Shown here: positions 1 to 64,000 of the stretch, one piece after another | Layout of the letters: every line of letters starts with the position of its first letter | Position numbering within the stretch: position 1 is the stretch's first letter | Source of the DNA: Chloroflexota bacterium | GTDB lineage: Bacteria > Chloroflexota > Dehalococcoidia > Lucifugimonadales > JADFKI01 | Direction: 5' to 3' | NCBI GenBank assembly: GCA_027623195.1 | Contig: JAQBUT010000017.1 | Coordinates: forward strand, 1 to 64,000 | Length of the DNA stretch: 64,000 bases | The notes under the pieces: generated by a model | The model's input: the letters and a program-made list of their open reading frames with translations, nothing else | Databases searched by the model: none | Told to the model about the DNA's origin: nothing | Made by a program: the position numbers and the translations under genes

Positions 1-15
1 ACGTGATTGTTTCAT
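1..15 (-). CDS. 5' end of a gene running off the left edge (MKQSR...), product unknown
   Basis: ATG at 15-13 on the minus strand, preceded by an AAGGAG RBS; only 5 codons visible. Confidence 0.45.
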
Positions 16-463
16 TTTCCTGCTCCTTTATTTCTGTCATTTTAGGAGCGGGACTCTCTCTTAGCTACCTGTCTAAAAAACCGATACCACCTCATTGACT
101 CCCGGGTATTTCCGTGCGCTGAGGTCACAAATTTCCGCGACTGAAACCATCGGGCTTCCACCCTCCTACGCTATGGGATGGCGAGTGCTTTATCGCATAA
201 CCAAGGTCTACACAACGGTTACGTCTAGGGCATCAGGCTTAGCAGAAATTGATGAGGGCGGCCGACACAGGGTATCGAAGGACAGGTAACCTGGGAGGGG
301 AATTTCCTACGGCCCATTGTTTCAAAAGAAACATTTTTCTGTATTTTCTGAAATTATTCTCATACATTTCTGAAATTAATTTCAAAATCTGAAAGGGCCG
401 CAGGGCGTTGGACCGGATCTGAGTTTGGGGGCAACTGGCGGAGATTGGAGCAGTGGGGATAAG

Positions 464-497
464 AAAAGGCCAGGCGCACAATGTATGCGCCTGGCCT
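464..497 (-). terminator. Intrinsic terminator after the HU gene
   Basis: 12-bp inverted repeat AGGCCAGGCGCA/TGCGCCTGGCCT followed by a T run on the minus strand. Confidence 0.7.
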
Positions 498-523
498 ATA
501 AAGAAAATCTCTATGCGGTTTGC

Positions 524-820
524 TTAACCTTGGGCAGTCCTGTTGAGCTCTGCACCTGCGGTAAAGCCAACCCGCTTGTGGGCGGGAACAGTCACGAGCT
601 TGCCGGACTTCGCGCCACGGATGGGGCGAACCTTGCGCTCTTTGACGTTCCTTATTTCAAAGGCTCCGAAACCGGTAAGGACAACCCTGTTCCCAGCCGA
701 TAGAGGCTCTTCAATGCTATCAAGCACGGCCTTAAGAGCGGCCTCGCCTGCAGCTCGATTCCCGCCCAACTTAGCGGCAACCATTCCAGTGATATCACTC
801 TTTCTAAGAGTCGTAGTCAT
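524..820 (-). CDS. hup: HU family DNA-binding protein
   Basis: GFGAF...RxxRxxR...VPA...F signature; start moved to ATG 820, which has a GGAGGT RBS. Confidence 0.92.
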   Translation of the reverse strand: MTTTLRKSDITGMVAAKLGGNRAAGEAALKAVLDSIEEPLSAGNRVVLTGFGAFEIRNVKERKVRPIRGAKSGKLVTVPAHKRVGFTAGAELNRTAQG

Positions 821-1627
821 AATTAAAACCCACCTCCAAAAACTATAGGGCTGATAAAACTTATACACGATTCTTCGGGCCCGTTAGCGAGTATGATAAT
901 AACCCGTTTTGTACTTTGTCAAGGCTTTTTCTTAGATTTTACTGGAAAATACGTTCTAAACGGCCTTTTTCCTGGAAACTACGGGGTGTATAGAAGGATT
1001 AATCAGCGCCAGGACTGAATTTCACTGACTTAAATTTAGGCTTAATCACTCCGTGAAAACGCCACAGCAAGCGCTGATGAGAAAAAGAGCCTATTGGGAT
1101 GCTGATCAAAGTGGAGGTGAAGCTGGCAGGGTGTGGAGCGAGGTATTAAGGTCTACAAAAAAACCTTTTGCATCCTGCCGTTACGAGAAGCAGACCTGAT
1201 GCTATCACGTATCGCCCGACTTCGGACATACAAATATAAGACAATATCTCTATCTTCCTCTGTTGAGGTTCTACGTCGGAGTTAGTTATATTTGCTAACG
1301 ACATTTGCACACGGGAGGCTCCTGACACCTCGACCTCCATACGAATGGACATCAACCGGGCTCAAGTCTATTTTTACCACACATACGGGGCTGATTAATT
1401 GAGCACGTCTACCTTCCAGGGATCCTATGATATATTGGAGCTAGAGCGGCGCGAGGCCGCCATCGCAGCAGCGTACGCAGTCGGTAGGCTGCCTCGGCCA
1501 GTCGTTCTATATAGATGTAAGAATGTAAAGCAGTCCAGATGGATGCCTGTTTCGGACGACCAAACACTCGACGACGATCAGCCTTAAATTTTAATCCCCA
1601 TCCCTTACAGAGCCTTTAGGATAAAAG

Positions 1628-2431
1628 ATGAGCACATTCTTGAATGGACCTAAGATCTATCTTGTTTCCAAGCCATCAGTTGACTGGGACCAGGTAGCGC
1701 AGTTCCTCGAAGACGAAGGAGTCCCCCCGATTCCCGACAGCATTCGGGCAGGCGAAGACGAGTCCGCCGCCATCGCGGAGATTTCGGCGCGTATGTGCTA
1801 CATGAGCTACGGCAAAGGTCGAAAGGACATTGCTGATTTCATCAACAATCTGCTGGCCTCCAAAGACGGCAGCGTATTCGAGCACATCAACTACGGCTTC
1901 GTCTTCACCGGGGTATCCCGCAGCCTGACTCACGAGTTGGTGCGGCACAGGGCAGGATTTGCCTTTAGCCAACGCTCCCAGCGATACGTGGACGAGTCTG
2001 AGAGCCGATTCGTGATACCGCCGGCCCTGGTCAACGGCAACGGCGGCTCGGAGCATTCCAAAACGGTCTTGTACAGCGCGTTGGAAAAGGCATCACAGGC
2101 CTATAACGAGCTTGTGGAAGCATTGGAAGAGGCGCTCCCCAGGGAGAACTTCACCTCCGGAACTGATCACCGTAAGGCGATTCGCCAGGCGGCGCGGTCC
2201 GTTCTTCCCAACGCCACCGAAACGAAAATATTCGTCACCGCAAACGTGCGGGCCTGGCGGCACTTCATAGAAATGCGGTCAACCCCCTACGCCGACTGGG
2301 AGATACGCAACGTGGCCATCACCGTACTGGAGATCCTTCAGAAGGAGGCTCCGCTGCTGTTCGGCGATTTCACCTTCGACACACTGCCTGACGGGACCAG
2401 GATAGCCACCCCCGAATTCTCGAAGGTATAG
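1628..2431 (+). CDS. thyX: FAD-dependent thymidylate synthase
   Basis: ThyX motif HELVRHR...SQRSQRYV, plus ARSVLPNA and NVRAWRHF. Confidence 0.95.
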   Translation: MSTFLNGPKIYLVSKPSVDWDQVAQFLEDEGVPPIPDSIRAGEDESAAIAEISARMCYMSYGKGRKDIADFINNLLASKDGSVFEHINYGFVFTGVSRSLTHELVRHRAGFAFSQRSQRYVDESESRFVIPPALVNGNGGSEHSKTVLYSALEKASQAYNELVEALEEALPRENFTSGTDHRKAIRQAARSVLPNATETKIFVTANVRAWRHFIEMRSTPYADWEIRNVAITVLEILQKEAPLLFGDFTFDTLPDGTRIATPEFSKV

Positions 2432-2563
2432 TGCCCAGCAACAGCTATAGCCCGCCAAAGTATTCGCCTTTTATGCCGACGCAAACTGCTAGCGTAGGTC
2501 TCCACTCCGTGTTAGCGTTATGCCTCTGATTCGACCTCATCAACACGAGAGGGCCGAGCATAA

Positions 2564-2767
2564 TTGTCTAGATGTCCACGCTGCTTTGGATTCCGGTCCA
2601 GGAAAAACGACTCCTTCGGCGAATACGTGGTTTGCCTGAATTGCGGATACCTGGAATACCTCGACCCCGACGATGACCTGAGTGCATTCATTGGCGAAGA
2701 CGACCCGGCAGATTCATCGGAGCCAAAGGGACCTTCGCCCGACGCAGAGGCTGGTCGCACTAGATAA
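2564..2767 (+). CDS. Small zinc-ribbon protein (hypothetical)
   Basis: CPRC-x19-CLNC followed by an acidic tail; TTG start. Confidence 0.5.
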   Translation: MSRCPRCFGFRSRKNDSFGEYVVCLNCGYLEYLDPDDDLSAFIGEDDPADSSEPKGPSPDAEAGRTR

Positions 2768-2947
2768 GTCGTCTCATGTATTTCTGCATCTGTTGAACCC
2801 GTCTGAGGCGTGGCATAATCCTAAACGTAATGCTAACCCTATCCTTCTCAGCCAGGGTTAGCACACCCAGCCTTCACACGACGACTTGTCTGCCAATGAG
2901 TTCCAAGTCCCTAAATCGTCCGTGAGAACCCTGCCAACACCGCCAAT

Positions 2948-5107
2948 TTGACCTCTGGATTTATAACATTGAATGAACGAATAGCCCAGATAGCCAGCGA
3001 GCTTGGCCTCCCATCACGAAACATCGAATCCGCTGCCAACCTTCTTGACGGCGGCGCCACGGTTCCCTTCATTGCACGCTACCGTAAGGAAGCCACCGGA
3101 AGCATGGATGAGGTGGCAATCCTTAATGTTAAGGAACGGCTATCCCAAATCCGCCAGTTAGACGACCGTCGCGAGACCATGCTCACGTCCCTTGAAGAGC
3201 GAGGCCTGCTGACTGAGAAGCTAGGCCAAACATTGCGGGATGCCCGGACCCTGACGGAATTGGAGGACCTGTATCTTCCTCATCGGCCCAAGCGCCGGAC
3301 CAGGGCGACCCAGGCAATTGAGAAGGGCCTGGAGCCGTTGGCCCAGGTCCTTTGGGCGCAATCGAACATCGATCCTGAGCACGAGGCCGAGGCCTACGTA
3401 GACGATGATAAGGGCGTCCTCGACGCCGAATCAGCGCTGGCAGGCGCGAGAGACATCATGGCCCAGTGGGTCAGCGAGGATGCCGTGGCAAGGGGCCATA
3501 TTCGCTCTCTTTATGCGCGACAGGCCTTGCTACGGTCTAGGGTGGTGAAGGGCAAAGAGGATGAGGCGCAGAAGTATCGGGACTATTTCGAAGCCGAGGA
3601 ACTCCTCGCATCGGCTCCTTCTCACCGAGTACTGGCAATTTTCCGGGGCGAATCCGAAGGTATGCTTACCGCCCGTATACAGCCTTCTGAGGAGCGTGCG
3701 GTTGCCATGCTGGAGGAACATTTTCTACGTGCACGGAACGCCGCTGCGGAACAGGTGCGAAGCAGCATTCAGGATGGTTACAAACGTCTGCTGGGACCAT
3801 CCATAGAGACGGAGGCCCGCAACGCATCCAAGGTCCGCGCTGATAAGGCTGCCATAGATGTCTTCGCCGCCAACCTTCGGGAGCTGCTGCTGGCCGCGCC
3901 CATCGGCGAGAAAACTGTTCTGGCCTTGGATCCCGGATTTCGCACTGGGGCAAAGCTCGTGTGCCTAGACAGCCACGGAGAGCTTCTGCACAACGACACG
4001 ATATTCGTGCTGACGGGCGAAAACCAAGCACGGCAGGCGGCCACCACCGTACGCGATCTTGTAAAGCGATTCGGTATCGAAGCAATTGCCGTGGGCAACG
4101 GCACTGGCGGCCGGGAGACCGAGGCCTTTCTTCGCAGCTTGGAGTTGGGGCCAGGCGTTCCCATCGTCTCAGTCAACGAGAGCGGCGCATCCGTCTACTC
4201 CGCATCCGCTGTGGCAAGAGAAGAGTTCCCGGACCAGGACATTACCGTCCGAGGGGCCATATCCATTGGGCGACGCCTTCAGGACCCGTTGGCAGAGCTA
4301 GTGAAGATCGATCCGCAATCGGTAGGCGTGGGCCAGTACCAACACGATGTAGACGCTGCACTGCTCCAGCAAAAGCTGGACGACGTGGTGATGAGTTGCG
4401 TCAACGCGGTTGGGGTAGACGTCAACACGGCCAGCCGTCGCATATTAACCTACGTTTCGGGCATCGGTCCCCGCCTGGCGGAGAACGTCCTGACGTACCG
4501 GAGGGAAAACGGCCCATTCAAATCCAGGGTAGGACTAAAAAAGGTTTCCGGGCTGGGTCCCAAAGCCTTTGAACAGGCGGCGGGCTTCCTTAGAATCCAC
4601 GGGAAGAACCCGTTAGATGCCAGCGCTGTTCACCCGGAACGATACTCAGTCGTGGAGAAGATAGCCGCCGACCTGAACGCCTCGGTGCCGCAACTCATTG
4701 CGGACCCTTCGGTTCGAAGCAAAATCGACCTGAGGCGGTACGCGGACGACAAGGTCGGGCTGCCCACCCTACAGGACATCATGGCAGAACTGGAAAGGCC
4801 GGGCCGAGACCCGCGACGGCAGTTCGAGGCCTTCCGCTTCGCCGAAGGCATCACCTCCATGGACGACTTGGAACAGGCTATGGTACTGCCGGGCATTATC
4901 ACGAATGTGACCGACTTCGGAGCCTTCGTGGATATTGGCGTGCATCAGGACGGGCTGGTCCACATCAGCAAGCTCGCCGACAGCTTCGTCCGCAAGCCAA
5001 CGGACGTCGTGAAGGTAGGCCAGACCGTTACCGTCGCAGTGATGGAGGTGGACAAGGCCCGCCGCCGAATCTCCCTCTCCATGAAGAAAGACGACTTGCT
5101 GGTATAA
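2948..5107 (+). CDS. tex: Tex family RNA-binding transcriptional accessory protein
   Basis: ATVPFIARYRKE, YqgF-like LDPGFRTG, HhH repeats, C-terminal S1 domain (FGAFVDIG...GLVHIS). Confidence 0.95.
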   Translation: MTSGFITLNERIAQIASELGLPSRNIESAANLLDGGATVPFIARYRKEATGSMDEVAILNVKERLSQIRQLDDRRETMLTSLEERGLLTEKLGQTLRDARTLTELEDLYLPHRPKRRTRATQAIEKGLEPLAQVLWAQSNIDPEHEAEAYVDDDKGVLDAESALAGARDIMAQWVSEDAVARGHIRSLYARQALLRSRVVKGKEDEAQKYRDYFEAEELLASAPSHRVLAIFRGESEGMLTARIQPSEERAVAMLEEHFLRARNAAAEQVRSSIQDGYKRLLGPSIETEARNASKVRADKAAIDVFAANLRELLLAAPIGEKTVLALDPGFRTGAKLVCLDSHGELLHNDTIFVLTGENQARQAATTVRDLVKRFGIEAIAVGNGTGGRETEAFLRSLELGPGVPIVSVNESGASVYSASAVAREEFPDQDITVRGAISIGRRLQDPLAELVKIDPQSVGVGQYQHDVDAALLQQKLDDVVMSCVNAVGVDVNTASRRILTYVSGIGPRLAENVLTYRRENGPFKSRVGLKKVSGLGPKAFEQAAGFLRIHGKNPLDASAVHPERYSVVEKIAADLNASVPQLIADPSVRSKIDLRRYADDKVGLPTLQDIMAELERPGRDPRRQFEAFRFAEGITSMDDLEQAMVLPGIITNVTDFGAFVDIGVHQDGLVHISKLADSFVRKPTDVVKVGQTVTVAVMEVDKARRRISLSMKKDDLLV

Positions 5108-5144
5108 TGCCCTCAAAATCGCCATAGCGTGAGGGCGAAGCGTT

Positions 5145-5966
5145 ATGCCGGAAGCGCCGGACCTGGAAGTCATAAGAGAATACCTCACCAAGCACGTGGT
5201 AGGTGCCGACATCGCGGAGGCATCCATCGTCAAGCCCAGCGTGCTAAGGTCGCTCGCGGGTAATATGACTTCGGACGTACCGGGACGAACGCTGGAGTCC
5301 GTAGAACGCCGAGGCAAGTTTCTTCTGATAGGGCTGTCTGGCGACCGCATCCTGGCCATCAACCCCATGCTCACCGGCATGATCCAGCACTGCGCCCCAA
5401 AGGCCCGCGTCTTCAAGCGCACCTGCCTCGTCTTCGACCTGTCTGACGGCACGCAGTTGCGATACCTGGATGAAAAGCAGATGGGCCTCTTTTACTACGT
5501 CCAGACCGACCAGATGGAGGAAGTCCCGCGTCTTGGCGAGCAGGGCCCTGATGTTCTAGAGGGAATGACGCTGGAAGAGTTTCAGCAGCGCCTGAAAAAA
5601 TATCCCGGCGAGATCAAGGGCATCCTGACCAGGGGCGCGGTGTTGTCAGGCATAGGCAACGCCTACTCCGACGAGATTCTTTTCGAAGCGCAGGTCTACC
5701 CATTCCGCAAGCGCAAGTCGCTTTCAGAAGACGAACTGCAACGCATTCTGGATTCGTCACGCTCGGTAGTGGAAGATGCCATCCCCATACTGCGTGAGCG
5801 CATGGGCGACAACATTCATGTGAAGGTAAGGGACTTTCTGAAGGTGCACAACAAAGGCGGTAAGCCCTGCCCTCGTTGCGGCCAACAGATAAGCGAGATC
5901 ACGGCCAACAAGCGAATTACCAGCTACTGCCGCCAATGCCAACCGGGGTCGCTGCTTAGGAACTAA
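5145..5966 (+). CDS. Fpg/Nei family DNA glycosylase/AP lyase
   Basis: N-terminal MPE, RRGKFL, H2TH motif GIGNAYSDE, C-terminal CPRC..CRQC zinc finger. Confidence 0.92.
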   Translation: MPEAPDLEVIREYLTKHVVGADIAEASIVKPSVLRSLAGNMTSDVPGRTLESVERRGKFLLIGLSGDRILAINPMLTGMIQHCAPKARVFKRTCLVFDLSDGTQLRYLDEKQMGLFYYVQTDQMEEVPRLGEQGPDVLEGMTLEEFQQRLKKYPGEIKGILTRGAVLSGIGNAYSDEILFEAQVYPFRKRKSLSEDELQRILDSSRSVVEDAIPILRERMGDNIHVKVRDFLKVHNKGGKPCPRCGQQISEITANKRITSYCRQCQPGSLLRN

Positions 5967-6003
5967 CCCCTGGCGGTCGCTAAATGAATTACAGGCCGCC
6001 TCA

Positions 6004-6837
6004 CTACTCGGAAGATTCTGACCCAATTAGCTCCTGCTGGTAGGGCTCGAAGATGGCGAGGTTTGTCAGCTCGTGCAGCTTGGCGCGGTGCGATGCGTTA
6101 GGCGCGTAGCGTCCGTAAACCCAGTCCTCTACAGTCTTCTTGGGCATCTCCAACTCGTCGGCCATCAGACCTACGTCGCCGTGATACACGCTTTCATCCA
6201 GCCACTGCTTTAGCGCGTTGGCTTCGTGCGAGTAATGGCGGTTCCTCTCGGCGGGCCTGCTGCCCTTGCCTTGGAAGTTCAGGTAGTACTTGCTGGGTGT
6301 CGGCCCATCCTGGTTCTGGTACTTACTCACTCGATTTCCGTGGCCATAGGGCCGCTCCACCGGGCTGGTTAGCTGGTAGAAGGATATCTGCGCAATGGGC
6401 ATGCCCGAGTACAGCGTGATGGGCAGCGGCGCGACGTTGCTGAACTCCAGAACGATGCCGCCCTTGAAGCCCGGGTCGATGAAGCCCGCCGTGGAGTGCA
6501 CCAACAGTCCCAGGCGACCAAGGGAACTCTTGCCGTCCAGGCGACCCATCAGATCGGTGGGCAACTCAATCCACTCCTCAGTGATGCCCAGGGCAAAGGA
6601 GCCCGGATGCAGAATGAATGGGTTTATCTCGTCGATGGTGAGGAGGTCCGTGAGGTTATCCATGGACTGCTTTACGTCGATGACCGGGTAACGGTCCTGG
6701 CGGAATACGCGCAGCTTACTTCCAAGCCTCAGATCGATGCTAACGGGCTGAACGGCCTCATCCGCGTCGCAAGGCGCAACAACCAGGTGGCCGCTGGCCA
6801 AGGCCTTCTTGATATCAACGTCGCTTAGTATTGCCAC
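6004..6837 (-). CDS. dcd: dCTP deaminase with a C-terminal HTH-like extension
   Basis: QPVSIDLRL, GKSSLGRLGL, TAGFIDPGF, YGH..SKYQNQ.GP; about 80 extra C-terminal residues resembling a cro/XRE HTH. Confidence 0.9.
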   Translation of the reverse strand: MAILSDVDIKKALASGHLVVAPCDADEAVQPVSIDLRLGSKLRVFRQDRYPVIDVKQSMDNLTDLLTIDEINPFILHPGSFALGITEEWIELPTDLMGRLDGKSSLGRLGLLVHSTAGFIDPGFKGGIVLEFSNVAPLPITLYSGMPIAQISFYQLTSPVERPYGHGNRVSKYQNQDGPTPSKYYLNFQGKGSRPAERNRHYSHEANALKQWLDESVYHGDVGLMADELEMPKKTVEDWVYGRYAPNASHRAKLHELTNLAIFEPYQQELIGSESSE

Positions 6838-6956
6838 CTTGGCTCCTCTTGATCTCGTCCTTTAAATCGACATTACACTTGACAGTATTTGTTCGGCCCA
6901 TTATCCAAATGTCATTGGGTATAATAGCATCGAATACGGCGACTTTCCCCGTCAAT

Positions 6957-7304
6957 ATGGACAAAACAATGGAAATGGAAAATGAGCTAGCAGAGTGGCA
7001 ATCATCCCCGAGACGCTTCTTCGGGAAGCAGATCGATGTCACTGTTGATGAGGACGGCGTGCACAAACCCGTCGCCTTCTCATTCGACGACGAAGCTCAC
7101 GAAATCAAAACCATCCTGCACTACCGAGAAGACGCTGGCTTCGGCAAAGGCCACAGAGGCAGCCACAGGTGGTGGCAGCGTCATCACCGCAACTACTACC
7201 GTGTCAAGACCACCGGCAACGAGATATTCGAGATCTACCACGACCGCGGCGCCTCAACAGAGCACCGCGACCACCGGCAATGGTACGTAACGAGACAGTT
7301 TTGA
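6957..7304 (+). CDS. DUF6504-like small protein
   Basis: P..F.F....I..I...R....WW....YYRV.T....FEIY.D....W pattern; start uncertain among ATGs at 6957, 6969 and 6975. Confidence 0.6.
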   Translation: MDKTMEMENELAEWQSSPRRFFGKQIDVTVDEDGVHKPVAFSFDDEAHEIKTILHYREDAGFGKGHRGSHRWWQRHHRNYYRVKTTGNEIFEIYHDRGASTEHRDHRQWYVTRQF

Positions 7305-7314
7305 CGCTGTTTCC

Positions 7315-8184
7315 TTAGCTGATTCCTGATTGCATCTCTTCTAGATATACGGCAGACAGTACAAACCGATTCAGTCCCCGTCCGAAGGCCATGGATTCAG
7401 TTCTGAATCCAGGAAATTCCAGATAATTGGAACTGCCGATTCTTCGACTGAGCATAAGAGTCTCAGACGTTGTTTTCATTTCAGATATTGACCAAGCTCG
7501 GTTTACACCTTCAAATATATCGCCGTTTTCTTGATTACGATGGTGTGGAATCTGAACATACGGTCCTACAACCTTGTTACGTATTGCCCAATCCGAACGA
7601 AGCCATCCCTGCCGCTGCCGATTGGTACTCCATTTCACGAGGAGCGAAGCTGTCGGAAGCAATTCGTTATACCGTATCGCCGTCGAAGTAATTGAAGTCT
7701 TAAATTCGTTGGCAAGAATTGGCACGCTGCTCAACTTCTGGCCCACAGTATTCAAACGCTTACCAAATACTTCCCTGGGCATCAGAAGCTCTGCCGCAAT
7801 CGCTTCACACAGACGTTCTTCATCCCTGTCCTGATGACTTCCCGGGCCACCTCTAAATTTACTGGTGCCTTGCCCGAAGGCGTAACGTTGAATCATGAGA
7901 TGGCCTATTTCATGAGCTAAGGAATACATTTGGCGACTTTGGGGAGCGTTGTCATTGATAGCTATGACATAGCCGTCGCCTTTGGGAACAAGCATTCCAT
8001 CAACTGTTCCACTTGCGGAACACTGGAGCGGTCGCCTAATTATTCGCTCGACACCTAGTGCCTGAGCTATCTTCGGCAGAAATACGGATGATTCTTCCGG
8101 TGATGAAGGTCCATAATCATTTAAGGCGCGTGCCACAATTGCCAACGCAGCATCGGGTACCAAATTCCGATCATCCTGTGCCAT
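7315..8184 (-). CDS. ImmA/IrrE family zinc metallopeptidase
   Basis: R..YSLAHEIGH (HExxH), EERLCEAIAAELLMP, following HTH segment and C-terminal extension. Confidence 0.88.
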   Translation of the reverse strand: MAQDDRNLVPDAALAIVARALNDYGPSSPEESSVFLPKIAQALGVERIIRRPLQCSASGTVDGMLVPKGDGYVIAINDNAPQSRQMYSLAHEIGHLMIQRYAFGQGTSKFRGGPGSHQDRDEERLCEAIAAELLMPREVFGKRLNTVGQKLSSVPILANEFKTSITSTAIRYNELLPTASLLVKWSTNRQRQGWLRSDWAIRNKVVGPYVQIPHHRNQENGDIFEGVNRAWSISEMKTTSETLMLSRRIGSSNYLEFPGFRTESMAFGRGLNRFVLSAVYLEEMQSGIS

Positions 8185-8186
8185 AG

Positions 8187-8577
8187 TTAGACATCTCCAT
8201 AGATATCACGGAGCGTCATGATTTCAAGCCGCCCAAGGGGTCGGGCAGCATTACTCCTTAGTTTCGGCTGCGCCATGCCCATTATAGCCTCCGCCTCTTC
8301 CTCACTAACTTCACCTGCCTTGTACATCTCATCCAGCAACTCACGAGTGAGCCGCTGCGCATTTGTAAGCACCAAATCCGATTCAGACACGCCCAACGCC
8401 TTCATGATTCGCTCTAGATATTCTCGAAAGACAGTGATATCCATCTGATCATTTTCAATACGTTCAATCGAATTCGAACTGAGATCGCACCGATCACCTA
8501 ACTCTGCAGTCGACCAGCCTAGCTTTAACCTCAAATGTCGTATCCTATGCCCGATCGATTCGTGCCCCCCATACCAT
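8187..8577 (-). CDS. XRE family HTH regulator with an apparent frameshift in a G6 run near its start
   Basis: IGHRIRHLRLKLGWSTAELGDRCDLSSNSIERIEN HTH; helix 1 lies upstream of the first in-frame start (TTG 8534); RBS-preceded ATG 8577 is out of frame by one base. Confidence 0.7.
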
Positions 8578-8704
8578 GTCTCACCCTCGCAACTTTCCCA
8601 TTAACCGCACTCCATAACCACGCTGGCATCAAGTTGGAATATCGAACCAAAGCAATTCCCACATTGGACACCCATTACATCATAAAAGCCTTATTGCGAC
8701 GGCC

Positions 8705-11290
8705 TTACTCGCACTTCGTGTAGCCGCACTCCAGGCAGCGAATGCAGCCCTCCTGGTGGACCACACGGCCTGTGCACTTGGGACACGCCGCTCCGTTGGA
8801 TATGTATCCCCTGGCCGTAGGCTCAACCAACTCCACTGCGCTGAACATATCTGGCTGCGAGCCGCCGTCGTCGTCATTCGTAGGCGCTGAACTAATGCCC
8901 TGGATGTGCCGCCTCAGCACGTGGGCCAGGCCATCTTCAGCCGAGCGGATTAGCACGCCGTTGTCCCACACAGGCTCGGACGTGATACCACTAAGCTGCT
9001 CGATAATAGTGTCCGGCGACACGCCGGAGCGCAGGGCCAGGGACACCATGCGCGATAGACCCTCCAGATGCGCAGGCTCGCTGCCGCCCGCCTTGCCTAT
9101 GTTCGTGAACAGCTCGAAAGGCTTGCCATTTTCGTCGAAGTTCACCGTCACGTACATTGTGCCGTGACCCGTGCGAACCCGTTCCGTTACGCCGCGAACC
9201 GTATCGGGGCGGGACCTGGGAAACAGCAGCTGTCCCTGGTTGTGCAACATCTCTCCGTCAGGCGTCGAGATATTATTCTGCAACGTTGCTCCGTTGGACG
9301 TCGCAACATGGCCCGTCTCCAGCACCTGCATGGCCTTGGAGCCATCGCGGTACACCGTCACAGCTTTGCACTTCGTATCCCACGCCAGCCGGTACGCGTC
9401 CTTCACATCCTGCAACGTTGCGCTGTTGGGCAGGTTAATAGTCTTGGAAACCGAATTGGTTACGTGCTTCTGCCAGGTGGCCTGCATGTTCACGTGGGCC
9501 TCGGCATTGATGAGCATAGACGTCCGGAAGGTATCCGGGTCTATGCCGTGCTCCGCGAAGATGCGCTCGGCGTCATCAGGGCTGTCTGCAAGCTGGCCGA
9601 CGACCTCTCTGACCTTTTCCTCCGAGCCAAGGCGATCAAGCAGCGCCTCCCAAACAGACTTGGGCGCGTCCAGAAGCCGGACGCCAGCCTCGCCGGAGCC
9701 CTCTCCCTCGCCACCGGACCAGAGTACATTGGACCACCAGGCGTTGGCGAAGTGAGGCTCTATGCCCGACGAGCAGTCCGCCAGTCGGCTAATTGTCCCC
9801 GTGGGGGCAATAGTGATAACGCTGGAGTTGCGCACCGGAGGCAGGCCGCGTTCCTTGAGAGCGGAGGCCTCGTACTGCGGAAAGGGACCGCGGTCCTTGG
9901 CAAGATTGGCCGACTCGTTCCACGCCGTGTCGTGGATGAACCTGCCCACCTCGTCCGCCAAATCCAACGCCCCATCGGAATCGTAAGGCAAGCCCATGCG
10001 GATTAGCGCGTCTGCCCAGCCCATGACACCCAGGCCGATGCGTCGAGTCTGCAGGTTAACCTCCCGCAACTTGGCCAACGGGAACTGGTTCACCTCAATA
10101 ACGTCGTCCAGGAAACGGACGCCCGTGCGTATCGTCTCCTCCAGCAGAGGCCAATCGAAGCTCTGACCGTTGATGTGCTTGTCCAGGTTGATGGAACCGA
10201 GACAGCAGTTGCCGTAGTCCTCCAGAAACTCCTCGCCACAGGGGTTAGAGGTCTGGATGTAGCCCATCTGGGGATTGGGCTGCGTCTCCCACACTCGGTC
10301 CATGAACACCACGCCGGGGTCACCTGTCTTCCAGGCCGATTCGCATATCTCGTTCCACAGGTCTCGCGCTCTAACTGTACGCATTACCTCGTTGGTGGGA
10401 CCGTCGCCGGAGTTGCGGGGATTGATCAGATCCCAATCATCATCGTTGTCCACGGCATGCATGAAGGCGTCCGTAATCTGCACCGAGATGTTGAAGTTCT
10501 GCAGGGTATTGTCGCCGTCTTTGCAGCAAATGAACTCCTGGATATCAGGATGGCTGATGATGAGCTGACCCATGTGCGCGCCCAACCGGAACGCACCCTG
10601 CGTGAGCGTAGCGCCCACAGCCGAGTACAGCTTCATTACGGATATGGGACCGCAGGCCTCGCCGTGAGTGGTGGCGATGCGGTCGCTCTTGGGCCGCAGG
10701 TTGGAGAAGCCAAAGCCGATTCCGCCGCCCCACTTCTCTATCATTGCGGCGTCGCTGGCCACCTCCATAATGGAGTTCATGTCGTCCTGAGGCGACACGA
10801 CGAAGCAGGCCGAGAGGCAGCCCTTGCCGTCGGTGCCGGCGTTAACCAGCGTCGGCGAGTTAGGCAAGAACTTTAACGAGGTCATTAGGTTATAGAAGCG
10901 CGAACCCCACTTCTGTTGAAGCGCAGGAGTCTTCTCGCCCAAAGCAATGGCACTGGCGACCCGATGAAACAGACCTTCGGCCGTTTCCGCAGGCTGACCG
11001 TCAGCGTCCTTAATCAGGTAGCGCTTGGCCAGAATGACCTTGGCATTCTCAGATAGGTCAAGCTGACCAGACACCGTGAGGTTATTTGGCGACACCATAT
11101 CGGATACCTCGCTGGAAGAGTTTATTTGCAGTTCGGCCATCACATACGCGAGTTTTTCGCGTGATATGCCATGTGTGTCAAGCACTTTCATCATATCACT
11201 GGTCAGGGCGGGAGGCACGGCCTCGGCCTGCTCCTGGGACTCGTCGGTGGCTGATGCGGGTTCTCCGTCTGCGCTACGGTCCTTTAACAC
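8705..11290 (-). CDS. nrdJ: Adenosylcobalamin-dependent (class II) ribonucleotide reductase
   Basis: FLPNSPTL.NAG, LSACFV, GGGIG, SNPCGE, CCLGSINL, RRIGLGVMG, IAPTGTIS, SKTINLP; C-terminal TSCPD-like domain and CPKC..C..C zinc site. Confidence 0.95.
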   Translation of the reverse strand: MLKDRSADGEPASATDESQEQAEAVPPALTSDMMKVLDTHGISREKLAYVMAELQINSSSEVSDMVSPNNLTVSGQLDLSENAKVILAKRYLIKDADGQPAETAEGLFHRVASAIALGEKTPALQQKWGSRFYNLMTSLKFLPNSPTLVNAGTDGKGCLSACFVVSPQDDMNSIMEVASDAAMIEKWGGGIGFGFSNLRPKSDRIATTHGEACGPISVMKLYSAVGATLTQGAFRLGAHMGQLIISHPDIQEFICCKDGDNTLQNFNISVQITDAFMHAVDNDDDWDLINPRNSGDGPTNEVMRTVRARDLWNEICESAWKTGDPGVVFMDRVWETQPNPQMGYIQTSNPCGEEFLEDYGNCCLGSINLDKHINGQSFDWPLLEETIRTGVRFLDDVIEVNQFPLAKLREVNLQTRRIGLGVMGWADALIRMGLPYDSDGALDLADEVGRFIHDTAWNESANLAKDRGPFPQYEASALKERGLPPVRNSSVITIAPTGTISRLADCSSGIEPHFANAWWSNVLWSGGEGEGSGEAGVRLLDAPKSVWEALLDRLGSEEKVREVVGQLADSPDDAERIFAEHGIDPDTFRTSMLINAEAHVNMQATWQKHVTNSVSKTINLPNSATLQDVKDAYRLAWDTKCKAVTVYRDGSKAMQVLETGHVATSNGATLQNNISTPDGEMLHNQGQLLFPRSRPDTVRGVTERVRTGHGTMYVTVNFDENGKPFELFTNIGKAGGSEPAHLEGLSRMVSLALRSGVSPDTIIEQLSGITSEPVWDNGVLIRSAEDGLAHVLRRHIQGISSAPTNDDDGGSQPDMFSAVELVEPTARGYISNGAACPKCTGRVVHQEGCIRCLECGYTKCE

Positions 11291-11472
11291 GATTTTCTCC
11301 TGACACTGATATGAGTGATGATTTCATTTAATAATGGGAATCGCCTATTCAATTAATGACGATTTCCTTGTCGACTACGACACACCAACTCTTATTAGCA
11401 GTCAGTGACGCAGCTTCGTTGCCTGACCAGGCCCTTATTTGCTTCCCCAACGCCCCAACAATAACACAAAAC

Positions 11473-11486
11473 AGAACAATTGTTCC
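11473..11486. promoter_or_regulatory. LexA (SOS) box upstream of nrdJ
   Basis: AGAAC-AATT-GTTCC, a perfect GAAC-N4-GTTC palindrome of the Firmicutes/Actinobacteria/Chloroflexi type. Confidence 0.65.
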
Positions 11487-11547
11487 AGGCATCGGAGAAA
11501 CCTATCCAGAAAACTCCGAAGGGGCTAGTAATCCAGTCGTCAGAATA

Positions 11548-12117
11548 CTAGGCTATGGAGTCGCCGGATGCCTTTTTAGGACGACCCTTACGACGCTTGG
11601 AGGACGGCTCGTCCACCTCAACGTCATCTAAGAACGAGAGTTGATTGACAGGGACAGTAGGCACGGTCTCCCGGGGTTCCAGGAGCGCCTCGATCTCTTC
11701 CCTAAAACTCTCGATGTCACGAAAATCCCTATAGATGCTGGCAAACCGGATGTAGGCCACCCTGTCCATGTCCCGCAGCCTATCCATAACCAGCTCACCA
11801 ATGGCGTCCGACGGGACCTCCGCCTTGCCAAAGCCAACAACCTCGGCCTCGATGGCTTCCACCACCTTATCTATGCTGCCGGTGGGCAGAGGAAGCTTGG
11901 CGCAGGCCTTGCTCAGGCTCGTCCACAGCTTGTCGCGATGGAACTCCTCACGCCGCCCGTCCCGTTTGATGACCATGACAGCGTTCGTCTGCACGCGCTC
12001 GTACGTGGTGAACCTACGACTGCAGGCCAGGCACTCCCGCCGACGACGTATGCCGTCGCCAGAGTCCCTGGAGTCGATCACCTTGGAGTCGTCGTTATTG
12101 CAGAACGGACAGAGCAT
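11548..12117 (-). CDS. nrdR: Transcriptional repressor NrdR
   Basis: CPFC..SKVIDSR..IRRRREC..C..RFTTYE, ATP cone, VAYIRFASIYR. Confidence 0.97.
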   Translation of the reverse strand: MLCPFCNNDDSKVIDSRDSGDGIRRRRECLACSRRFTTYERVQTNAVMVIKRDGRREEFHRDKLWTSLSKACAKLPLPTGSIDKVVEAIEAEVVGFGKAEVPSDAIGELVMDRLRDMDRVAYIRFASIYRDFRDIESFREEIEALLEPRETVPTVPVNQLSFLDDVEVDEPSSKRRKGRPKKASGDSIA

Positions 12118-12154
12118 TTACTACCTTAACTAAGCCTTACCAATTATTAAATAA

Positions 12155-12231
12155 CCACAATCTGTAGATAAGTATGATTACGCTACCACTACATATTGAG
12201 TTGTGTCAATGGATTGTGCTACATTTTGTGC
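12155..12231. promoter_or_regulatory. Three tandem NrdR boxes
   Basis: Cores CAATCTGTAG (12158), CTACATATTG (12189) and CTACATTTTG (12219) fit CwAnATaTwG with 31- and 30-bp spacing, upstream of nrdR-nrdJ. Confidence 0.75.
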
Positions 12232-12272
12232 GGTTGGTTTTTCGGAATACTATAGACGAACAAACTCAGTCC

Positions 12273-12298
12273 TTGACAATGTTAAGTACATTTGTTCT
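12273..12298 (+). promoter_or_regulatory. -35 TTGACA element with an adjacent LexA-like box
   Basis: TTGACA at 12273-12278; AGTAC-ATTT-GTTCT at 12285-12298 (one mismatch to AGAAC-N4-GTTCT). Confidence 0.5.
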
Positions 12299-12354
12299 AC
12301 TACGAAAGCCAGCCAACTTTAAATTTGCAAAAACAACAACGGGCTGGAGAAATA

Positions 12355-12690
12355 ATGGCAAAGGTAGAAACCAAGGAATGGCCGGAATGGAATCGGCGGC
12401 GAGACCCTGAACTCTGGGACTTTTACGCCGAGCAGCTTCTGGAGCCCGGCTGGGCAGGCGAGCTTACAGAGTCCGAGTTCGATTACCTCGAAAGCAAACT
12501 CAAACGGTACAAGCGCCTCAGGAACAAATGGGGGTTCCAGTCCGAGGACGACATCTTATCTCCGGAGGCCATTCAGACGGTGGCCATGTCCGGCGACCCC
12601 GAAGACTCGTCGTTCAACGCGGGGCTGGTGAGGGGCATGGAGATAGAGGACGAGTCCCATAATATCGAGGAGTCTGCGGAGGCATCCTAG
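12355..12690 (+). CDS. Hypothetical acidic protein
   Basis: ATG 12355 with a GGAGA RBS; open frame upstream of ssb; no motif recognised. Confidence 0.7.
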   Translation: MAKVETKEWPEWNRRRDPELWDFYAEQLLEPGWAGELTESEFDYLESKLKRYKRLRNKWGFQSEDDILSPEAIQTVAMSGDPEDSSFNAGLVRGMEIEDESHNIEESAEAS

Positions 12691-12810
12691 CCTAGAGCTT
12701 ACCTTCCCTGCCATTTCACAGGCGCTCTTTAGTGCTGACGAGGGTAGCTTACACTGGCGTCAGCCTAGCAGATCGCACATGGCCGAATAATCAGAAAAAG
12801 GTGGGGAAGA

Positions 12811-13236
12811 ATGGCTAGCTTGAATCAACTGATGCTTATAGGCAATGTGGGCACTGACCCAGACATGCGTTACACACCCAACGGCAAGCCCGTTACGACC
12901 TTTCGTCTTGCGGTGACGCGCCGCTTCAATGGCCCTGACGGCGAAAGGCAGGACGACACCGAGTGGTTCACCGCCGTTGCCTGGAACGCCTTGGCTGAGC
13001 AGTGCAACCAGTGGCTCACCAAGGGACGACGCGTCTTCATCGAGGGCCGGATAAAGAGCAACACCTGGACGGGAGCCGATGGCGCTACCCGATTCGGCAA
13101 CGAGATTATCGCGTCTAGAGTGCTGTTCTTGGACCGTGGCGAGGGCCAGTCCGGTGACGCCCAACCCCAACGACAGCCCGTAGCGGCCCAAGTATCAGAG
13201 TCATCTGAGTCCTCCGACGATGACCTCCCCTGGTAA
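12811..13236 (+). CDS. ssb: Single-stranded DNA-binding protein
   Basis: LNQLMLIGNVG.DP.MRYT..G..V..F.LA, OB fold, acidic DDDLPW tail. Confidence 0.97.
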   Translation: MASLNQLMLIGNVGTDPDMRYTPNGKPVTTFRLAVTRRFNGPDGERQDDTEWFTAVAWNALAEQCNQWLTKGRRVFIEGRIKSNTWTGADGATRFGNEIIASRVLFLDRGEGQSGDAQPQRQPVAAQVSESSESSDDDLPW

Positions 13237-13357
13237 CTTTTGGTTTGTCTGGCAAATCAACACCGGCGTTCGTAAATTGGAGTCTTGGATAACCTCGATC
13301 TTGCTTACAAAGCTTCAATCGGAATAGCTGGGTAATCCAATAACAAAGGACAAAAAT

Positions 13358-13753
13358 ATGGAAAAGACTACGCTTCAGCCCTCCGGCATTCACCAGCCAT
13401 TTAGCTCCTACTCTCACGGCATAGCAGTCGATGGCGCTAATCGCATCATATTCTGTGCAGGCCAGGTCGCAGCCGACGCCCAGGGCAACCTCGTGGGCGA
13501 GAACGACTTCGACGCGCAGGTGGAGCAGGTAGTGGCCAACATGCGCGCGGTACTGGCCGAGGCCAACGCTACCCTTGAGGACGTGGTGCAGGTCACCATG
13601 TACGTGGTGAATCAGGAGAATGCTCCTAAGGCCAGGAGAATCTTGCAGGATCACTTCGACCACATTCGACCTGCCAGCACCCTGTGCGTTCTTGCGGGCT
13701 TGGCGGACCCTCGCATGCTGGTGGAGATTACCGCCTTCGCTGTTGTAGGTTAG
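13358..13753 (+). CDS. RidA/YjgF family protein
   Basis: YSHG, AGQVA, RPAST, LVEI.A.A motifs. Confidence 0.9.
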   Translation: MEKTTLQPSGIHQPFSSYSHGIAVDGANRIIFCAGQVAADAQGNLVGENDFDAQVEQVVANMRAVLAEANATLEDVVQVTMYVVNQENAPKARRILQDHFDHIRPASTLCVLAGLADPRMLVEITAFAVVG

Positions 13754-13797
13754 AATTCTTTCTGAAAATCTTCGACAAAGCGAAACAAGCTTCAAAG

Positions 13798-13829
13798 AAA
13801 AAGGGGCAGGCCTAAGGCCTGCCCCTTTT
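13798..13829. terminator. Bidirectional intrinsic terminator
   Basis: AAAAA-GGGGCAGGCC-TAA-GGCCTGCCCC-TTTT between convergent genes. Confidence 0.85.
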
Positions 13830-13850
13830 CGCGTTCTCTATTGAAACGGG

Positions 13851-14984
13851 TTACCTGGCTACGAAGTCGAACTGCTCGTAATTGCCTCCGGTTATGGAGA
13901 CCGGGTCCAGGCCCATCCACCTGTCCATTATCGTAGAGTAGGTGCCGCGGAAGTCGTTGGTGAAGCGCATATCGCCCTGCACCTGCTGGTCCTCCTCCAG
14001 TGAGGGGAAATCGCCGTAGAAGCCACCCTCTACGTCTCCGCCTATGACGAAGGCAACGCCTCCGGAGCCGTGGTCCGTGCCGGCGCCGTTGTCCTTGATG
14101 CGCCTGCCGAACTCCGAGAACAGCAATACCACAGTGTCCTTATCCATGCCGTGCTCTTTCATGTCGTCCATGAAGTCGCCTACGGCTCCGGATACCTCAT
14201 TCCACAATTTGGTATGGGCGTTAATCTCCGACGCGTGGGTGTCGAAGCTGCCGTGCTGTGTGTAGAAGATGCGTGTGCCCAAATCGGCAGTCATCACCTG
14301 GGCAATGGCCTTCATGTTCCCTGCAATTGCGTTGTCGGCGTACTCGACGCTGGAAGAGTACCGCTGAGGGGCAACCCGTAACGTATCGGCTCCCTTTAGA
14401 GCATCGGTGCCTGTCTGCGAGATGAACTTGGCGATGACATCTTTGCCCGACCCACCGTACATCTGCGAAAAGGCCTCCAATGCCAGGTTACGCGCAGCAT
14501 CGTCCTTGATGTCCGGGAACAGCCCGTAGGTCTCCAGGTTGCCTACAGACGCGACAGGCACACCCTGGGCGTACATGGCCCTTGGGAGACCTCTGCCAAA
14601 ATTAACACCCGTCAGAACGTTCTCAGCTTTCGGGTCTAGGTCCCGAACAGCCTTGCCCAGCCATCCTTCCGATGCAATCGCTTCGCTTTCGGCTGTGTGC
14701 CAAACGTCCATGGAGCGAAAGTGCGAGCGGTTGGGATTTGGATAGCCCACCCCACAGATGACAGCAACCTTGCCGTTGTCCCAAAGGCTCTTGATAGGGG
14801 CCAAGCTGGGATTCAGGCCTAGCTTGTCATTCAGCTTCAGCACGTCGTCTTGGGCGATGTTCACGTAGGGCCTGTTATCGTAGTAGTTGCCATCGTTGTA
14901 CGGTATTACTGTGTTCAGAGCGTCGTTACCGCCGGATAGCTGCAGCACCACGACGTTTTTCTTTCCCTTTACTTCATTCGCCAT
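13851..14984 (-). CDS. DUF1501 domain protein
   Basis: LSGGND.LN, PNRSHFRS..W, FDTH, FSEFGRR...N..GTDHG, DFR. Confidence 0.88.
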   Translation of the reverse strand: MANEVKGKKNVVVLQLSGGNDALNTVIPYNDGNYYDNRPYVNIAQDDVLKLNDKLGLNPSLAPIKSLWDNGKVAVICGVGYPNPNRSHFRSMDVWHTAESEAIASEGWLGKAVRDLDPKAENVLTGVNFGRGLPRAMYAQGVPVASVGNLETYGLFPDIKDDAARNLALEAFSQMYGGSGKDVIAKFISQTGTDALKGADTLRVAPQRYSSSVEYADNAIAGNMKAIAQVMTADLGTRIFYTQHGSFDTHASEINAHTKLWNEVSGAVGDFMDDMKEHGMDKDTVVLLFSEFGRRIKDNGAGTDHGSGGVAFVIGGDVEGGFYGDFPSLEEDQQVQGDMRFTNDFRGTYSTIMDRWMGLDPVSITGGNYEQFDFVAR

Positions 14985-15061
14985 TACTTCCCTCCAGGTC
15001 CTGTCCGCTGTTCCATCTTTCCGTCATTTTAACGCATCCCGCAACGTAACCGACAAACCGG

Positions 15062-16078
15062 CTACGCACGCTGGTATATCTGCAATCTATGCCTGTTGCT
15101 CTCCGTCACGTAAAGCCTGCCTTGGCCATCCAACTTCACCGAAGTCGGCGCCCAAAAATACTTTTCTATGTGAGATGAGACCTCGTGAGGATCGTCGACG
15201 AAGTAGTCGATGTCCTTTTCCATGTCGGCCTCGGTCCGAGCCTTCGCTTCCTCCACATTGATGCGCAAGAAGTCCTCAGCCCACTTGGAGTCCGTCGCCT
15301 CGCCCCTGAGGCTCTGCAAGAAATTGCCCTCTACATCAAAAACCTGCACTCGTTCGTTGCCCCAGTCGGCCACATACAGATGGCCATCTTGGTCAACGGT
15401 CATGCTGGCAGGCCTATGCAACTCCCCATCGCACCGGCCAGGCTTGCCGTACTTGGCAATAAAGTTTCCGTCGGGCGAGAACTTCTGAATACGATCGTTG
15501 CCCCAATCGGCTACAAGGATATCCCCGTTGCCATCAACCGCAATTCCCCACGGCAATTCGAACTCTCCGTCTCCTGCGCCCTTTGAGCCAAAACCGGAAA
15601 GATAAACACCATCTCTGGTGAAACGTTGCACGCGGTGGTTCTGGTGATCCACTACCAGCAAAATGCCTTCGGCATCAAACGCCAGGCCTGAAGGGCCATC
15701 CAGCTCCCCAGGTTCTGCGCCGGTCTTGCCCCACGTGCTTCGAGGCTTCCATTCAGAATCGAAAATCACAATGCGATTAGTGTACTCGTCAGCCACATAC
15801 GTATTGCCGTCGGCGTCTCGCTCAATGGCAGTAGGCCAAACGAACTGGCCATCGCCTGTGCCGTGCTCGCCAAAGGTGCCGAAGTACTGGCTGTCGAGGT
15901 CGTACACGGTGACTCTAAGCCCTCGCACATCGCCATCCAGCGAGCGGCTCACCGTATAGAGCCTCCCATCGCCGTCAATCACGGTGTCCACGGGATAATA
16001 GAAGCCCCGCCCCTCCATGGTAGATAGGCCTATGGAATGGCTGTACTGAAGTCTAGAATGTAATTGGCTAGTGGTCAT
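15062..16078 (-). CDS. NHL-repeat beta-propeller protein
   Basis: Repeated G.F..P.G.A.D..G..YVAD..N.RIQ.F units. Confidence 0.88.
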   Translation of the reverse strand: MTTSQLHSRLQYSHSIGLSTMEGRGFYYPVDTVIDGDGRLYTVSRSLDGDVRGLRVTVYDLDSQYFGTFGEHGTGDGQFVWPTAIERDADGNTYVADEYTNRIVIFDSEWKPRSTWGKTGAEPGELDGPSGLAFDAEGILLVVDHQNHRVQRFTRDGVYLSGFGSKGAGDGEFELPWGIAVDGNGDILVADWGNDRIQKFSPDGNFIAKYGKPGRCDGELHRPASMTVDQDGHLYVADWGNERVQVFDVEGNFLQSLRGEATDSKWAEDFLRINVEEAKARTEADMEKDIDYFVDDPHEVSSHIEKYFWAPTSVKLDGQGRLYVTESNRHRLQIYQRA

Positions 16079-16182
16079 GACAATGCCTCAAAATACCTCT
16101 CCCCTGCGCCATCGCATTCTAGCGTAATTTCAATGCGTCCCCTCCCCGTCGGTGGAGATAGGAAACAGGGTTGAGGTCGCTA

Positions 16183-17631
16183 CTAGGACCTCTGGAATTC
16201 GTGCGAAGCGGCCACCATCTGGAACATCTGGGCTACGCGCTGCTGAGCGGCTTCATCCACATTCTCAGGGCTGACGTGAAGCTCTCCACCCTGAACCGCG
16301 AAGTTCTCCAGCGTCTCCCTGGTGTCATCTGATACCGTCACGACGCCCAGCACATCCAGGCAGGCTTCTACCAGTCGTGCAGGGGATATTATGCCATCTC
16401 CTGTTGAGATGACTTTGCTTATCATGCGCCGGACGCCGGGTTTGCCAATGTCGCCCAGTTGCCCGGTAGCAAAGTTCAGCCTTTCCACCAGCGTACCGGT
16501 GTCGATCCACTCTGGTCCCTGGTGCCATCCTTCCACACTGGGTGGATTTATAAGGAACTGGCCCATGAATGACATCTGCAGAGCCCTGTCCAGTATCTCC
16601 CTCCGAGGCCTATCGAACTCGTCTGTAAGGCGAAGAACTCCAGCCACCAACTCGGCCGGGCTCTTAACCCTGACGAACCAGTTCGCATCCGACTTGAAGA
16701 AATCGGACGTAAAGAGAGCCCGCAACATAGCGGTGATGTCGTAGTCGTTATCAAAATAGGCCTGAGCCAATATGTCGATCGCCTCAGGGTCGCGGGGTTT
16801 GTTGTAAGGCCACTGCGGCACTGGCGGCTCTTCAGCCACGAAGAAATCGTAGAGGTGCCTGGCGATGAACCGGGCCGTCGACTCTTGTTGGCATATGAGG
16901 TCGACGATGTCCTCGCCGTCGAAATTGCCTGTGTTCCCCAAAAAGTTCTTCTCGCCATCGTCGTGGTCGTCCGCATCGAACTGGAAGTGCCACGCTATCC
17001 GACCGTAAGGCCAGATGGAGTCTCGCTCCGCACGCAAGGCCATGTAATCCTTGTTGCCAAGCGTCCATCCGGTAAAGGCCCGAGAGGCCTCCTTGATGTC
17101 TTCTTCCGTGTAATTGCCGACGCCCAGCGAGAACAGCTCCAGAAGCTCCCTGCCGAAGTTCTCGTTAATAGCGCCTTTGTGATTATCGTGGTTGTCCAGC
17201 CACACAATCATGGCCGGGTCTTTCGCCAGTTCCAAAAGCAACGTCTTAAAGTTGCCCATACCGTAATGGCGGAACATACGAATCTGGTCGTTGAGCACCT
17301 TGCCGTTGGTAATCTTGGGATAGCCAGTGGCGAAGATGGTGTGCCAGAAAAGCGTCATCTTCTCCTGCAAAGGCGCAGTGGTGGAGATCATTTTGTAAAG
17401 CCAGTAAGCGCCAGGGTTTTGCTGACCCATCATGCCGGACTGCTCATGGTGGTAACGACGGATAAGCTCATCCGGTATGGTCTTTACTTCGCTAGGGTTA
17501 AGCAGATGGTCCAATAGGGCGTCATAGCCCTTTGCCGCATACTGCTGCAGCTCATCCCGCGTTGCGCCGAATCCAGCCCTTCGCATCAGGTGAGCGATAA
17601 GCTCAACCTCTCGCCTCGTCTGAACAACCAT
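16183..17631 (-). CDS. DUF1800 domain protein
   Basis: HLMRRAGFG, EKMTLFWH, PAM..WLDN, NENFGRELLELF.LG, VKSPAE, PPSV.GW. Confidence 0.88.
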   Translation of the reverse strand: MVVQTRREVELIAHLMRRAGFGATRDELQQYAAKGYDALLDHLLNPSEVKTIPDELIRRYHHEQSGMMGQQNPGAYWLYKMISTTAPLQEKMTLFWHTIFATGYPKITNGKVLNDQIRMFRHYGMGNFKTLLLELAKDPAMIVWLDNHDNHKGAINENFGRELLELFSLGVGNYTEEDIKEASRAFTGWTLGNKDYMALRAERDSIWPYGRIAWHFQFDADDHDDGEKNFLGNTGNFDGEDIVDLICQQESTARFIARHLYDFFVAEEPPVPQWPYNKPRDPEAIDILAQAYFDNDYDITAMLRALFTSDFFKSDANWFVRVKSPAELVAGVLRLTDEFDRPRREILDRALQMSFMGQFLINPPSVEGWHQGPEWIDTGTLVERLNFATGQLGDIGKPGVRRMISKVISTGDGIISPARLVEACLDVLGVVTVSDDTRETLENFAVQGGELHVSPENVDEAAQQRVAQMFQMVAASHEFQRS

Positions 17632-17946
17632 AACGCCTCCTCAATAGGCCTGCCTGATTTAATACCGGATTGGACCCACATCCGTAATTAGCTCTTAAAC
17701 CAAGCCTGATGACTCCAAAAGAACATCGCCTAGACTCTTGTCACCTAGTGTTTTACCCAAATAATGCAATTGGGCTCTATATCACAGAATTAATGGCGGT
17801 AGTATACCACACGAGTTATTATTTTTGACCTGCGCCAAGTCTTAACGTTTTGACGCCGGTTTCTGCCCTCCCGATACGGCCCCAGTACGGCTCTCCCAGC
17901 TACCTTTCAAGCGTCTTGCCCGAGGCGTTTCGAGTTAGTCAGTAAT

Positions 17947-18612
17947 TTACAGAGCTTTAGGAAAAACCATGATCGTCAGATCGCTGAACTCCGCCTCTTC
18001 CTGAGCCAGGGCACCCAAAATGTAGTCCTGAACACTCTCGTCGTCATGGCATAGACGCTGCAACACGTGCATGGGCGTCTTAGCAGGAATGCCCTCCTCC
18101 AAGAGAATCTTGGCGATGCCCGCTGGCATAAGTTCATATGGACGCGGCAGCAGCAGCACGTTACGCCTGCCTACATTCAGGACATCCACCAGCTCGGCCA
18201 GCGAATCGTCGTTGCCGGCTCTGGCGTGCAGCGTGATGAAGATGGACTCTTCCATATAGAGACCCAGGCGCGAGCATGCCACCTGCACCGAGCTAATGCC
18301 GGGAATCAACACGATCTCGTCCGCCCGTCGCTCGACGCGCTCCACAAGCTCCCTGGCGGAAAAGTTAAGGTCTCCCCAGGCGCAGACGACGCACTTTTTG
18401 CCCTCGGCTGCGCGGGCCGCCACCACATCCAGAACGTCTTCCTGGTCACGGTAGCGCATGGGCAGGGCCTCACCCTTAATCCATCGACTGACTGGCTTCA
18501 GAACAGTCTCGAAACCGGCCACAACGTCTGCCTGGATAATAGCTTCCTTTGCCTTAAGCGTCAACAGGTCGGGGTCTCCAGGCCCTACGCCCAGAACCGT
18601 TATCGTCGTCAA
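17947..18612 (-). CDS. cbiE: Cobalt-precorrin-7 C5-methyltransferase (CbiE-like)
   Basis: Tetrapyrrole methylase GVGPG..LLT and IPGISSVQ.ACSR, ITLH; CbiT is encoded separately. Confidence 0.78.
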   Translation of the reverse strand: MTTITVLGVGPGDPDLLTLKAKEAIIQADVVAGFETVLKPVSRWIKGEALPMRYRDQEDVLDVVAARAAEGKKCVVCAWGDLNFSARELVERVERRADEIVLIPGISSVQVACSRLGLYMEESIFITLHARAGNDDSLAELVDVLNVGRRNVLLLPRPYELMPAGIAKILLEEGIPAKTPMHVLQRLCHDDESVQDYILGALAQEEAEFSDLTIMVFPKAL

Positions 18613-19526
18613 ATCCTTATTACCTCTCTCGTGGCGGTTGCTGCGACTCCACCGCCAATTATCCGTTGGCTTTGCACAGCTTTCAATCCCGGAAACCTTT
18701 CCCAGGCCAAGGATTCAGCGTACTGTACCCGCTGATGGTCATCATCAAAAAGCAATCCTATGACGGTGCCACTATGGGCCACATTGACGCCCGAAGCGCC
18801 TACCTCGGACGCCAGCTCGATTACTCTCTCGAGCTGTGGCTTGGGAAGAATCGCCTGGTTGGCGCGGGCGCTAATGGTGCTACCAGCGCCTATGAGCCTG
18901 ATGTCCGACTGCCGTATACCCTGCCTTATTAGTTCGACGGCCTCAACCATTTCGGGCTCCAATCGCGAGAGGACGCCCTTCATATGCGACCTGTTAAACG
19001 CTACGGTGTCTATGCTCCCTCCGAAGTCCAGAACGGCAACGCGCATTGGAGGAGGGTCGCCTAGCAGTTCCACAATCTTCCCGTCTCGGTGATCGAAAAG
19101 GGCGATGCCTGGAAACATTACTCCATCGCTGGGCTCCACCAGCAAAGCGATCTCTGCGATTTGGCGGGGCGTTAGAGGTGCGCCTAAAGCGTCTGCCGTG
19201 GCCACGATGGAGGCGGCAACGTCGGCGGTGCTGCTGCCCATGCCTTTGCCACGAGGCAGCGAGCTTTCCACGTAAAGCGTGACGTCCGCTTCGACCGCTC
19301 CTAGATAAGCCATCGTCAACTCCACCGCATGTCTGGCCTTGGGCGAGGCTTGCGAAGCGACAACGATACCAGTCCCATCCCGCAATTCCACAGTAGCGGT
19401 TGCATAGAGATCGATAGGAAAGGTCACCAGAAAACTAACGCCATCCAACATGCCCTGGGCCAATTCACCGCAGGTCCCTGGGGCGACGGCTGATGATTTT
19501 CGTATCATGGAATCAACATAAGTCAT
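18609..19526 (-). CDS. pduX: L-threonine kinase (GHMP family)
   Basis: PGTCGEL.QG, LPRGKGMGSSTAD, EPSDG, GVNVAHSGT. Confidence 0.9.
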   Translation of the reverse strand: MTYVDSMIRKSSAVAPGTCGELAQGMLDGVSFLVTFPIDLYATATVELRDGTGIVVASQASPKARHAVELTMAYLGAVEADVTLYVESSLPRGKGMGSSTADVAASIVATADALGAPLTPRQIAEIALLVEPSDGVMFPGIALFDHRDGKIVELLGDPPPMRVAVLDFGGSIDTVAFNRSHMKGVLSRLEPEMVEAVELIRQGIRQSDIRLIGAGSTISARANQAILPKPQLERVIELASEVGASGVNVAHSGTVIGLLFDDDHQRVQYAESLAWERFPGLKAVQSQRIIGGGVAATATREVIRI

Positions 19527-19529
19527 CGT

Positions 19530-20093
19530 TCAGTCAATCTGATCATAGGGCCGGGCGCCCAAAGATTTCAATTCCAGCCCCAGGCCAGCCGACATAAGAT
19601 ACACTTTGTCCGCCCGCGCCGCCACAAGCTGGTTTACGCGTCCCAAGGCATCCCTGTAGGCCCTGCCCAAAGACGACGGCGGAACCACACCCAGGCCAAC
19701 CTCGTTGGTTACCACAATCCAGGTGCTATCCCTGGATTCGAAAAGTTCCAGCAACTGTCTTGCTGCCGAGAGGACGCTGTTCTCGACGTCCGCTGAGCCC
19801 TCGTTTCGGAGCAGCATGTTGCTTACCCACAACGTAAGGCAGTCCAGCAAAATCAGGTCATGTTTTTCGATAGCCTCACGCATAGTATCGACTAATTCCA
19901 GAGGCTCTTCCAGCGTATTCCAGGACGGAGGCCTGCTGCTGCGGTGCGCCGCGATTCGCCGTTCCATATCGTCGTCTAGCGCCTGCGCCGTCGCAACGAA
20001 CAGGACCCGGTCGGCCTTACCGGCAAGGCGTTCAGCCAGGGCGCTCTTGCCCGAACGCGCGCCGCCTATTATGACGATTAGCTCTTTGCTCAT
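19530..20093 (-). CDS. cobU: Adenosylcobinamide kinase/cobinamide-phosphate guanylyltransferase
   Basis: GGARSGKS, RI..HR..RP, DCLTLW.SN, NEVG.G.VP. Confidence 0.95.
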   Translation of the reverse strand: MSKELIVIIGGARSGKSALAERLAGKADRVLFVATAQALDDDMERRIAAHRSSRPPSWNTLEEPLELVDTMREAIEKHDLILLDCLTLWVSNMLLRNEGSADVENSVLSAARQLLELFESRDSTWIVVTNEVGLGVVPPSSLGRAYRDALGRVNQLVAARADKVYLMSAGLGLELKSLGARPYDQID

Positions 20094-20107
20094 GGGGTTA
20101 GCTCGAA

Positions 20108-21637
20108 TTACCTCAGCCCAACCAGACCGTAAATCACATCCATGTCAACGTGCCGCCGGATGTGGTCTGCCAGCTTGTCGTACTCGCCGTCTAGGTCCAA
20201 CGCAGCGCCTTCCGACAGCGTTAAGCCCTTGCGCCGGGCAAGGTTCAGAAGCATGGTCCGCCTCAGACTGTGGTTGTGAAACAGGCCATGCATGTAGGTG
20301 CCGAGAGTGAGTCCTTCGACATCGGCCGCACCATCGCTTGCGTCTATGGCCTTCCCCGATCGTTCGCTGATGCGGAACAGACTGTTAACGGCCTCGCCCG
20401 CGCTACGCCCCATATGAATTTCATATCCCACCACATCTCCACCATCGTAGCCCTCCAAAAGACCCAACCTGGCGTTCACCGTCCCTTTAACCTGGTGAGT
20501 GGCCTTATCGCCCTCGAACACGGTGTCCACAGGAAGCAGCCCTAGCCCCTCTACCTCGGCTTTGCCCGACTCCACCCCATCAGGATCCAGCACGCGTTGC
20601 CCCAACATCTGGTAGCCGCCACAGATGCCTATCACCGGCACGCCTTCCGCTCGGCTCTGCTTGACTGCCTGGGCCAGCCCCACGTCTCGAAGCCAAAGAA
20701 GGTCCTCAACCGTGGTCTTGGAGCCCGGAATCACGATCAGGTCCGGCCTGCCCAACTCGGCCCTGCTGCCCACGTAACGGACCTGCACGCCAGGCTCCTG
20801 TCGCAGCGGATCGAAGTCGTCGAAGTTGGCAATCCGGGGCAGCCGAATCACAGCTACCTCCAGCACCGGCGGAATGCTGGAGAGAACGTCCTCATCAAGG
20901 CCCAGCGAATCCTCCTCCGGCACGTGGATATCCGTGTAATAGGGAACAACTCCAATAGTGGGAACTCCCGTGCGTTCCAGAAGCATCTCGAGACCCGAGT
21001 CCAGCAACGACGGGTCTCCCCGGAATTTATTGATGACGATGGCCTTTACCAGCGCCTGCTCTTCAGGCTCCAGCAGGAGCATCGTTCCCGCCAGCGAGGC
21101 GAAGACGCCTCCTCGATCAATGTCTCCCACCAGAACCACAGGGGCGTTGGCGTACCGGGCCACCCGCATGTTGACGATCTCGTGCTCTTTGAGGTTTATC
21201 TCTGCCGGACTGCCAGCCCCCTCAATCACCACAATGTCATAGTTGGCGCGGAGGGTATCCAGGGCAGCCGTCACCACAGGCCATAGCTCAAGCTTCATCT
21301 CGTAGTATTCGCGCGCCGATGCCACTCGCAAGGGTTTGCCCATAACCACGACTTGAGACCTCCGCTCGGCCTCCGGCTTTAGAAGTATTGGGTTCATCTC
21401 CACCGTAGGCGCGACGCGAGCAGCGTCTGCCTGCACGGCTTGCGCTCTTCCGAACTCCCCGCCGTCGGGCGTCACAAAGGAGTTCAAGGACATGTTCTGC
21501 GATTTGAAAGGCGCTACACGCAGGCCCTCCTGCGCAAATATACGGCACAGCGCAGTGGCGAACATGGATTTCCCCGCGTGCGAGGTAGTCCCCTGCACCA
21601 TGATGACTTTGCCCTTGCCGTCCTGTTCGTTACCCAA
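20108..21637 (-). CDS. cobQ: Cobyric acid synthase
   Basis: QGT.S..GKS, PFK.QNMS.NS, EGAGSPAEIN, GICGGYQMLG, GTY.HG; probable TTG start overlapping the cobC stop. Confidence 0.95.
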   Translation of the reverse strand: MGNEQDGKGKVIMVQGTTSHAGKSMFATALCRIFAQEGLRVAPFKSQNMSLNSFVTPDGGEFGRAQAVQADAARVAPTVEMNPILLKPEAERRSQVVVMGKPLRVASAREYYEMKLELWPVVTAALDTLRANYDIVVIEGAGSPAEINLKEHEIVNMRVARYANAPVVLVGDIDRGGVFASLAGTMLLLEPEEQALVKAIVINKFRGDPSLLDSGLEMLLERTGVPTIGVVPYYTDIHVPEEDSLGLDEDVLSSIPPVLEVAVIRLPRIANFDDFDPLRQEPGVQVRYVGSRAELGRPDLIVIPGSKTTVEDLLWLRDVGLAQAVKQSRAEGVPVIGICGGYQMLGQRVLDPDGVESGKAEVEGLGLLPVDTVFEGDKATHQVKGTVNARLGLLEGYDGGDVVGYEIHMGRSAGEAVNSLFRISERSGKAIDASDGAADVEGLTLGTYMHGLFHNHSLRRTMLLNLARRKGLTLSEGAALDLDGEYDKLADHIRRHVDMDVIYGLVGLR

Positions 21638-22253
21638 AAGTATCACCAAGATGACTGGTGTCATTCAGCAGGTCCAACGTGACTCCGCCACACTTGTATA
21701 GGCTTACGACCGAAAGGCTTCCGTTCGCCAACTTGAATCGCCACATATACTCGGCTGGCATATTCAGAACGCTGACCATCATGGCCCTCAAGCTGCCGCC
21801 ATGCGCCACTATCAGCACATTGGAATCACCGTCATGGGCAGACTTAAGAGTCTCGGTCGCCGATCCAACGCGACGGTATACGTCGGAGTCGCTTTCCCCT
21901 TCCGGCGGCGCGAAATCTATGTCCTCGTCAAATAGCTGCTTGAATACGTCAGGGTATTGGGCCTCAACCTCTTTGAAGGACATGCCCTCCAACTGACCGT
22001 AACGCTTCTCACGCAGTTCAGGCATGGTTTGCAGTTCAACGGCGCGCCCGGCGACAATGGGTTTCGCAGTCTCCATAACGCGGGTCAAGTCGCTGGCGTA
22101 CGCTGCCGCAAATTCGACACCCGCGAGCCTCGAACCTAGCATTTTAGCCTGTGCATGTCCCTTTTCGTTAAGAGGCGTGTCAGTCTGCCCCTGCGCCCGA
22201 CCCTCGATATTCCAATCCGTCTCGCCGTGCCGCACCATAAACCACCTAACCAT
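21630..22253 (-). CDS. cobC: Alpha-ribazole phosphatase (histidine phosphatase)
   Basis: RHGETDWN, LRE..G..EG, AHGG; position in the cob operon. Confidence 0.82.
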   Translation of the reverse strand: MVRWFMVRHGETDWNIEGRAQGQTDTPLNEKGHAQAKMLGSRLAGVEFAAAYASDLTRVMETAKPIVAGRAVELQTMPELREKRYGQLEGMSFKEVEAQYPDVFKQLFDEDIDFAPPEGESDSDVYRRVGSATETLKSAHDGDSNVLIVAHGGSLRAMMVSVLNMPAEYMWRFKLANGSLSVVSLYKCGGVTLDLLNDTSHLGDTFG

Positions 22254-23340
22254 CAGTCAACACCTCCTCCAGTGCGGCGACCAGGCGCCGGCAATCTTCC
22301 ATCTGCCTAACTCCGATACGAATGTAATTCGGCAGACCAAAGGACGTACAGTCACGTACGCATATGCCGTATTCCATAAGCAATCTGAGGCGAACGGTAG
22401 CGGCATCACCCACAGAGGCCAGAAGAAAATTCGCAGCGCCCAATCTGCATTGCAGTCCCAAGGTGACCAGCGCATCCTCGAGATACGCTTTCCCCAAACT
22501 AACAGCCTCTCGGCCGCGTTTAAGGTGGTCTTGTCGGCCAAGGCACATCACGCCCGCCGCCTGCGCCGCTGCATTGACGCTCCAGCTATATTGACGGGCT
22601 TTCACTCTGGCAACCGTCTCCGGATTGGACAGCATGTAGCCTAATCGCAGGCCAGTCAAAGCGTAGTCCTTGGTCATGGAGCGCAGCAATACGACATTAG
22701 GGATGTCCAGTAAAGGACGGGAATCCCAGGCTTCATCAACGAAGGAGACGTAGGCCTCATCCAGCACCAGCACGCCGCTCGCAGAGGTCGCTTCCGCCAC
22801 CTGACGAACCTCGTCCTCCCCCAGATAAGCACCTGTTGGATTGTTGGGGTTGCACAGGAAAACCATTCCTGGACTGGTATCCTGGATAGATCTGCACGCT
22901 TCGGAAATATTCCACCGAAAGTCGTCGGCCTCGTTGGAGGAAATCTCCACAGGCTCAACACCCTGCGCATTGCAGGCTGCTAGGTACTCCCCGAAGGTAG
23001 GCCCCAGAATCACGGCTCGGTCGCCCTCGCTCAGAAACGCTGTGGCCAGCAGATGAATCAGCTCTGTGGAGCCGTTGCCAGCCAGGACCTGGTCAGCATC
23101 CAGATCGAGATGCGCGCCCAATGCCTCCCGCAACTCCAGGCAGTCAGAGTCCGGGTAAGCGGCAAGGTTGATATCTGCGATGGCCTCCATCACACCCGAC
23201 GGCGCGCCCAGCGGGTTGATGCTGGAGCTGAAGTCCAAGACCGCCCGCGGGTCCAGCCCTAGCCGTCGCAACTCAGCCAGGTTCAGCCCACCGTGTACGG
23301 GGTGGGCCCCCAGGTCTGCCTTGTGCCCTGTTTCCACCAT
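22246..23340 (-). CDS. cobD: L-threonine-O-3-phosphate decarboxylase
   Basis: HGG..DFSSSINPLG, GNGSTELI, CNPNNPTG, DEAY, RSMTK.Y.L.GLRLGY. Confidence 0.9.
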   Translation of the reverse strand: MVETGHKADLGAHPVHGGLNLAELRRLGLDPRAVLDFSSSINPLGAPSGVMEAIADINLAAYPDSDCLELREALGAHLDLDADQVLAGNGSTELIHLLATAFLSEGDRAVILGPTFGEYLAACNAQGVEPVEISSNEADDFRWNISEACRSIQDTSPGMVFLCNPNNPTGAYLGEDEVRQVAEATSASGVLVLDEAYVSFVDEAWDSRPLLDIPNVVLLRSMTKDYALTGLRLGYMLSNPETVARVKARQYSWSVNAAAQAAGVMCLGRQDHLKRGREAVSLGKAYLEDALVTLGLQCRLGAANFLLASVGDAATVRLRLLMEYGICVRDCTSFGLPNYIRIGVRQMEDCRRLVAALEEVLTDG

Positions 23341-24302
23341 CAGTAGACCAACACTCCTCGCACGTAAAGAACACCAAGAGCCAAGACGATTCCCAGTGCC
23401 GCGACTATATACGCCAGCCGTACTGAAGCGCCGATATCCGAGGCATCGGGGTCACGGTTGCCCTCGCCAATGCGGTACTGGTCCGGCTTCTCAAGGACCA
23501 CGCCCAGCAGTCCCGACATAGCGCCGATGGTCCAACCAGCGTTAGGACTGGCCGTCAGACGTTGAGCGCTGATCATTACAGACCACCCGCTTTTTACCGA
23601 GAGGCCTCTAACAGACCCAGCCAGGAGTATTAAGCCCGCGCTGATCCTTGCCGGTATCAAGTTCACCAGATCATCCAACTTCGCAGAAGCCTTTCCGAAA
23701 TACTCGTACCGGCCTCGATAGCCCACCATACTGTCCAGGGTATTCATCGCCCGGTATGCGAAGGCCCCGGGCAGGCCAAGCAGCGCGAAGGCCAGCCATG
23801 GGCCGATGTAGCTATCCGTAGTATTCTCGGCTACGGATTCCACAGCAGCCGCAGCCACCAGGGGAGAAGCCAACGCCTGCGCATCCCGACTCACCAGGCT
23901 TTGAAGGCTATCCCTGGCGTCGTCAAGTCGCTCTGCTTGCATGGCCTCACCCGTCGCCTGAGCGGCCTGCGCCAGACCCTTGACCGCGAAAGTGGTCTTG
24001 AGCAGCACCGCCCCACCCACGACATAGGCCAGCGGGCCAATCTCTCGAAGTCCCAGCATCGCCAGCCACGCAAGACCTCCCGCCACCAGTGGCAAGCATA
24101 CCGCCATAATCGAGCCGGATGTTACGGATTTGGCAGGAGAGGACTGCGGAAGCCAACTATCCAAGAACGATATCGCGTTCCCGATCCACACTACCGGATG
24201 AAGTCGCGCGGGAGGTTCCCTTAAGCCCAGGTCCAGCGCCAGCGCCAGAAGCAACACGCCGCCATCGAGGTACCACTGCCCAGTCCACGGTAGCCAATCC
24301 AT
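23340..24302 (-). CDS. cbiB: Adenosylcobinamide-phosphate synthase
   Basis: HPVVWIG, LVSRD, ESVAEN..D, YRA.NTLDSMVGY, SPNAGW. Confidence 0.93.
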   Translation of the reverse strand: MDWLPWTGQWYLDGGVLLLALALDLGLREPPARLHPVVWIGNAISFLDSWLPQSSPAKSVTSGSIMAVCLPLVAGGLAWLAMLGLREIGPLAYVVGGAVLLKTTFAVKGLAQAAQATGEAMQAERLDDARDSLQSLVSRDAQALASPLVAAAAVESVAENTTDSYIGPWLAFALLGLPGAFAYRAMNTLDSMVGYRGRYEYFGKASAKLDDLVNLIPARISAGLILLAGSVRGLSVKSGWSVMISAQRLTASPNAGWTIGAMSGLLGVVLEKPDQYRIGEGNRDPDASDIGASVRLAYIVAALGIVLALGVLYVRGVLVY

Positions 24303-24309
24303 TGCCGGA

Positions 24310-25083
24310 TTACACCAATCCCGCCAGAGGCGATTGTAATGCCAACGGTGAGTTCGCGATAAGAATAACGGCCATCACCAGCACCGCGACCTCAGACACC
24401 TCGTTGATTGCTCCGTATATGTCCCCTGTCACGCCTCCCAGCAGACTGGAAGCCCATCGGCCCAAACCCCAGGCCACGGCAGATACCAGGGCCATCAGGA
24501 CTATGCCCAAGACGCCAACCAACAGGAAGCCAGCAACCAACGCCGTTATGATTCCAAGGGCAAGTTGCCACGGCCGTCTACCAGACTGAAATGCAGTCCC
24601 CAACCCCTGCGACCTGACGTAAGGAAACAGGTCCATGGAAAGCTGGACCCCCCACCGCGCCAGGCAAGGAAAGAGCGCCAGGACCAACACTCTGGACTGA
24701 TCGGGAATGCTCGCCAGCGCCGTGACCTTCAAAAGAAGCAGCATCGTAACGCCGATAACGGCGAAGGCACCTACGTGCGAGTCTTTGAAAATCTCCAGGC
24801 GGCGTTCTCGGGTGAAGCCTCCCAATAGAGCATCGCAGGTGTCCATAAAGCCATCGAGGTGTAGTGCGCGAGTTAGCGCAATCAACAGGGTAACCAGCAC
24901 AGCCGACAACAGAAGAGTTGGCAGCACAGGCCTCAAAAGAAGATCCAGGCCAGCCAGAATACCGCCGAGAATGAGACCCACCAGCGGGAAGTACGCGCGG
25001 GCCGCGGCTAGTTGCATCGGCGTATCGCGGGGTGCGACGGGCAGTATGGTCATAAAGCCAATTGCCAGTCGCAGGGAGTTCAT
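24310..25083 (-). CDS. cobS: Adenosylcobinamide-GDP ribazoletransferase (cobalamin synthase)
   Basis: LHLDG..DT.D, KDS.VGAF, GGVTGD.YGA..E; hydrophobic. Confidence 0.93.
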   Translation of the reverse strand: MNSLRLAIGFMTILPVAPRDTPMQLAAARAYFPLVGLILGGILAGLDLLLRPVLPTLLLSAVLVTLLIALTRALHLDGFMDTCDALLGGFTRERRLEIFKDSHVGAFAVIGVTMLLLLKVTALASIPDQSRVLVLALFPCLARWGVQLSMDLFPYVRSQGLGTAFQSGRRPWQLALGIITALVAGFLLVGVLGIVLMALVSAVAWGLGRWASSLLGGVTGDIYGAINEVSEVAVLVMAVILIANSPLALQSPLAGLV

Positions 25084-26171
25084 TAACTGGGCTCCGAGGT
25101 CAGTACCTGCTCATCTTCTCTGTCGGAAACGCCGGCCTCGCCGAACGTAGCCATATTCGACAGGCACGCCGCTGCTGTCTCGACCAGCGACATCGCCAGC
25201 ACGGCACCAGTGCCTTCGCCCAAGCGCAGGCCCAGGTCCAGCAGTGGCCGTAACTTGAGATGAGACAGCACAGCCCTGTGCCCCTTCTCGGCAGAGCGAT
25301 GTGAGGCGAACATGTAGTCGCGCGCCTTGGGGCAGATCCCGTAGGCAATCAGTCCAGCAGCCCCGGAAATAAATCCATCCAACACGACGGCTCGTCGCAT
25401 GCCAGCGGCCCCTAAGACCACACCGGCCAAGACCCCGATCTCGAATCCGCCCACCTTGGAAAGAACGTCCAATGCATCATCGGCGTTTGGCTGATTTACA
25501 TCCAAGGCCTTTTGAATAACCGCAGCCTTCAGCACCAGTTCCTCGGGCGTGCGCCCTGTGCCCTTGCCCGTTAACTCCGAGGCGGACTTCCCGGTGATGG
25601 CCGAGGCAATTGCGCTTGAGGAGGTGGTGTTGCCTATGCCCATGTCTCCGGTAGCGATGAGATCGGCGCCAGATTCAGCGGCCTCGATAGCCAGATGAAC
25701 GCCCGCTAGAACGGCGGCTTCGGCCTGCTCTCGCGTCATGGCCGGGCCGAGGGTCATATCGTTAGTGCCCCTGCCGATTTTAACCACGCGCAGGTCGGGG
25801 TGATGCGGAATGTCACCAGCTACGCCAGCGTCCACGATGATCTGCCTTACCCCCAGCTGATTGGACATCACGCTGACAGCGGCCCCGCCTGCCAGGAAGT
25901 TCAGGACCATTTGGGCCGTGACTTCCTGCGGGTAGGCTGTAACGCCCTGGGCGACAACACCGTGGTCTCCTGCGGCAACGATGACAACCTTGCCACTGAT
26001 GCTCGGCAGTTCCGTCTGAAATATGCCTGCCAATTGAATGGAAACGTCTTCCAGTCGACCGAGGCTTCCCGGTGGCTTCGTCAGGTTCCGCTGACGCGAC
26101 TGCGCACGCCGCATGGCACCCGAATCGGCGGATTCAATTTTCGCTATCGCTTCCGCAAGTTTTTCGTTCAT
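25083..26171 (-). CDS. cobT: Nicotinate-nucleotide:dimethylbenzimidazole phosphoribosyltransferase
   Basis: LTKPPGSLG.LE, DHGV, GDMGIGNTT, GGFEI, DGFI, LRLGEGTGA. Confidence 0.95.
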   Translation of the reverse strand: MNEKLAEAIAKIESADSGAMRRAQSRQRNLTKPPGSLGRLEDVSIQLAGIFQTELPSISGKVVIVAAGDHGVVAQGVTAYPQEVTAQMVLNFLAGGAAVSVMSNQLGVRQIIVDAGVAGDIPHHPDLRVVKIGRGTNDMTLGPAMTREQAEAAVLAGVHLAIEAAESGADLIATGDMGIGNTTSSSAIASAITGKSASELTGKGTGRTPEELVLKAAVIQKALDVNQPNADDALDVLSKVGGFEIGVLAGVVLGAAGMRRAVVLDGFISGAAGLIAYGICPKARDYMFASHRSAEKGHRAVLSHLKLRPLLDLGLRLGEGTGAVLAMSLVETAAACLSNMATFGEAGVSDREDEQVLTSEPS

Positions 26172-26291
26172 AGTCCTTCTTCTGTTCCAGATGTTCCAGG
26201 AATCCGTTCGTCCCTATGCAATCTGACCCGGCCAAAAACACTTGTCTCTGACGGAAGTATGGCCCCTATTACATTCCAAGAATACCCAAAA

Positions 26292-26858
26292 TTAAAATTC
26301 GAGGCCGGGCTGGGCTTTGATGCCCTGCTCCCTATATGGATGCTTGATCTCGCGCATCTCCGTAACCAGGTCTGCGAACTCAATAAGCTCGTCTGGCGCA
26401 TGGCGGCCCGTTATGATGACATGCAGCATGTGCGGCTTCTGCTTCAGCACTTCGATGACGTCCTCGACGGCTATCCAGCCGTAGTGCATCGTATAGGTGA
26501 ACTCATCGAGGATAATCACCTCTTGCTCGCCGGATAAGATGGCGGCCTTGGCGTTCTCCCACTGAGCCCTGCCCAAGTCCTGTGTTTCGTCCATGTTCTT
26601 GGTGCGCCACGTGAAACCGTCACCCATGGCTACCATGTCGATGCCCAGCTTTTTGGCAGCGCGGCTTTCCCCAAACTGAGAACCCGTGTGCTTCAAGAAC
26701 TGGAACATCTGGACCTTCATATCGCGGCCCCATGCGCGGAAAAGCACACCCAAAGCTGCGGTGGTTTTGCCCTTACCGTTGCCGGTATTGACCACTACCA
26801 GGCCCTTTTTGATGCGTGGACCTTTTACCGGCTGATGTTCTTGTGTCGCCTCTGTCAT
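26292..26858 (-). CDS. cobO: Cob(I)yrinic acid a,c-diamide adenosyltransferase
   Basis: [31 protein letters not shown]...KHP. Confidence 0.95.
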
Positions 26859-26908
26859 ATGGCCTCCTGAGCGGGTCGCTAAAGGATATCACAAAGCTTC
26901 CAGAACAT

Positions 26909-27688
26909 TTAGACGGACGATCCAGGTCGGCGCTGGGCATGAGGTTCCGGCCATCGGGCGTGCTCCCCAACGACCTGCCCTCCGAGGAAGTGCTCGTCCA
27001 CAACCTTGTCTGCGGCGGCCTCGTTCATGCCGCAGTACCATACGCCTTCTGGATATACCACCATCATCGGGCCGAGGTTGCAGGGATACAGGCAACCTGT
27101 CTGGGCAACAAGCACATGCTTGTCCAGCAACCCTTCATCAAGAAGTCGGCCGTTGAGATGGTCCCATACGTCCCCCGAGCCCTGCGCAGTGCACCTTGGG
27201 CCTCTGCACTGCAACAGGTGGTACTTATGAGGCGGTATCAGGGACCACTCCGGCTCCCCGAACTCCAATGAGCCTCCATCCAGGGATATAGGCTCACCCT
27301 GCCCAGCCTCGGAGACCAACCGAGCTACGGCGTCAGCCATGAATGGGTGATCCCCAAGAGGCCCACTCACCACTACTTGCACCTCAGAGCCTGTCCACCG
27401 GGCCAGCCACCGCCTGATTACCTTAAGCAGCCATTTCCCGAGGTGTCGGTCGTCGGGAACGTACACCGGCACCACCAGGATTTGCTCGGCTCCGGACTCC
27501 GCGCAAATACCTAACGCCTGCGGCAAAGAGGGCATGGCCTGGTCCACGAACGCGCCGACAACCGACTGATATTTGCCAGTGCTCTCCAGCCGCTTTACCA
27601 GCCCGTCTAGCTGCTGCTTCGGGGCGTCACTGTACCCGCCTCTGCTAAGCAGGACAACGGAGCTTCTCATCATCCCACCATCACTCAC
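26909..27688 (-). CDS. CbiX-like domain fused to a thioredoxin-like [2Fe-2S] ferredoxin
   Basis: N-terminal AFV.QA.PSL..AL..VVP..PLG.HP (CbiX fold, catalytic His not evident); C-terminal C.GPRC...GCL.PC.LGP...VYPEGVWY. Confidence 0.7.
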   Translation of the reverse strand: MSDGGMMRSSVVLLSRGGYSDAPKQQLDGLVKRLESTGKYQSVVGAFVDQAMPSLPQALGICAESGAEQILVVPVYVPDDRHLGKWLLKVIRRWLARWTGSEVQVVVSGPLGDHPFMADAVARLVSEAGQGEPISLDGGSLEFGEPEWSLIPPHKYHLLQCRGPRCTAQGSGDVWDHLNGRLLDEGLLDKHVLVAQTGCLYPCNLGPMMVVYPEGVWYCGMNEAAADKVVDEHFLGGQVVGEHARWPEPHAQRRPGSSV

Positions 27689-28515
27689 GACTCTATTGAA
27701 CCGATTTGCGCCGTCACAGGCACATGGCTGGATTCGGTGACGGCTCTAACGCCGCTGCCGAAGAAGGTAATTCTGGGGGTTCCTGTGAGTGGATTGGCAT
27801 CCACCATCGAGCCAACTCCAAACACCCTCTTGATTAACTCAGGTCGAAGCACGTCCGCCGGACAGCCGGACTCCACTATCTCCCCGGCCTGAACCACGTA
27901 GATTCGATCGCAGTAGGCGGCGGCCAGGTTGAGGTCGTGCACGGCCGCTATGGTCGTGACTCCCAGCCCCTTTACCAGGTCCAGAATCTCCAACTGATAT
28001 CTGATATCTAGATGATTTGTAGGCTCGTCCAAAACGAGGAATTTCGTTTGTTGAGCAAGGGCCCTGGCTATCAAAACGCGTTGCTTCTCTCCACCGGACA
28101 GGGTGTTGAACTCCCGCTCCGCGAAGCCTTCCATGCCTACTCTGGCCAGCGCCTCCGCGATTATCTCCAGGTCCATTGCCGTATCCCTCTGGAACAGGCC
28201 CTTGTGCGGAGTGCGACCCATGGCTACTATTTCTTCCGTAGTGAAATCGAAATCCGACGTTGCCTCCTGCAACACAACGGCTGTTCGGCGGGCCGCCTCC
28301 TTGGCCGTTATCTGCCTGATGTCCTCTCCGTCCAAACTGATGAGGCCGGCAGCCGGCTTTAGCGCTCTGTAGATGCAGCGCAGCAGGGTCGATTTGCCGC
28401 TGCCGTTAGGCCCTACAACGCCGATGAACTCTTTATCTAGCGCATGCAGCCCTATATCACGGATGATTGATCTGCCATCCGCATTCCAGGACACATCCTG
28501 AACTCGTAGCTTCAT
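27685..28515 (-). CDS. ABC transporter ATP-binding protein (iron-complex/cobalamin type)
   Basis: GPNGSGKST, LSGGEKQR, LDEPTNHLD, HDLNLA. Confidence 0.92.
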   Translation of the reverse strand: MKLRVQDVSWNADGRSIIRDIGLHALDKEFIGVVGPNGSGKSTLLRCIYRALKPAAGLISLDGEDIRQITAKEAARRTAVVLQEATSDFDFTTEEIVAMGRTPHKGLFQRDTAMDLEIIAEALARVGMEGFAEREFNTLSGGEKQRVLIARALAQQTKFLVLDEPTNHLDIRYQLEILDLVKGLGVTTIAAVHDLNLAAAYCDRIYVVQAGEIVESGCPADVLRPELIKRVFGVGSMVDANPLTGTPRITFFGSGVRAVTESSHVPVTAQIGSIES

Positions 28516-29624
28516 TAACGCCCCCCTGCCAGCGAGTTTTTGCGCCACCTAAGAAGAATAAAGAAGAACGGCGCACCAAACAGCGCAGTTATCACGCCGA
28601 TAGGCAGCTCTTGCGGCTGGACGACTGTTCTTGCGCCAACGTCCACCCATATGAGAAAGATTGCACCGAATAGTGCGCTGGCCGGCAGCACTCGCCTGTG
28701 GTCGGAGCCGACTACCAGCCGGACCATGTGCGGAATCATCAGGCCAACGAAGCCCACCGGGCCCGCTATGGCTACAAGCACTCCGGTCAGCAGTGCGGAA
28801 ACGGCCAACAAGAGGAATCTGAACTTCTGAGGGTCAACCCCAAGGGCGTTCGCCGTTTCCTCGCCAGCCAGCAGCGCGTTCATGGACCTCGAATTCAAGA
28901 CCAGCAGAAGAGTGCCAATGACGACCACTACGGCGGGCAACACCAGGAATTCCCACTTGGCGCCTGCCAGACTGCCCAACAGCCAGAATACCACCGCCCT
29001 AACTGCCCTCTCGTCCCCTATGAATAGAACGAGGCTAGTAACCGCCGTAAGAATATAGGCAGTAGCCACGCCTGCCAGAATGAAGCGCGTAGGAGAGATG
29101 CCCCCCGAGCCCTGAGCTAGGGTCATGACGATAAGAAAAGAGCCTACCGCGCCCGCGAAGGCCGCTATCGAGAGCGAATACGGAGGGAAAAGGTCGTACC
29201 CCAGCATCAGCACGCTTACGGCGCCAACCGAAGCCCCCGCCGAGGTTCCAAGAATGTAGGGGTCGGCTAGTGGGTTTCGGACGGTGGCCTGCATCGATAC
29301 GCCCACTACCGCGAGGCCCGCACCAACAAGGCCGCCAAGCAACACCCTGGGCATTCGAATCAGCCATGCAATCTGATCCTGGCCCCTGGTCCAGTCGCCC
29401 TGCTCCATACCGAATGTGTGTACGCCGATGATCTCCCAGACCGTCAGCGGCGATATGTATACTGGTCCGATGGTGACTGCCAGCGTAACGGATAGCAGCA
29501 GGAGCGCCGACAGGGCCGCGACTAACACCCCGAACTTCGCGCGCGTGTCCATCATCTCCCCCTGCGCAAGCAGACGGGAAATGGCCAACCTCGGCATTAC
29601 GGGCATGGTCCAGCTTTTCAACAT
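28515..29624 (-). CDS. FecCD/BtuC family ABC permease
   Basis: IR.PR, RNPLADP.ILG, GFVGL.IPH..R, ELPIG; true start may be near 29555. Confidence 0.9.
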   Translation of the reverse strand: MLKSWTMPVMPRLAISRLLAQGEMMDTRAKFGVLVAALSALLLLSVTLAVTIGPVYISPLTVWEIIGVHTFGMEQGDWTRGQDQIAWLIRMPRVLLGGLVGAGLAVVGVSMQATVRNPLADPYILGTSAGASVGAVSVLMLGYDLFPPYSLSIAAFAGAVGSFLIVMTLAQGSGGISPTRFILAGVATAYILTAVTSLVLFIGDERAVRAVVFWLLGSLAGAKWEFLVLPAVVVVIGTLLLVLNSRSMNALLAGEETANALGVDPQKFRFLLLAVSALLTGVLVAIAGPVGFVGLMIPHMVRLVVGSDHRRVLPASALFGAIFLIWVDVGARTVVQPQELPIGVITALFGAPFFFILLRWRKNSLAGGR

Positions 29625-29651
29625 TTAGCGTACTCTTCGATTCGTTTGCGG

Positions 29652-30677
29652 CTAAGGAAACTTTTCCGGGTACAGTCCTTCAGCTATCAGTCGTATGGCA
29701 GTCTGGTTACGTATTCCCGGCACCAGGGAACTGAACTTGAGTATCACGAAACGTTCATTTTGCACCGCCGCGATTTGGGAGAGGACCGGACTGTTGTTCA
29801 GCAGTTCAATTTTCTCCTCGGCCGTTGACCAGACCGCATCTGTCAGGATGATAACTTCGGGGTCGCGGTCGATGACCTCCTCCCAACTAACAGTGCTCCA
29901 GCGGCCCTCGACGTCATCGAAAACGTTAGTGCCGCCGGCCTCTTCGATGAGAGGCGTGACCAGACCGCAGCAAACAGGTGTGTAAGGCGCGTCATCGCCG
30001 GAATCGTACAGGAAGGCACGAACAGGCTCGCCAACGACTCCTATGGATGACCGTATAGCTTGCAAATCGCCCTTAATGGACGTGACCAGCGCGGCCGCTC
30101 TCTCCGGCACACCGAATATGGCGCCCATGTTCATGATGTCGGCATAAACGTCCTCCATCGTGTCCGGGCCTTCATCGCAGACCGCATGCGTAAGGTAAGA
30201 GTCGATTCCCAGCGTCATTAATCCTTCTTGGGAACCTGCATTCAGGTCGTCGAAGGAGCTGCTGAAGCCGCCGTAAATGAAGTCCGGCTCCGCGTTCAAC
30301 AGGACCTCCCGGGAAGGGTACTCCTCGGCCAGCACTTCGATAGATTCGTAGGCATCCTGAAACTCCGGCAAGATGAAATCATCGATGTACGCCGTCCCCA
30401 CCATATGGTCCTGTAGTTCCAACGCCAGCATCAATTCCGTTACGTGCTGGTTCATTGTGACGGCCCGTTCCGGCGGCGCCTCGTAGGTGAACGTAATGCC
30501 ACAGTTCTCGATAGTGACCGGAAACAGGGCCATCTCGGAATCTGCCTCAGCCGTGGGCTGAACGGCAACGGCAGGAGCCTCCCCGGCGCTTGGCGGGCCC
30601 TGCTGCTCATCACCACTGCAGGCCAGGGCCACGAAAAGCAGTCCAATCAGGCCTGTGAAAAATAATAGCGACTTCAT
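29652..30677 (-). CDS. ABC substrate-binding lipoprotein (BtuF/Fe-siderophore class)
   Basis: Lipobox LAC, PERAV, E.LL...PD, VSWE.V...DPEVI. Confidence 0.88.
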   Translation of the reverse strand: MKSLLFFTGLIGLLFVALACSGDEQQGPPSAGEAPAVAVQPTAEADSEMALFPVTIENCGITFTYEAPPERAVTMNQHVTELMLALELQDHMVGTAYIDDFILPEFQDAYESIEVLAEEYPSREVLLNAEPDFIYGGFSSSFDDLNAGSQEGLMTLGIDSYLTHAVCDEGPDTMEDVYADIMNMGAIFGVPERAAALVTSIKGDLQAIRSSIGVVGEPVRAFLYDSGDDAPYTPVCCGLVTPLIEEAGGTNVFDDVEGRWSTVSWEEVIDRDPEVIILTDAVWSTAEEKIELLNNSPVLSQIAAVQNERFVILKFSSLVPGIRNQTAIRLIAEGLYPEKFP

Positions 30678-30687
30678 GCTCCTACCT

Positions 30688-32691
30688 TCACCCGTCTCTA
30701 CGTTGGTCTATCGCACCACGTACCGCCGAGCGGATAGCATCCGCCCGCAACTCCTGCAGTGGAATGTACTCCCCACCGAGGGCATCAGCTACGGTCTGGA
30801 CCAGGCCGAAACGGTTTGATCTGGGCGCAGGGTCCAGCACTACCGACTGCACTTTGTCCTCTCGGAAAATCTCGCAGACCCGCAACGCCTCCTCGAAGGG
30901 ATCGCCGCCTCGAGAGCTGAAGTTGGCTCGGCAGTCCGAAACCAACACAAGCAAGGGAGGAGTGTCAGGGTCGCGCTGCTTATGTTGCGCGATGATCTTC
31001 CGAGCATCCAGCAGGGCATCGGCAAGAGGCGTTCGGCCGCCCGTGGGCAGTGAGTCCAGCCTATCCTGCGCCAACTTTGCGCTACCCGTTGGCGGCAAGA
31101 CAACCTCCGAGGATGTTCCTCGAAATGCTACCATCGCCACACGGTCCCGCCGCTGATAGGCGTCCAGCAGCAGAGATATCACCGCACCCTTGGTGGCCAC
31201 CATGCGTTGCTGCGCCCCCATGGAACCACTGGCATCCACAACGAATACCACCAGGTTGCCCACCCTAGACTCCCGAACTTTTTGACGCAGGTCCCACGGC
31301 TCTATCTGCAATGCCAGGTTATTGTCGGTGTACGACTGTCGCCTTTTTTGAAACGGCGCTGCTACCCGTACCGTGGCGTCCAGCGCCAGGTCGGTAATCT
31401 TACCAATTGGCAGCACCGCATCTACGTAACGGCCTCTACGGTCGCGCACCTGGCTGGTTGTCCGCCTGCCGTGGCTAGCACGCTGACGCTGGTCAAGCGC
31501 GCTGAGATTCAAGGGTTTGACCTGGAACGACTCCCCGGTCTGAAATACGTTCTCGTCCGACCCGCCGTTGGACGGCTTTTCGTCCTTAGGAGGTTCCGGT
31601 GGCGGCGTGCCCCCTAAATCAGGACTGCTCTGATTGGATGGCGGTGGCTCATTTTCCATGAGCTCCTGGGCCATCTCCTGAAGCTTTTCCCTGTTCATTT
31701 CAGGATCGTCGAAGGGCTGGCGGCGCATTCGATGAAGCAGCGCCATCTCCGCCACCTCAAGCACGTCATCGAAGGTAACGCTGGTGCGCCCTCGATAGGC
31801 CGCCAACGTCTGGGACGCCTTGTAGATGACGATGTCGGCCCTCAGGCCATCAACGCCATGCTCGGCGCACAGTCTGGCAATGAATGTCAGTGTCGCGTCA
31901 TCGACCGTCACAGACGACAGGAGGTCCTTGGCGGACGCAATCTTGGCTCGCTCCTCCAACTCTAGCTCTTCCCACTTCGGCCTAAAGGAAGCGGGGTCAG
32001 ACTCGTAAGCAATACGCCGCTTTACGACCTCTACTCTACGCTCCGGGTCGGAGATGTGGTCAATCTCCACGGCCAAGCCGAACCGGTCTATGAACTGCGG
32101 CCTCAGGTCGCCCTCTTCCGGGTTCATGGTGCCGATGAGCAGAAACTGGGCCGGATGCCAAAAGGATATGCCTTCGCGCTCCACGAAGTTACGACTCATA
32201 GCGGCAGAGTCCAACAGCACGTCAACGACATGGTCGTTAAGCAGGTTAACCTCGTCGATGTACAAAATGCCTCTGTGGGCGGACGCCAGCAGGCCCGGCT
32301 CGAAACGCCTCTGCCCCTCGCGAATGGCCGACTCGATATCCAGTGTGCCGACCACGGCCTCCTCAGTGGCGCTAACCGGCAACTCCACCAGGCGCACCTG
32401 TCGCCGGACGGATTGCCGTGTTTCGTTGCCATGACAAAAGCTGCAATCAGAGAATGGCGAGGCAGGGTCACAGCTATAGGGGCAGCCTGTCACCACATCC
32501 AGCTCAGGCAACAGCGCAGCAAGCGACCTGGCAGCCGTAGACTTGGCGGTGCCCTTTTCGCCGCGAATCAGCACGCCGCCTATGCCTGGATTTATTGCGT
32601 TTAGGATAAGCGCCAGCTTCATGCGCTCCTGGCCCACGATGGCGCTGAACGGAAAAATCCTGTCTTGTGCAATCTGGCTCTGTTGGCTCAT
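30688..32691 (-). CDS. Chelatase ATPase subunit, ChlI/ChlD type (AAA+, Pro-rich linker, vWA); probable CobN partner
   Basis: FPFSAIVGQ, GEKGTAKS, LYIDEVNLL, MNPEEG.LRPQ..DRFG, vWA DASGSM...GGRTPL. Confidence 0.88.
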   Translation of the reverse strand: MSQQSQIAQDRIFPFSAIVGQERMKLALILNAINPGIGGVLIRGEKGTAKSTAARSLAALLPELDVVTGCPYSCDPASPFSDCSFCHGNETRQSVRRQVRLVELPVSATEEAVVGTLDIESAIREGQRRFEPGLLASAHRGILYIDEVNLLNDHVVDVLLDSAAMSRNFVEREGISFWHPAQFLLIGTMNPEEGDLRPQFIDRFGLAVEIDHISDPERRVEVVKRRIAYESDPASFRPKWEELELEERAKIASAKDLLSSVTVDDATLTFIARLCAEHGVDGLRADIVIYKASQTLAAYRGRTSVTFDDVLEVAEMALLHRMRRQPFDDPEMNREKLQEMAQELMENEPPPSNQSSPDLGGTPPPEPPKDEKPSNGGSDENVFQTGESFQVKPLNLSALDQRQRASHGRRTTSQVRDRRGRYVDAVLPIGKITDLALDATVRVAAPFQKRRQSYTDNNLALQIEPWDLRQKVRESRVGNLVVFVVDASGSMGAQQRMVATKGAVISLLLDAYQRRDRVAMVAFRGTSSEVVLPPTGSAKLAQDRLDSLPTGGRTPLADALLDARKIIAQHKQRDPDTPPLLVLVSDCRANFSSRGGDPFEEALRVCEIFREDKVQSVVLDPAPRSNRFGLVQTVADALGGEYIPLQELRADAIRSAVRGAIDQRRDG

Positions 32692-33461
32692 TGCCCGCTC
32701 CCCGATCCATTCAACGACCGCTGCACCTTGGCAAGAAACTCCACGACATGTGGCAGCACCTGCTCCTTGTGCAAAAACGCCTGGTCGTGGTTAAGGCCCG
32801 GCAATGAGAAGAACCTGGCGTTGGGCAACTGGCCAGCGAACTCCTTTGTAAGCATGTTGCGCTCATCGGCCTCTCCAGTGAACAGCAACACCGGCACCTG
32901 TAAACCCTTCGCGATCTGCTCCACTTCAAAGGGAGGCCAGTCCATTATCTTTTTGCGGAAGGCAATGAACACGTCGTAATCCTTGGGGTCGCGCCTGGAC
33001 TCCTCGCCTGCCAATATTGCGTCCCGCCGCTGTTCCCACCGGACGACGGCCTTCACATCATCGGCCTTCTGCTCTGCGGTTCGGGCAAAGGGATGCTGTC
33101 CGCCAAGAACAAATGAATAAAATCGATCGGGCGAATACACCGCCAGCGAGTAGCCGGCCCTGGCGCCCATGGAGTAACCAAAGCAATGCGCCTTATCGAT
33201 ACCCTCAGCGTCCATCGCAGCGATCACGTCAGAGGCCATAAAATGCGGTTCGTAATCCTCGGCCGCGTACAACTGGTCGCTTGCACCATGTCCACGCGCG
33301 TCCATCATCAAAAGCTTATAGCTGTCTTTCAGCGCGTCCACGTAGCCGCCCTTCTGAAACTGCACCATCGACGTAGTCAGCCCATGCAACAGCACCAGCG
33401 GCGGGCCATCGCCCTCCACGTGGTAGTGGATCTTCACTCCATTGTTATCTACGAATGGCAT
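32688..33461 (-). CDS. Alpha/beta hydrolase
   Basis: LLHG, DARGHG.S, GYSMG nucleophile elbow, GEAD, GLNH. Confidence 0.88.
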   Translation of the reverse strand: MPFVDNNGVKIHYHVEGDGPPLVLLHGLTTSMVQFQKGGYVDALKDSYKLLMMDARGHGASDQLYAAEDYEPHFMASDVIAAMDAEGIDKAHCFGYSMGARAGYSLAVYSPDRFYSFVLGGQHPFARTAEQKADDVKAVVRWEQRRDAILAGEESRRDPKDYDVFIAFRKKIMDWPPFEVEQIAKGLQVPVLLFTGEADERNMLTKEFAGQLPNARFFSLPGLNHDQAFLHKEQVLPHVVEFLAKVQRSLNGSGSGQ

Positions 33462-34237
33462 TATGCTATCTTCGAACCGACTTTCTGGTTAACGTTTGCA
33501 AGGAACTGTCTTACATGGGGCAAGGCCTCGTGGCTGTACCTGAACCCCTGCCCGTGGTCCAGACCCGGAAGCGACACGAACTCGGCATTCGGCATCTGCT
33601 CCGCGCACCGCTTGACATCTTGAAATAACGAATCAGCCTCGCCGACGTAAACGAAGCATGGCATGGTCATAGTGGGAATGATGTCCGAGTTGTCGGGACG
33701 GTCCTTGGTCAGGGCACGAAGGGCCTTCAGATCGTTGGCCTGCTTGCGAACCCTGTACCAATCTGAGTCGGCCCGTTCCGGCGCGCTGGCAAGGGCATTC
33801 TTGATGTAGGCTTCCATGTCACCCCGCTCAAATGCCCTTCGTGTTGCCGCCATGCTGCGCTCGTACGGATGCGACGCCCCAATGACCAGCGCGGTGAAAC
33901 GCTCCGGCGCGTACTTGGCAAGTCCGTAGCCAATGTAGCCGCCCATGGAGTACCCAAAGTAGCCGGCCTTATCTATGCCTAGCTCGTTCAGCACGCCAAC
34001 GATATCCGACACGGACGTCTCCAGCGAGTAGCTGTCAGGGCCGTGTGGCTTACCGCTGTACCCGTGCCCACGATGGTCTATCAGAATAAGCCGGTAGTCG
34101 TCTTTCAGGCCGCTGACCCAACCGTTCTCGTGCCAGTCTGCGATGGAGCCGCTGGTGCCATGCATCAGCACAAGAGGCGGCCCCTGGCCATCCACCTGGT
34201 AATGAATCTGAACACCGTTGTTATCAAAGTAAGGCAT
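33461..34237 (-). CDS. Alpha/beta hydrolase (paralog of the adjacent gene)
   Basis: LMHG, DHRGHG.S, GYSMG, GEAD, GLDH; start set to ATG 34237 (MPYFDNNG), matching the paralog N-terminus. Confidence 0.88.
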   Translation of the reverse strand: MPYFDNNGVQIHYQVDGQGPPLVLMHGTSGSIADWHENGWVSGLKDDYRLILIDHRGHGYSGKPHGPDSYSLETSVSDIVGVLNELGIDKAGYFGYSMGGYIGYGLAKYAPERFTALVIGASHPYERSMAATRRAFERGDMEAYIKNALASAPERADSDWYRVRKQANDLKALRALTKDRPDNSDIIPTMTMPCFVYVGEADSLFQDVKRCAEQMPNAEFVSLPGLDHGQGFRYSHEALPHVRQFLANVNQKVGSKIA

Positions 34238-34245
34238 GTCTCTCG

Positions 34246-37200
34246 CTAATCCCCCGTAACCTGGCGCTCCTGGCGCTCCTCCAAAACCGCCTCGGTTTGG
34301 AGGTACACCCGGCGCAACTCGCTCAGTGTTTCTTCCGACGGATTCTCCCACATATCGCGATCAGCCGCCTCCATCAGGCGCTCCGCGATTGCCCGAAGCG
34401 CCCAAGGATTGCTCTCCTTGAAAAACTCCTGCATAGCCGGGTCCAGAACGTAGGCCTCAGTAACCTCCTGGTACATCCAGTCGTCGATGATCTGGGCCGT
34501 TGCATCGTACCCGAAGATGTAATCAACAGTTGCGGCCAGCTCGAAAGCGCCCTTGTAGCCGTGACGCTTCATGGAGTCCATCCATTTGGGATTGACCACG
34601 CGGCTGCGGAACACCCGCCGAGCCTCTTCTTTCAGGTCCCGCGTCTTTAGCTGACTGGGGTCTGCGGAATCGCCGAAGAACTGCCTAGGGTTCTCTCCTG
34701 CCAGGTGGCGAACGGTGGCAATCATGCCGCCGTGAAACTGCATGTAGTCATCCGAGTCAAAGATGTCATGCTCTCGGTTGTCCTGGTTTTTCGTCGCTAC
34801 GTCTATTGTGGCAAACCTTCTGCGGAACTCCTTGATTGCGCTCACGCCGTGCCGCTGCCTGGTGTAGGCGTAAGACCCCCATGCCGTGTAGACGTTGGCC
34901 AGGTCCTCGTCAGACTGCCAGTTCCCCTGGTCTATGGCCTGCAGAATGCCAGCGCCGTAGCTCCCGGGCTTGCTGCCAAAGATTCTGAACAGGGACTCTG
35001 ATTCAGCGTCTTCCTGATTTGCGCCCTCCGCCTTTTTCTCAGCGATGTCGGCGTTGTAGTGTTTAAGAATGAAGTTTTTGTCCTCGGGCTCTTCCAGACC
35101 AATCACGCTCTGGAAGGCGTCATCCATCAGCCCAATAAGGTTCTGGAAGGCATCGCGGAAGAAACCGCTGATGCGGACGGTAACGTCGATGCGCGGCCGC
35201 CCCAGCTCCTCTAGCGACATGATCTCCAGGCCGGACACGCGACGGCTCTCCTCTTGCCACACAGGCCTTACGCCCATGAGCGCAAGTATCTGCGAGATGT
35301 CGTCGCCGTGCGTGCGCATGGCCGACGTTCCCCAGACTGATATGCCGACCGACTCAGGATACTCACCTTCGTCCTTGAGGTAGCGTTCCGCCAGGGAGTC
35401 AGCTAACTCTTTGCCAATCTGCCACGAAGTTTCAGAGGGCAGACTGCGCGGGTCCATAGAGTAGAAGTTGCGGCCTGTAGGCAGGACGCCAGCCATGCCC
35501 CGTGTCGGCGCGCCGGCGGGCCCAGGCGAGATGAATCCCCCATCGAAGCCACGCAGCAGCGCTGTAATTTCGTTGGTGGTTTGCGCCAGGGCCGGTCGAA
35601 TGTGGCTACAGACGTATTCCAGAACGTCGGGAACCCGACCTCCCTTTTCCAGGAGGCTACCCACGATACCCTGAACGGCCTCTGCATCAAATCCACCAAC
35701 GGCTGATGTTTCCAAAAGGTTGCGGGCTATGGCCTCTAGTCGCTCTATGACGTCGCCGGCGCTGTGGATTGGCTCGGATTCGCTGACAGTAGTCAGTATC
35801 GAGGGCAGGTCATCAGCATTAACAGCGACAGCTCTGTCCTTCATCATCGCCTGGTAATCCAGGCCCAGCGCATCGCCGATGGCGTGACGCAGGCCTGGGA
35901 CGTCCCCATTGTTGAGCCGCGTGAGCGAAAGCAGAAGACCGGTCAGCATCTCGCCCTCAGGAGGCTCGCCTAGCGTGTGGAGCCCGTCGCGGATTTGCGC
36001 GTCCTTAAGCTCGCAGATGTAACCGTCAATGTGCAGAATGAAGTCATCGAAATCATCAGGAATCTCGTTAACGCCCAGGTCCTCGTTGAGGCGCGCCTTT
36101 TGCACGACCTCCCAAATCTGCTGGCGTAGTATGGGCAGCTTCTGCGGGTCCATGCCCGCCGCCGTGGCGTACTCGTCCATAAGCTGCTCACAGCGCGTTA
36201 TGTCGCCGTAGCTGTCCGCAGTGGTCATGGCTGGCACCAGGTGGTCGATGATAACGGCATGGGTCCGGCGCTTGGCCTGCGTACCCTCTCCAGGATTGTT
36301 GATGATGAAGGGGTAGAAGTGCGGAATATCCGGCAGGCACACCTCAGGGAAGCATGAGCGAGACAATCCCACGCCCTTGCCCGGCAGCCACTCAAGGGTA
36401 CCGTGCTTACCCAGATGCAAGATCGCATCCGCCTTGTAGTCGTCACGAAGCCAACGGTAGAAGGCCACGTAATGATGCGTGGGCATGAACTCAGGGCTGT
36501 GGTAGATGGCGATAGGATTCTCGCCGAAACCACGCGAGGGCTGTATGCCTATAAAGACGTTGCCGAAGCTAACACCCGCCATGAAGAGATGCCCATCGTC
36601 GGTGTAGACCGTTCCCGGCGGGTCACCCCAGCTCTTTGTCATTTTCTCCTGAACGTCCGCTGGAAAGCTGGAAAGCTGCTTACTGTACACCTCTTTGGAT
36701 ACGCGGCCCTCGGCGTTGCGCATCTGGTCCGGCGTCAGGAACTCCACGTCGTACGTGCAGCGCTCGATAAGCTCACGCATCAGGGCATCGCCATCTTCGG
36801 GTATGCCGTCTACCGTGTAGCCTGCATCCTTCATGGCGTTCAGGACGTTGATAGCTGAGGCGGGCGTGTCCAAACCAACCGCGTTACCCAAGCGGGAGGC
36901 CTTGGTCGGGTAGTTGCTGAGTACAAAGGCGATCTTACGGTCTGCAACAGGAATGCGGCTGAGCTTGGCATACCGCGAAGTAAGCGAAGCCAACGACCTT
37001 ATCTGCTCGATATCAGGCACGTAGCGCTTGACCGTACTCATCAAATCGCCGCCGCCGTTAGAGGCAACAGACTCCTTAAAGGAGACAGGCACCGTTATGA
37101 TGCGTCCGTCCAACTCAGGCAATGCGACGTTCATCGCGATGTCCAGTGGACTCAGGCCTATGTCGCGCGCCTGCCAATCGGCTTGTGATTCCGTGGACAC

Positions 37201-38076
37201 GATGGCCTGGAGGATAGGTACGTCCAACTGCTCCAGTACCTTGATATCCCAGCCAACCTCGGCGTTGGCGCTATCAGAGATCCCTGGCTGGTGGCTCATG
37301 GCGAAGCTCTGTGTGCAAATCACCACGTCTACTATGGCCTTGCCATCTCCGTCCATCAGGTACTTGTGGAACACCGCGCCGTTATTTTCCCTCAGGCTGG
37401 AGCAGAACACAGGCATCACGTTACAGCCCTGCGCTTCTACCTCCTCCACAATGGCGTCGACGAATTCCAGGTTGGAGCTAACCCAGTGGGCCCTGTAAAA
37501 GAGCAGCGCCGCAGTAGGTTTTTCAGGAACATAATGGCTTTGCCGATAATCTTTGGCGCTAAGAGCATCCAGGCTGCCAGGTCGATATATGCCGTCGGAA
37601 GCCAGTGGCTTGGGTGGCTCGTAGCCGTACTCCGTGCCCAACACCTCGTCACTGAGAAAGCGCAGTACGTTGGCTATGTTGACCACGCCGCCGTGGTTCA
37701 GGTATTCAAAGCTGTTTTGGGCAACAATGGCAGGTGTCGAGGAACGGCGCTCGAATACCACGTCGCGGGCGGGCTCGCCGGAGCAGGCGACCATGGGCGT
37801 ATTGCCCTCCCTGCAAGCGGCCTCAAGAGAGCCAAAATGCTCGCCTAGCGCCTTGTCTCCACCCAGCAATCTCAGCAGCACAAGGTCCGCCCCCGGCAGC
37901 GTATCGCTGAGGAATTTTTCGAAGGCCTGTTCGTCCTGCACCAAGGAGAGCGGGTTGATGGCCTGCGTATTACGCAGCCCTTCCGGCATTTTCCCTATAG
38001 CCCCGCTCAGAGCCAAAATATCCGTGTCCGATGTGGTCAGAAATAAAATCATGGGCCAGCTTTCAGCAGTTGGCAT
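34246..38076 (-). CDS. cobN: Cobaltochelatase large subunit
   Basis: 1276 aa; N.ALPE.DGR, HLGKHGTLEWLPGK, GEG.QAKRR, LPTGRNFYS, RIDVT.RISGFFRD, RVVNPKW. Confidence 0.95.
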   Translation of the reverse strand: MPTAESWPMILFLTTSDTDILALSGAIGKMPEGLRNTQAINPLSLVQDEQAFEKFLSDTLPGADLVLLRLLGGDKALGEHFGSLEAACREGNTPMVACSGEPARDVVFERRSSTPAIVAQNSFEYLNHGGVVNIANVLRFLSDEVLGTEYGYEPPKPLASDGIYRPGSLDALSAKDYRQSHYVPEKPTAALLFYRAHWVSSNLEFVDAIVEEVEAQGCNVMPVFCSSLRENNGAVFHKYLMDGDGKAIVDVVICTQSFAMSHQPGISDSANAEVGWDIKVLEQLDVPILQAIVSTESQADWQARDIGLSPLDIAMNVALPELDGRIITVPVSFKESVASNGGGDLMSTVKRYVPDIEQIRSLASLTSRYAKLSRIPVADRKIAFVLSNYPTKASRLGNAVGLDTPASAINVLNAMKDAGYTVDGIPEDGDALMRELIERCTYDVEFLTPDQMRNAEGRVSKEVYSKQLSSFPADVQEKMTKSWGDPPGTVYTDDGHLFMAGVSFGNVFIGIQPSRGFGENPIAIYHSPEFMPTHHYVAFYRWLRDDYKADAILHLGKHGTLEWLPGKGVGLSRSCFPEVCLPDIPHFYPFIINNPGEGTQAKRRTHAVIIDHLVPAMTTADSYGDITRCEQLMDEYATAAGMDPQKLPILRQQIWEVVQKARLNEDLGVNEIPDDFDDFILHIDGYICELKDAQIRDGLHTLGEPPEGEMLTGLLLSLTRLNNGDVPGLRHAIGDALGLDYQAMMKDRAVAVNADDLPSILTTVSESEPIHSAGDVIERLEAIARNLLETSAVGGFDAEAVQGIVGSLLEKGGRVPDVLEYVCSHIRPALAQTTNEITALLRGFDGGFISPGPAGAPTRGMAGVLPTGRNFYSMDPRSLPSETSWQIGKELADSLAERYLKDEGEYPESVGISVWGTSAMRTHGDDISQILALMGVRPVWQEESRRVSGLEIMSLEELGRPRIDVTVRISGFFRDAFQNLIGLMDDAFQSVIGLEEPEDKNFILKHYNADIAEKKAEGANQEDAESESLFRIFGSKPGSYGAGILQAIDQGNWQSDEDLANVYTAWGSYAYTRQRHGVSAIKEFRRRFATIDVATKNQDNREHDIFDSDDYMQFHGGMIATVRHLAGENPRQFFGDSADPSQLKTRDLKEEARRVFRSRVVNPKWMDSMKRHGYKGAFELAATVDYIFGYDATAQIIDDWMYQEVTEAYVLDPAMQEFFKESNPWALRAIAERLMEAADRDMWENPSEETLSELRRVYLQTEAVLEERQERQVTGD

Positions 38077-38141
38077 TTAGCAATCGGTCCAAGCCCTCTA
38101 AGAGATGCCTGATTCTGATAGCCATATGCTGACTGCTAAAT

Positions 38142-38172
38142 AAAAAAACTCCGACCTTCTTTTTGGTCGGAG
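38142..38172 (-). terminator. Riboswitch expression-platform terminator
   Basis: CTCCGACC-8 nt-GGTCGGAG followed by T7 on the minus strand, between the aptamer and cobN. Confidence 0.8.
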
Positions 38173-38246
38173 CCTCATCACGTAACCTCATCATAGAGGT
38201 AACGCATGGAAGGGCTTCCACCAGCGAGAAGCAAACTTCCAACGTC

Positions 38247-38457
38247 CCGGCAGGTCTCCTGACTTACGGATCGATGCTCGTGCGGCGCCTTCCCAGTCTG
38301 GTTAGACCAGTGGCATGCTGCCGCAAGCTCCCCGCTTACAGTGGCGCGGCCGTGAGGGACTCTCACCCTCTTCCCTTCCTTTAAGTCGCCGGCAATTCAC
38401 CTTGCAGACAGCAAACTCTTTTACGGAGCCATGCCTGTCGGCTACGAACCAACTACT
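38247..38457 (-). ncRNA. Cobalamin (B12) riboswitch
   Basis: Minus strand reads GGTTC...AAGGGAA.AGGGTGAGAGTCCCT...GCCACTGTAA...GCCACTG...TGGGAAGG...AAGTCAGGAGACCTGCC. Confidence 0.92.
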
Positions 38458-38567
38458 CTAAGGACTAACCCGGACATTGACCTGTGTGTTATTAAAAAAC
38501 GAATTTATGCAACGAGAGAAACTTTAACACCGCCGCAATAGGGTGTCAACTTGGGACAGGGTTTGCC

Positions 38568-39146
38568 TTACACCTCTCGCAAGTCCACCACGCCAGCGGT
38601 GCCCTTCGCGTCAGGCTTGTTGTCGTCCGGTCCTGTGGGACCCCCGCGACGCGCCTTGGCGTTCCATTCTTCAATGTCGACCTCCACCAGCGCCGTGATA
38701 CCAAGGTCTGCCGATGGCGGGGCGTTGTAGTGCTCGCCAACGTTTCGGCCAGGGAAGTAACGCTGCACCATCTTGTCGAAAAGCTCAAATTTCCTGTCCT
38801 CGTCCACGATGTCGTGGCCCTTACCGAATAGGACGACGCTGCGGTAGTTGATGGAGTGGTTCATGGCCTTTCGCGAGTACACTAGCCCATCCGTCAGCGT
38901 AACCGTAACGCACATAGGAGCGCCGGTGGCCAGGAGGTCCATCGCGCGGCTGCGCATGGCTCCATGCAGATAAATCTTATCCGGCGTTGCGGCGTCGTAG
39001 TGGTAAGACAAGGGAATTACATACGGCATGCCGTCGTCCACGAAGCCCACATGCGCAACTGAGCCTGCTAAAAGAATTTCGGACGTTTCGTCAGTAACGG
39101 TGCGCTCCGGGTGATTTTTTATCTTGGTTCGTTCGGTAACTTTCAA
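38568..39146 (-). CDS. Pyridoxamine 5'-phosphate oxidase-like flavin-nucleotide-binding protein
   Basis: HVGF...PYVIP, IYLHG, DGLV.SR.A..HS.NYRSVV.FG. Confidence 0.82.
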   Translation of the reverse strand: MKVTERTKIKNHPERTVTDETSEILLAGSVAHVGFVDDGMPYVIPLSYHYDAATPDKIYLHGAMRSRAMDLLATGAPMCVTVTLTDGLVYSRKAMNHSINYRSVVLFGKGHDIVDEDRKFELFDKMVQRYFPGRNVGEHYNAPPSADLGITALVEVDIEEWNAKARRGGPTGPDDNKPDAKGTAGVVDLREV

Positions 39147-39181
39147 AGCTGCTCCCCAGTGTTTAACAAGAATCTAAAATT

Positions 39182-39220
39182 GGAAAGGCCCCGGGCCATA
39201 ACAGCATCCGGGGCCTTTCC
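39182..39220 (-). terminator. Hairpin, probable terminator after the DAHP synthase gene
   Basis: 13-bp inverted repeat GGAAAGGCCCCGG/CCGGGGCCTTTCC. Confidence 0.6.
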
Positions 39221-39240
39221 GCTTTGGTCGAATTAGGAAA

Positions 39241-40314
39241 TTAGGCTACCGGTTGTCCAACGGCGTCGGCCATCTTGCCATGGGCCCAACGCAGCAGTTC
39301 TTCCGTATCTTCCCACCCGATGCAGGCGTCCGTGATTGACACCCCATACTCCAGGGTGGACGCATCGCCGTTTAGCTTCTGCGCGCCAGCACTGATATTG
39401 CTCTCCAACATGCAGCCGATAATGTTGGCGTTGCCCGCAACCCGCTGCTCGATGATGTCTCGCAGGGCGATACCCTGACGGGTGTGGTCCTTGTTGGAGT
39501 TGCCATGGCTGCAGTCCACCAGCAGTTGCACCGGCACGTCGAACTTGGTCAGGAGTGCGTTGGCTTCAGCAATGGCATCTGCGCCGAAGTTGGGTCCCGT
39601 ATTGCCCCCGCGAAGTACCAGGTGACCGTAAGCATTGCCGTTCGTCTGCACTATGCAGGTCTGGCCGAAGTGGTCTATGCCTAGAAAAGCGTGCGGCGCC
39701 CTGGCTGAGATCATAGCATCCACCGCAATCTGAGCGCTGCCATCGGTGCCGTTCTTGAAGCCAACAGGCATGCTTAGGCCACTGGCCATCTGGCGGTGGG
39801 TCTGGCTCTCAGTAGTGCGAGCCCCAATTGCCGCCCATGAAACCATCCCGGCAAGGTACTGAGGAACGATAGGATCGAGGAACTCGGTGCCTGTAAAAAC
39901 GCCCATCTCACCTATCTTGGTGAGCAAGTTTCGCGCCCGGCGCAGCCCCTCGTTAATGTCGAATGTGTCATTCAAATGCGGATCGTAGAGGAGGCCCTTC
40001 CAGCCAACGGTGGTGCGAGGCTTTTCGAAGTACACGCGCATCACGATGAGCACGCGGTCGCTAATCTCATCAGATAGCTTCTTCAGGCGCTCGGCATAAT
40101 CCAGAGCGGCCTTCTCGTCGTGTATGGAGCACGGCCCCATAATTACGAGAAACCTGGGATCCTCGCCACGCAGAGCTGCCTGGATTTGGCGTCGGCCCTC
40201 AAGCACGGTTGCCTCCACCTCGGGCGTGAGGGGAAACTCCTTTTCGAGGTCCACGGGGCTGATAAGCGGTTCCGTCCGCCTGATATTAACGTCGCGTGCC
40301 GGTGACGGTTGCAT
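39241..40314 (-). CDS. 3-deoxy-7-phosphoheptulonate (DAHP) synthase, class I alpha (AroF/G/H type)
   Basis: GPCSIHD, RVYFEKPRTTVGWKG, IGARTTESQ.HR..ASGLS.PVGFKNGT, DCSHGNS.K, YGVSITDAC. Confidence 0.95.
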   Translation of the reverse strand: MQPSPARDVNIRRTEPLISPVDLEKEFPLTPEVEATVLEGRRQIQAALRGEDPRFLVIMGPCSIHDEKAALDYAERLKKLSDEISDRVLIVMRVYFEKPRTTVGWKGLLYDPHLNDTFDINEGLRRARNLLTKIGEMGVFTGTEFLDPIVPQYLAGMVSWAAIGARTTESQTHRQMASGLSMPVGFKNGTDGSAQIAVDAMISARAPHAFLGIDHFGQTCIVQTNGNAYGHLVLRGGNTGPNFGADAIAEANALLTKFDVPVQLLVDCSHGNSNKDHTRQGIALRDIIEQRVAGNANIIGCMLESNISAGAQKLNGDASTLEYGVSITDACIGWEDTEELLRWAHGKMADAVGQPVA

Positions 40315-40468
40315 TATTCCTAACTCTCCTCAATGTTTTTTTCATATTCCCCTGGCTGCCACACTCCCCAATCACGGTGTGCATCGATTTTATCGAACAT
40401 TGTCCTCAAGGCAGGGGCCTTTGAACCACATGTCCGAAATCGCAACTCGCGGCCAAAACGAAGGCCAC

Positions 40469-40496
40469 AAAAAAACCCAGCCTGTTTCGGCTGGGT
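40469..40496 (-). terminator. Attenuator terminator of the aro leader
   Basis: ACCCAGCC-GAAACA-GGCTGGG followed by T7 on the minus strand. Confidence 0.85.
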
Positions 40497-40527
40497 CTCA
40501 AGTTTTTCGGACTTTATCTAGCTCACG

Positions 40528-40620
40528 CTAGTTCCTGGACGACACCACGCCTCCACCGACCGTATTTACGTCGGTAAAATAATAGTAGCCCCAATAACCA
40601 AAAACGCGTGTGCTAGACAT
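40528..40620 (-). CDS. Aromatic amino acid leader peptide (30 aa, MSSTRVFGYWGYYYFTDVNTVGGGVVSSRN)
   Basis: Translated by hand; 7 aromatic codons among codons 7-15; followed by a terminator and then the DAHP synthase gene. Confidence 0.85.
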   Translation of the reverse strand: MSSTRVFGYWGYYYFTDVNTVGGGVVSSRN

Positions 40621-40628
40621 GATGAACA

Positions 40629-40658
40629 ATGCTACAACAGGCTCCGGCAACCTGTCAA
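40629..40658 (-). promoter_or_regulatory. Sigma70-type promoter of the aro leader
   Basis: TTGACA-18 nt-TAGCAT, ending 8 nt before the leader ATG. Confidence 0.65.
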
Positions 40659-40744
40659 CCTTAAGACCTAAGTCGGCTTTGACAGATGATTCCTCAATTT
40701 GTTATAGATGGCTTAACGAATTAAGAGTTCAAAGCGGGTAACGC

Positions 40745-41170
40745 ATGCCAGGACAGCCGACAAATGGGGAAGTTACGAATCTCCTCGCCGAAGACAAAAT
40801 AATAACTGCTAACTTAAGTTGGGGACCGGATGGTCGGCGCTACAAATTAGAGGCTTCCGTCCTAGCTATGGAGTCTAACCTACTACTCCGCTTATATGGT
40901 AATGTGGGCATAAAGAATAGGAGTTTTGGGTTACTACATAATAACGTCAGCATTAGACGTTACTGCTCAAGTCCAAATCACGTTAATCCCGGAAAAATTC
41001 CCATTCGTTCGCACCATAAGCATACGTACGATGAATTGGATGGAGACATAGTAGCGTATATTCCCGACGATATTAAAGTAGGGGAGGCCAACGGGGAGTT
41101 ATTCGATTTCCTAGCTGAATGTAACATCCGACTTGAAGGGAATTACCAAGCACTTCAATCGACGACTTAG
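40745..41170 (+). CDS. Hypothetical protein (DUF6978-like)
   Basis: H.NP....HHKH.Y.E......AY.P...L.DF...CNI pattern; AT-richer than its neighbours; TTGACA upstream at 40679. Confidence 0.55.
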   Translation: MPGQPTNGEVTNLLAEDKIITANLSWGPDGRRYKLEASVLAMESNLLLRLYGNVGIKNRSFGLLHNNVSIRRYCSSPNHVNPGKIPIRSHHKHTYDELDGDIVAYIPDDIKVGEANGELFDFLAECNIRLEGNYQALQSTT

Positions 41171-41178
41171 AGATCATT

Positions 41179-41973
41179 ATGTCCATTACTTGTACTGAAT
41201 TACTGAAGGACTACGTTGGCAATCTTGAAAGCAATTTTCAAGTGGAGCCGCAAGACGCAGGCTGCCTAATTACTACTCCATTTCTTCGGCCTGACGGCGA
41301 CCAAGTTGAACTTCTTCTAGAGCAGCGTCCAGATGGCAAAATATATTTGACCGACATGGGTGACACAATGGCCTACTTGCAATTGTGTGGTTTGTCATTA
41401 AGCAGAAAGCTTATCTCTGACGCAAAAAGGATTGGCGGTCGATTTGGTGCCTCCATTAACGTCAATGAAGTAGCTGTTCTTACTGATGAGACCGGTGTGG
41501 CGGAAGCAATTCATGATTTGATCCAGGCCGCAATGAGTATAGCTGCATTGGTAGAAAAACGAAGGCCGTATGTTAACCTTCGATTCGACGACGAGGTTGA
41601 AGCAACAATCATTGGGCAAGGTAAGATTTACGACTCACAGTTCCAGGTAAACGGAGCCAAGGAGCCTCATGTCGTGAAGTACCACATAAACTCCGGCTTG
41701 AACATGCTTATCCAGCCATTTTCACAAGTGTCGGAAGGACCTGCTCGAAACACGGCTGAAAGATGGTATTACAGGTTTGACGACATTCTGCACGCTAACC
41801 CCACTTGGTCTATTTATGCCTTATTGGATGACAGAGGAAATAGACGACAAGTTTGGGCCGACCCCCGCGTTACTCTACCTCTTCAGGGTTTGGTAAATAT
41901 CATTAAATGGAGTGACAAAGAGGACTTCATCAATGTACTGACTGCCCATGATGCACGTGAATCCTATCACTAG
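41179..41973 (+). CDS. DUF1828/DUF1829-like protein
   Basis: I.TPF..PDGD.V.L.......I.LTD.G.T N-terminus; C-terminal alpha/beta domain with LLDDR and IIKWS. Confidence 0.65.
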   Translation: MSITCTELLKDYVGNLESNFQVEPQDAGCLITTPFLRPDGDQVELLLEQRPDGKIYLTDMGDTMAYLQLCGLSLSRKLISDAKRIGGRFGASINVNEVAVLTDETGVAEAIHDLIQAAMSIAALVEKRRPYVNLRFDDEVEATIIGQGKIYDSQFQVNGAKEPHVVKYHINSGLNMLIQPFSQVSEGPARNTAERWYYRFDDILHANPTWSIYALLDDRGNRRQVWADPRVTLPLQGLVNIIKWSDKEDFINVLTAHDARESYH

Positions 41974-41992
41974 GCACCAGAATTCACACCCC

Positions 41993-43360
41993 TCAATCCC
42001 CCGCGCTCGCCTCGCTTCTCACCGGCGAGCCCTTCGGCCTCTTGGGCCTGCGGAGCGTCAGGAAGAAGATGCCCGCGATGCCGTAGATAGCAGCCAACGG
42101 GATTAGCGACCAGAAGTAGCTCTGGGTGTTGTCGAAGATCCATCCCATCCACACCGGCGTGCTCATGGACATAAACTGGTTCGGCAAGTGCTGCCACCCC
42201 CGCAGCGTGGCGAAGGACTTCCGGCCGAAGAACTCGCCCATGATGGCCCAGCTCAAGGGGTTTACGCTCTCTGCGAAAGCCAGCAACACGACGAACAACA
42301 GCAACTGCCACAGGTGTCCGCTCTGATTCAGCAAAACCAGCATGGACAGGGTCCCGCCCGCCATGCATATGGCGCTGAGCTTGGGCTTAGAGAAACGATC
42401 GCCCAGATAGCCGATAATCAGGTTAAAGACAAGCGTCGCAAAGGACAGAATGCCAATGAACACCGCCGCCAGGGGCAAGCCTTCGTCCTCCGTACGGCCA
42501 CTCCCCATGAGGAACCAGACCATTACCGGTGCCATGAGAAACATGATGCCGGAGTGTACGGTGTTGCGGAATCCAGACGCCATAGTCAGCATCCAGAACG
42601 TCGTGGTTCTCATTGCGTCCTTGGCGGTGTAATCCTGTTCCACTGCCTCAAATCGTCGGGAAATCCGAGCGCTTTCTCCATCGCTCTCGTCTCCTGACCC
42701 CGCAACAGGAACCGGCGTCGGCACTATGCCATCTGGGTGAAGGCCCATGCTTTCGGGGGAACGCCGCATCAGAAAGGATAGAGGCACCACCGCTACAAGT
42801 ATGGCTATGCCTGAAAACAGCGCCGCGTTTCGCCAACCGAAGGAAAACACCAAAAGGCCAACCACGGGCACTACAAGTACGCCCCCTACCCCGCTCCCAG
42901 TGGAGATAATGGACATGGCCAGGCCGCGCTTTCGGCGAAACCACTCGTTCGCGGCAGGGATGGTAGCGTTGTTAAACCCTGAGCGAAATCCCACCGAAAG
43001 GAAGCCTACGAAGATGAGGGTGAAGAAAAAGAGATTCTCAGTGTAGGACAATAGAATGAAGCCCACGCCAGACATGATGCCGCCGAACGCCAGCATGGCT
43101 CCAGGGCCAAATTTGTCCGTGCAGTAGCCCACAACAGGCCCCAATATGCCGCCCTCTAATCGCCCAAGCATATCGGCCAGGGCGATGGCAGCGACACCTA
43201 TTCCCAGTTCATTACGAATGGGTAGGACGTACAGGCTGAATCCTCGATTGAAGGTGCCGTGCTTAAAAGCATCTACGAACAGTCCAATGGCTACGATCCA
43301 CCAGCCATAGAAGATTTTGGATCGAATGTTTCGTAGCGATTTCGGAATAAATATTCCCAT
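41993..43360 (-). CDS. MFS transporter
   Basis: About 12 hydrophobic segments, G...DKFG, WF.RKRGLA, GDRF, EFFGR. Confidence 0.9.
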   Translation of the reverse strand: MGIFIPKSLRNIRSKIFYGWWIVAIGLFVDAFKHGTFNRGFSLYVLPIRNELGIGVAAIALADMLGRLEGGILGPVVGYCTDKFGPGAMLAFGGIMSGVGFILLSYTENLFFFTLIFVGFLSVGFRSGFNNATIPAANEWFRRKRGLAMSIISTGSGVGGVLVVPVVGLLVFSFGWRNAALFSGIAILVAVVPLSFLMRRSPESMGLHPDGIVPTPVPVAGSGDESDGESARISRRFEAVEQDYTAKDAMRTTTFWMLTMASGFRNTVHSGIMFLMAPVMVWFLMGSGRTEDEGLPLAAVFIGILSFATLVFNLIIGYLGDRFSKPKLSAICMAGGTLSMLVLLNQSGHLWQLLLFVVLLAFAESVNPLSWAIMGEFFGRKSFATLRGWQHLPNQFMSMSTPVWMGWIFDNTQSYFWSLIPLAAIYGIAGIFFLTLRRPKRPKGSPVRSEASAGD

Positions 43361-44737
43361 TCAGTCCTTATCTTGGTTGACGCCGGCGCATGTCTCTACC
43401 CAGCGTTGCGCCATGCCGGGTTCACTGCCCAGGTGCAAATGAATGTAAGAGGCCCAGACGCTGCCTTTCCGAATGCCCTCAGCCCGATCGTCCTGACTCA
43501 CTACAGCATACGCCGCATCAGCCTCGTTTTGCTGGAGGTCGGAAAAGGACCAGTGGAACTCGTGGCCCCGCGTTTCTTGGCCCTTGGAAAGCAACGGACC
43601 GTCCGCGAGCGCCTTAACCTCACGGTAACCCAGTGTGAGGCGGCTCTTTTCCATAGACGACTCAAGCGGCAATAGCCCTGCCATCTGGTGGCGATTACCA
43701 TCGAAGTCGGTTAACGACGTGCCAAGGTACATCAGCCCACCGCACTCAGCGTATATGGGAATATTCGCAGCTCCGGCATTGCGGATAGCCCCGAGCATGG
43801 CCTCGTTCTCGGCCAAGTCCGCCGCGTATATCTCTGGAAAGCCTCCGCCCAGGTAGACGCCGCCCACACCCTCCGGCAATCGATCATCGCCCAGTGGGCT
43901 GAAGGGGACCACTTCCGCTCCCCAGGCGTCCAGCAGGTCCAGGGAGTCCTCATAGTAGAAGTTGAAGGCCTTGTCCATCGCCACCGCAATCTTTGTTCTT
44001 TTGGGAAGCGCCCGCACCGGGTAAATCGAAGGTTGCACCGTTGGGGTGTCTGCCCGAGCCGCGATTTCTAGCAGCTTTTCCAGGTCAATGGTTTTTTCGA
44101 TCTGATCAATGAGCTTGCCCAGCCACTCTTCTGCTACCGGACCCTCCACAACTGGCACCAGTCCCAAATGACGCTCTGGAGCCTTAAGATCTTCGCGGCG
44201 GGGCATGTAGCCAATCACCGGTAGGCCGGTCGCCTCTTCGATGGGCGGCTTGCAAAACTCCAGGTGGCGAGGACTGCCAATGCCGTTCAGAATAACCCCT
44301 GCAATGTCCACACTGGGATCAAACTTCTGGTAACCCAGAACCTCTGCGGCAACGCTTCTGGCCACTTTGGCGGCGTCCACAATGAGGATGACCGGGGCGC
44401 GAAGCAGCTTGGCCACCTCTGCTGTGGAACCCTCCTCCGTGAGATTGGCGTGACCATCGTAAAGGCCCATGACGCCTTCCACAACCGACACATCCCGGCC
44501 ATCGTTTGCCCTTCCGAAGCACTCAAGCACTGTTGAGTAAGAAAGCAGCCACGTGTCCAGGTTGCGGCTGGCAACTCCACACGCCATCCTGTGATACGAC
44601 GGGTCGATATAGTCCGGCCCGCACTTGAATGGCTGCACCTTGAGTCCCCGGCGAGCCAGTGCACCCATGATGCCCGTGGTTATGGTGGTCTTGCCAACAC
44701 CGCTACGAGTGCCCGCTATTACGATAGTAGGTGTCAT
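43361..44737 (-). CDS. cbiA: Cobyrinate a,c-diamide synthase
   Basis: SGVGKTT, FKCGPDYID, EGVMGLYDG, ERHLGL, AFNFYY, AECGGLMYL, GHEFH. Confidence 0.95.
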   Translation of the reverse strand: MTPTIVIAGTRSGVGKTTITTGIMGALARRGLKVQPFKCGPDYIDPSYHRMACGVASRNLDTWLLSYSTVLECFGRANDGRDVSVVEGVMGLYDGHANLTEEGSTAEVAKLLRAPVILIVDAAKVARSVAAEVLGYQKFDPSVDIAGVILNGIGSPRHLEFCKPPIEEATGLPVIGYMPRREDLKAPERHLGLVPVVEGPVAEEWLGKLIDQIEKTIDLEKLLEIAARADTPTVQPSIYPVRALPKRTKIAVAMDKAFNFYYEDSLDLLDAWGAEVVPFSPLGDDRLPEGVGGVYLGGGFPEIYAADLAENEAMLGAIRNAGAANIPIYAECGGLMYLGTSLTDFDGNRHQMAGLLPLESSMEKSRLTLGYREVKALADGPLLSKGQETRGHEFHWSFSDLQQNEADAAYAVVSQDDRAEGIRKGSVWASYIHLHLGSEPGMAQRWVETCAGVNQDKD

Positions 44738-44740
44738 CGT

Positions 44741-46969
44741 CTAGAAATTCGTTTCGCCGGATTCTCCGGGCGCACCGTTTATGGCGCCGCCTCCCCCGGG
44801 AGTTCCAACGGTCAACTGGTTACCGTTCAGAGCAGGAGTCGCGTTATCATTAGTATCCAGATCAAATATGGCGTAGCTGTATCCACCCTGGCCGCCCGTG
44901 CCGGGACTGCCTGCAGCCTGCAACAGGAACGAGCAGCATCCGCCGGAGCCGCCTGTGGAGCCGCCCCCGCCGCCGGGCGAGCCTCCCAGTCCAGCCGCGC
45001 CGCCGATCCCGCCGTTGGCCCCGTTACCTGCCGCAATCACATTATCCCTAATCATCGGAGCGCTGTTGGCCCCAACCAGGATACCGAATGATGGCCCTCC
45101 TGCGCCGCCGCCGCCCTGGCCGCCAATGCCGCCTGAGCCGCCGCCGCCGCCTTCGCCACCGTCACCACTTCGGCCTACGTCGCAGCCCAGGAAAGAACAG
45201 ACGTTGGGAGCGCCGACGCCACCCTTCGTTCCCTTGCCTCCGATACCGCCCGCACCACCATTTCCTCCCCGGCCGCCTGATTGTGCCGTTATCTCATTGT
45301 CTTCGATAACTGAGGACGCGACCTGGAATACAAGAACACCTATGGACGCACCGCCTCCAACGCCGCCACTGCCCCCTACACCACCCTGGCCGCCGCCGCC
45401 TGCGCCACCACCACCACCGCCTGTGAGGCCAACTCCTCCTGCTCCTCCTCCACCACCACCACCGCCCGCACCGTTTCCGGCACTGACGCCGCCAGCACTG
45501 AAGGCGGGAACGTAATTGCTATTGGATCCCACGGAACCCGGCCCGGCCCCTCCGGTGCCACCGTTTCCACCATTACCTCCAGCCCCGCCACCGCCATCAC
45601 CCACTCGACCCGCGCCTACTTTATCCCCAATGCCGCCACCCGCTCCACCGCCAGCCTTGCCGTCCTGAGGAATAAGCCCAGCACCACCATTTCCGCCCTT
45701 GCCGCCGTTTAAGGAGGACACGCCGCCTTTGCCACCAGCTCCGCCATTGCCACCACTGCCGTTGCTCCCGTTTGTCGTAGCCGGTTTGCCGTCGCCGCCT
45801 TTGCTACCCGTGTTTCCCGCCCTTCCATTGCCCGACGTGATAACGTTGCGGCGAATAACGGCGTTCGTGAGTCCGTTTACGGAAACGCCGTAGCTGGAAC
45901 CAGCCTGGGCTTGCCCATTCGGGGCTGCGCCGTTTCCCGCCGTTATGATGTTGTCCTCAATAAAAAGCGAATTGTCGCCGGTACCCCTGACTCCCACTGA
46001 GTCATCGCCTGGCTTTTCTGCATTGGCGGAGGTTAGTTCAAATCCGGAGAACCAGGTCTCATCAAAAACAGTCCGAAAATCGACAGCAATTGGGGCGCCC
46101 CGTAGCTTCGTGCGATTGCCTACCACATCTCTAATCCAGTCCTCACCATAGCCGCCATAGAGGCTAATGGTGGTCTGCGGACTTAGTGTTTCCGATTCCA
46201 CATATGCCTGATCGCCTGATCGAGACTTCACGTAGATGTCGTAGTTGGGCCCTTGAATTTGATTCAGGGCGTAAGAGATGCTTGCGAAAGGATTCTCTCG
46301 GCTACCGTCCCTGTCGTCATCGCTGCCCCTGTCGCCGTCCACAAAGAAGCCGGTATCCGCATGTTCCCAAATGTTTATCTGGATGCGGTCGGGCTCGCCA
46401 TCGCCGTGGCCATCGTTGACTCGTAGCTCCAGAATTACCGTGCCGACGCTATCCGGCGCAGTTATAAGCGGGGTTGCGCCCACAAACACACCGACTCCTC
46501 CGGTAACGTCCGGGCCATACACCTGCTTCCACCTGTAGCTGACGATGGGGTCTCCATCCGGGTCGGTACTACCACTGCCGTTAAGAGTTATGATCTCTCC
46601 GCGCTCGACGTTGCGGTCCTGCCCAGCTTCCGCCCTGGCATTTGGCGGTTTCGGCGTGGGCGTGAGTGTGGGCGTAGCCGTCGACGTAGCGGTTGGAACC
46701 GAAGTTTGCGTGGCAGTCGCGGTCGGCGTCAGTGTTGCCGCCGGAGCTGGCGTTATGGTGGCAGTCGGGGTCAGCGTGACAGTCAACGTGGAGATAAGTG
46801 TTGCGGTCGCAACCGGCGCTTGGGTGGCGGTCGGCGATAAGGTTGGCTCCGCAGCGGTCTTAGTATTCAGGGCAACTTCGTCAGAGCCGCACGACGCTCC
46901 AACAACGGCGAAGAATGCAATGAAGACGAACGCTGAAGCTGTCTTTAATTGCCTGGCGATATTGCTCAA
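44741..46969 (-). CDS. Surface lipoprotein with Thr/Pro linker, PKD-like domain and Gly-rich beta-helix/PGRS-like region
   Basis: Lipobox ASC; (T/P/A)n linker; AEAG.D...L.GSGS.DPDGD..SY.W.Q; FVD....D..G....PF..I..A; long GG.GG tract. Confidence 0.7.
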   Translation of the reverse strand: MSNIARQLKTASAFVFIAFFAVVGASCGSDEVALNTKTAAEPTLSPTATQAPVATATLISTLTVTLTPTATITPAPAATLTPTATATQTSVPTATSTATPTLTPTPKPPNARAEAGQDRNVERGEIITLNGSGSTDPDGDPIVSYRWKQVYGPDVTGGVGVFVGATPLITAPDSVGTVILELRVNDGHGDGEPDRIQINIWEHADTGFFVDGDRGSDDDRDGSRENPFASISYALNQIQGPNYDIYVKSRSGDQAYVESETLSPQTTISLYGGYGEDWIRDVVGNRTKLRGAPIAVDFRTVFDETWFSGFELTSANAEKPGDDSVGVRGTGDNSLFIEDNIITAGNGAAPNGQAQAGSSYGVSVNGLTNAVIRRNVITSGNGRAGNTGSKGGDGKPATTNGSNGSGGNGGAGGKGGVSSLNGGKGGNGGAGLIPQDGKAGGGAGGGIGDKVGAGRVGDGGGGAGGNGGNGGTGGAGPGSVGSNSNYVPAFSAGGVSAGNGAGGGGGGGGAGGVGLTGGGGGGAGGGGQGGVGGSGGVGGGASIGVLVFQVASSVIEDNEITAQSGGRGGNGGAGGIGGKGTKGGVGAPNVCSFLGCDVGRSGDGGEGGGGGSGGIGGQGGGGAGGPSFGILVGANSAPMIRDNVIAAGNGANGGIGGAAGLGGSPGGGGGSTGGSGGCCSFLLQAAGSPGTGGQGGYSYAIFDLDTNDNATPALNGNQLTVGTPGGGGAINGAPGESGETNF

Positions 46970-46986
46970 CTACAAAACCCTATCGA

Positions 46987-47754
46987 TTATTCGCCTTCAA
47001 CGGCGCCCCGGTATCCCCGGGGCGTGATCATCTTGTTACCGGCCACGTAGGTCGTAGAATTACCGATAACCACGGTGGTGAACATGTCCACGTCCTCGAA
47101 TCGGCCTTCCAATTCGCCAAGAGTAGTCAGGCTAACGTTCTGGTCGGGCCGATAGGCGTTGCGGACCAGTCCTACCGGCGTGTCTTGCCCCCTGCTGGTG
47201 AGAAGAATCTCCCGCGCCTCGGCGATGTGTCGCTGGCGTTTGCGACTGCGTGGGTTGTACAGAATGACGACAAAGTCCCCTTGAGCCGCCGCAGTCAAAC
47301 GCTTGCGAATGACATCCCAGGGAGTCATCAGGTCGCTAAGGCTAATGGCGCAGAAATCCTGCATCAGAGGCGAGCCCAACAAAGAGGCCGACGACTGTAA
47401 TGCTGATATTCCAGGCACCACCTCGACGTGCGGGTTTTCGCCGTCCCAGCCGCCGGAAGCAAGCTGCTGAAATACTGGTGCGGCCATGCCGTAAATACCG
47501 GCGTCACCGGATGACACAACGGCCACCGACTTACCGGCGAAGGCCAACTCCACGGCCCTGGCAGCCCGCTGCATCTCTTCGCCCAGGTCCATGGCCACGA
47601 TTTCTTTGTCTCCGGTAATGTCCTTGACCTGCTCAATGTAGCCCCGATAACCGATGACGACCTCGCATCGACGAAGGACATCGACCGCCAACGGAGACAT
47701 CAACTCTCGGGCTCCCGGGCCCAGGCCCACCAGGTATAGTCGACCTGAACTCAC
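46987..47754 (-). CDS. cbiH: Precorrin-3B C17-methyltransferase
   Basis: GLGPG, SSGDAGIYGMA, DFCAISLSDL.TPW, YNPRS, DM.T...GNS.T, TPRGY. Confidence 0.95.
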   Translation of the reverse strand: MSSGRLYLVGLGPGARELMSPLAVDVLRRCEVVIGYRGYIEQVKDITGDKEIVAMDLGEEMQRAARAVELAFAGKSVAVVSSGDAGIYGMAAPVFQQLASGGWDGENPHVEVVPGISALQSSASLLGSPLMQDFCAISLSDLMTPWDVIRKRLTAAAQGDFVVILYNPRSRKRQRHIAEAREILLTSRGQDTPVGLVRNAYRPDQNVSLTTLGELEGRFEDVDMFTTVVIGNSTTYVAGNKMITPRGYRGAVEGE

Positions 47755-48839
47755 GCAGCTCCAACCATTCTGGCTACTGCTACCGTAGCCGACGACGACT
47801 TGACCTTTCGGACGACTAGGTCATCGTTGCCAGACACCAGCAAAGCCGCTGGCTCCGACACTCCGACCACACCCAGTTTTTCGTACGCCGCCGACGGGCC
47901 CGACGGGCCGGGCTTGGAGTTTAGCTCATCGCCATTGAAGTACTGCACAGGCACATCCAACCATTGGGCCAGCGTAGAAATGGCTTCCTCGTCTCGCTTT
48001 AGGTCGATCGTTGCCAAACAGCGAATGCTGCCTATTGCCAGCGCATTCCTCTGGAAGGTCCGCTTTAAAAGGCCGTCCAACTCCTGCACCGACGCGTTTC
48101 GGCGACAGCCAACGCCAACTACCAAGGTGCGAGGCCTGTACGTGACGATGGGTAAAGCATCCAACACTGGCTCCAAGCAAATTCGATCCGTGATGAGCAG
48201 GCCAGCCGACCACCAGGAGCTGGTGAATTCGGACATGGACTGGCACGCCTGAATGTTATCCGGCAGCGAACCATCCGACAGCCAGTCCTCCTCCCCGGCA
48301 TCCTGAAGAAGCGCCACCGGCTCTCCGTTTATTACGGCAGCCGAAACGCGGGTGACCACGTCGGAGTCGCTCTCAATCCGCCAACCGTATTGCTTACCCA
48401 GCAGATCAACCGCCAGGGTATTAAGCACATGCGATGCGGAAGTTACCACAGGTGTGGCTTCCAGCACCCTGGCAACGTCATGCGCAAGGTCATCGGCTCC
48501 CCCTTTGTGACCCGACAGGAGACTAACGGCGAAGCGTCCAGCGTCGTCCACGCACACCACGGCAGGGTCGGCAGCTTTGCTTTCCAGGTACGGCGCCAGC
48601 AACCGAACAGCGGCGCCCGTGGGCATGAAAAGCACCAGGGCGCGACGGCTAGCGAATAGACTGGCGATCAGAGGTCGAACCGGAAGGTCGAAGGCAATGG
48701 CCTCTGGAATAGAGGCGTCAGCGAGACGTCGTTCCACATAAAGGTCCACCTCTTGCCGCAAGCCCATGGCAAGACGATAGGCCATTTCAGCGCCGCGCCG
48801 GGAAATGGCAACAATAGCTGTCGAAGGGGAATCGTTCAT
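47751..48839 (-). CDS. cbiG: Cobalt-precorrin-5A hydrolase
   Basis: GAAVR..AP...K..DPAV..VD...SLLSGH.GGA, GVGCRR, K.DE, GVSEPAAL. Confidence 0.93.
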   Translation of the reverse strand: MNDSPSTAIVAISRRGAEMAYRLAMGLRQEVDLYVERRLADASIPEAIAFDLPVRPLIASLFASRRALVLFMPTGAAVRLLAPYLESKAADPAVVCVDDAGRFAVSLLSGHKGGADDLAHDVARVLEATPVVTSASHVLNTLAVDLLGKQYGWRIESDSDVVTRVSAAVINGEPVALLQDAGEEDWLSDGSLPDNIQACQSMSEFTSSWWSAGLLITDRICLEPVLDALPIVTYRPRTLVVGVGCRRNASVQELDGLLKRTFQRNALAIGSIRCLATIDLKRDEEAISTLAQWLDVPVQYFNGDELNSKPGPSGPSAAYEKLGVVGVSEPAALLVSGNDDLVVRKVKSSSATVAVARMVGAA

Positions 48840-48841
48840 AC

Positions 48842-49687
48842 CTACGCGCTTCCGTTCACTCCCTGTGTCTCCGCTGCTGCGCTCCGTCCACTTTCGAACC
48901 CTTTGGCCCGCCTGTAAATATGCGTATAGCTTTCCGAGTAAAGGTGGGACGATGCGACCATCTCCAACTCATCGGGTCGGCAGATGTTCGGATCAAACGC
49001 ATCCCCTACCAGCACCAGCGCTTGCAGCGTGATGCCTGCCTCCTTCACCTTGGGACCGATATCGGCCAGAGTCCCTCGAATGATCTGCTCATCCGGCCAG
49101 CCCACGCGATACACTATCGCCACAGGTGTCTCTTCGGTATACGCGCCTTCCAGCAGTTGTTTCACAAGGCGATTGATTCGGGTAATACTGAGGAAAATTA
49201 CCAGCGTTGCACCGTGCCTGGCCAAATCCGCCATCTTTTCGCCATCGGGCATTTCTACCCGGCCCTCAAGACGGGTAAAGATTACCGTCTGCGACCCGCC
49301 GGGCACCGTGAATTCAGTCTTCAGCGCCGCTGCCGCGGAAAACGCGGAGCTGACGCCAGGAACGATCTCGAAGTCTACGCCGGCAGCTTCCAGGATTCGC
49401 ATCTGCTCCAGCACAGCCCCATAGATGGACGGGTCGCCGCTCTGGATTCGCGCCACGATCTTGCCATCGCTAACCGCCTGTAGCATCAGGTCGATCATCT
49501 CGGTCAACGTCAGGGTCTTGCTCCCTACTACCTGGGCTTCTGGCTTCGCGAACTCGGTCACCGATGGATGCACCAGCGAGTCTGCGTACACCACCAGGTC
49601 TGCCGATTCGATTAGCCTCGCGGCCTTCAGTGTGAGGAGTTCAGGATCTCCTGGGCCACCGCCTATAAAGTAGACTTTTCCGCTCAT
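48842..49687 (-). CDS. cbiF: Precorrin-4 C11-methyltransferase
   Basis: GPGDPELLT.K, YADSLV, SGDPS.YGA..EQ, T.PG.SQT.I.TR, R..WPDE. Confidence 0.95.
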   Translation of the reverse strand: MSGKVYFIGGGPGDPELLTLKAARLIESADLVVYADSLVHPSVTEFAKPEAQVVGSKTLTLTEMIDLMLQAVSDGKIVARIQSGDPSIYGAVLEQMRILEAAGVDFEIVPGVSSAFSAAAALKTEFTVPGGSQTVIFTRLEGRVEMPDGEKMADLARHGATLVIFLSITRINRLVKQLLEGAYTEETPVAIVYRVGWPDEQIIRGTLADIGPKVKEAGITLQALVLVGDAFDPNICRPDELEMVASSHLYSESYTHIYRRAKGFESGRSAAAETQGVNGSA

Positions 49688-49739
49688 GTAATTAATCCTT
49701 TTAACACCGGTTATTGTCCGCACACGAAGAACGGTCGTG

Positions 49740-50471
49740 TCACGCCGTTCGTGTTTCCCGAGTTGCGCTAAGTATCAACATGGAAAAGTAATCCATGTCA
49801 TCGGGCTTTAGCTCACTCACGCTTCGCACTACCATTTCGCGCTCCGTAGTCGCCCTGCGCACGAAAACGCAGCGTTCCAGGCCTCCGTCTCGCTCAATCT
49901 CTTCAACAGCCTTCACGGCCTTTTGATTTACCTTCATGAGCACAACGGTATCGAACTGGGCAAGCACCTGCCGAAGATCGTCCACACCATACATGGAAGG
50001 AAGCACTGCCAGCCGCTCCCGGTGCGATACGATGGCCACCCGCGCTGTCGCCGCCGATGCCGAAATTGACGACACGCCGGGTACGACCTCTACGGGCACA
50101 TTCGGCTCCGCATTCAACACTTTTTCCATAACGTACATGAACGAGCCGTACAGCATCGGATCGCCCAGCGTCAGAAAGGCCACACTTCTTCCCGTCCTGA
50201 TGTGGCCCAAGATGTCATCGGCGACCTGGCCCCATACTTCGTCCGTGTCGATTCCCATGGCAAAGGGCGCGTAGACTATCTGCTGTCTTTCCAGGTCGAG
50301 GAATTCTCTGACCACGGTCAGCGCCAGACTATCATCGCTGGTCTCGGCATGGGGAGCAAACACAACGTCGACAGCCCGCATAATGCGCACGGCCTTGAGG
50401 GTAAGCAGTTCCGGATCTCCCGGCCCCACACCCACTCCGTACAAACAGCCCTGGCCGTTTCCGTTAAGCAA
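49740..50471 (-). CDS. cbiL: Precorrin-2 C20-methyltransferase
   Basis: GVGVGPGDPELLTLKA, TLGDP.LY, VVLMK, YFS. Confidence 0.92.
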   Translation of the reverse strand: MLNGNGQGCLYGVGVGPGDPELLTLKAVRIMRAVDVVFAPHAETSDDSLALTVVREFLDLERQQIVYAPFAMGIDTDEVWGQVADDILGHIRTGRSVAFLTLGDPMLYGSFMYVMEKVLNAEPNVPVEVVPGVSSISASAATARVAIVSHRERLAVLPSMYGVDDLRQVLAQFDTVVLMKVNQKAVKAVEEIERDGGLERCVFVRRATTEREMVVRSVSELKPDDMDYFSMLILSATRETRTA

Positions 50472-51119
50472 TTACGCTCCAAACTCCTTTTGGCCGGTAA
50501 TGATAAACACAGGGTTCATCGCCTCCAGCCTTGTGGAGCCGTCAGGCAAGGCCTTGCCTCTGGACGCGCTCACCATAGTCATGTCAGTTTGCAGACCCAG
50601 TTCTTTCATAAGCAGGTGCGCCTCGTTAGCCCGCTCCACCGCAGCAAAGTTGGCTACCACGACGCCCCCGGCAGCAAGCCTACCGCTTACGGCGACTACT
50701 ATCTCCTTTAGCCGCCCGCCGGTGCCGCCAATGAAAACCGAGTCTGGGTCCGGCAAAGGCTCCAGCGCATGGGGCGCCTCCCCGGACACTACCTCTATGT
50801 TGTCGGCGCTAAAGTCATGTACATTCTGTCGAAGCAGGCTCAGGCCTTCTTCATCCCGCTCCACGGCGAAGACACGTCCTTGCGAGGCGATCCACGCCGC
50901 TTCCAGAGCCACAGAGCCGGTTCCTGCGCCGATGTCCCAAACTACGCTGTCTCGTTTGAGCCTCAGCGAGTACAGGCTTACCGCCCTCACCTCGGACTTT
51001 GTGATGAGGCCCTTGTGCGGTCGTTTCTGGGCGAAGGCATCATCGGGCAATCCAAGTGGACGACTGAGCTTTCCTTCTGCCCCCGCGATGGACGCTCCAT
51101 CCCTCGGTCGACTACTCAC
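50472..51119 (-). CDS. cbiT: Cobalt-precorrin-6B C15-methyltransferase (decarboxylating)
   Basis: GLPD..F, ITK.EVRA, WDIGAGTGSV..E, FIGG, NPVFI. Confidence 0.92.
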   Translation of the reverse strand: MSSRPRDGASIAGAEGKLSRPLGLPDDAFAQKRPHKGLITKSEVRAVSLYSLRLKRDSVVWDIGAGTGSVALEAAWIASQGRVFAVERDEEGLSLLRQNVHDFSADNIEVVSGEAPHALEPLPDPDSVFIGGTGGRLKEIVVAVSGRLAAGGVVVANFAAVERANEAHLLMKELGLQTDMTMVSASRGKALPDGSTRLEAMNPVFIITGQKEFGA

Positions 51120-52287
51120 TGGCCGAGGCCTTTGCCTTCAACAGCAGGGGTTCATCGGAAGTCGTGGCCTGACCCAATATGTTGCCCTCGAAGTCGAAGC
51201 AGATGCTGTCAATTATAAGGTCGCTGCCCCTTTCACCAACAAAAATCTTGGACTCCTGGCAGACCTTGCGGCAAATCAGGTCGAAAACATCCATTACCTC
51301 ATGGGCCTGCGCGATCTCCTGGAAGTGCCTGGCCGTTGTCGACTGCCGCATCTCCGCCTGCACATCGGGCGAAACGCCGCACTCAGCAGCCAGCGAGGTC
51401 AAATATTCAGGATCAACCTTGTTGCCGGCGACGTGAGTGACGAAGTATCCCATGGCCAATTTGGAAAACTTGCCCACCATGCCCACCAGCGTTGCCCGAC
51501 CAATGCCCCTTTGTGCGCAGCGTTTCAAGGCGGAGCCTGTGAATATGCCGACGTTGACGTACGCCATGTCCGGCAGGTCAAGGAAATGCTTGGTGAATGC
51601 CTCGCTCTGCGTCCCTGTCGAGATGACCATCTGTGGCAGAGAATTAGCGGCGGCTACATCTATAGATACGTTGACGCTGGCGCGCCACGCCGCTGTCGAG
51701 AAGGGCTGCACCACGCCAGTGGTCCCAAGGATGGAGATGCCATCGACAATACCCAGTCTGGGGTTATCCGTCTTCTTGGCAATCTCCTCGCCACCGGGCA
51801 CAGATATTTCCACTAGGAACGCACCGCTGTTGCCGAGGCCGTCGGCCGTGCCTATGACTGCCTGGGTAATCATTCTGCGCGGCACCCGAGTGATGGACGG
51901 ATCTCCGACAGGAATGCCTATACCGGGCTTCGTCACGATACCCAGGCCAGGCCCCCCCACCAGCGTCACTCTGTCTCCACCGCCCTCTGTTAAGGACACT
52001 GTGGAGCAGATCTCTGCGCCAGACGTAGCGTCAGGGTCATCGCCACCGTCCTTGATGACAGAGCAAAGCACCTTGCCGCCGTCGAGGATTTCACACCTGT
52101 GCATTTGGAAGGTGGCGTCCTCACCCATGGGAAGGTGAATGGTTACCTGGGAAACGGGTTCTCCGGTGAGTAGCGTCTGGACCGCAGCCTTAGAGGCCGC
52201 CGTCGCACATGACCCGGTGGTGTAGCCGGTACGCATCGCCCGTCGTTTGACGGTGGGCCGGCTGTAGTCACTCTCGCGATTTGCCAT
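51112..52287 (-). CDS. cbiD: Cobalt-precorrin-5B C1-methyltransferase
   Basis: G.TTG.CA.AA, KD.GDDPD.T.G, N.RLGI..GISILGTTG.V.P.S, GK..KLA.G...TH. Confidence 0.95.
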   Translation of the reverse strand: MANRESDYSRPTVKRRAMRTGYTTGSCATAASKAAVQTLLTGEPVSQVTIHLPMGEDATFQMHRCEILDGGKVLCSVIKDGGDDPDATSGAEICSTVSLTEGGGDRVTLVGGPGLGIVTKPGIGIPVGDPSITRVPRRMITQAVIGTADGLGNSGAFLVEISVPGGEEIAKKTDNPRLGIVDGISILGTTGVVQPFSTAAWRASVNVSIDVAAANSLPQMVISTGTQSEAFTKHFLDLPDMAYVNVGIFTGSALKRCAQRGIGRATLVGMVGKFSKLAMGYFVTHVAGNKVDPEYLTSLAAECGVSPDVQAEMRQSTTARHFQEIAQAHEVMDVFDLICRKVCQESKIFVGERGSDLIIDSICFDFEGNILGQATTSDEPLLLKAKASASE

Positions 52288-52307
52288 CCTAAAAAAACCC
52301 GGCCCGA

Positions 52308-53162
52308 TTAATCGGGCAGCGCGGAAAGGCTACTTTCCGAAGCGGACCACACATCCTGAATACGACTGGCGGCGAGTTTCACCAACCTGTCATCGATGCC
52401 CAGCGTAGCGCTGATGGAAAATGTAATGCCGGGGAAGGAGTTCCTGAGCTCGTCTATCCCACCCTCGATATTGCGAGTGAGGATAAGCCCTGGGAAGAAT
52501 ATGTATGGCACACAGATAATGGACGAAACACCACAATCAGCCAACTGTTGCGCGGCCTCCTCCATAGTGGGGGAACCGAAGTGCGACTGGGCCACCGCCA
52601 CAGCGAAGGCATCACCCAGTTTCTCCTCGACCAGCCCTCCGAAATCTCGGAACCACTGGTGGTCCTCCTGCTGGGAGCGTGTACCCGCCTTCACCAGCAT
52701 AACGCCTCGCGGTGAAGCGATTACTGCGCCGTTCAGCGCTCGAGTCTGCTCCATGACGCGGTCTACCACGATATCGGCCAACGCCGGGTCGCAACCCAGT
52801 GGCGCGGACGGTCGAATATCCATATCGGGGCTGCGCTCCAAAGCCTTCTCGATCTCCTCATCCAGATCGTCTGTTAAGTGGGTTCCCTTTCCCAGGAGAA
52901 ACGGCATAACCGTAATGCGAGACCGTCCCCTGTCACCCAGGGCAGTCACCGCCTCTGCCAGGTCTGGCTTGATGAATTCGAGACACGCAATCTGAACATC
53001 GGCGCTTCCGCCACCTAGCTCTTCTTGCAGACGCCGCACCATATCTTGAAGACCGTCGGTCGTGTCGTTACCCCGTTGGCTTCCATGAGCAAGCAACACC
53101 ACCCCCCAGGGGTCTCTCTCTGAGTCATCCTCTACACGATGCGAGCTATCGACGTTCATCAA
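52308..53162 (-). CDS. cbiX: Sirohydrochlorin cobaltochelatase (long-form CbiX)
   Basis: LAHGS, LE..PDL, PFLL..G.H...D, duplicated CbiX domain. Confidence 0.82.
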   Translation of the reverse strand: MMNVDSSHRVEDDSERDPWGVVLLAHGSQRGNDTTDGLQDMVRRLQEELGGGSADVQIACLEFIKPDLAEAVTALGDRGRSRITVMPFLLGKGTHLTDDLDEEIEKALERSPDMDIRPSAPLGCDPALADIVVDRVMEQTRALNGAVIASPRGVMLVKAGTRSQQEDHQWFRDFGGLVEEKLGDAFAVAVAQSHFGSPTMEEAAQQLADCGVSSIICVPYIFFPGLILTRNIEGGIDELRNSFPGITFSISATLGIDDRLVKLAASRIQDVWSASESSLSALPD

Positions 53163-53815
53163 ATTCCTTCTGTCGCGATTGTAAGCAGCGCATTCAACGT
53201 GGCCGCTGCTGCCGAGCTACCGCCGCGGTTTCCCAGTATCGTAATGTATGGAACCGTGCGTTGAACAAGCTCTTGCTTAGACTCGGCGCAGGCCACGAAG
53301 CCTACGGGCATGCCTATTATAAGGGCTGGCGAAACTTTTTGCTCATCTACGAGATCCAACAACGCCAGCAGCGCTGTGGGGGCGTTGCCAATGGCCACCA
53401 CGGCGCCTGATATCTTCGGCGCCAGCTCTCTGATGGCCGCAGCCGACCGTGTTATGCCCTCGGCCTTGGCTCGTTCCGCCACGTTGGGGGCGTCGATAAG
53501 TGTCGTGATGGGATTGCCGCTGCGCCCTAGCAACACCTTGGAGGTGCCGACCTCTACCATTCTTACATCCGTGACAATCTGCGCAGAAGTCTTCATCGCC
53601 TCAATGCCTTTCTCCACGGCGCCAGGGCTGAACTTCACCGAGTCCACAATCTGGGGCTCGCCTTCCGCTCGGACGATACGAGTGACCACATACCTCTCGA
53701 CGTCGGAGAGATGCGTTAGCGGAGGCAGTACGTCGCGCACCATTTCCAGGCTCAGCCGGTCTATTTCGTCGGGTTTAAGTCCGTACTTTTTCAGCAGTGT
53801 TTCTTGGTTAGTCAA
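53159..53815 (-). CDS. cbiC: Precorrin-8X methylmutase
   Basis: TRS.AA, IGNAPTAL, G.PVGFV...ESK, RGGS..AAA..NAL. Confidence 0.93.
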   Translation of the reverse strand: MTNQETLLKKYGLKPDEIDRLSLEMVRDVLPPLTHLSDVERYVVTRIVRAEGEPQIVDSVKFSPGAVEKGIEAMKTSAQIVTDVRMVEVGTSKVLLGRSGNPITTLIDAPNVAERAKAEGITRSAAAIRELAPKISGAVVAIGNAPTALLALLDLVDEQKVSPALIIGMPVGFVACAESKQELVQRTVPYITILGNRGGSSAAAATLNALLTIATEGI

Positions 53816-54011
53816 GGCTTCCCATCTGTATGAGCGTTCGGCGCCTAACGGCGAATGCCAGATTTCATACTATAATAGTTCGGTCGCCATAAGCCAATTT
53901 TTTAGATTGTCCGGCAGGGCGGCTTTTGCCAACGAACGCATGAGAAAACGGACCACCATCACCGCCCAAAACCCTCGCAAAAGCCCATAGCCGAGTATAT
54001 GAAATACGAAA

Positions 54012-54647
54012 ATGCCAAGATTTAATTTCCCCAGTTTGGGAGACCTGCTGGGAACAAGCAACGAATCCCCAGACTTTCAGGAGCCGCCAGCCCTGGTAAT
54101 CGTTGGTTTGGGTAATCCCGGCCCAAAGTACGGGGAGACACGCCATAACGTTGGGTTCTGGTGCATCGACCTGCTGGCCAAGCAGCACGGCATCAAGCTG
54201 GAGCGCAAGCACAAGACGGCCATCATCGGCGAAGGGACATTGGAGGGCCAGCGGGTCATTCTGGTAAAGCCCCGCACCTTTGTGAACCTGAGCGGTCAGG
54301 CCGTCGAGTACCTCACCGCGAGGTACCGGATGCCCCTGGAGAAGGTCGTGGTCATTTACGACGACATCAATCTGCCTGTGGGGAAACTACGGCTGCGGGC
54401 CAACGGAAGCGCAGGCGGACACAATGGCATCCGCTCCATCATAGAGTCCACCGGCTCCCAAGGGTTCCCAAGGATAAGGATAGGCGTGGGCAAACCACCC
54501 GAAGGCACAGACCAGATTGGCTACGTCATCGGCAGGATGTCCCCGCAAGAACGCGAAGCAACCATCAAGACGTTAGAGCGCGTCGCCCTGGCCATAACCA
54601 GCCTGCTTACGGAAAGCATCGACGTGACCATGAACAAGTTTAACTAA
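54012..54647 (+). CDS. pth: Peptidyl-tRNA hydrolase
   Basis: GLGNPG.KY..TRHNVGF, KP.TF.N.SG, GSAGGHNG. Confidence 0.96.
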   Translation: MPRFNFPSLGDLLGTSNESPDFQEPPALVIVGLGNPGPKYGETRHNVGFWCIDLLAKQHGIKLERKHKTAIIGEGTLEGQRVILVKPRTFVNLSGQAVEYLTARYRMPLEKVVVIYDDINLPVGKLRLRANGSAGGHNGIRSIIESTGSQGFPRIRIGVGKPPEGTDQIGYVIGRMSPQEREATIKTLERVALAITSLLTESIDVTMNKFN

Positions 54648-54722
54648 TGTTTTCTGGATATCCAGCACATCCGGTTTGCGCCAGCAACGCACCACCGGCG
54701 ACGATATCTCGTCGCCCAACCC

Positions 54723-55136
54723 TTAACCGCTATCGTTCTCCCGGTCTCGTCGCTGGGTCTGCACCAAACGCAAAACCTCGCTTCCACGGGCGTATGCGCC
54801 GCTCTCCATGGGATGGCTGGTCCCGTTGTTGATGTGGGCAGGACGCCAACCCTTTGCATAGGCAAAAAGGTATGCCCACCAGCCTCGCTGATGCTGGTCC
54901 TGCACATGAAAGAACTCGTGACCTACGAGCATGATGCCAAAGTCGGTAGAGATGTCCGGAGCATGCCTGGTGACATGAACCCGGCCATTTATCGTCACAG
55001 CGTGCTGGCCGAACAGGCCAAACAGATTTCCGAAGAGCGACCCTTTAAGCACAGACGTGTCGTTGATCAGCGACGCTTCGTACCAGTTTGCGAGAACCTC
55101 CCTGGCTTCGTCGGATAGAGATAGCTGGACCGCCAT
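54723..55136 (-). CDS. Hypothetical zincin-like (DUF4157-like) protein
   Basis: AVT...V, GHEFFHV.D (HExxH), E..AY. Confidence 0.6.
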   Translation of the reverse strand: MAVQLSLSDEAREVLANWYEASLINDTSVLKGSLFGNLFGLFGQHAVTINGRVHVTRHAPDISTDFGIMLVGHEFFHVQDQHQRGWWAYLFAYAKGWRPAHINNGTSHPMESGAYARGSEVLRLVQTQRRDRENDSG

Positions 55137-55333
55137 AGGGATGACCTCCTGTATTTAGGGCATTCTTTGGCAACTGCTCAAAAAATAACATCGTTCCGTT
55201 GTGTTCACTCACGATCATTTCAGCGAACCCACGGCTGTCTCACGGTGTATAATATGTCCCGCTTGCCCAAAATCATATAAGCCGCGATGCCGAAACAGTG
55301 TTGATTTTGAATTTTGGAGGCTGAGGAACTTAA

Positions 55334-56464
55334 ATGCAGTTTGGGTTATTTTACGAGTGGCCCAACCCCACTCTACGTGACTGGAAAACTCTATTTCAAG
55401 AAGGCGTACAGCAGATTCAATTATCAGAGGAATTAGGCTTTGACTACTGCCTGATCGCCGAACACCACTTCACCAACTACGGCAACTCACCTTCGCCCCT
55501 ATTGCAGGCCCTGTATATCGGCCAGCACACCAAGCGCATACGCATCGGAACCGCGGCGGTCGTACTGCCGGTGTGGCAGCCGCTGCGACTGGCAGAGGAG
55601 ATCGCGGTGCTGGACAACCTCATCGATGGCCGTTTCATGTGCGGCGTTGGTAGGGGTTACCAGGCCTACGAAATGGCCAGCTTCGGTGGCAACATCGAAG
55701 AGTCCCGGGGCAAGTTCCAGGAGACTTTAGAGATACTCGTGAAGGCCTGGACCTCGGAGGAGTCCTTCACCTATGACGGGGAGTACCACAAGATACCGAA
55801 CCCCGTCAGAGTGTTTCCTCAGCCCATGCAGAAGCCTTATCCGCCAATGTGGCTGGCGGGAACCAGCGTGGACTCCATGAATTTGGCAGCCAATATGGAC
55901 ATGATGCCCCTGTCCTCCGGAATGATGGGGCAAGACGGCATGAAGAAGCAGCTTGGCGTTTACGTTCATGCCATGCAAAACGTAGGCAAGCCGCTGACGG
56001 GAATCAACCTGGGCGCGCAGTGCATGACCCATGTGGCCCGCACCGACGAGGAGGCCTTTGAGGCCCTAAAGTACGCCCGCTGGCAGAACCGAGCCCAGCG
56101 CGGCCTGAACCGCCAGGCCGTGGTTAACGGTAAGGTCGAGGCCACCCCCTACGAGGGTGAGCTGGACGACGAGGCGTACATGGAAAGGCTGTTCTTCGGC
56201 AGCCCGGAGACGGTAATAAGGAAGTTCAAGGCGGTAGCCGAGGCCGGTGCTACCCACATAAGCAACTGGATGATGTTCGGCGGCATGGAACACGACAAGC
56301 TGATGCGCTCTGTGCGCCTCATGGGCGAGGAGGTCATTCCTGCCCTTAAGGAAGTCATGCCTCCGACAGGCCTTTACCAGGAGTTGCTGGCGCAGCCGCT
56401 GGTAACCAACGAGGAGTTGCAGTCCTCCAGGCTCGCCCGCTCGCCGCGCGACATGGCGACGTAG
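55334..56464 (+). CDS. LLM class flavin-dependent oxidoreductase (luciferase-like)
   Basis: AEHHF, P.RLAEE.A.LD...GR...GVGRGY, PQP.QKP.PP.W. Confidence 0.92.
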   Translation: MQFGLFYEWPNPTLRDWKTLFQEGVQQIQLSEELGFDYCLIAEHHFTNYGNSPSPLLQALYIGQHTKRIRIGTAAVVLPVWQPLRLAEEIAVLDNLIDGRFMCGVGRGYQAYEMASFGGNIEESRGKFQETLEILVKAWTSEESFTYDGEYHKIPNPVRVFPQPMQKPYPPMWLAGTSVDSMNLAANMDMMPLSSGMMGQDGMKKQLGVYVHAMQNVGKPLTGINLGAQCMTHVARTDEEAFEALKYARWQNRAQRGLNRQAVVNGKVEATPYEGELDDEAYMERLFFGSPETVIRKFKAVAEAGATHISNWMMFGGMEHDKLMRSVRLMGEEVIPALKEVMPPTGLYQELLAQPLVTNEELQSSRLARSPRDMAT

Positions 56465-56587
56465 GTCGGCCTGACAGGTCTGGTATTGAACCGTCCGCTC
56501 GCATCTAAGGCGCCTTTTTAAGCGTTGCGGACACAGTAGCTGTTTGTTATATTTAATCGGGTGGTCGCCTTGGCCACCCGACCCGCT

Positions 56588-56638
56588 CGTGGGGCTGTAG
56601 CTCATCTGGGAGAGCGTCCCGATGGCGATCGGGAAGGC
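56588..56638 (+). repeat. Partial tRNA-Ala copy (5' part) with a substituted anticodon arm
   Basis: 29 bp identical to 56671-56699, then TCCCGATGGCGATCGGGA, then AGGC. Confidence 0.85.
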
Positions 56639-56673
56639 TCCGCGTTAACAACTTAGGCATCTTGCACATCCGT

Positions 56674-56749
56674 GGGGCTGTAGCTCATCTGGGAGAGCGC
56701 TTCAATGGCATTGAAGAGGCACGGGGTTCGAGTCCCCGCAGCTCCACCA
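56674..56749 (+). tRNA. tRNA-Ala (GGC)
   Basis: GGGGCTG/CAGCTCC acceptor stem with G3-U70, anticodon arm CTTCA-ATGGCAT-TGAAG, GGTTCGAGTCC, encoded CCA. Confidence 0.97.
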
Positions 56750-56760
56750 ATTTTTTCATC

Positions 56761-57006
56761 ATGTTCCATGTCTACGTTCTCAAAAGCGATTCAGCCAATC
56801 GCTACTACATAGGCTCCACTAAAGACCTAGCCCAGCGTCTCGACCAACACAACTCCGGTATGAGCAAATCAACTAGAGCCTACAGGCCATGGCGACTGGT
56901 TTATTCACAGGCCTTCGACACCCGTTCAGATGCCGTCCGCCGCGAAAAAGAAGTCAAGTCCTGGAAAAACCGGGCCTATCTCGAAAGCCAGCTTGACCTA
57001 GCCTAA
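56761..57006 (+). CDS. Stand-alone GIY-YIG nuclease family protein (81 aa)
   Basis: VYVLKS...YYIGST.DL..RL..HN.G..KST...RPW.L.Y...A..RE..VK. Confidence 0.9.
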   Translation: MFHVYVLKSDSANRYYIGSTKDLAQRLDQHNSGMSKSTRAYRPWRLVYSQAFDTRSDAVRREKEVKSWKNRAYLESQLDLA

Positions 57007-57007
57007 C

Positions 57008-57073
57008 GCCCATCTGGGAGAGCGTCCCGACGCGGCGGGAAGGCACGGGGTTCGAGTCCCCGCAGCTCCACCA
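57008..57073 (+). repeat. Partial tRNA-Ala copy (D loop to CCA) with a substituted anticodon arm
   Basis: CATCTGGGAGAGCG + TCCCGACGCGGCGGGA + 33 bp identical to the tRNA 3' end. Confidence 0.85.
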
Positions 57074-57257
57074 TTTCTCCATGTATTCAGCATAAACGTG
57101 CTCTACGATGGCGTTCTCGACAGCACGCCTTGACCCGCCCAATCCTCCCCTGCTAAACTCGCGCAACCCAAGTCATGGCCACGCCACTACAAACCCGTTC
57201 TTTCACAAGTATGGCCAGCCGGACAATCCAAAATATTCCAAAGCAGAGGACAAGAAA

Positions 57258-57770
57258 ATGACGACTGATATTCCTCATGAGGTGCATGGAGCGGAGCTGC
57301 CGGCGGGCGGCACCAAGCGCACCATGGTTGTGGACTGCGAGCATGTGGAAAAGATGCTGCACAAGGGCGTGCGGAACGACTTCACGATATTCTCCGACGA
57401 ACCGGAGCGCATGGGCGGCGATGACAACTATCCGCCACCGCTGACGTACATCGTCTCCGGCATAGGCTTCTGACTGCTAACCCAGTTGAAGCGGTACGCT
57501 ACAATGAAAAAACTTCCCATCGGCTCCGCAAAGGTCCACGTCGAGATGGACTACTACCTGTCGGGTTCCGTCCTGGCGGGCACGGTCAACAGCGGCGTCA
57601 CAGAGGTCCGCTCCGACTTCGAGGTCACGACGAGCGCTCCCGACGACGAGATACTGAACGTCATACGCATGGCCAAGCGCGGCTGCTTCGCCGAGCGTCT
57701 AGCGGAAACGGCGGTGCCCGTCCGAAGCACCCTGAAGCTGAACGGCCAGGAGGCGACGGACCGCCTCTAA
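57258..57770 (+). CDS. OsmC/Ohr-like protein, probable selenoprotein (UGA at codon 72)
   Basis: SDEP..MGG....P.P.......GF-UGA-L.TQ...YA...GCF; the two ORF-track fragments are in one frame; hairpin just downstream of the UGA. Confidence 0.75.
57486..57504 (+). promoter_or_regulatory. Candidate bacterial SECIS hairpin
   Basis: TTG-A-AGCG-GTA-CGCT-A-CAA; the loop starts with G about 21 nt after the UGA. Confidence 0.55.
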
Positions 57771-57776
57771 CGAGGG

Positions 57777-58712
57777 CTATATCGCGTCCGGCAGGTCGTC
57801 TTTGCCCGGCGGCGAGGCTCCGACCCTGGTGCAGGTGAACGCCGCCACCCGATTGGCGTAGGTCAACGCATCAGTCAGCTGAACATGAGTGATCGATGCG
57901 AGGTCTCCTCGGGACAGAACGTCTAGCTCGGACAGGCTATACAAAAAACCTGAAGTAAAGGCGTCGCCCGCGCCTACGGTATCGGCGACGTCCACCTGAA
58001 TCCCAGGCACACGGACCTCGATGCCTTTGGCATATCCAGTCGCGCCACCCTCCCCTTGCGTGACCACAACCACGTCCGGCCCAAGGGCCAGCCACTTTAA
58101 TGCAACGTCCGCAGCTGGCCTATCCCCAAATAGCGAGGAGAGGTCTTCCTCGCTGACCTTCACCAGATTGGCGTATGGCACCAGGCCCTCGATGCGACGC
58201 ACGTAGGCGTCACGGTGGGGCAAAAGCGACGGTCGGACATTGGGGTCCAGCGACACCACTGTCTGGCCTTGAACGCTTTTCATGAACCGCCGCAACGTCG
58301 AGCCGGTGCGTCCCAACACCATGGAGTAAGACCCGAAGTGCACCGCCTCCGTGTGCCCGGGTAACTCCGGCGGCAGGTTTTCCGGGCCCAAGTCCTGGTC
58401 GGCCGTGCCGTCCCCGTAGAACTGGAACCTTTCGCCCTCAACGTTCTCTGGGCGCACAAACGCCAGGGTACTCGGCAGGTCGGACCGCGCCACGTATCTG
58501 AGGTCAACCCCGTTGGCAGCCAGGTTGTCGGTCAGCATCTCCCCGAAGGCATCCATGGAAATCTTGCCCAGGAACGCACAGGGAATCCCCAGCCGAGCCA
58601 GTCCCACCGCCACGTTATGCGGAGAGCCTCCGGGGCGCGGGACGTAAGCAATCTCTCCGCCAACGTCCGTCGCCGTGAAGTCGACCAGCGCCTCCCCGCA
58701 CACGATTATCAT
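57777..58712 (-). CDS. PfkB family carbohydrate kinase (fructokinase-like)
   Basis: CGEALVD, GGSP.NVA.GLARLG, DPNVRP, KVSEED, DTVGAGDAF. Confidence 0.92.
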   Translation of the reverse strand: MIIVCGEALVDFTATDVGGEIAYVPRPGGSPHNVAVGLARLGIPCAFLGKISMDAFGEMLTDNLAANGVDLRYVARSDLPSTLAFVRPENVEGERFQFYGDGTADQDLGPENLPPELPGHTEAVHFGSYSMVLGRTGSTLRRFMKSVQGQTVVSLDPNVRPSLLPHRDAYVRRIEGLVPYANLVKVSEEDLSSLFGDRPAADVALKWLALGPDVVVVTQGEGGATGYAKGIEVRVPGIQVDVADTVGAGDAFTSGFLYSLSELDVLSRGDLASITHVQLTDALTYANRVAAFTCTRVGASPPGKDDLPDAI

Positions 58713-58945
58713 GAGCCGCGCAGCCTGTCGGCCAATGCCGCCTTCACGGGGGTAGTGCCGACGTCGATTCCCAACACAGCTTTTATGGTTTCCGGCAGGG
58801 CCATGTATCCACGTATCCAAGCTCAGGTTGTGGGCCAGGGACGGCACCATTATAATTCACCAACGTGACACCGGGGCCGACATTTTCTGTGTGCCTCGCA
58901 ACGCCTTGAACGATGGCAGCAATTGGCGTGGGAATAGGAATGATT

Positions 58946-59890
58946 ATGAACTATGGCTTCTACCTGCCGCACAACGGCCCAACCGCCAGACCCAGCGACC
59001 TGAAGCGCATCGCCCAGGAAGGGGAACGACTTGGCTACCACTGCATGGTGGTGGGCGATCACATCATGGTGCCCCGCAAGTCGGACTCGCAGTACCCTTA
59101 CTCAATAGCTAACCAGGTCCCATGGGGAGAGGACGGCGAACATCTGGAGCAGCTTACTGAGCTGACATTTCTAGCCGCGGTCACAGAACGCATACGCATA
59201 GTGCCCAGCGTCATGATTGTTCCCTACCGCAATCCGCTGCTTACGGCCAAGATGCTCGCCACCATGGACGTGCTGTCGGAGGGCCGGCTAACCCTGGGCG
59301 TAGGCGTCGGCTGGCTGGAGGAGGAGTTCGAGGCCCTGGACACACCGCCTTTCGCGGAGCGTGGCGCAGTCACCAACGAGTACATTCGCGCCTTTAAGGA
59401 ATTGTGGACCAGCGACAACCCGACCTTCGATGGTAAGTACTGTCAACTATCCAACATTAGATTCTCGCCCAAGCCGGTGCAGAAGCCCCATCCCCCTATA
59501 TGGGTGGGCGGCAACAGCAGGCCAGCCATGCGCCGCGCCGTGGAGCTTGGCGACGCTTGGCATCCCGTAGGCGCTACGCCGGCGACTCCGCTGGAGCCTG
59601 AGGAGCTAGCCACTAATCTGGAATACATTAAACGCCATGCCGACAAGATTGGGAGAGACCCAGCGGAAGTAGAAATCGCCATGAAGGCCCCACTGTACGA
59701 TGCCGAGACGACAGCCTCCGGCCCACGACGCCGATTCTCCGGCAGCGCGGAGCAGGTGGCAGAGGATATTTCCATATACTCCGGCGTCGGTGTCCACCAC
59801 CTAATTTTCGACACCCGCAGCCACGACCTAACGCAATCGCTGGAGCGAATGAACTGGCTGGCCCGTGAGGTTATGCCGCTGGTTGGCTAG
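58946..59890 (+). CDS. LLM class F420-dependent oxidoreductase
   Basis: GDHI..P....YPY, R.P...AK..AT.D.LS.GR..LG.G.GW..EEF, PKPVQ.PHPPIW.GG.S. Confidence 0.88.
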   Translation: MNYGFYLPHNGPTARPSDLKRIAQEGERLGYHCMVVGDHIMVPRKSDSQYPYSIANQVPWGEDGEHLEQLTELTFLAAVTERIRIVPSVMIVPYRNPLLTAKMLATMDVLSEGRLTLGVGVGWLEEEFEALDTPPFAERGAVTNEYIRAFKELWTSDNPTFDGKYCQLSNIRFSPKPVQKPHPPIWVGGNSRPAMRRAVELGDAWHPVGATPATPLEPEELATNLEYIKRHADKIGRDPAEVEIAMKAPLYDAETTASGPRRRFSGSAEQVAEDISIYSGVGVHHLIFDTRSHDLTQSLERMNWLAREVMPLVG

Positions 59891-60801
59891 CCAAGCCGCC
59901 CTCGGAGCCTGGGGTCTAGATAATCCCGCAGTGCGTCACCTAGAAGGTTGAACGCCAAGATCGTGATGGTTATGGCCACGCCAGGGAATATCACTAGCCA
60001 CCATGGTGGTCGAAATAGTTCATTGAGCACACCGCCCAGCATATTGCCCCATGTTGGTGTAGGAGGAGGCACTCCCATGCCCAAGAAGCTCAAGGCCGCC
60101 TCGGTGAATATAGCTGCGCCGAGTCCAGCGCTTGCAACTACAAAAAGAGGCGCCAAGCATTGTGGGGCCACGTGGCGTACCATGATTCGCATCTGCGAAG
60201 CCCCGACTGCCTTGGCGGCCTCTACATACTGAGATGCTTTGACCGTGAGCGACACAGACCTGATAATTCTCGCCGTACCTGGAATCCTGATCACAGCTAT
60301 CGCAAGTATGATTGTGAACAGGCCCGCTCCGAGGGCGGCTAGAAGCAACAGGGCCAGGATTATTGTAGGGAAGGCAAGGAACATATCGAGCACGCGCTGA
60401 GATAAAAGGTCGAACTTCTCACCCAGATATCCCGTCATTACTCCCCAGGCAAATCCCAACGCATCCCCGATGAACACGGAAACAAGAGCCACCAGTAACG
60501 TGATGCGCGTTCCATAGATAATTCGGCTCAGGTTATCCCTGGCAATAAAGTCGGTGCCTGCCCAGTGCTCCATTGAAGGGGGCTTTTTCAAGGCCGTGTA
60601 GAAAAGCTGACTCGGGTCATGGGGCGCTATCAGTTGAGGAAACAGACCTACTAGCAAAAGTCCGACCAGAAGAATCAGCGCGACGGATCCGAGAAGCGAG
60701 GAGCGCATAAACCCTATGACGCTGTTGAACGGGGACATGCCTGCCTCACGCACTACTATCCAGGTGCGTCGCGTATGCCCGATGTTCCCTTCTATCGTCA
60801 A
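59887..60801 (-). CDS. Peptide/nickel ABC transporter permease (DppC/OppC type)
   Basis: H..GTD...RD..SR...G.R, YVEAA.A.GA, EA.LSFLG.G, NLLGD.LRD.LDPR. Confidence 0.92.
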   Translation of the reverse strand: MTIEGNIGHTRRTWIVVREAGMSPFNSVIGFMRSSLLGSVALILLVGLLLVGLFPQLIAPHDPSQLFYTALKKPPSMEHWAGTDFIARDNLSRIIYGTRITLLVALVSVFIGDALGFAWGVMTGYLGEKFDLLSQRVLDMFLAFPTIILALLLLAALGAGLFTIILAIAVIRIPGTARIIRSVSLTVKASQYVEAAKAVGASQMRIMVRHVAPQCLAPLFVVASAGLGAAIFTEAALSFLGMGVPPPTPTWGNMLGGVLNELFRPPWWLVIFPGVAITITILAFNLLGDALRDYLDPRLRGRLG

Positions 60802-60840
60802 TCTCTGACCGTCCTTCCTATTAAATGCCGCCAGGGTTCG

Positions 60841-61797
60841 TTAATACCTAATTCGAGGATCGATCAGACCATAAATAATGTCCACGACGAGATTGATTAT
60901 CACGTAGGCTACTGCGAAGAGAAGCACCAGGCTCTGGATAACGGTCCAATCACGCGCCTGAACCGCGTAGATCAGGCTGTAGCCCAGGCCGGGAACTGAA
61001 AACGCCCGCTCCACGGCCACTGCGCCACCAAGAGTTGCCCCCAGATATAGGCCAGATAGGGTTATGGTAGGCAGTAACGCGTTTCGCAAGGCATGCCTTA
61101 CTATGATGGTCGAACTTTGAAGGCCCTTCGCCTGCGCAGTCCGGACGTAATCCTCCCTGAGCACTTCCAGCATGCTGGAACGAATCATCCTTGCAATGAT
61201 TGCCCCAAACCCCGTGCCCATTGCGATGGCAGGCCCGATGGTCATCTGCAAGTTCGTCCAAGGCGAGTCCCATAGACTGACTAGCTCCACAGGGGGCCGC
61301 CAATTCCAAATCAGTATCGTCGCGAGGATCATGGCGAGTCCGAGCCAGAAGTTAGGTATGGCCATAAGCAGAGTTACCAGACCCCGGACAACGTAGTCCA
61401 GAGGCGTATTGCGCCACATGGCGGTCACGATTCCTGCTGGAAGGCCGATGATCCACGCCAGCATTAACGCCATAATGGATATCTGAAGGGTGATAGGTCC
61501 TCGCCTGATGACCATATCGGCTATGGATCTGTCCCGCTGCCAGAAGGAGTATCCCAGGTTTCCCTTAGCTACGTCTCCCATCCAGGCCAGATACTGTATA
61601 ACGAGAGGCCTGTCATATCCCAAAGAGGCTTTGACAGACGCTAATTCTTCATCGCTAAGGACATATATCTGTCCCTCTCCGATTATCGACCTGAGAGGGT
61701 CTCCTGGAATCACGCGCATGGCCAAAAATATCAGTACTGTGACCCCGAATATTGTCGGAATCGCCAGCAGCAGCCTGCGCATTAAATAGGGCCCCAT
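60841..61797 (-). CDS. Peptide/nickel ABC transporter permease (DppB/OppB type)
   Basis: PGDP, G.LG.S, P.FWLG, RSSM.EVL..DY.RTA.AKGL, DPRIR. Confidence 0.92.
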   Translation of the reverse strand: MGPYLMRRLLLAIPTIFGVTVLIFLAMRVIPGDPLRSIIGEGQIYVLSDEELASVKASLGYDRPLVIQYLAWMGDVAKGNLGYSFWQRDRSIADMVIRRGPITLQISIMALMLAWIIGLPAGIVTAMWRNTPLDYVVRGLVTLLMAIPNFWLGLAMILATILIWNWRPPVELVSLWDSPWTNLQMTIGPAIAMGTGFGAIIARMIRSSMLEVLREDYVRTAQAKGLQSSTIIVRHALRNALLPTITLSGLYLGATLGGAVAVERAFSVPGLGYSLIYAVQARDWTVIQSLVLLFAVAYVIINLVVDIIYGLIDPRIRY

Positions 61798-61942
61798 AAA
61801 CCATCAACCTTTGAAATCGTATTCGAGAGGACGCGATAAACCCGTGACAGCCAACTACAAGTGAGTTATCAGTCAGGCTTGATTTAAACCACACGTTCAA
61901 GAGCGGCGGTGCCGGGAGCACGCGCCCAAACAAAAACCTACT

Positions 61943-61988
61943 AGCCGAGGGAGCAAAGGAGCATGCCTACCCCTCTGTTCCCTCGGCT
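61943..61988. other. Stem-loop between the substrate-binding and permease genes (mRNA stabiliser or partial terminator)
   Basis: AGCCGAGGGAGCA...TGTTCCCTCGGCT inverted repeat. Confidence 0.5.
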
Positions 61989-62016
61989 GATCATATTAAC
62001 TCAGTTCAGTTAGTTT

Positions 62017-63891
62017 CTATCTGTCCAGCCAGACTGTCTCATAGCGGCCCCAAGGGTAACCGCCGAGGTCTTCTAGCATCAGTCCCTTTACGTAAATAGC
62101 ACCCATGGGCAGTCCACTTTGTCCCTGGGCCATATAACCCGGAGGATTTTCATCCAACTTATCCATCGCCATGTGCAGGAGCTTGACACGTTCTGCCGCA
62201 TCGAATTCCACAAGCAAATTATCCAAAAGCTCGTCGAACTCAGGATTGCAGTACTTGTAGTGGTTGCCATCTGCGCCGCACCTGAAAATACCATTCCACT
62301 GTGCCGTCGGGTCTGCGACGTCAGATCCTGTGCCTGTGAGGAAAGCGACGTCCCACTCCCCGCCTACCAAGACCTCACCTTCAAGGCCTCTCTCTATGAT
62401 CTCAAGTTCTGAAGTGATACCAAGGATGTCCTCAGCCTGCTGTAGCCATGAGACTCCATAGACCTCGCCCCCGGCGGGCGTATTATTGCCCACTGCCTTA
62501 ATGTGGAACCCATCCGGGTACCCGGCTTCAGTCAGTAGGCGCTTGGCTTCTGCGACATCTGCCTTTCTACCGGCCTCATCTTCTCGCCATCCCGGCAGGC
62601 TCAATATCTCTTCGTCGGACATGTGACCGGGGACGGCCCTGGTTATCCAGCGGGCCTTGTACTGCGGAAGAGCAATGGCGCCCGCAACTTCGAGGTCGAA
62701 TTTCTTATCGAGGCCCAAGTTAATGGCCCGTCGGACACGGACATCGTCGAAAGGCGCCCTGGAATTGTTCGTCCACAAGGGCGATGCGCCATTAATCGGA
62801 GGATTGCTGCCGTGGAACTTGTCGGGCTGTGACATCGCGATTTTCCACGTTTCCTGGTCCCCGTTCCAGGTAAAGTCGACTATACCCGTTAGAACCGCAG
62901 CACCCCTATTCGCCCATACTGGAATGTGAATAGCTCTGATGCCATCTACATATGGAAGGTCGGGGTTCCAGTAGTCAGGGTTTGCCTCCATTGAGATGTA
63001 CTCACCCGGAATTCGCTCCGTAAACTTGAACGCACCGGTTCCAGGGGGCAAGTCCTCCCTAACATTCTGGTCATGGGCATCCAGGAAATGCTTGGGATAT
63101 ATGACTGGATACCCGAAATGGGGAGCAGCGCCGAGTACGTTTATAAACCAAGGTGTGGGCCGCTTGAGATCGAAGGCTACCTTGTAAGTATCAAGTAGCC
63201 TCACCTCCTCAACAGGCTCAAAGCTCTGCCTGATGGAGCCAGTGATAACTCCTTCCGGCGGATCGAGAATTCTATCGAACGTGCCAATAACGTCGAGTCC
63301 AGTAAAGCCCACGCCGTCGTGCCACTTGACTCCTTCTCTCAATGTAAAGATATAGGTCAAGCCATCGTTCGAGACCTCCCAGCTTGTAGCCAGGTCTGGA
63401 ACGACACCTCGTAGTCCATCTCCCACGTTCCGGTAAGTCAGGTTGTTGTATATATTCGTTATACCAGTGTATGCAGGTGCGCCCTGGTGCAAATCCCAGT
63501 GAGCCATCTCGACTGGGCCTGCGGTCCTGACCGTGCCACCGCGCTTGATACCGGACTCGCTGGCCTTCATAAGCCAGCCCACTTCGCTCGCATTCATCCT
63601 GATTGGCTCAGGCGTGGCCTTCGGCTCTATCAAGACTTCCCTGATAACAACCTTTTCGACCTCCCTTACCACCTCTTTCACCACCTCCCGGTCAACAGGC
63701 ACCTCTTTGATTACCTCTACCTCTTTCACCACCTCCCGGTCAACAGGCACCTCTTTGATTACTTCCTTTATGACTTCCTTTTCAATAATCTGGGGGGCGG
63801 CGGGTGCACTGCTACATGCCACCAGCGCTAACGCGACAACCATGGCCATCAGCGGTGCAAACCTCTTGAGCATTGACCTTACCCTATCCAT
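62017..63891 (-). CDS. Family 5 (DppA/OppA-like) ABC substrate-binding lipoprotein
   Basis: Lipobox VAC, PDLA.SWE.S.DG..Y.F.LR.GVKWHDG, GTG.F, PFDD.RVR.A. Confidence 0.92.
   Translation of the reverse strand: MDRVRSMLKRFAPLMAMVVALALVACSSAPAAPQIIEKEVIKEVIKEVPVDREVVKEVEVIKEVPVDREVVKEVVREVEKVVIREVLIEPKATPEPIRMNASEVGWLMKASESGIKRGGTVRTAGPVEMAHWDLHQGAPAYTGITNIYNNLTYRNVGDGLRGVVPDLATSWEVSNDGLTYIFTLREGVKWHDGVGFTGLDVIGTFDRILDPPEGVITGSIRQSFEPVEEVRLLDTYKVAFDLKRPTPWFINVLGAAPHFGYPVIYPKHFLDAHDQNVREDLPPGTGAFKFTERIPGEYISMEANPDYWNPDLPYVDGIRAIHIPVWANRGAAVLTGIVDFTWNGDQETWKIAMSQPDKFHGSNPPINGASPLWTNNSRAPFDDVRVRRAINLGLDKKFDLEVAGAIALPQYKARWITRAVPGHMSDEEILSLPGWREDEAGRKADVAEAKRLLTEAGYPDGFHIKAVGNNTPAGGEVYGVSWLQQAEDILGITSELEIIERGLEGEVLVGGEWDVAFLTGTGSDVADPTAQWNGIFRCGADGNHYKYCNPEFDELLDNLLVEFDAAERVKLLHMAMDKLDENPPGYMAQGQSGLPMGAIYVKGLMLEDLGGYPWGRYETVWLDR
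63671..63762. repeat. 48-bp-period tandem duplication encoding the EV(I/V)KEV linker
   Basis: Identical 44-bp units at 63671-63714 and 63719-63762. Confidence 0.85.
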
Positions 63892-64000
63892 AATTTCCTT
63901 CTTCCTTTTGCTAATCCCACGCGTAGGTGGCTATCAGGCGGCAAAGATTTCACTTCGGAGCGAATGCTATAGCCCTAGAGCTTGCCTGTCAACAACGAAA

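Follow-up and report, generated by a model that had tools for sequence, protein, structure and literature searches.

Why should two alpha/beta hydrolase genes lie between the two subunit genes of a cobaltochelatase, in an operon led by a cobalamin riboswitch? The question is raised by a Chloroflexota contig (JAQBUT010000017.1) of which we analyzed one stretch of 64,000 nt, called the window below. In it, hydA and hydB separate cobN from chlID, and a first-pass annotation had proposed that their products may be undescribed corrinoid amidases or esterases used for salvage or remodelling.

Layout of the operon and nature of the two hydrolases

The features of the operon, in the order in which they are read, are as follows.

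38521..38549, minus strand: sigma-70-type promoter match, TTGACA-17 nt-TAAAGT with an extended TG, 10 of 12 consensus positions (3 promoter-type matches in the region against 3.1 expected in shuffles)
38232..38408, minus strand: cobalamin riboswitch aptamer, RF00174, 105 bits against a gathering threshold of 31.5
38145..38176, minus strand: intrinsic terminator hairpin, 12 pairs and a T run, which would be the likely expression platform
34246..38076, minus strand: cobN, cobaltochelatase large subunit, 1276 aa (PF02514; TIGR02257 at 1277.8 against a cut-off of 822)
33461..34237, minus strand: hydA, alpha/beta hydrolase, 258 aa, triad S97-D202-H228, paralog clade A
32688..33461, minus strand: hydB, alpha/beta hydrolase, 257 aa, triad S97-D199-H225, paralog clade B
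30688..32691, minus strand: chlID, fused AAA+/VWA chelatase ATPase subunit, 667 aa (PF01078, PF17863, PF13519)
27685..30677, minus strand: FecBCD/BtuFCD-type ABC importer, from profile matches
17947..27688, minus strand: remainder of the operon, with a CbiX-ferredoxin fusion, cobO, cobT, cobS, cbiB, a cobD-like aminotransferase, cobC, cobQ, cobU, a pduX-like kinase and cbiE (cobD, cobQ and cobU identified from their translations)

Eight nucleotides separate the cobN stop codon, which ends at 34246, from the hydA ATG; the overlaps are 1 nt between hydA and hydB (TAATG) and 4 nt between hydB and chlID (ATGA). This spacing suggests that both genes are co-transcribed with cobN and chlID. The two-hydrolase layout and its spacings, as first annotated, proved exact on re-measurement, and the genes do take the second and third places of the operon, behind cobN and with RF00174 upstream. 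The aptamer is the only RF00174 match listed for this genome; it was matched in 26 of 27 family genomes and stands just upstream of cobN wherever cobN was located. A longer hydA frame, opening with a GTG at 34351, was rejected in favor of the ATG at 34237, because all 33 aligned homologs share the M1-P2 that begins there. GC3 is 0.71 in both hydrolase genes and 0.67 to 0.71 in the operon. A recent foreign origin was rejected because both GC and GC3 match those of the operon, and decay into pseudogenes was rejected because the triads are intact and dN/dS is well below 1.

ChlID scores 778.1 with TIGR02442, just under the cut-off of 779.45; the available text of PMC9227772 proposes ChlI and ChlD products as replacements for CobS and CobT. 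The best NCBIfam match of the importer is a putative F420-0 transporter (240.8 against a cut-off of 392.4), with BtuF at 35 against 234, and its binding protein was found only in the window's genome and in G002 among the 27 family genomes. The de novo ring genes cbiC, cbiX, cbiD, cbiT, cbiL, cbiF, cbiG, cbiH, cbiA and cbiE are present, and the genome is therefore independent of corrinoid salvage, which counts against the salvage role first proposed for the hydrolases. It carries CbiX, of the early-insertion route, as well as CobN and ChlID. A 742-aa Gly-rich PKD protein is encoded in the window between cbiH and cbiA, with gaps of 17 and 3 nt.

HydA and HydB match PF00561 (77.8 and 60.8 bits against a cut-off of 25.8) and are 40% identical overall, with 48% identity in the N-terminal core, 45% in the C-terminal core and 12% in the cap, which bears out their earlier description as paralogous serine hydrolases with differing caps. 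S97, D202 and H228 are invariant in all 33 aligned sequences, which have a G-x-S-x-G elbow and the canonical Asp/His order. An AlphaFold2 model of HydA (mean pLDDT 95.1, pTM 0.92) has a core sheet with a helical cap, and its nearest Foldseek neighbors (TM 0.73 to 0.85) are the small-substrate esterases and lactonases TtEst (PDB 4uhc), Est1 (6eb3/8v16), the enol-lactonase PcaD (2xua) and Est816 (5egn). These enzymes share the fold with its helical cap and the Ser-Asp-His triad, and have a GxSMGG elbow, a motif labelled 'lipolytic family V'. The best sequence matches to enzymes of this type have E values of 2e-22 to 3e-15, but identity in the fold alignments is 23 to 28%, the caps are not conserved and substrates are not transferable. 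The available literature on these enzymes, in the parts consulted, makes no tie to B12. HydA falls below the curated cut-offs for PcaD (75.5 against 255.85), MenH (72.7 against 208.55), RutD (54 against 238.5) and BioH (31.9 against 206.95), and HydB lies similarly under the same equivalog cut-offs. Their subfamily, uncharacterised so far, is widespread and common among Dehalococcoidia.

Judging by fold and motifs, Ser97 of the GYSMG elbow would attack an ester carbonyl, activated by His228 and Asp202 in HydA or His225 and Asp199 in HydB, and the reaction would pass through an acyl-enzyme intermediate. HydA and HydB would then be working cytoplasmic serine hydrolases, probably of small esters or lactones, and their strongly differing caps may give them differing substrate ranges.

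Retention, loss and variety of the slot genes within the family

The core order of cobN-chlID cobaltochelatase operons is the same in many Dehalococcoidia, but this family differs in having one or two hydrolase genes between the chelatase genes, as in 17 of 24 cobN-bearing family relatives. Retention at this level spans about 23% CobN divergence. The slot hydrolases are under purifying selection, with dN/dS of 0.08 to 0.23 in 16 of 17 pairs, the remaining pair being saturated. Their retention in the family also exceeds that of an upstream flavin-binding gene outside the operon, which lies within 1.5 kb in only 4 of 20 g4 genomes (one with a cut flank). In addition, among the family genomes examined besides G000 (the window's genome), G001 and G004, every copy of a close homolog occupies the cobN-chlID slot in all 14 that have one.

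In the remaining 7 of the 24, no homolog reaches E<=1e-30, and all 7 keep cbiD; on the CobN tree, the hydrolase-free genomes occupy three separate branches. In family f97, cobN abuts chlID in 6 of 6 genomes, in near-identical operons, and the f97 CobN, 77-78% identical, is placed among the family's own CobN. In f21, another conserved small gene, encoding DUF7676, takes the same position. Unrelated cargo also occurs in the junction (DUF4268, a methylase/specificity protein, an EEP nuclease and GIY-YIG), and Uma2 and HepT genes occur at other junctions of the operon.

Three distinct paralogs use the slot, with caps that share 12-25% identity, and the paralog found there varies between genera; clade B, that of HydB, was found among family genomes only in G000 and G001. 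A single clade of cob-linked hydrolases was rejected in an AU test (p=8e-30) with 13 cob-linked and 27 other rows, the 13 having been picked by context after a first tree, on a tree built by a quick method. Local duplication inside the operon was rejected because, for each paralog, closer relatives exist away from cob loci, and because the single clade was rejected. The family ancestor may have taken in already-diverged paralogs at the cobN-chlID junction, probably as a tandem block. The inserted genes would then have become tightly coupled and would now be transcribed under the B12 riboswitch; they are lost singly or together.

A position wedged between both chelatase genes recalls BchO (TIGR03056), the closest precedent and one overlooked in the first-pass annotation. 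Like hydA and hydB, bchO is a gene for an alpha/beta hydrolase in tight coupling with the ATPase genes of a class I chelatase: in the available parts of the two sources it lies directly behind bchI-bchD (PMC6052148), with a 4-nt overlap (PMC13583976). The 4-nt hydB/chlID overlap puts the present genes in the same relation to a class I ATPase gene, although that of a cobalt, not a magnesium, chelatase. HydA and HydB could accordingly be imagined as chelatase accessories, arisen independently of BchO, that bind or process the tetrapyrrole substrate or product, and the DUF7676 gene of f21 in the same position fits such a role. We consider this very unlikely. The TIGR03056 scores of 43 and 35.3 bits, against a cut-off of 172.55, are below those for the unrelated PcaD and MenH, and near-identical chelatases do without a hydrolase in all six f97 genomes and likewise in seven genomes of the family itself. 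To our knowledge, BchO's own function is unproven. The settings differ as well: BchO has a Mg-chelatase partner and is listed, in the portion of the source available, as a photosynthesis-cluster gene, whereas hydA and hydB have cob/cbi neighbors, are patchy within one family and are missing from sister chelatase operons.

Homologs beyond the family

Conserved linkage to cobN and the riboswitch, which the first-pass annotation had set as a check on its proposal, stood inside the family but failed outside it. No homolog follows cobN in any of 25 class-level cobN loci (those with at least 900 nt downstream) or at any of the 17 loci examined in other families of the order. Nor do the hydrolase subfamily and cobN show an association at the genome level: of the homolog-bearing genomes sampled, none of 11 at class level has cobN (1.1 expected), and 1 of 29 at order level does (2.2 expected), with the two genes 2.5 Mb apart. 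These scans scored the best 8 candidates or fewer per genome. Three genomes with close homologs (G004, G030 and G080) gave no CbiD or CobS match, and in G004 the relative placed nearest to HydA (60%) lies on a contig separate from that genome's riboswitch-led importer. Among the loci listed, many of them short, cob genes occur within 6 kb at 3 of 74 genomic homolog loci without the cobN arrangement and near the homolog at 1 of 80 metagenome loci. No family dominates the 127 neighbor genes scanned around homologs. Tandem hydrolase copies occur away from cob genes too, with three in G318.

No riboswitch was found in the other homolog regions scanned (0 of 11 and 0 of 9), which bears on whether co-regulation itself was selected without any corrinoid chemistry. 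B12 riboswitches control B12-independent alternatives such as metE. With that precedent, and given the long retention behind the riboswitch, the enzymes might be useful when B12 is scarce, in a B12-independent bypass or in the release of lower-ligand precursors from esters. The operon, however, lacks genes that would partner them in such a route, and the slot paralog differs between genera, and together with the riboswitch scan this makes the idea highly improbable.

Two homologs outside the slot might be second links to B12. In f41, a homolog lies inside an operon for a binding protein, permease and ATPase of BtuFCD type, and relatives of the binding protein have a cobalamin riboswitch at 12 of 20 loci. 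The Atlas matches of the binding protein are PF01497 clusters only; it may resemble algal CBA1. The f41 importer operon was scanned and no riboswitch was found in it; the riboswitch-importer-cobS locus of these genomes lies elsewhere, apart from the hydrolase-bearing operon. The homolog is present in 0 of 28 related importer loci, and the two closest relatives of the binding protein (53-54%) have neither a riboswitch nor cob genes nearby. In the L141/L147/L366 lineage, a homolog lies two genes behind cobQ-cobU-pduX. As a second cob link this is weak: a dehydrogenase gene lies between, and the gap in L366 is 555 nt. Neither L141 nor L147 showed a riboswitch, and L145, a sister copy to the three, stands in a non-cob context.

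Corrinoid chemistry or passengers of the operon

HydA and HydB would, if they acted on corrinoids, hydrolyze lactone, ester or amide bonds in forms that are damaged, foreign or metal-free; CobN and ChlID would then re-insert cobalt and the lower pathway would finish the corrinoid, which would give CobN-ChlID a job beside early-insertion CbiX in a genome that has both. The place of the genes behind the riboswitch, their persistence at a dN/dS of 0.08 to 0.23 in 17 of 24 relatives, the absence of CbiZ from all 27 family genomes and the f41 homolog inside a BtuFCD-type operon favor such a role. CbiR itself was discovered adjoining cob genes, according to the available part of PMC7733943. We nevertheless regard the role as quite unlikely. 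The adenosylcobinamide amidohydrolase CbiZ (PF01955) is likewise a hydrolase associated with cobamide genes and has the kind of role first proposed here, and the cobamide phosphodiesterase CbiR, of the AP endonuclease 2 superfamily, is likewise a non-canonical hydrolase found by its place among cob genes. Both are of other families, as the first-pass annotation had said and the available part of PMC7733943 agrees. The same source, as far as available, gives CbiR as a likely TIM barrel with 80% of its homologs beside cobamide genes, across 22 phyla, against one family and 3 of 74 genomic loci listed here. No PF01955 match was found in the window's genome or in the 27 family genomes. A distribution complementary to CbiZ was rejected, as CbiZ was found in neither the hydrolase-bearing nor the hydrolase-free group, and the seven family genomes that keep cobN and cbiD without hydrolases have no CbiZ in their place. 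The binding protein of the window's importer was found in none of the 22 g4 genomes, 15 of them hydrolase-bearing. The missing f41 riboswitch, the separate riboswitch-importer-cobS locus, the 28 related importer loci without a homolog and the low likeness among the three caps also speak against corrinoid chemistry. Two of the three findings that the first-pass annotation had named as refuting its proposal, random contexts and absence from related cob operons, are largely what we observed, and the corrinoid amidase or esterase role is left unsupported. We found no paper joining beta hydrolase, cobalamin riboswitch and cobN, with the 2003 B12-regulon comparative genomics outside the comparison.

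Because relatives elsewhere lack a consistent link to B12, hydA and hydB most likely ride along on the operon, and HydA and HydB are probably lineage-specific hydrolases of small esters or lactones, kept by selection on their own activity and not by a need of the cobalamin pathway. Family retention, low dN/dS and the confinement of copies to the slot count against passengers, as do the f41 importer homolog, the L141/L147/L366 homolog near cobQ-cobU-pduX, and the three slot paralogs that form no clade, which repeated recruitment could explain. The subfamily may, though we think it unlikely, have entered corrinoid handling on more than one occasion, with three paralogs in the cobN-chlID junction and another in a BtuFCD-type importer, where its members would hydrolyze lactone, ester or amide groups of corrinoids that are damaged or lack their metal, or would aid the class I chelatase.

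Such recruitment, if true, would add a new class of corrinoid repair enzyme and a new fold in corrinoid salvage and repair, would account for the persistence of CobN-ChlID in producers with early insertion, and would open a way into the function of BchO and other chelatase-linked hydrolases; both questions could be tested with two small soluble proteins, HydA and HydB. If the two genes are passengers, the significance would be slight; the locus would then show plainly that a riboswitch operon can carry tightly coupled cargo, and it would warn against reading pathway membership from gene overlap or operon position.

Hydrolase genes and their operon

The two genes lie on the minus strand behind cobN, and the tight coupling described in the first-pass annotation was confirmed at all three junctions, the last with chlID, the gene for a fused chelatase ATPase subunit.

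34237-33461, minus strand: hydA, 258 aa, starting 8 nt past the cobN stop
33461-32688, minus strand: hydB, 257 aa, overlapping hydA by 1 base and chlID by 4 bases

Their placement in a B12-riboswitch operon also stands, as a cobalamin riboswitch (105 bits) precedes cobN; the stretch 5' of cobN also contains a promoter match, together with a strong terminator. From the spacing we infer that both are co-transcribed with the operon, whose GC3 they share. HydA and HydB exceed the PF00561 cut-off in a profile search, with triads S97-D202-H228 and S97-D199-H225, respectively, and all 33 aligned homologs keep the Ser-Asp-His triad unchanged. The two proteins are 40% identical overall, and the reported difference in their cap regions is borne out by 12% identity there versus 48% and 45% in two core parts.

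The predicted structure of HydA (pLDDT 95.1) best matches small-substrate esterases and lactonases (4uhc, 8v16, 2xua, and 5egn; TM 0.73-0.85, 23-28% identity), and sequence searches relate the hydrolases to the same enzymes. Neither protein reached a curated equivalog cut-off; HydA scores were 75.5 versus 255.85 for PcaD, 72.7 versus 208.55 for MenH, and 43 versus 172.55 for BchO. BchO is an alpha/beta hydrolase encoded directly 3' of bchI-bchD (PMC6052148, PMC13583976). It is the closest gene-order precedent, but HydA and HydB are not BchO members, and a BchO-like accessory role is quite improbable. We know of no proof of BchO function. No paper on a hydrolase in the cobN-chlID position was found in a literature search that left most subscription journals outside, and the pairing of CobN with ChlI/ChlD products has been described (PMC9227772).

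The subfamily is large and widespread: a threshold of E<=1e-20 admits 524 of 895 candidate proteins, and loci come from Chloroflexota, Proteobacteria, Bathyarchaeia, and others. The window genome has 34 PF00561 matches, of which only hydA and hydB belong to the close subfamily; its next best proteins reach E 1e-15 to 1e-17. Tandem copies also occur away from cob genes, as with three in genome G318. The names carried by close homologs put the window genome in Chloroflexota, class Dehalococcoidia. Judging by gene content, our guess is that it belongs to SAR202, a group described as having expanded sets of paralogous catabolic enzymes (PMC10444878).

Conservation within the family and controls beyond it

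The conserved linkage to cobN that the first-pass annotation proposed to check held inside the Dehalococcoidia family but not beyond it. Among family relatives, 24 of 26 have cobN (22 of 24 in a first set, plus G595 and G596), and in 17 of those 24 the cobN-chlID interval is occupied by one or two homologs. If hydA is called type A, hydB type B, and a further paralog type C, the slot holds A and B in G001, A alone in G002, and A and C in five genomes of genus g4. The remaining ten have one C-type gene each, a typing based on identity only in two of them. The other seven cobN-bearing relatives have no homolog anywhere in the genome at E<=1e-30; cbiD is kept in all seven and the riboswitch in six, and on the CobN tree the genomes without a hydrolase are spread over three separate branches. 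For the hydrolases, 16 of 17 pairs give dN/dS values of 0.08-0.23 (one pair is saturated), against 0.02-0.10 in the C-terminal portion of cobN, and hydrolase retention exceeds that of the upstream non-operon neighbour, found within 1.5 kb in 4 of 20 g4 genomes. The low dN/dS, together with hydrolase-free relatives that keep cbiD, suggests at the sequence level that these enzymes are functional and dispensable in the family.

Of 300 genomes sampled from the class, 11 had a close homolog, 29 had cobN, and none had both (1.1 expected), and no homolog lay downstream of cobN at the 25 loci with at least 900 nt of downstream sequence (four loci had less). Among 287 genomes of the order outside the family, 29 had a homolog and 22 had cobN; one had both, 2.5 Mb apart (2.2 genomes expected), and none of the 17 loci fetched from the 22 cobN genomes had a homolog downstream of cobN. 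These overlaps, from homolog counts that scored at most eight candidates per genome, show no enrichment and are too small to demonstrate avoidance. The sharpest control against a wider cobN-hydrolase link is family f97, whose CobN shows 77-78% identity and clusters with that of g4; cobN adjoins chlID directly in 6 of 6 loci. In a CobN tree, the sequences of the f97 loci (L236, L237, L241, L242, L243, and L245; five of six placed) fall among those of g4 with support 93/89, which suggests that the operon was transferred between the families.

Five homolog-bearing genomes were checked for corrin genes: G004, G030, and G080 gave no match to CbiD or CobS, G224 has CobS, and G046 has both. The nearest placed HydA relative (60%) is in G004, on a different contig from that genome's riboswitch-led importer.

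Neighbourhoods and further genes in the operons

Among the best 80 of at least 559 confirmed genomic loci, six share the cobN arrangement, their CobN proteins being 75-89% identical to the one in the window, and 3 of the remaining 74 have cob genes within 6 kb. At L141 and L147 a dehydrogenase intervenes, and at L130 the cob genes lie about 4 kb off on the opposite strand. Metagenome loci, many of them short, gave cob genes near 1 of 80 (L366, the same string as L141). Neighbour families were scattered across 127 of 135 flanking frames (eight were omitted as duplicates, second hydrolases, overlapping, or already scanned), the commonest being luciferase-like monooxygenases, DEAD helicases, and GNATs at four each. 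By contrast, 80% of cbiR homologs adjoin cobamide genes, across 22 phyla (PMC7733943), against the 3 of 74 seen here outside the cobN arrangement.

Elsewhere in the family the cobN-chlID slot holds DUF4268-like genes, a methylase/specificity protein, or an EEP nuclease or GIY-YIG gene, and other junctions hold Uma2 and HepT genes. Another gene, an apparent passenger, lies in the second cob operon of the window, flanked by cbiH and cbiA at distances of 17 and 3 nt:

44741-46969: 742-aa glycine-rich PKD-domain protein

Given this varied cargo and the tightly spaced 742-aa gene, tight spacing is no proof of pathway membership here. Meaningful co-regulation by the riboswitch ahead of cobN, without corrinoid chemistry, is very improbable.

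Several g4 genomes have Uma2-type tandem arrays between cbiB and cobD (L061:15523-18245, L063:16444-18274, L067:3011-4857). In family f21, a gene of about 136 aa is conserved directly 3' of cobN, often ahead of a cbtA-like gene; it is DUF7676 in the three scanned (L249:1004-1411, L253:3411-3899, L256:1066-1479) and a candidate chelatase accessory. At L289:2200-7969 in G003 the riboswitch leads an ABC importer only, at apparently the same chromosomal place (behind aroF and before a match of window 13851-14984, neighbours matched by eye), which suggests gain or loss of the cob operon at this site.

Corrin pathway and a possible corrinoid role

The early-insertion ring pathway is encoded 9-19 kb from hydA and hydB, so the window genome is a de novo producer.

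43361-53815: early-insertion ring operon (cbiC, two-domain cbiX, cbiD, cbiT, cbiL, cbiF, cbiG, cbiH, cbiA)
26909-27688: CbiX-[2Fe-2S] fusion, encoded in addition to CobN-ChlID

CbiZ and CbiJ had no match in this genome (87% complete). Nor did CbiZ turn up in any of the 27 family genomes; a substitute would thus have a place, but no complementary pattern is seen. The operon's binding protein (29652-30677) is matched with a far higher score by a putative F420-0 transporter model than by BtuF, and the g4 operons examined have a cbtA gene in its place; it may therefore import cobalt rather than B12. It was found in 2 of 27 family genomes, although each of the 27 has some PF01497 protein. A DUF6978-DUF1828 gene pair lies between the two cob operons (40745-41973, plus strand).

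Some findings stand against carriage of the hydrolases as passengers, among them their better retention than that of the upstream non-operon neighbour. The A, B, and C slot paralogs are not each other's nearest kin, and a single clade was rejected (p-AU 8e-30); capture of one block of old paralogs followed by differential loss could produce this, and repeated recruitment would explain it equally. Family f41 has a homolog (35% identity) whose gene is flanked by those of a binding protein and a FecCD permease:

L202:16-5535, L294:6530-12043, L295:7868-13372: tight string of two-domain binding protein, hydrolase, FecCD permease, and ATPase

For relatives of this binding protein, 28 loci were fetched and 20 of them scanned; 12 of the 20 have a cobalamin riboswitch. 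The scan found none at the f41 hydrolase-importer locus itself, the riboswitch-importer-cobS locus of these genomes is elsewhere, and none of 28 related importer loci carries a hydrolase homolog. That the subfamily was recruited more than once to corrinoid handling or chelatase assistance is rather improbable, and a corrinoid-processing role for HydA and HydB themselves, the proposal of the first-pass annotation, is unlikely. On the evidence of gene order and codon substitution, hydA and hydB are real, functional, family-specific additions to the B12 operon, and they are probably small-ester or lactone hydrolases carried in it as passengers.

Follow-up and report, generated by a model that had tools for sequence, protein, structure and literature searches.

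The window, a 64,000-nt stretch of a contig from the Chloroflexota genome G000 (class Dehalococcoidia), carries at its tRNA-Ala(GGC) gene an insert of about 330 bp with a small nuclease gene, which lies between partial copies of that tRNA. The features of this locus, with a second cassette from the same genome in the last line, were as follows:

56557..56587, strand +: host tRNA leader with a GC hairpin, outside the element; G002 and the empty G004 have similar leaders ahead of the tRNA
56588..56641, strand +: copy (a), comprising tRNA nt 1-26, an 18-nt palindrome (56617-56634) replacing the anticodon arm, and AGGC
56642..56673, strand +: spacer of the 83-nt (a) unit, near-identical in G002
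56674..56749, strand +: copy (b), the intact tRNA-Ala(GGC), single copy, 0 mismatches against the empty-site tRNA of G004
56761..57006, strand +: gene for P0001, a stand-alone Slx1-like GIY-YIG nuclease of 81 aa (PF01541, E 1.1e-19)
57008..57073, strand +: copy (c), comprising tRNA nt 10-26, a 16-nt palindrome (57025-57040), and nt 44-76 with CCA
G000:C1:17100-17760 (L002), strand -: 5' tRNA-Asn copy with palindrome, GIY-YIG gene, intact tRNA-Asn(GTT) and a near-full copy

Both partial copies lacked exactly tRNA nt 27-43 and carried a TCCCG..CGGGA palindrome in their place. An earlier note on this DNA had described three related units, with the arm between the flanks replaced by such a hairpin in both partial copies, and this was confirmed; it had also reported a 17-nt arm swap, which is exact for the part that is gone, but the inserts measure 18 nt in (a) and 16 nt in (c). 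Within copy (a), 56591-56616 corresponds to tRNA nt 1-26, with three further shared upstream nucleotides from 56588, and AGGC corresponds to nt 44-47; the copy has no T arm, and its end is probably a remnant of the 3' acceptor strand left after loss of that arm. Copy (c) lacks the 5' acceptor strand, differs from tRNA nt 10-26 by one mismatch (57008-57024) and is identical to nt 44-76 over 33 nt. Its hairpin contains one mismatch in the window, which a 57035 G>T change removes in runs X2 and X3, making the palindrome perfect there.

The P0001 gene starts 11 nt past the tRNA, ends 1 nt ahead of copy (c) and is the sole ORF between (b) and (c), and the intact 81-aa frame claimed in the earlier note was thus borne out, as was its statement that no integrase or transposase is present (none among the 6 ORFs scanned around the locus). 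The flanking ORFs encode a luciferase-like monooxygenase and an OsmC-like protein. ARAGORN found one Ala-GGC gene in the genome, which is 87% complete. Rfam gave tRNA-like matches alone on the locus, all below gathering scores. A putative promoter upstream of the leader was judged by eye alone, and a sigma-70 scan called none there.

Several further observations were made in this genome. Past copy (c), at 57081-57110, a trailer similar to that of (b) leads into a short stretch, out of frame, that recalls the beginning of another GIY-YIG gene, possibly a relic of a longer array, a short and speculative match. The OsmC-like protein is split over two ORFs (57108-57770), the first of which stops at a TGA in frame with the second; given a tRNA-Sec in the genome, it may be a selenoprotein. 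Further partial tRNA or tmRNA copies without palindromes, including repeated 5' tRNA-Pro(CGG) copies, lie on contigs C11, C13, C5, C29, C35 and C16 and are probably ordinary island ends.

Public read data argue that the locus is real. Contigs covering 56588-56699 and 56721-57070 (or 56739-57074) were recovered in 4/4 runs from 2 studies, and the contigs of these runs carry both the junction from (a) through the spacer to the tRNA and the junction from the tRNA through the gene to (c). An assembly artefact or chimera, which the earlier note had named as the outcome that would overturn its reading, is very improbable and was rejected on these junction contigs: contigs do break at the tRNA repeats, none of them reaches across the entire locus in the four runs, and the window probably holds a collapsed number of (a) copies, yet both junction-bearing pieces recur in every run, and the same layout is present in G027, a genome of 5 contigs, and in the cultured isolates L063 and L078. 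The contig over 56588-56699 had a depth of ~3x that of the unique flanks in X1, 2x in X2, 1x in X3 and 2.6x in X5, which suggests a collapsed tandem array of (a); the gene contig stood at 1x in X1, 2-3x in X2 and ~2.5x in X3. The opposite ratios in X1 and X3 therefore suggest independently varying tandem arrays of (a) and of gene units, contig depth not being itself a copy number. Across runs, 3/4 substitutions in the P0001 gene were synonymous. Six RNA runs contained 0.06 of the words, the exact spacer of copy (a) had 0 matches in metagenome_contigs, and viral_contigs gave 6 weak partial matches only (E 3e-6 or worse), so that no phage vehicle was found with this query.

The bare palindrome motif occurred 2 times in the window against 0.37 expected, a count reached in 5/100 shuffles. 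A genome-wide count of TCCCG..CGGGA, proposed in the earlier note, gave 10 against 4-11 in 4 Markov simulations. The bare count is thus modestly enriched only; the exact placement in two tRNA copies and the recurrence in homologs are not chance.

P0001 belongs to the GIY-YIG superfamily and within it to a stand-alone Slx1-like branch. Its 81 residues are GIY-YIG core throughout, with no extra domain, and the catalytic residues Y5, Y16, R26, H30 and E62 are present and kept in 85-88 of 88 clade members. The best PDB matches by both sequence and fold were UPF0213 and Slx1 (predicted model pLDDT 93.7), and no NCBIfam model matched over its cut-off (TIGR01453, 21.8 bits vs a cut-off of 56). The SRM-flanked protein from L191 shares 42% identity with P0001 over 71 aa. 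Phylogenetic analysis separated the P0001 clade (SH-aLRT 97) from a 15-member Ssn-like group (99), a label that derives from a C-terminal motif and one SRM match in a comparison made without SsnA itself; this placement points to a position of P0001 outside the cd10448 Ssn clade. Trees were built by quick search and FastTree, and the main tree has 85 columns, with most forks unresolved. L097 (a spurious match) and L099 (equal to L039) were left out of the 95 clade loci; trees were made without the fragments L039, L093, L095 and L096 and the short protein L118, and label tests also without L090 and L113.

Homologs of P0001 were routinely found at tRNA genes. Among 61 homologs in genome_contigs, spanning Chloroflexota, Bacteroidota, Patescibacteria, Ignavibacteria, KSB1 and others, 50 lay no more than 600 nt from a tRNA on the same strand, and for 46 the distance was at most 150 nt; among the 11 others, several run into a contig end and show tRNA ends by eye. 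The best 80 of 145 metagenome loci reduced to 70 distinct loci, 54 of them at a tRNA (29/32 among those with full flanks). The host-class search covered 301 genomes and gave 110 matches, and the 69 loci examined outside G000 comprised the P0001 clade (n=32), the Ssn-like group (n=15) and UPF0213-like genes (n=22). A same-strand tRNA within 600 nt was present at 31/32, 0/15 and 2/22 of these, respectively, twelve of the UPF0213-like loci (tblastn misses) being classed by motif only. Against a background adjacency of ~2%, the tRNA link is therefore a property of the P0001 clade and not of small GIY-YIG genes generally.

Two layouts were observed among 78 labelled loci, namely intact tRNA, gene and 3' copy (47) and 5' copy, gene and intact tRNA (31), and one tRNA copy was intact in every layout. 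A downstream palindrome copy was present in 38 of 43 distinct Ala loci, and an upstream copy as well in 6 of the 40 with enough flank, so the three-part form of the window recurs. The combined homolog set included 15 tRNA isotypes, and protein subclades track isotype: 38 isotype changes were counted on the protein tree vs 53.2 in shuffles (minimum 47), and 8 vs 21.4 within Dehalococcoidia. Kin are not independent, yet the signal holds inside this one class. For layout (5' or 3' copy), the tree signal was 16 vs 24.4 overall and absent within Dehalococcoidia (7 vs 9.0, with 22/300 shuffles as low). Single genomes of the host class carry several cassettes, and the protein of the second cassette of G000 is 41% identical to P0001, with a TCCGCC..GGCGGA palindrome in the anticodon arm and the T loop. 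Cultured, non-pathogenic Flavobacteria with the cassette are represented by L063 and L078, and cultured carriers include Salegentibacter tibetensis and Jejuia spongiicola. ARAGORN scored some palindrome copies as tRNA-Ala, Pro or Thr, so these cassettes explain a class of false tRNA calls. At L050, L051, L053, L059, L062, L064 and others, the GIY-YIG frame enters the following tRNA gene or copy and has its stop codon inside.

The palindrome itself was a recurrent neighbour of clade genes. Types CCCG(A/C), CCGCC and CTGCC lay within 300 nt of 62/95 clade genes vs 7.5 in shuffles, and with the tRNA association this upholds the expectation of the earlier note that homologs are routinely flanked by tRNA copies sharing a palindrome. 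The palindromes mostly replace nt 27-43 exactly, occur also in D arms, T arms and a terminator, and are common to several isotypes and phyla, with a fixed stem and a variable centre. The palindrome is not exclusive to the P0001 clade: loosely defined palindromes flank 6/15 Ssn-like genes (2.8 expected) and 3/10 UPF0213-like genes (0.9 expected). In its strict form it occurs 2 times in G000 (~3 Mb), once in the cassette, and 22-183 times in 10/61 genomes. The earlier note had called the palindrome REP-like, which fits its dispersal in some relatives (113 copies in G027 and 183 in G050) but not the 2 copies in G000. Of the 10 relatives with at least 20 palindromes, 4 yielded a clade gene, as did 3 of the 51 other genomes. 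A Y1 transposase was represented by one interrupted and one partial match in G060 and G050. In two of the high-copy genomes, G055 and G060, the palindrome lies in a hairpin beside an Ssn-like gene, which argues against a simple pairing with the clade gene.

Inspection of individual loci gave further examples. A CCCGAT..ATCGGG palindrome tips a hairpin flanking an Ssn-like gene, about 80 nt upstream (L198, L199), and an orphan TCCCGA..TCGGGA palindrome is intergenic and away from any tRNA (G000:C9:81073). In G027, the dispersed palindromes viewed (9 of 113; L173-L181) were modules of larger composite, BIME-like repeats. UPF0213-like genes (L124, L130, L148, L188, L189, L194-L197) were flanked by a hairpin repeat of their own with a CTGAGC..TCGAAGG core, which did not match the published SRM pattern in the 10 loci tested; gene and repeat form a putative third nuclease-hairpin pair.

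The presence of the cassette was patchy. Among 33 tRNA-Ala(GGC) loci of 32 relatives, 2 had the gene, 2 had gene-less palindrome copies and 29 had neither, as far as visible. As for the empty alleles that the earlier note had proposed to look for, empty sites are thus the rule in relatives (29/33), but no clean empty allele of the exact site was seen in the 4 runs; three weakly supported joints (side 29-30 nt) were not taken as such. Filled and empty sites have the same anticodon arm. The idea of the palindrome as an immunity mark carries little weight, since the tRNA next to the gene matches that of the empty relative G004 exactly. Two contigs of G002 (L168 and L034, on C140 and C143) share a near-identical leader, which enters an intact tRNA-Ala in one and copy (a) in the other; the two would be an empty and a filled allele or else members of a tandem pair. 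At L034, a probable recombinase element follows the tRNA.

Sequence comparison points to ongoing recombination. In G002, of the same genus, copy (a) keeps the stem but not the centre and matches that genome's own tRNA variant at nt 26/44, and in G059 one arm is a hybrid of a tRNA half and a palindrome half. The anticodon was retained in the palindrome centre in 8/31 copies vs 2.5 permuted; this list was hand-picked and includes related members, so its p of 0.0013 overstates the case. Tandem arrays were present in G027, G059, L040, L059 and L086. Both gene and palindrome are under purifying selection, as dN/dS was ~0.26 over 14 related Ala(TGC) loci and the palindrome p-distance in the same loci was 0.05 vs a pS of 0.26. 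Broken clade genes were also found (L036, L039, L118, L247). The 14 loci look largely orthologous, and the cassette would also appear to be inherited vertically for long periods; host benefit would therefore fit as well.

Our preferred reading, with a probability of roughly 0.55, is a selfish cassette whose nuclease would nick single-stranded DNA at the palindrome and which host recombination across tRNA homology would spread and amplify. The cassette would consist of one small Slx1-like GIY-YIG gene and a partial host-tRNA copy with a recognition hairpin as its anticodon arm. The enzyme would bind the TCCCG..CGGGA hairpin in single-stranded DNA and nick the tRNA-derived sequence next to it. 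The nicked copy would then undergo homologous recombination with an intact tRNA gene, which would insert or duplicate the unit at the anticodon arm, leaving one tRNA intact and yielding either tRNA, gene and 3' copy, as in (b)-gene-(c) here, or 5' copy, gene and tRNA. Repeated exchange could produce tandem arrays, gene-less copies like (a), hybrid arms and, in some hosts, the dispersed REP-like repeat, the partial copies being DNA by-products and targets rather than working tRNAs. We infer every enzymatic step by analogy with Ssn/NTS. According to passages of PMC11893778, SsnA of Neisseria binds the NTS hairpin as ssDNA and cuts a few bases upstream, the TCCCG/CGGGA stem is the core of NTS, and SLX1-like proteins are placed as the sister clade of Ssn; a palindrome-nicking nuclease is favoured because SsnA binds this core stem as ssDNA and its sister clade is SLX1-like. 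The minimal selfish tRNA-targeting element of the earlier note was upheld as minimal, integrase-free and tRNA-associated, and its nuclease-driven spread is something that we, too, infer.

Homing in the manner of SegB, in which the enzyme would cut the intact tRNA gene, or the point where this gene joins empty flanks, and the break would be repaired from the cassette allele while the swapped arm protects the copies, seems unlikely. SegB, a GIY-YIG enzyme, recognises a tRNA T-arm motif, homes and amplifies tRNA segments (passages of PMC2330249 and PMC13096335), and isotype tracking would fit recognition of tRNA sequence. However, the single-copy tRNA by the gene is unaltered and filled and empty sites share the same arm, so the copies protected under homing would be the dispensable ones. 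P0001, at 81 aa, also has no separate DNA-binding domain and is nearer to Slx1/UPF0213 than to I-TevI, and the palindrome spans isotypes and phyla and sits on D arms, T arms and a terminator as well.

We likewise consider it improbable that the palindrome is a mini-repeat in its own right, which a different enzyme places on hairpin tips and which survives only in redundant tRNA copies, with the nuclease gene brought to tRNAs by island traffic. The composite-repeat modules in G027 (9 of 113 viewed), the palindrome copies beside Ssn-like genes and the 6/10 high-copy relatives that gave no clade gene with this query would agree with such a passenger. Yet the strict motif occurs just twice in ~3 Mb of G000, where both clade genes have palindrome copies nonetheless, and Y1_Tnp/RAYT was not found in 3/5 high-copy genomes (G027, G045, G055). 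The passenger reading fails to account for the tRNA preference of the clade vs its sister clades, for the fixed 26|44 junctions and for the conserved palindrome. Little credence is given to a role at the RNA level or in host benefit, whether through tRNA-fragment transcripts acting as decoys that partner the nuclease or hold it back, through amplification of tRNA dosage, or in defence; the alternative in the earlier note, of tRNA-like RNAs partnering the nuclease, found no support here. All parts do lie on one strand behind a tRNA leader, palindromes of the Ala clade often measure 17 nt around a central TGC, such copies are called tRNA-Ala by ARAGORN (9 loci), and the cassette is stably kept (dN/dS 0.26). 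Against this, the copies vary freely in extent, number and position, (a) has no T arm and (c) no 5' acceptor strand, the centre varies while the stem is fixed, SsnA is inactive on RNA (passages of PMC11893778), and most relatives have no cassette.

With the palindrome-nicking selfish cassette as the preferred reading, it is possible, and we propose it tentatively, that these loci represent a new class of mobile element: ~330 bp with one 81-aa enzyme, targeting tRNA genes isotype by isotype without integrase or transposase, writing its palindrome on hairpin tips (tRNA arms, terminators, other repeats), at times with the old loop retained, and keeping an essential gene whole by half-duplication. 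Such a class might be the source of a REP-like family in Chloroflexota, Bacteroidota and Patescibacteria and a large pool of tiny hairpin-specific ssDNA nucleases. It would offer a role for a large bacterial Slx1-like group usually read as repair enzymes and, if true, would add candidate ssDNA nucleases of very small size and new specificity. The spread of Ssn/REP-type hairpins in the absence of a transposase becomes directly testable with an 81-aa enzyme, a defined 60-mer substrate and cultured carriers.

The cassette is real and recurrent, and it appears to be undescribed: no account of Slx1-like cassettes lodged at tRNA genes came up in the literature searched (subscription journals lay outside its scope), and the passages of PMC9897764 and bioRxiv 10.64898/2026.09.22.753630 contain no such cassette. 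The present analysis adds clade-specific controls, isotype tracking, selection estimates and population-level copy variation, together with the second cassette of the genome and the closest known system (Ssn/NTS, PMC11893778), both of which were missing from the earlier note.

Comparison with known systems set the cassette apart from several of them. REP/BIME elements with RAYT (TnpA-REP; GTAG and CGTC repeats) likewise are short dispersed palindromes, partly in composite repeats, tied to a small nuclease, according to passages of PMC3733652, in which 'GIY' does not occur and tRNA appears only in tRNA-acting enzymes. Unlike these, an HUH Y1 transposase was found neither in the cassette nor in the three high-copy genomes named above, and the cassette is not a RAYT/REP system. 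Stand-alone Slx1-like/UPF0213 proteins, which share the minimal GIY-YIG fold and are the best sequence and structure matches of P0001, are predicted repair enzymes whose parasitism is left as a question, with no link to tRNA genes, in the passages of PMC1564403. The UPF0213-like genes of the host class have a different repeat and are seldom at tRNAs (2/22). Integrase-driven islands at tRNA genes bracket their insert with an intact and a partial tRNA copy. Unlike them, the insert here is ~330 bp without integrase, the arm is replaced in the partial copy and both 5'-copy and 3'-copy layouts occur; the cassette is not an integrase island.

SegB, a free-standing homing endonuclease of phage that acts on dsDNA, recognises 27 bp with a T-arm motif and has no isotype preference (passages of PMC2330249 and PMC13096335), resembles the cassette in being a GIY-YIG gene among tRNA genes without an integrase. 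It drives spread and tandem amplification of tRNA segments, and a similar drive may operate here. Unlike SegB, the cassette gene is chromosomal and Slx1-like, its subclades track isotype, and palindrome-swapped copies are its hallmark. Homing endonucleases combine a catalytic and a separate DNA-binding domain, and P0001 has the former only; homing alleles resist through a disrupted target, and the adjacent tRNA is unaltered here, though the target could include flanking DNA. The cassette is not a canonical homing endonuclease.

The closest likeness is to Ssn (SsnA; cd10448; NTS/dRS3/SRM repeats), with which it shares a single-domain GIY-YIG protein of <100 aa, TCCCG..CGGGA-core palindromes flanking the gene, a repeat copy number that is very variable between genomes and the absence of a transposase (passages of PMC11893778). 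Ssn enzymes cleave ssDNA alone, at specific sequences. Unlike Ssn-like proteins, P0001 lies in a separate clade, probably the sister clade, and is without the C-terminal NPxWxDL-type extension. The SRM motif was found at 0/95 clade loci; its published pattern does recover L191 (both sides) and L160, yet misses 14/15 Ssn-like loci and is therefore insensitive in this lineage. The palindromes here are embedded in tRNA copies, unlike those of Ssn, and none of the Ssn-like genes here is at a tRNA (0/15); the word 'tRNA' is absent from the main text of PMC11893778 and occurs in gene annotations only in 12/14 supplementary files. By clade (a different one) and repeat (no SRM), the P0001 system is probably not an Ssn member, but it would work like Ssn/NTS.
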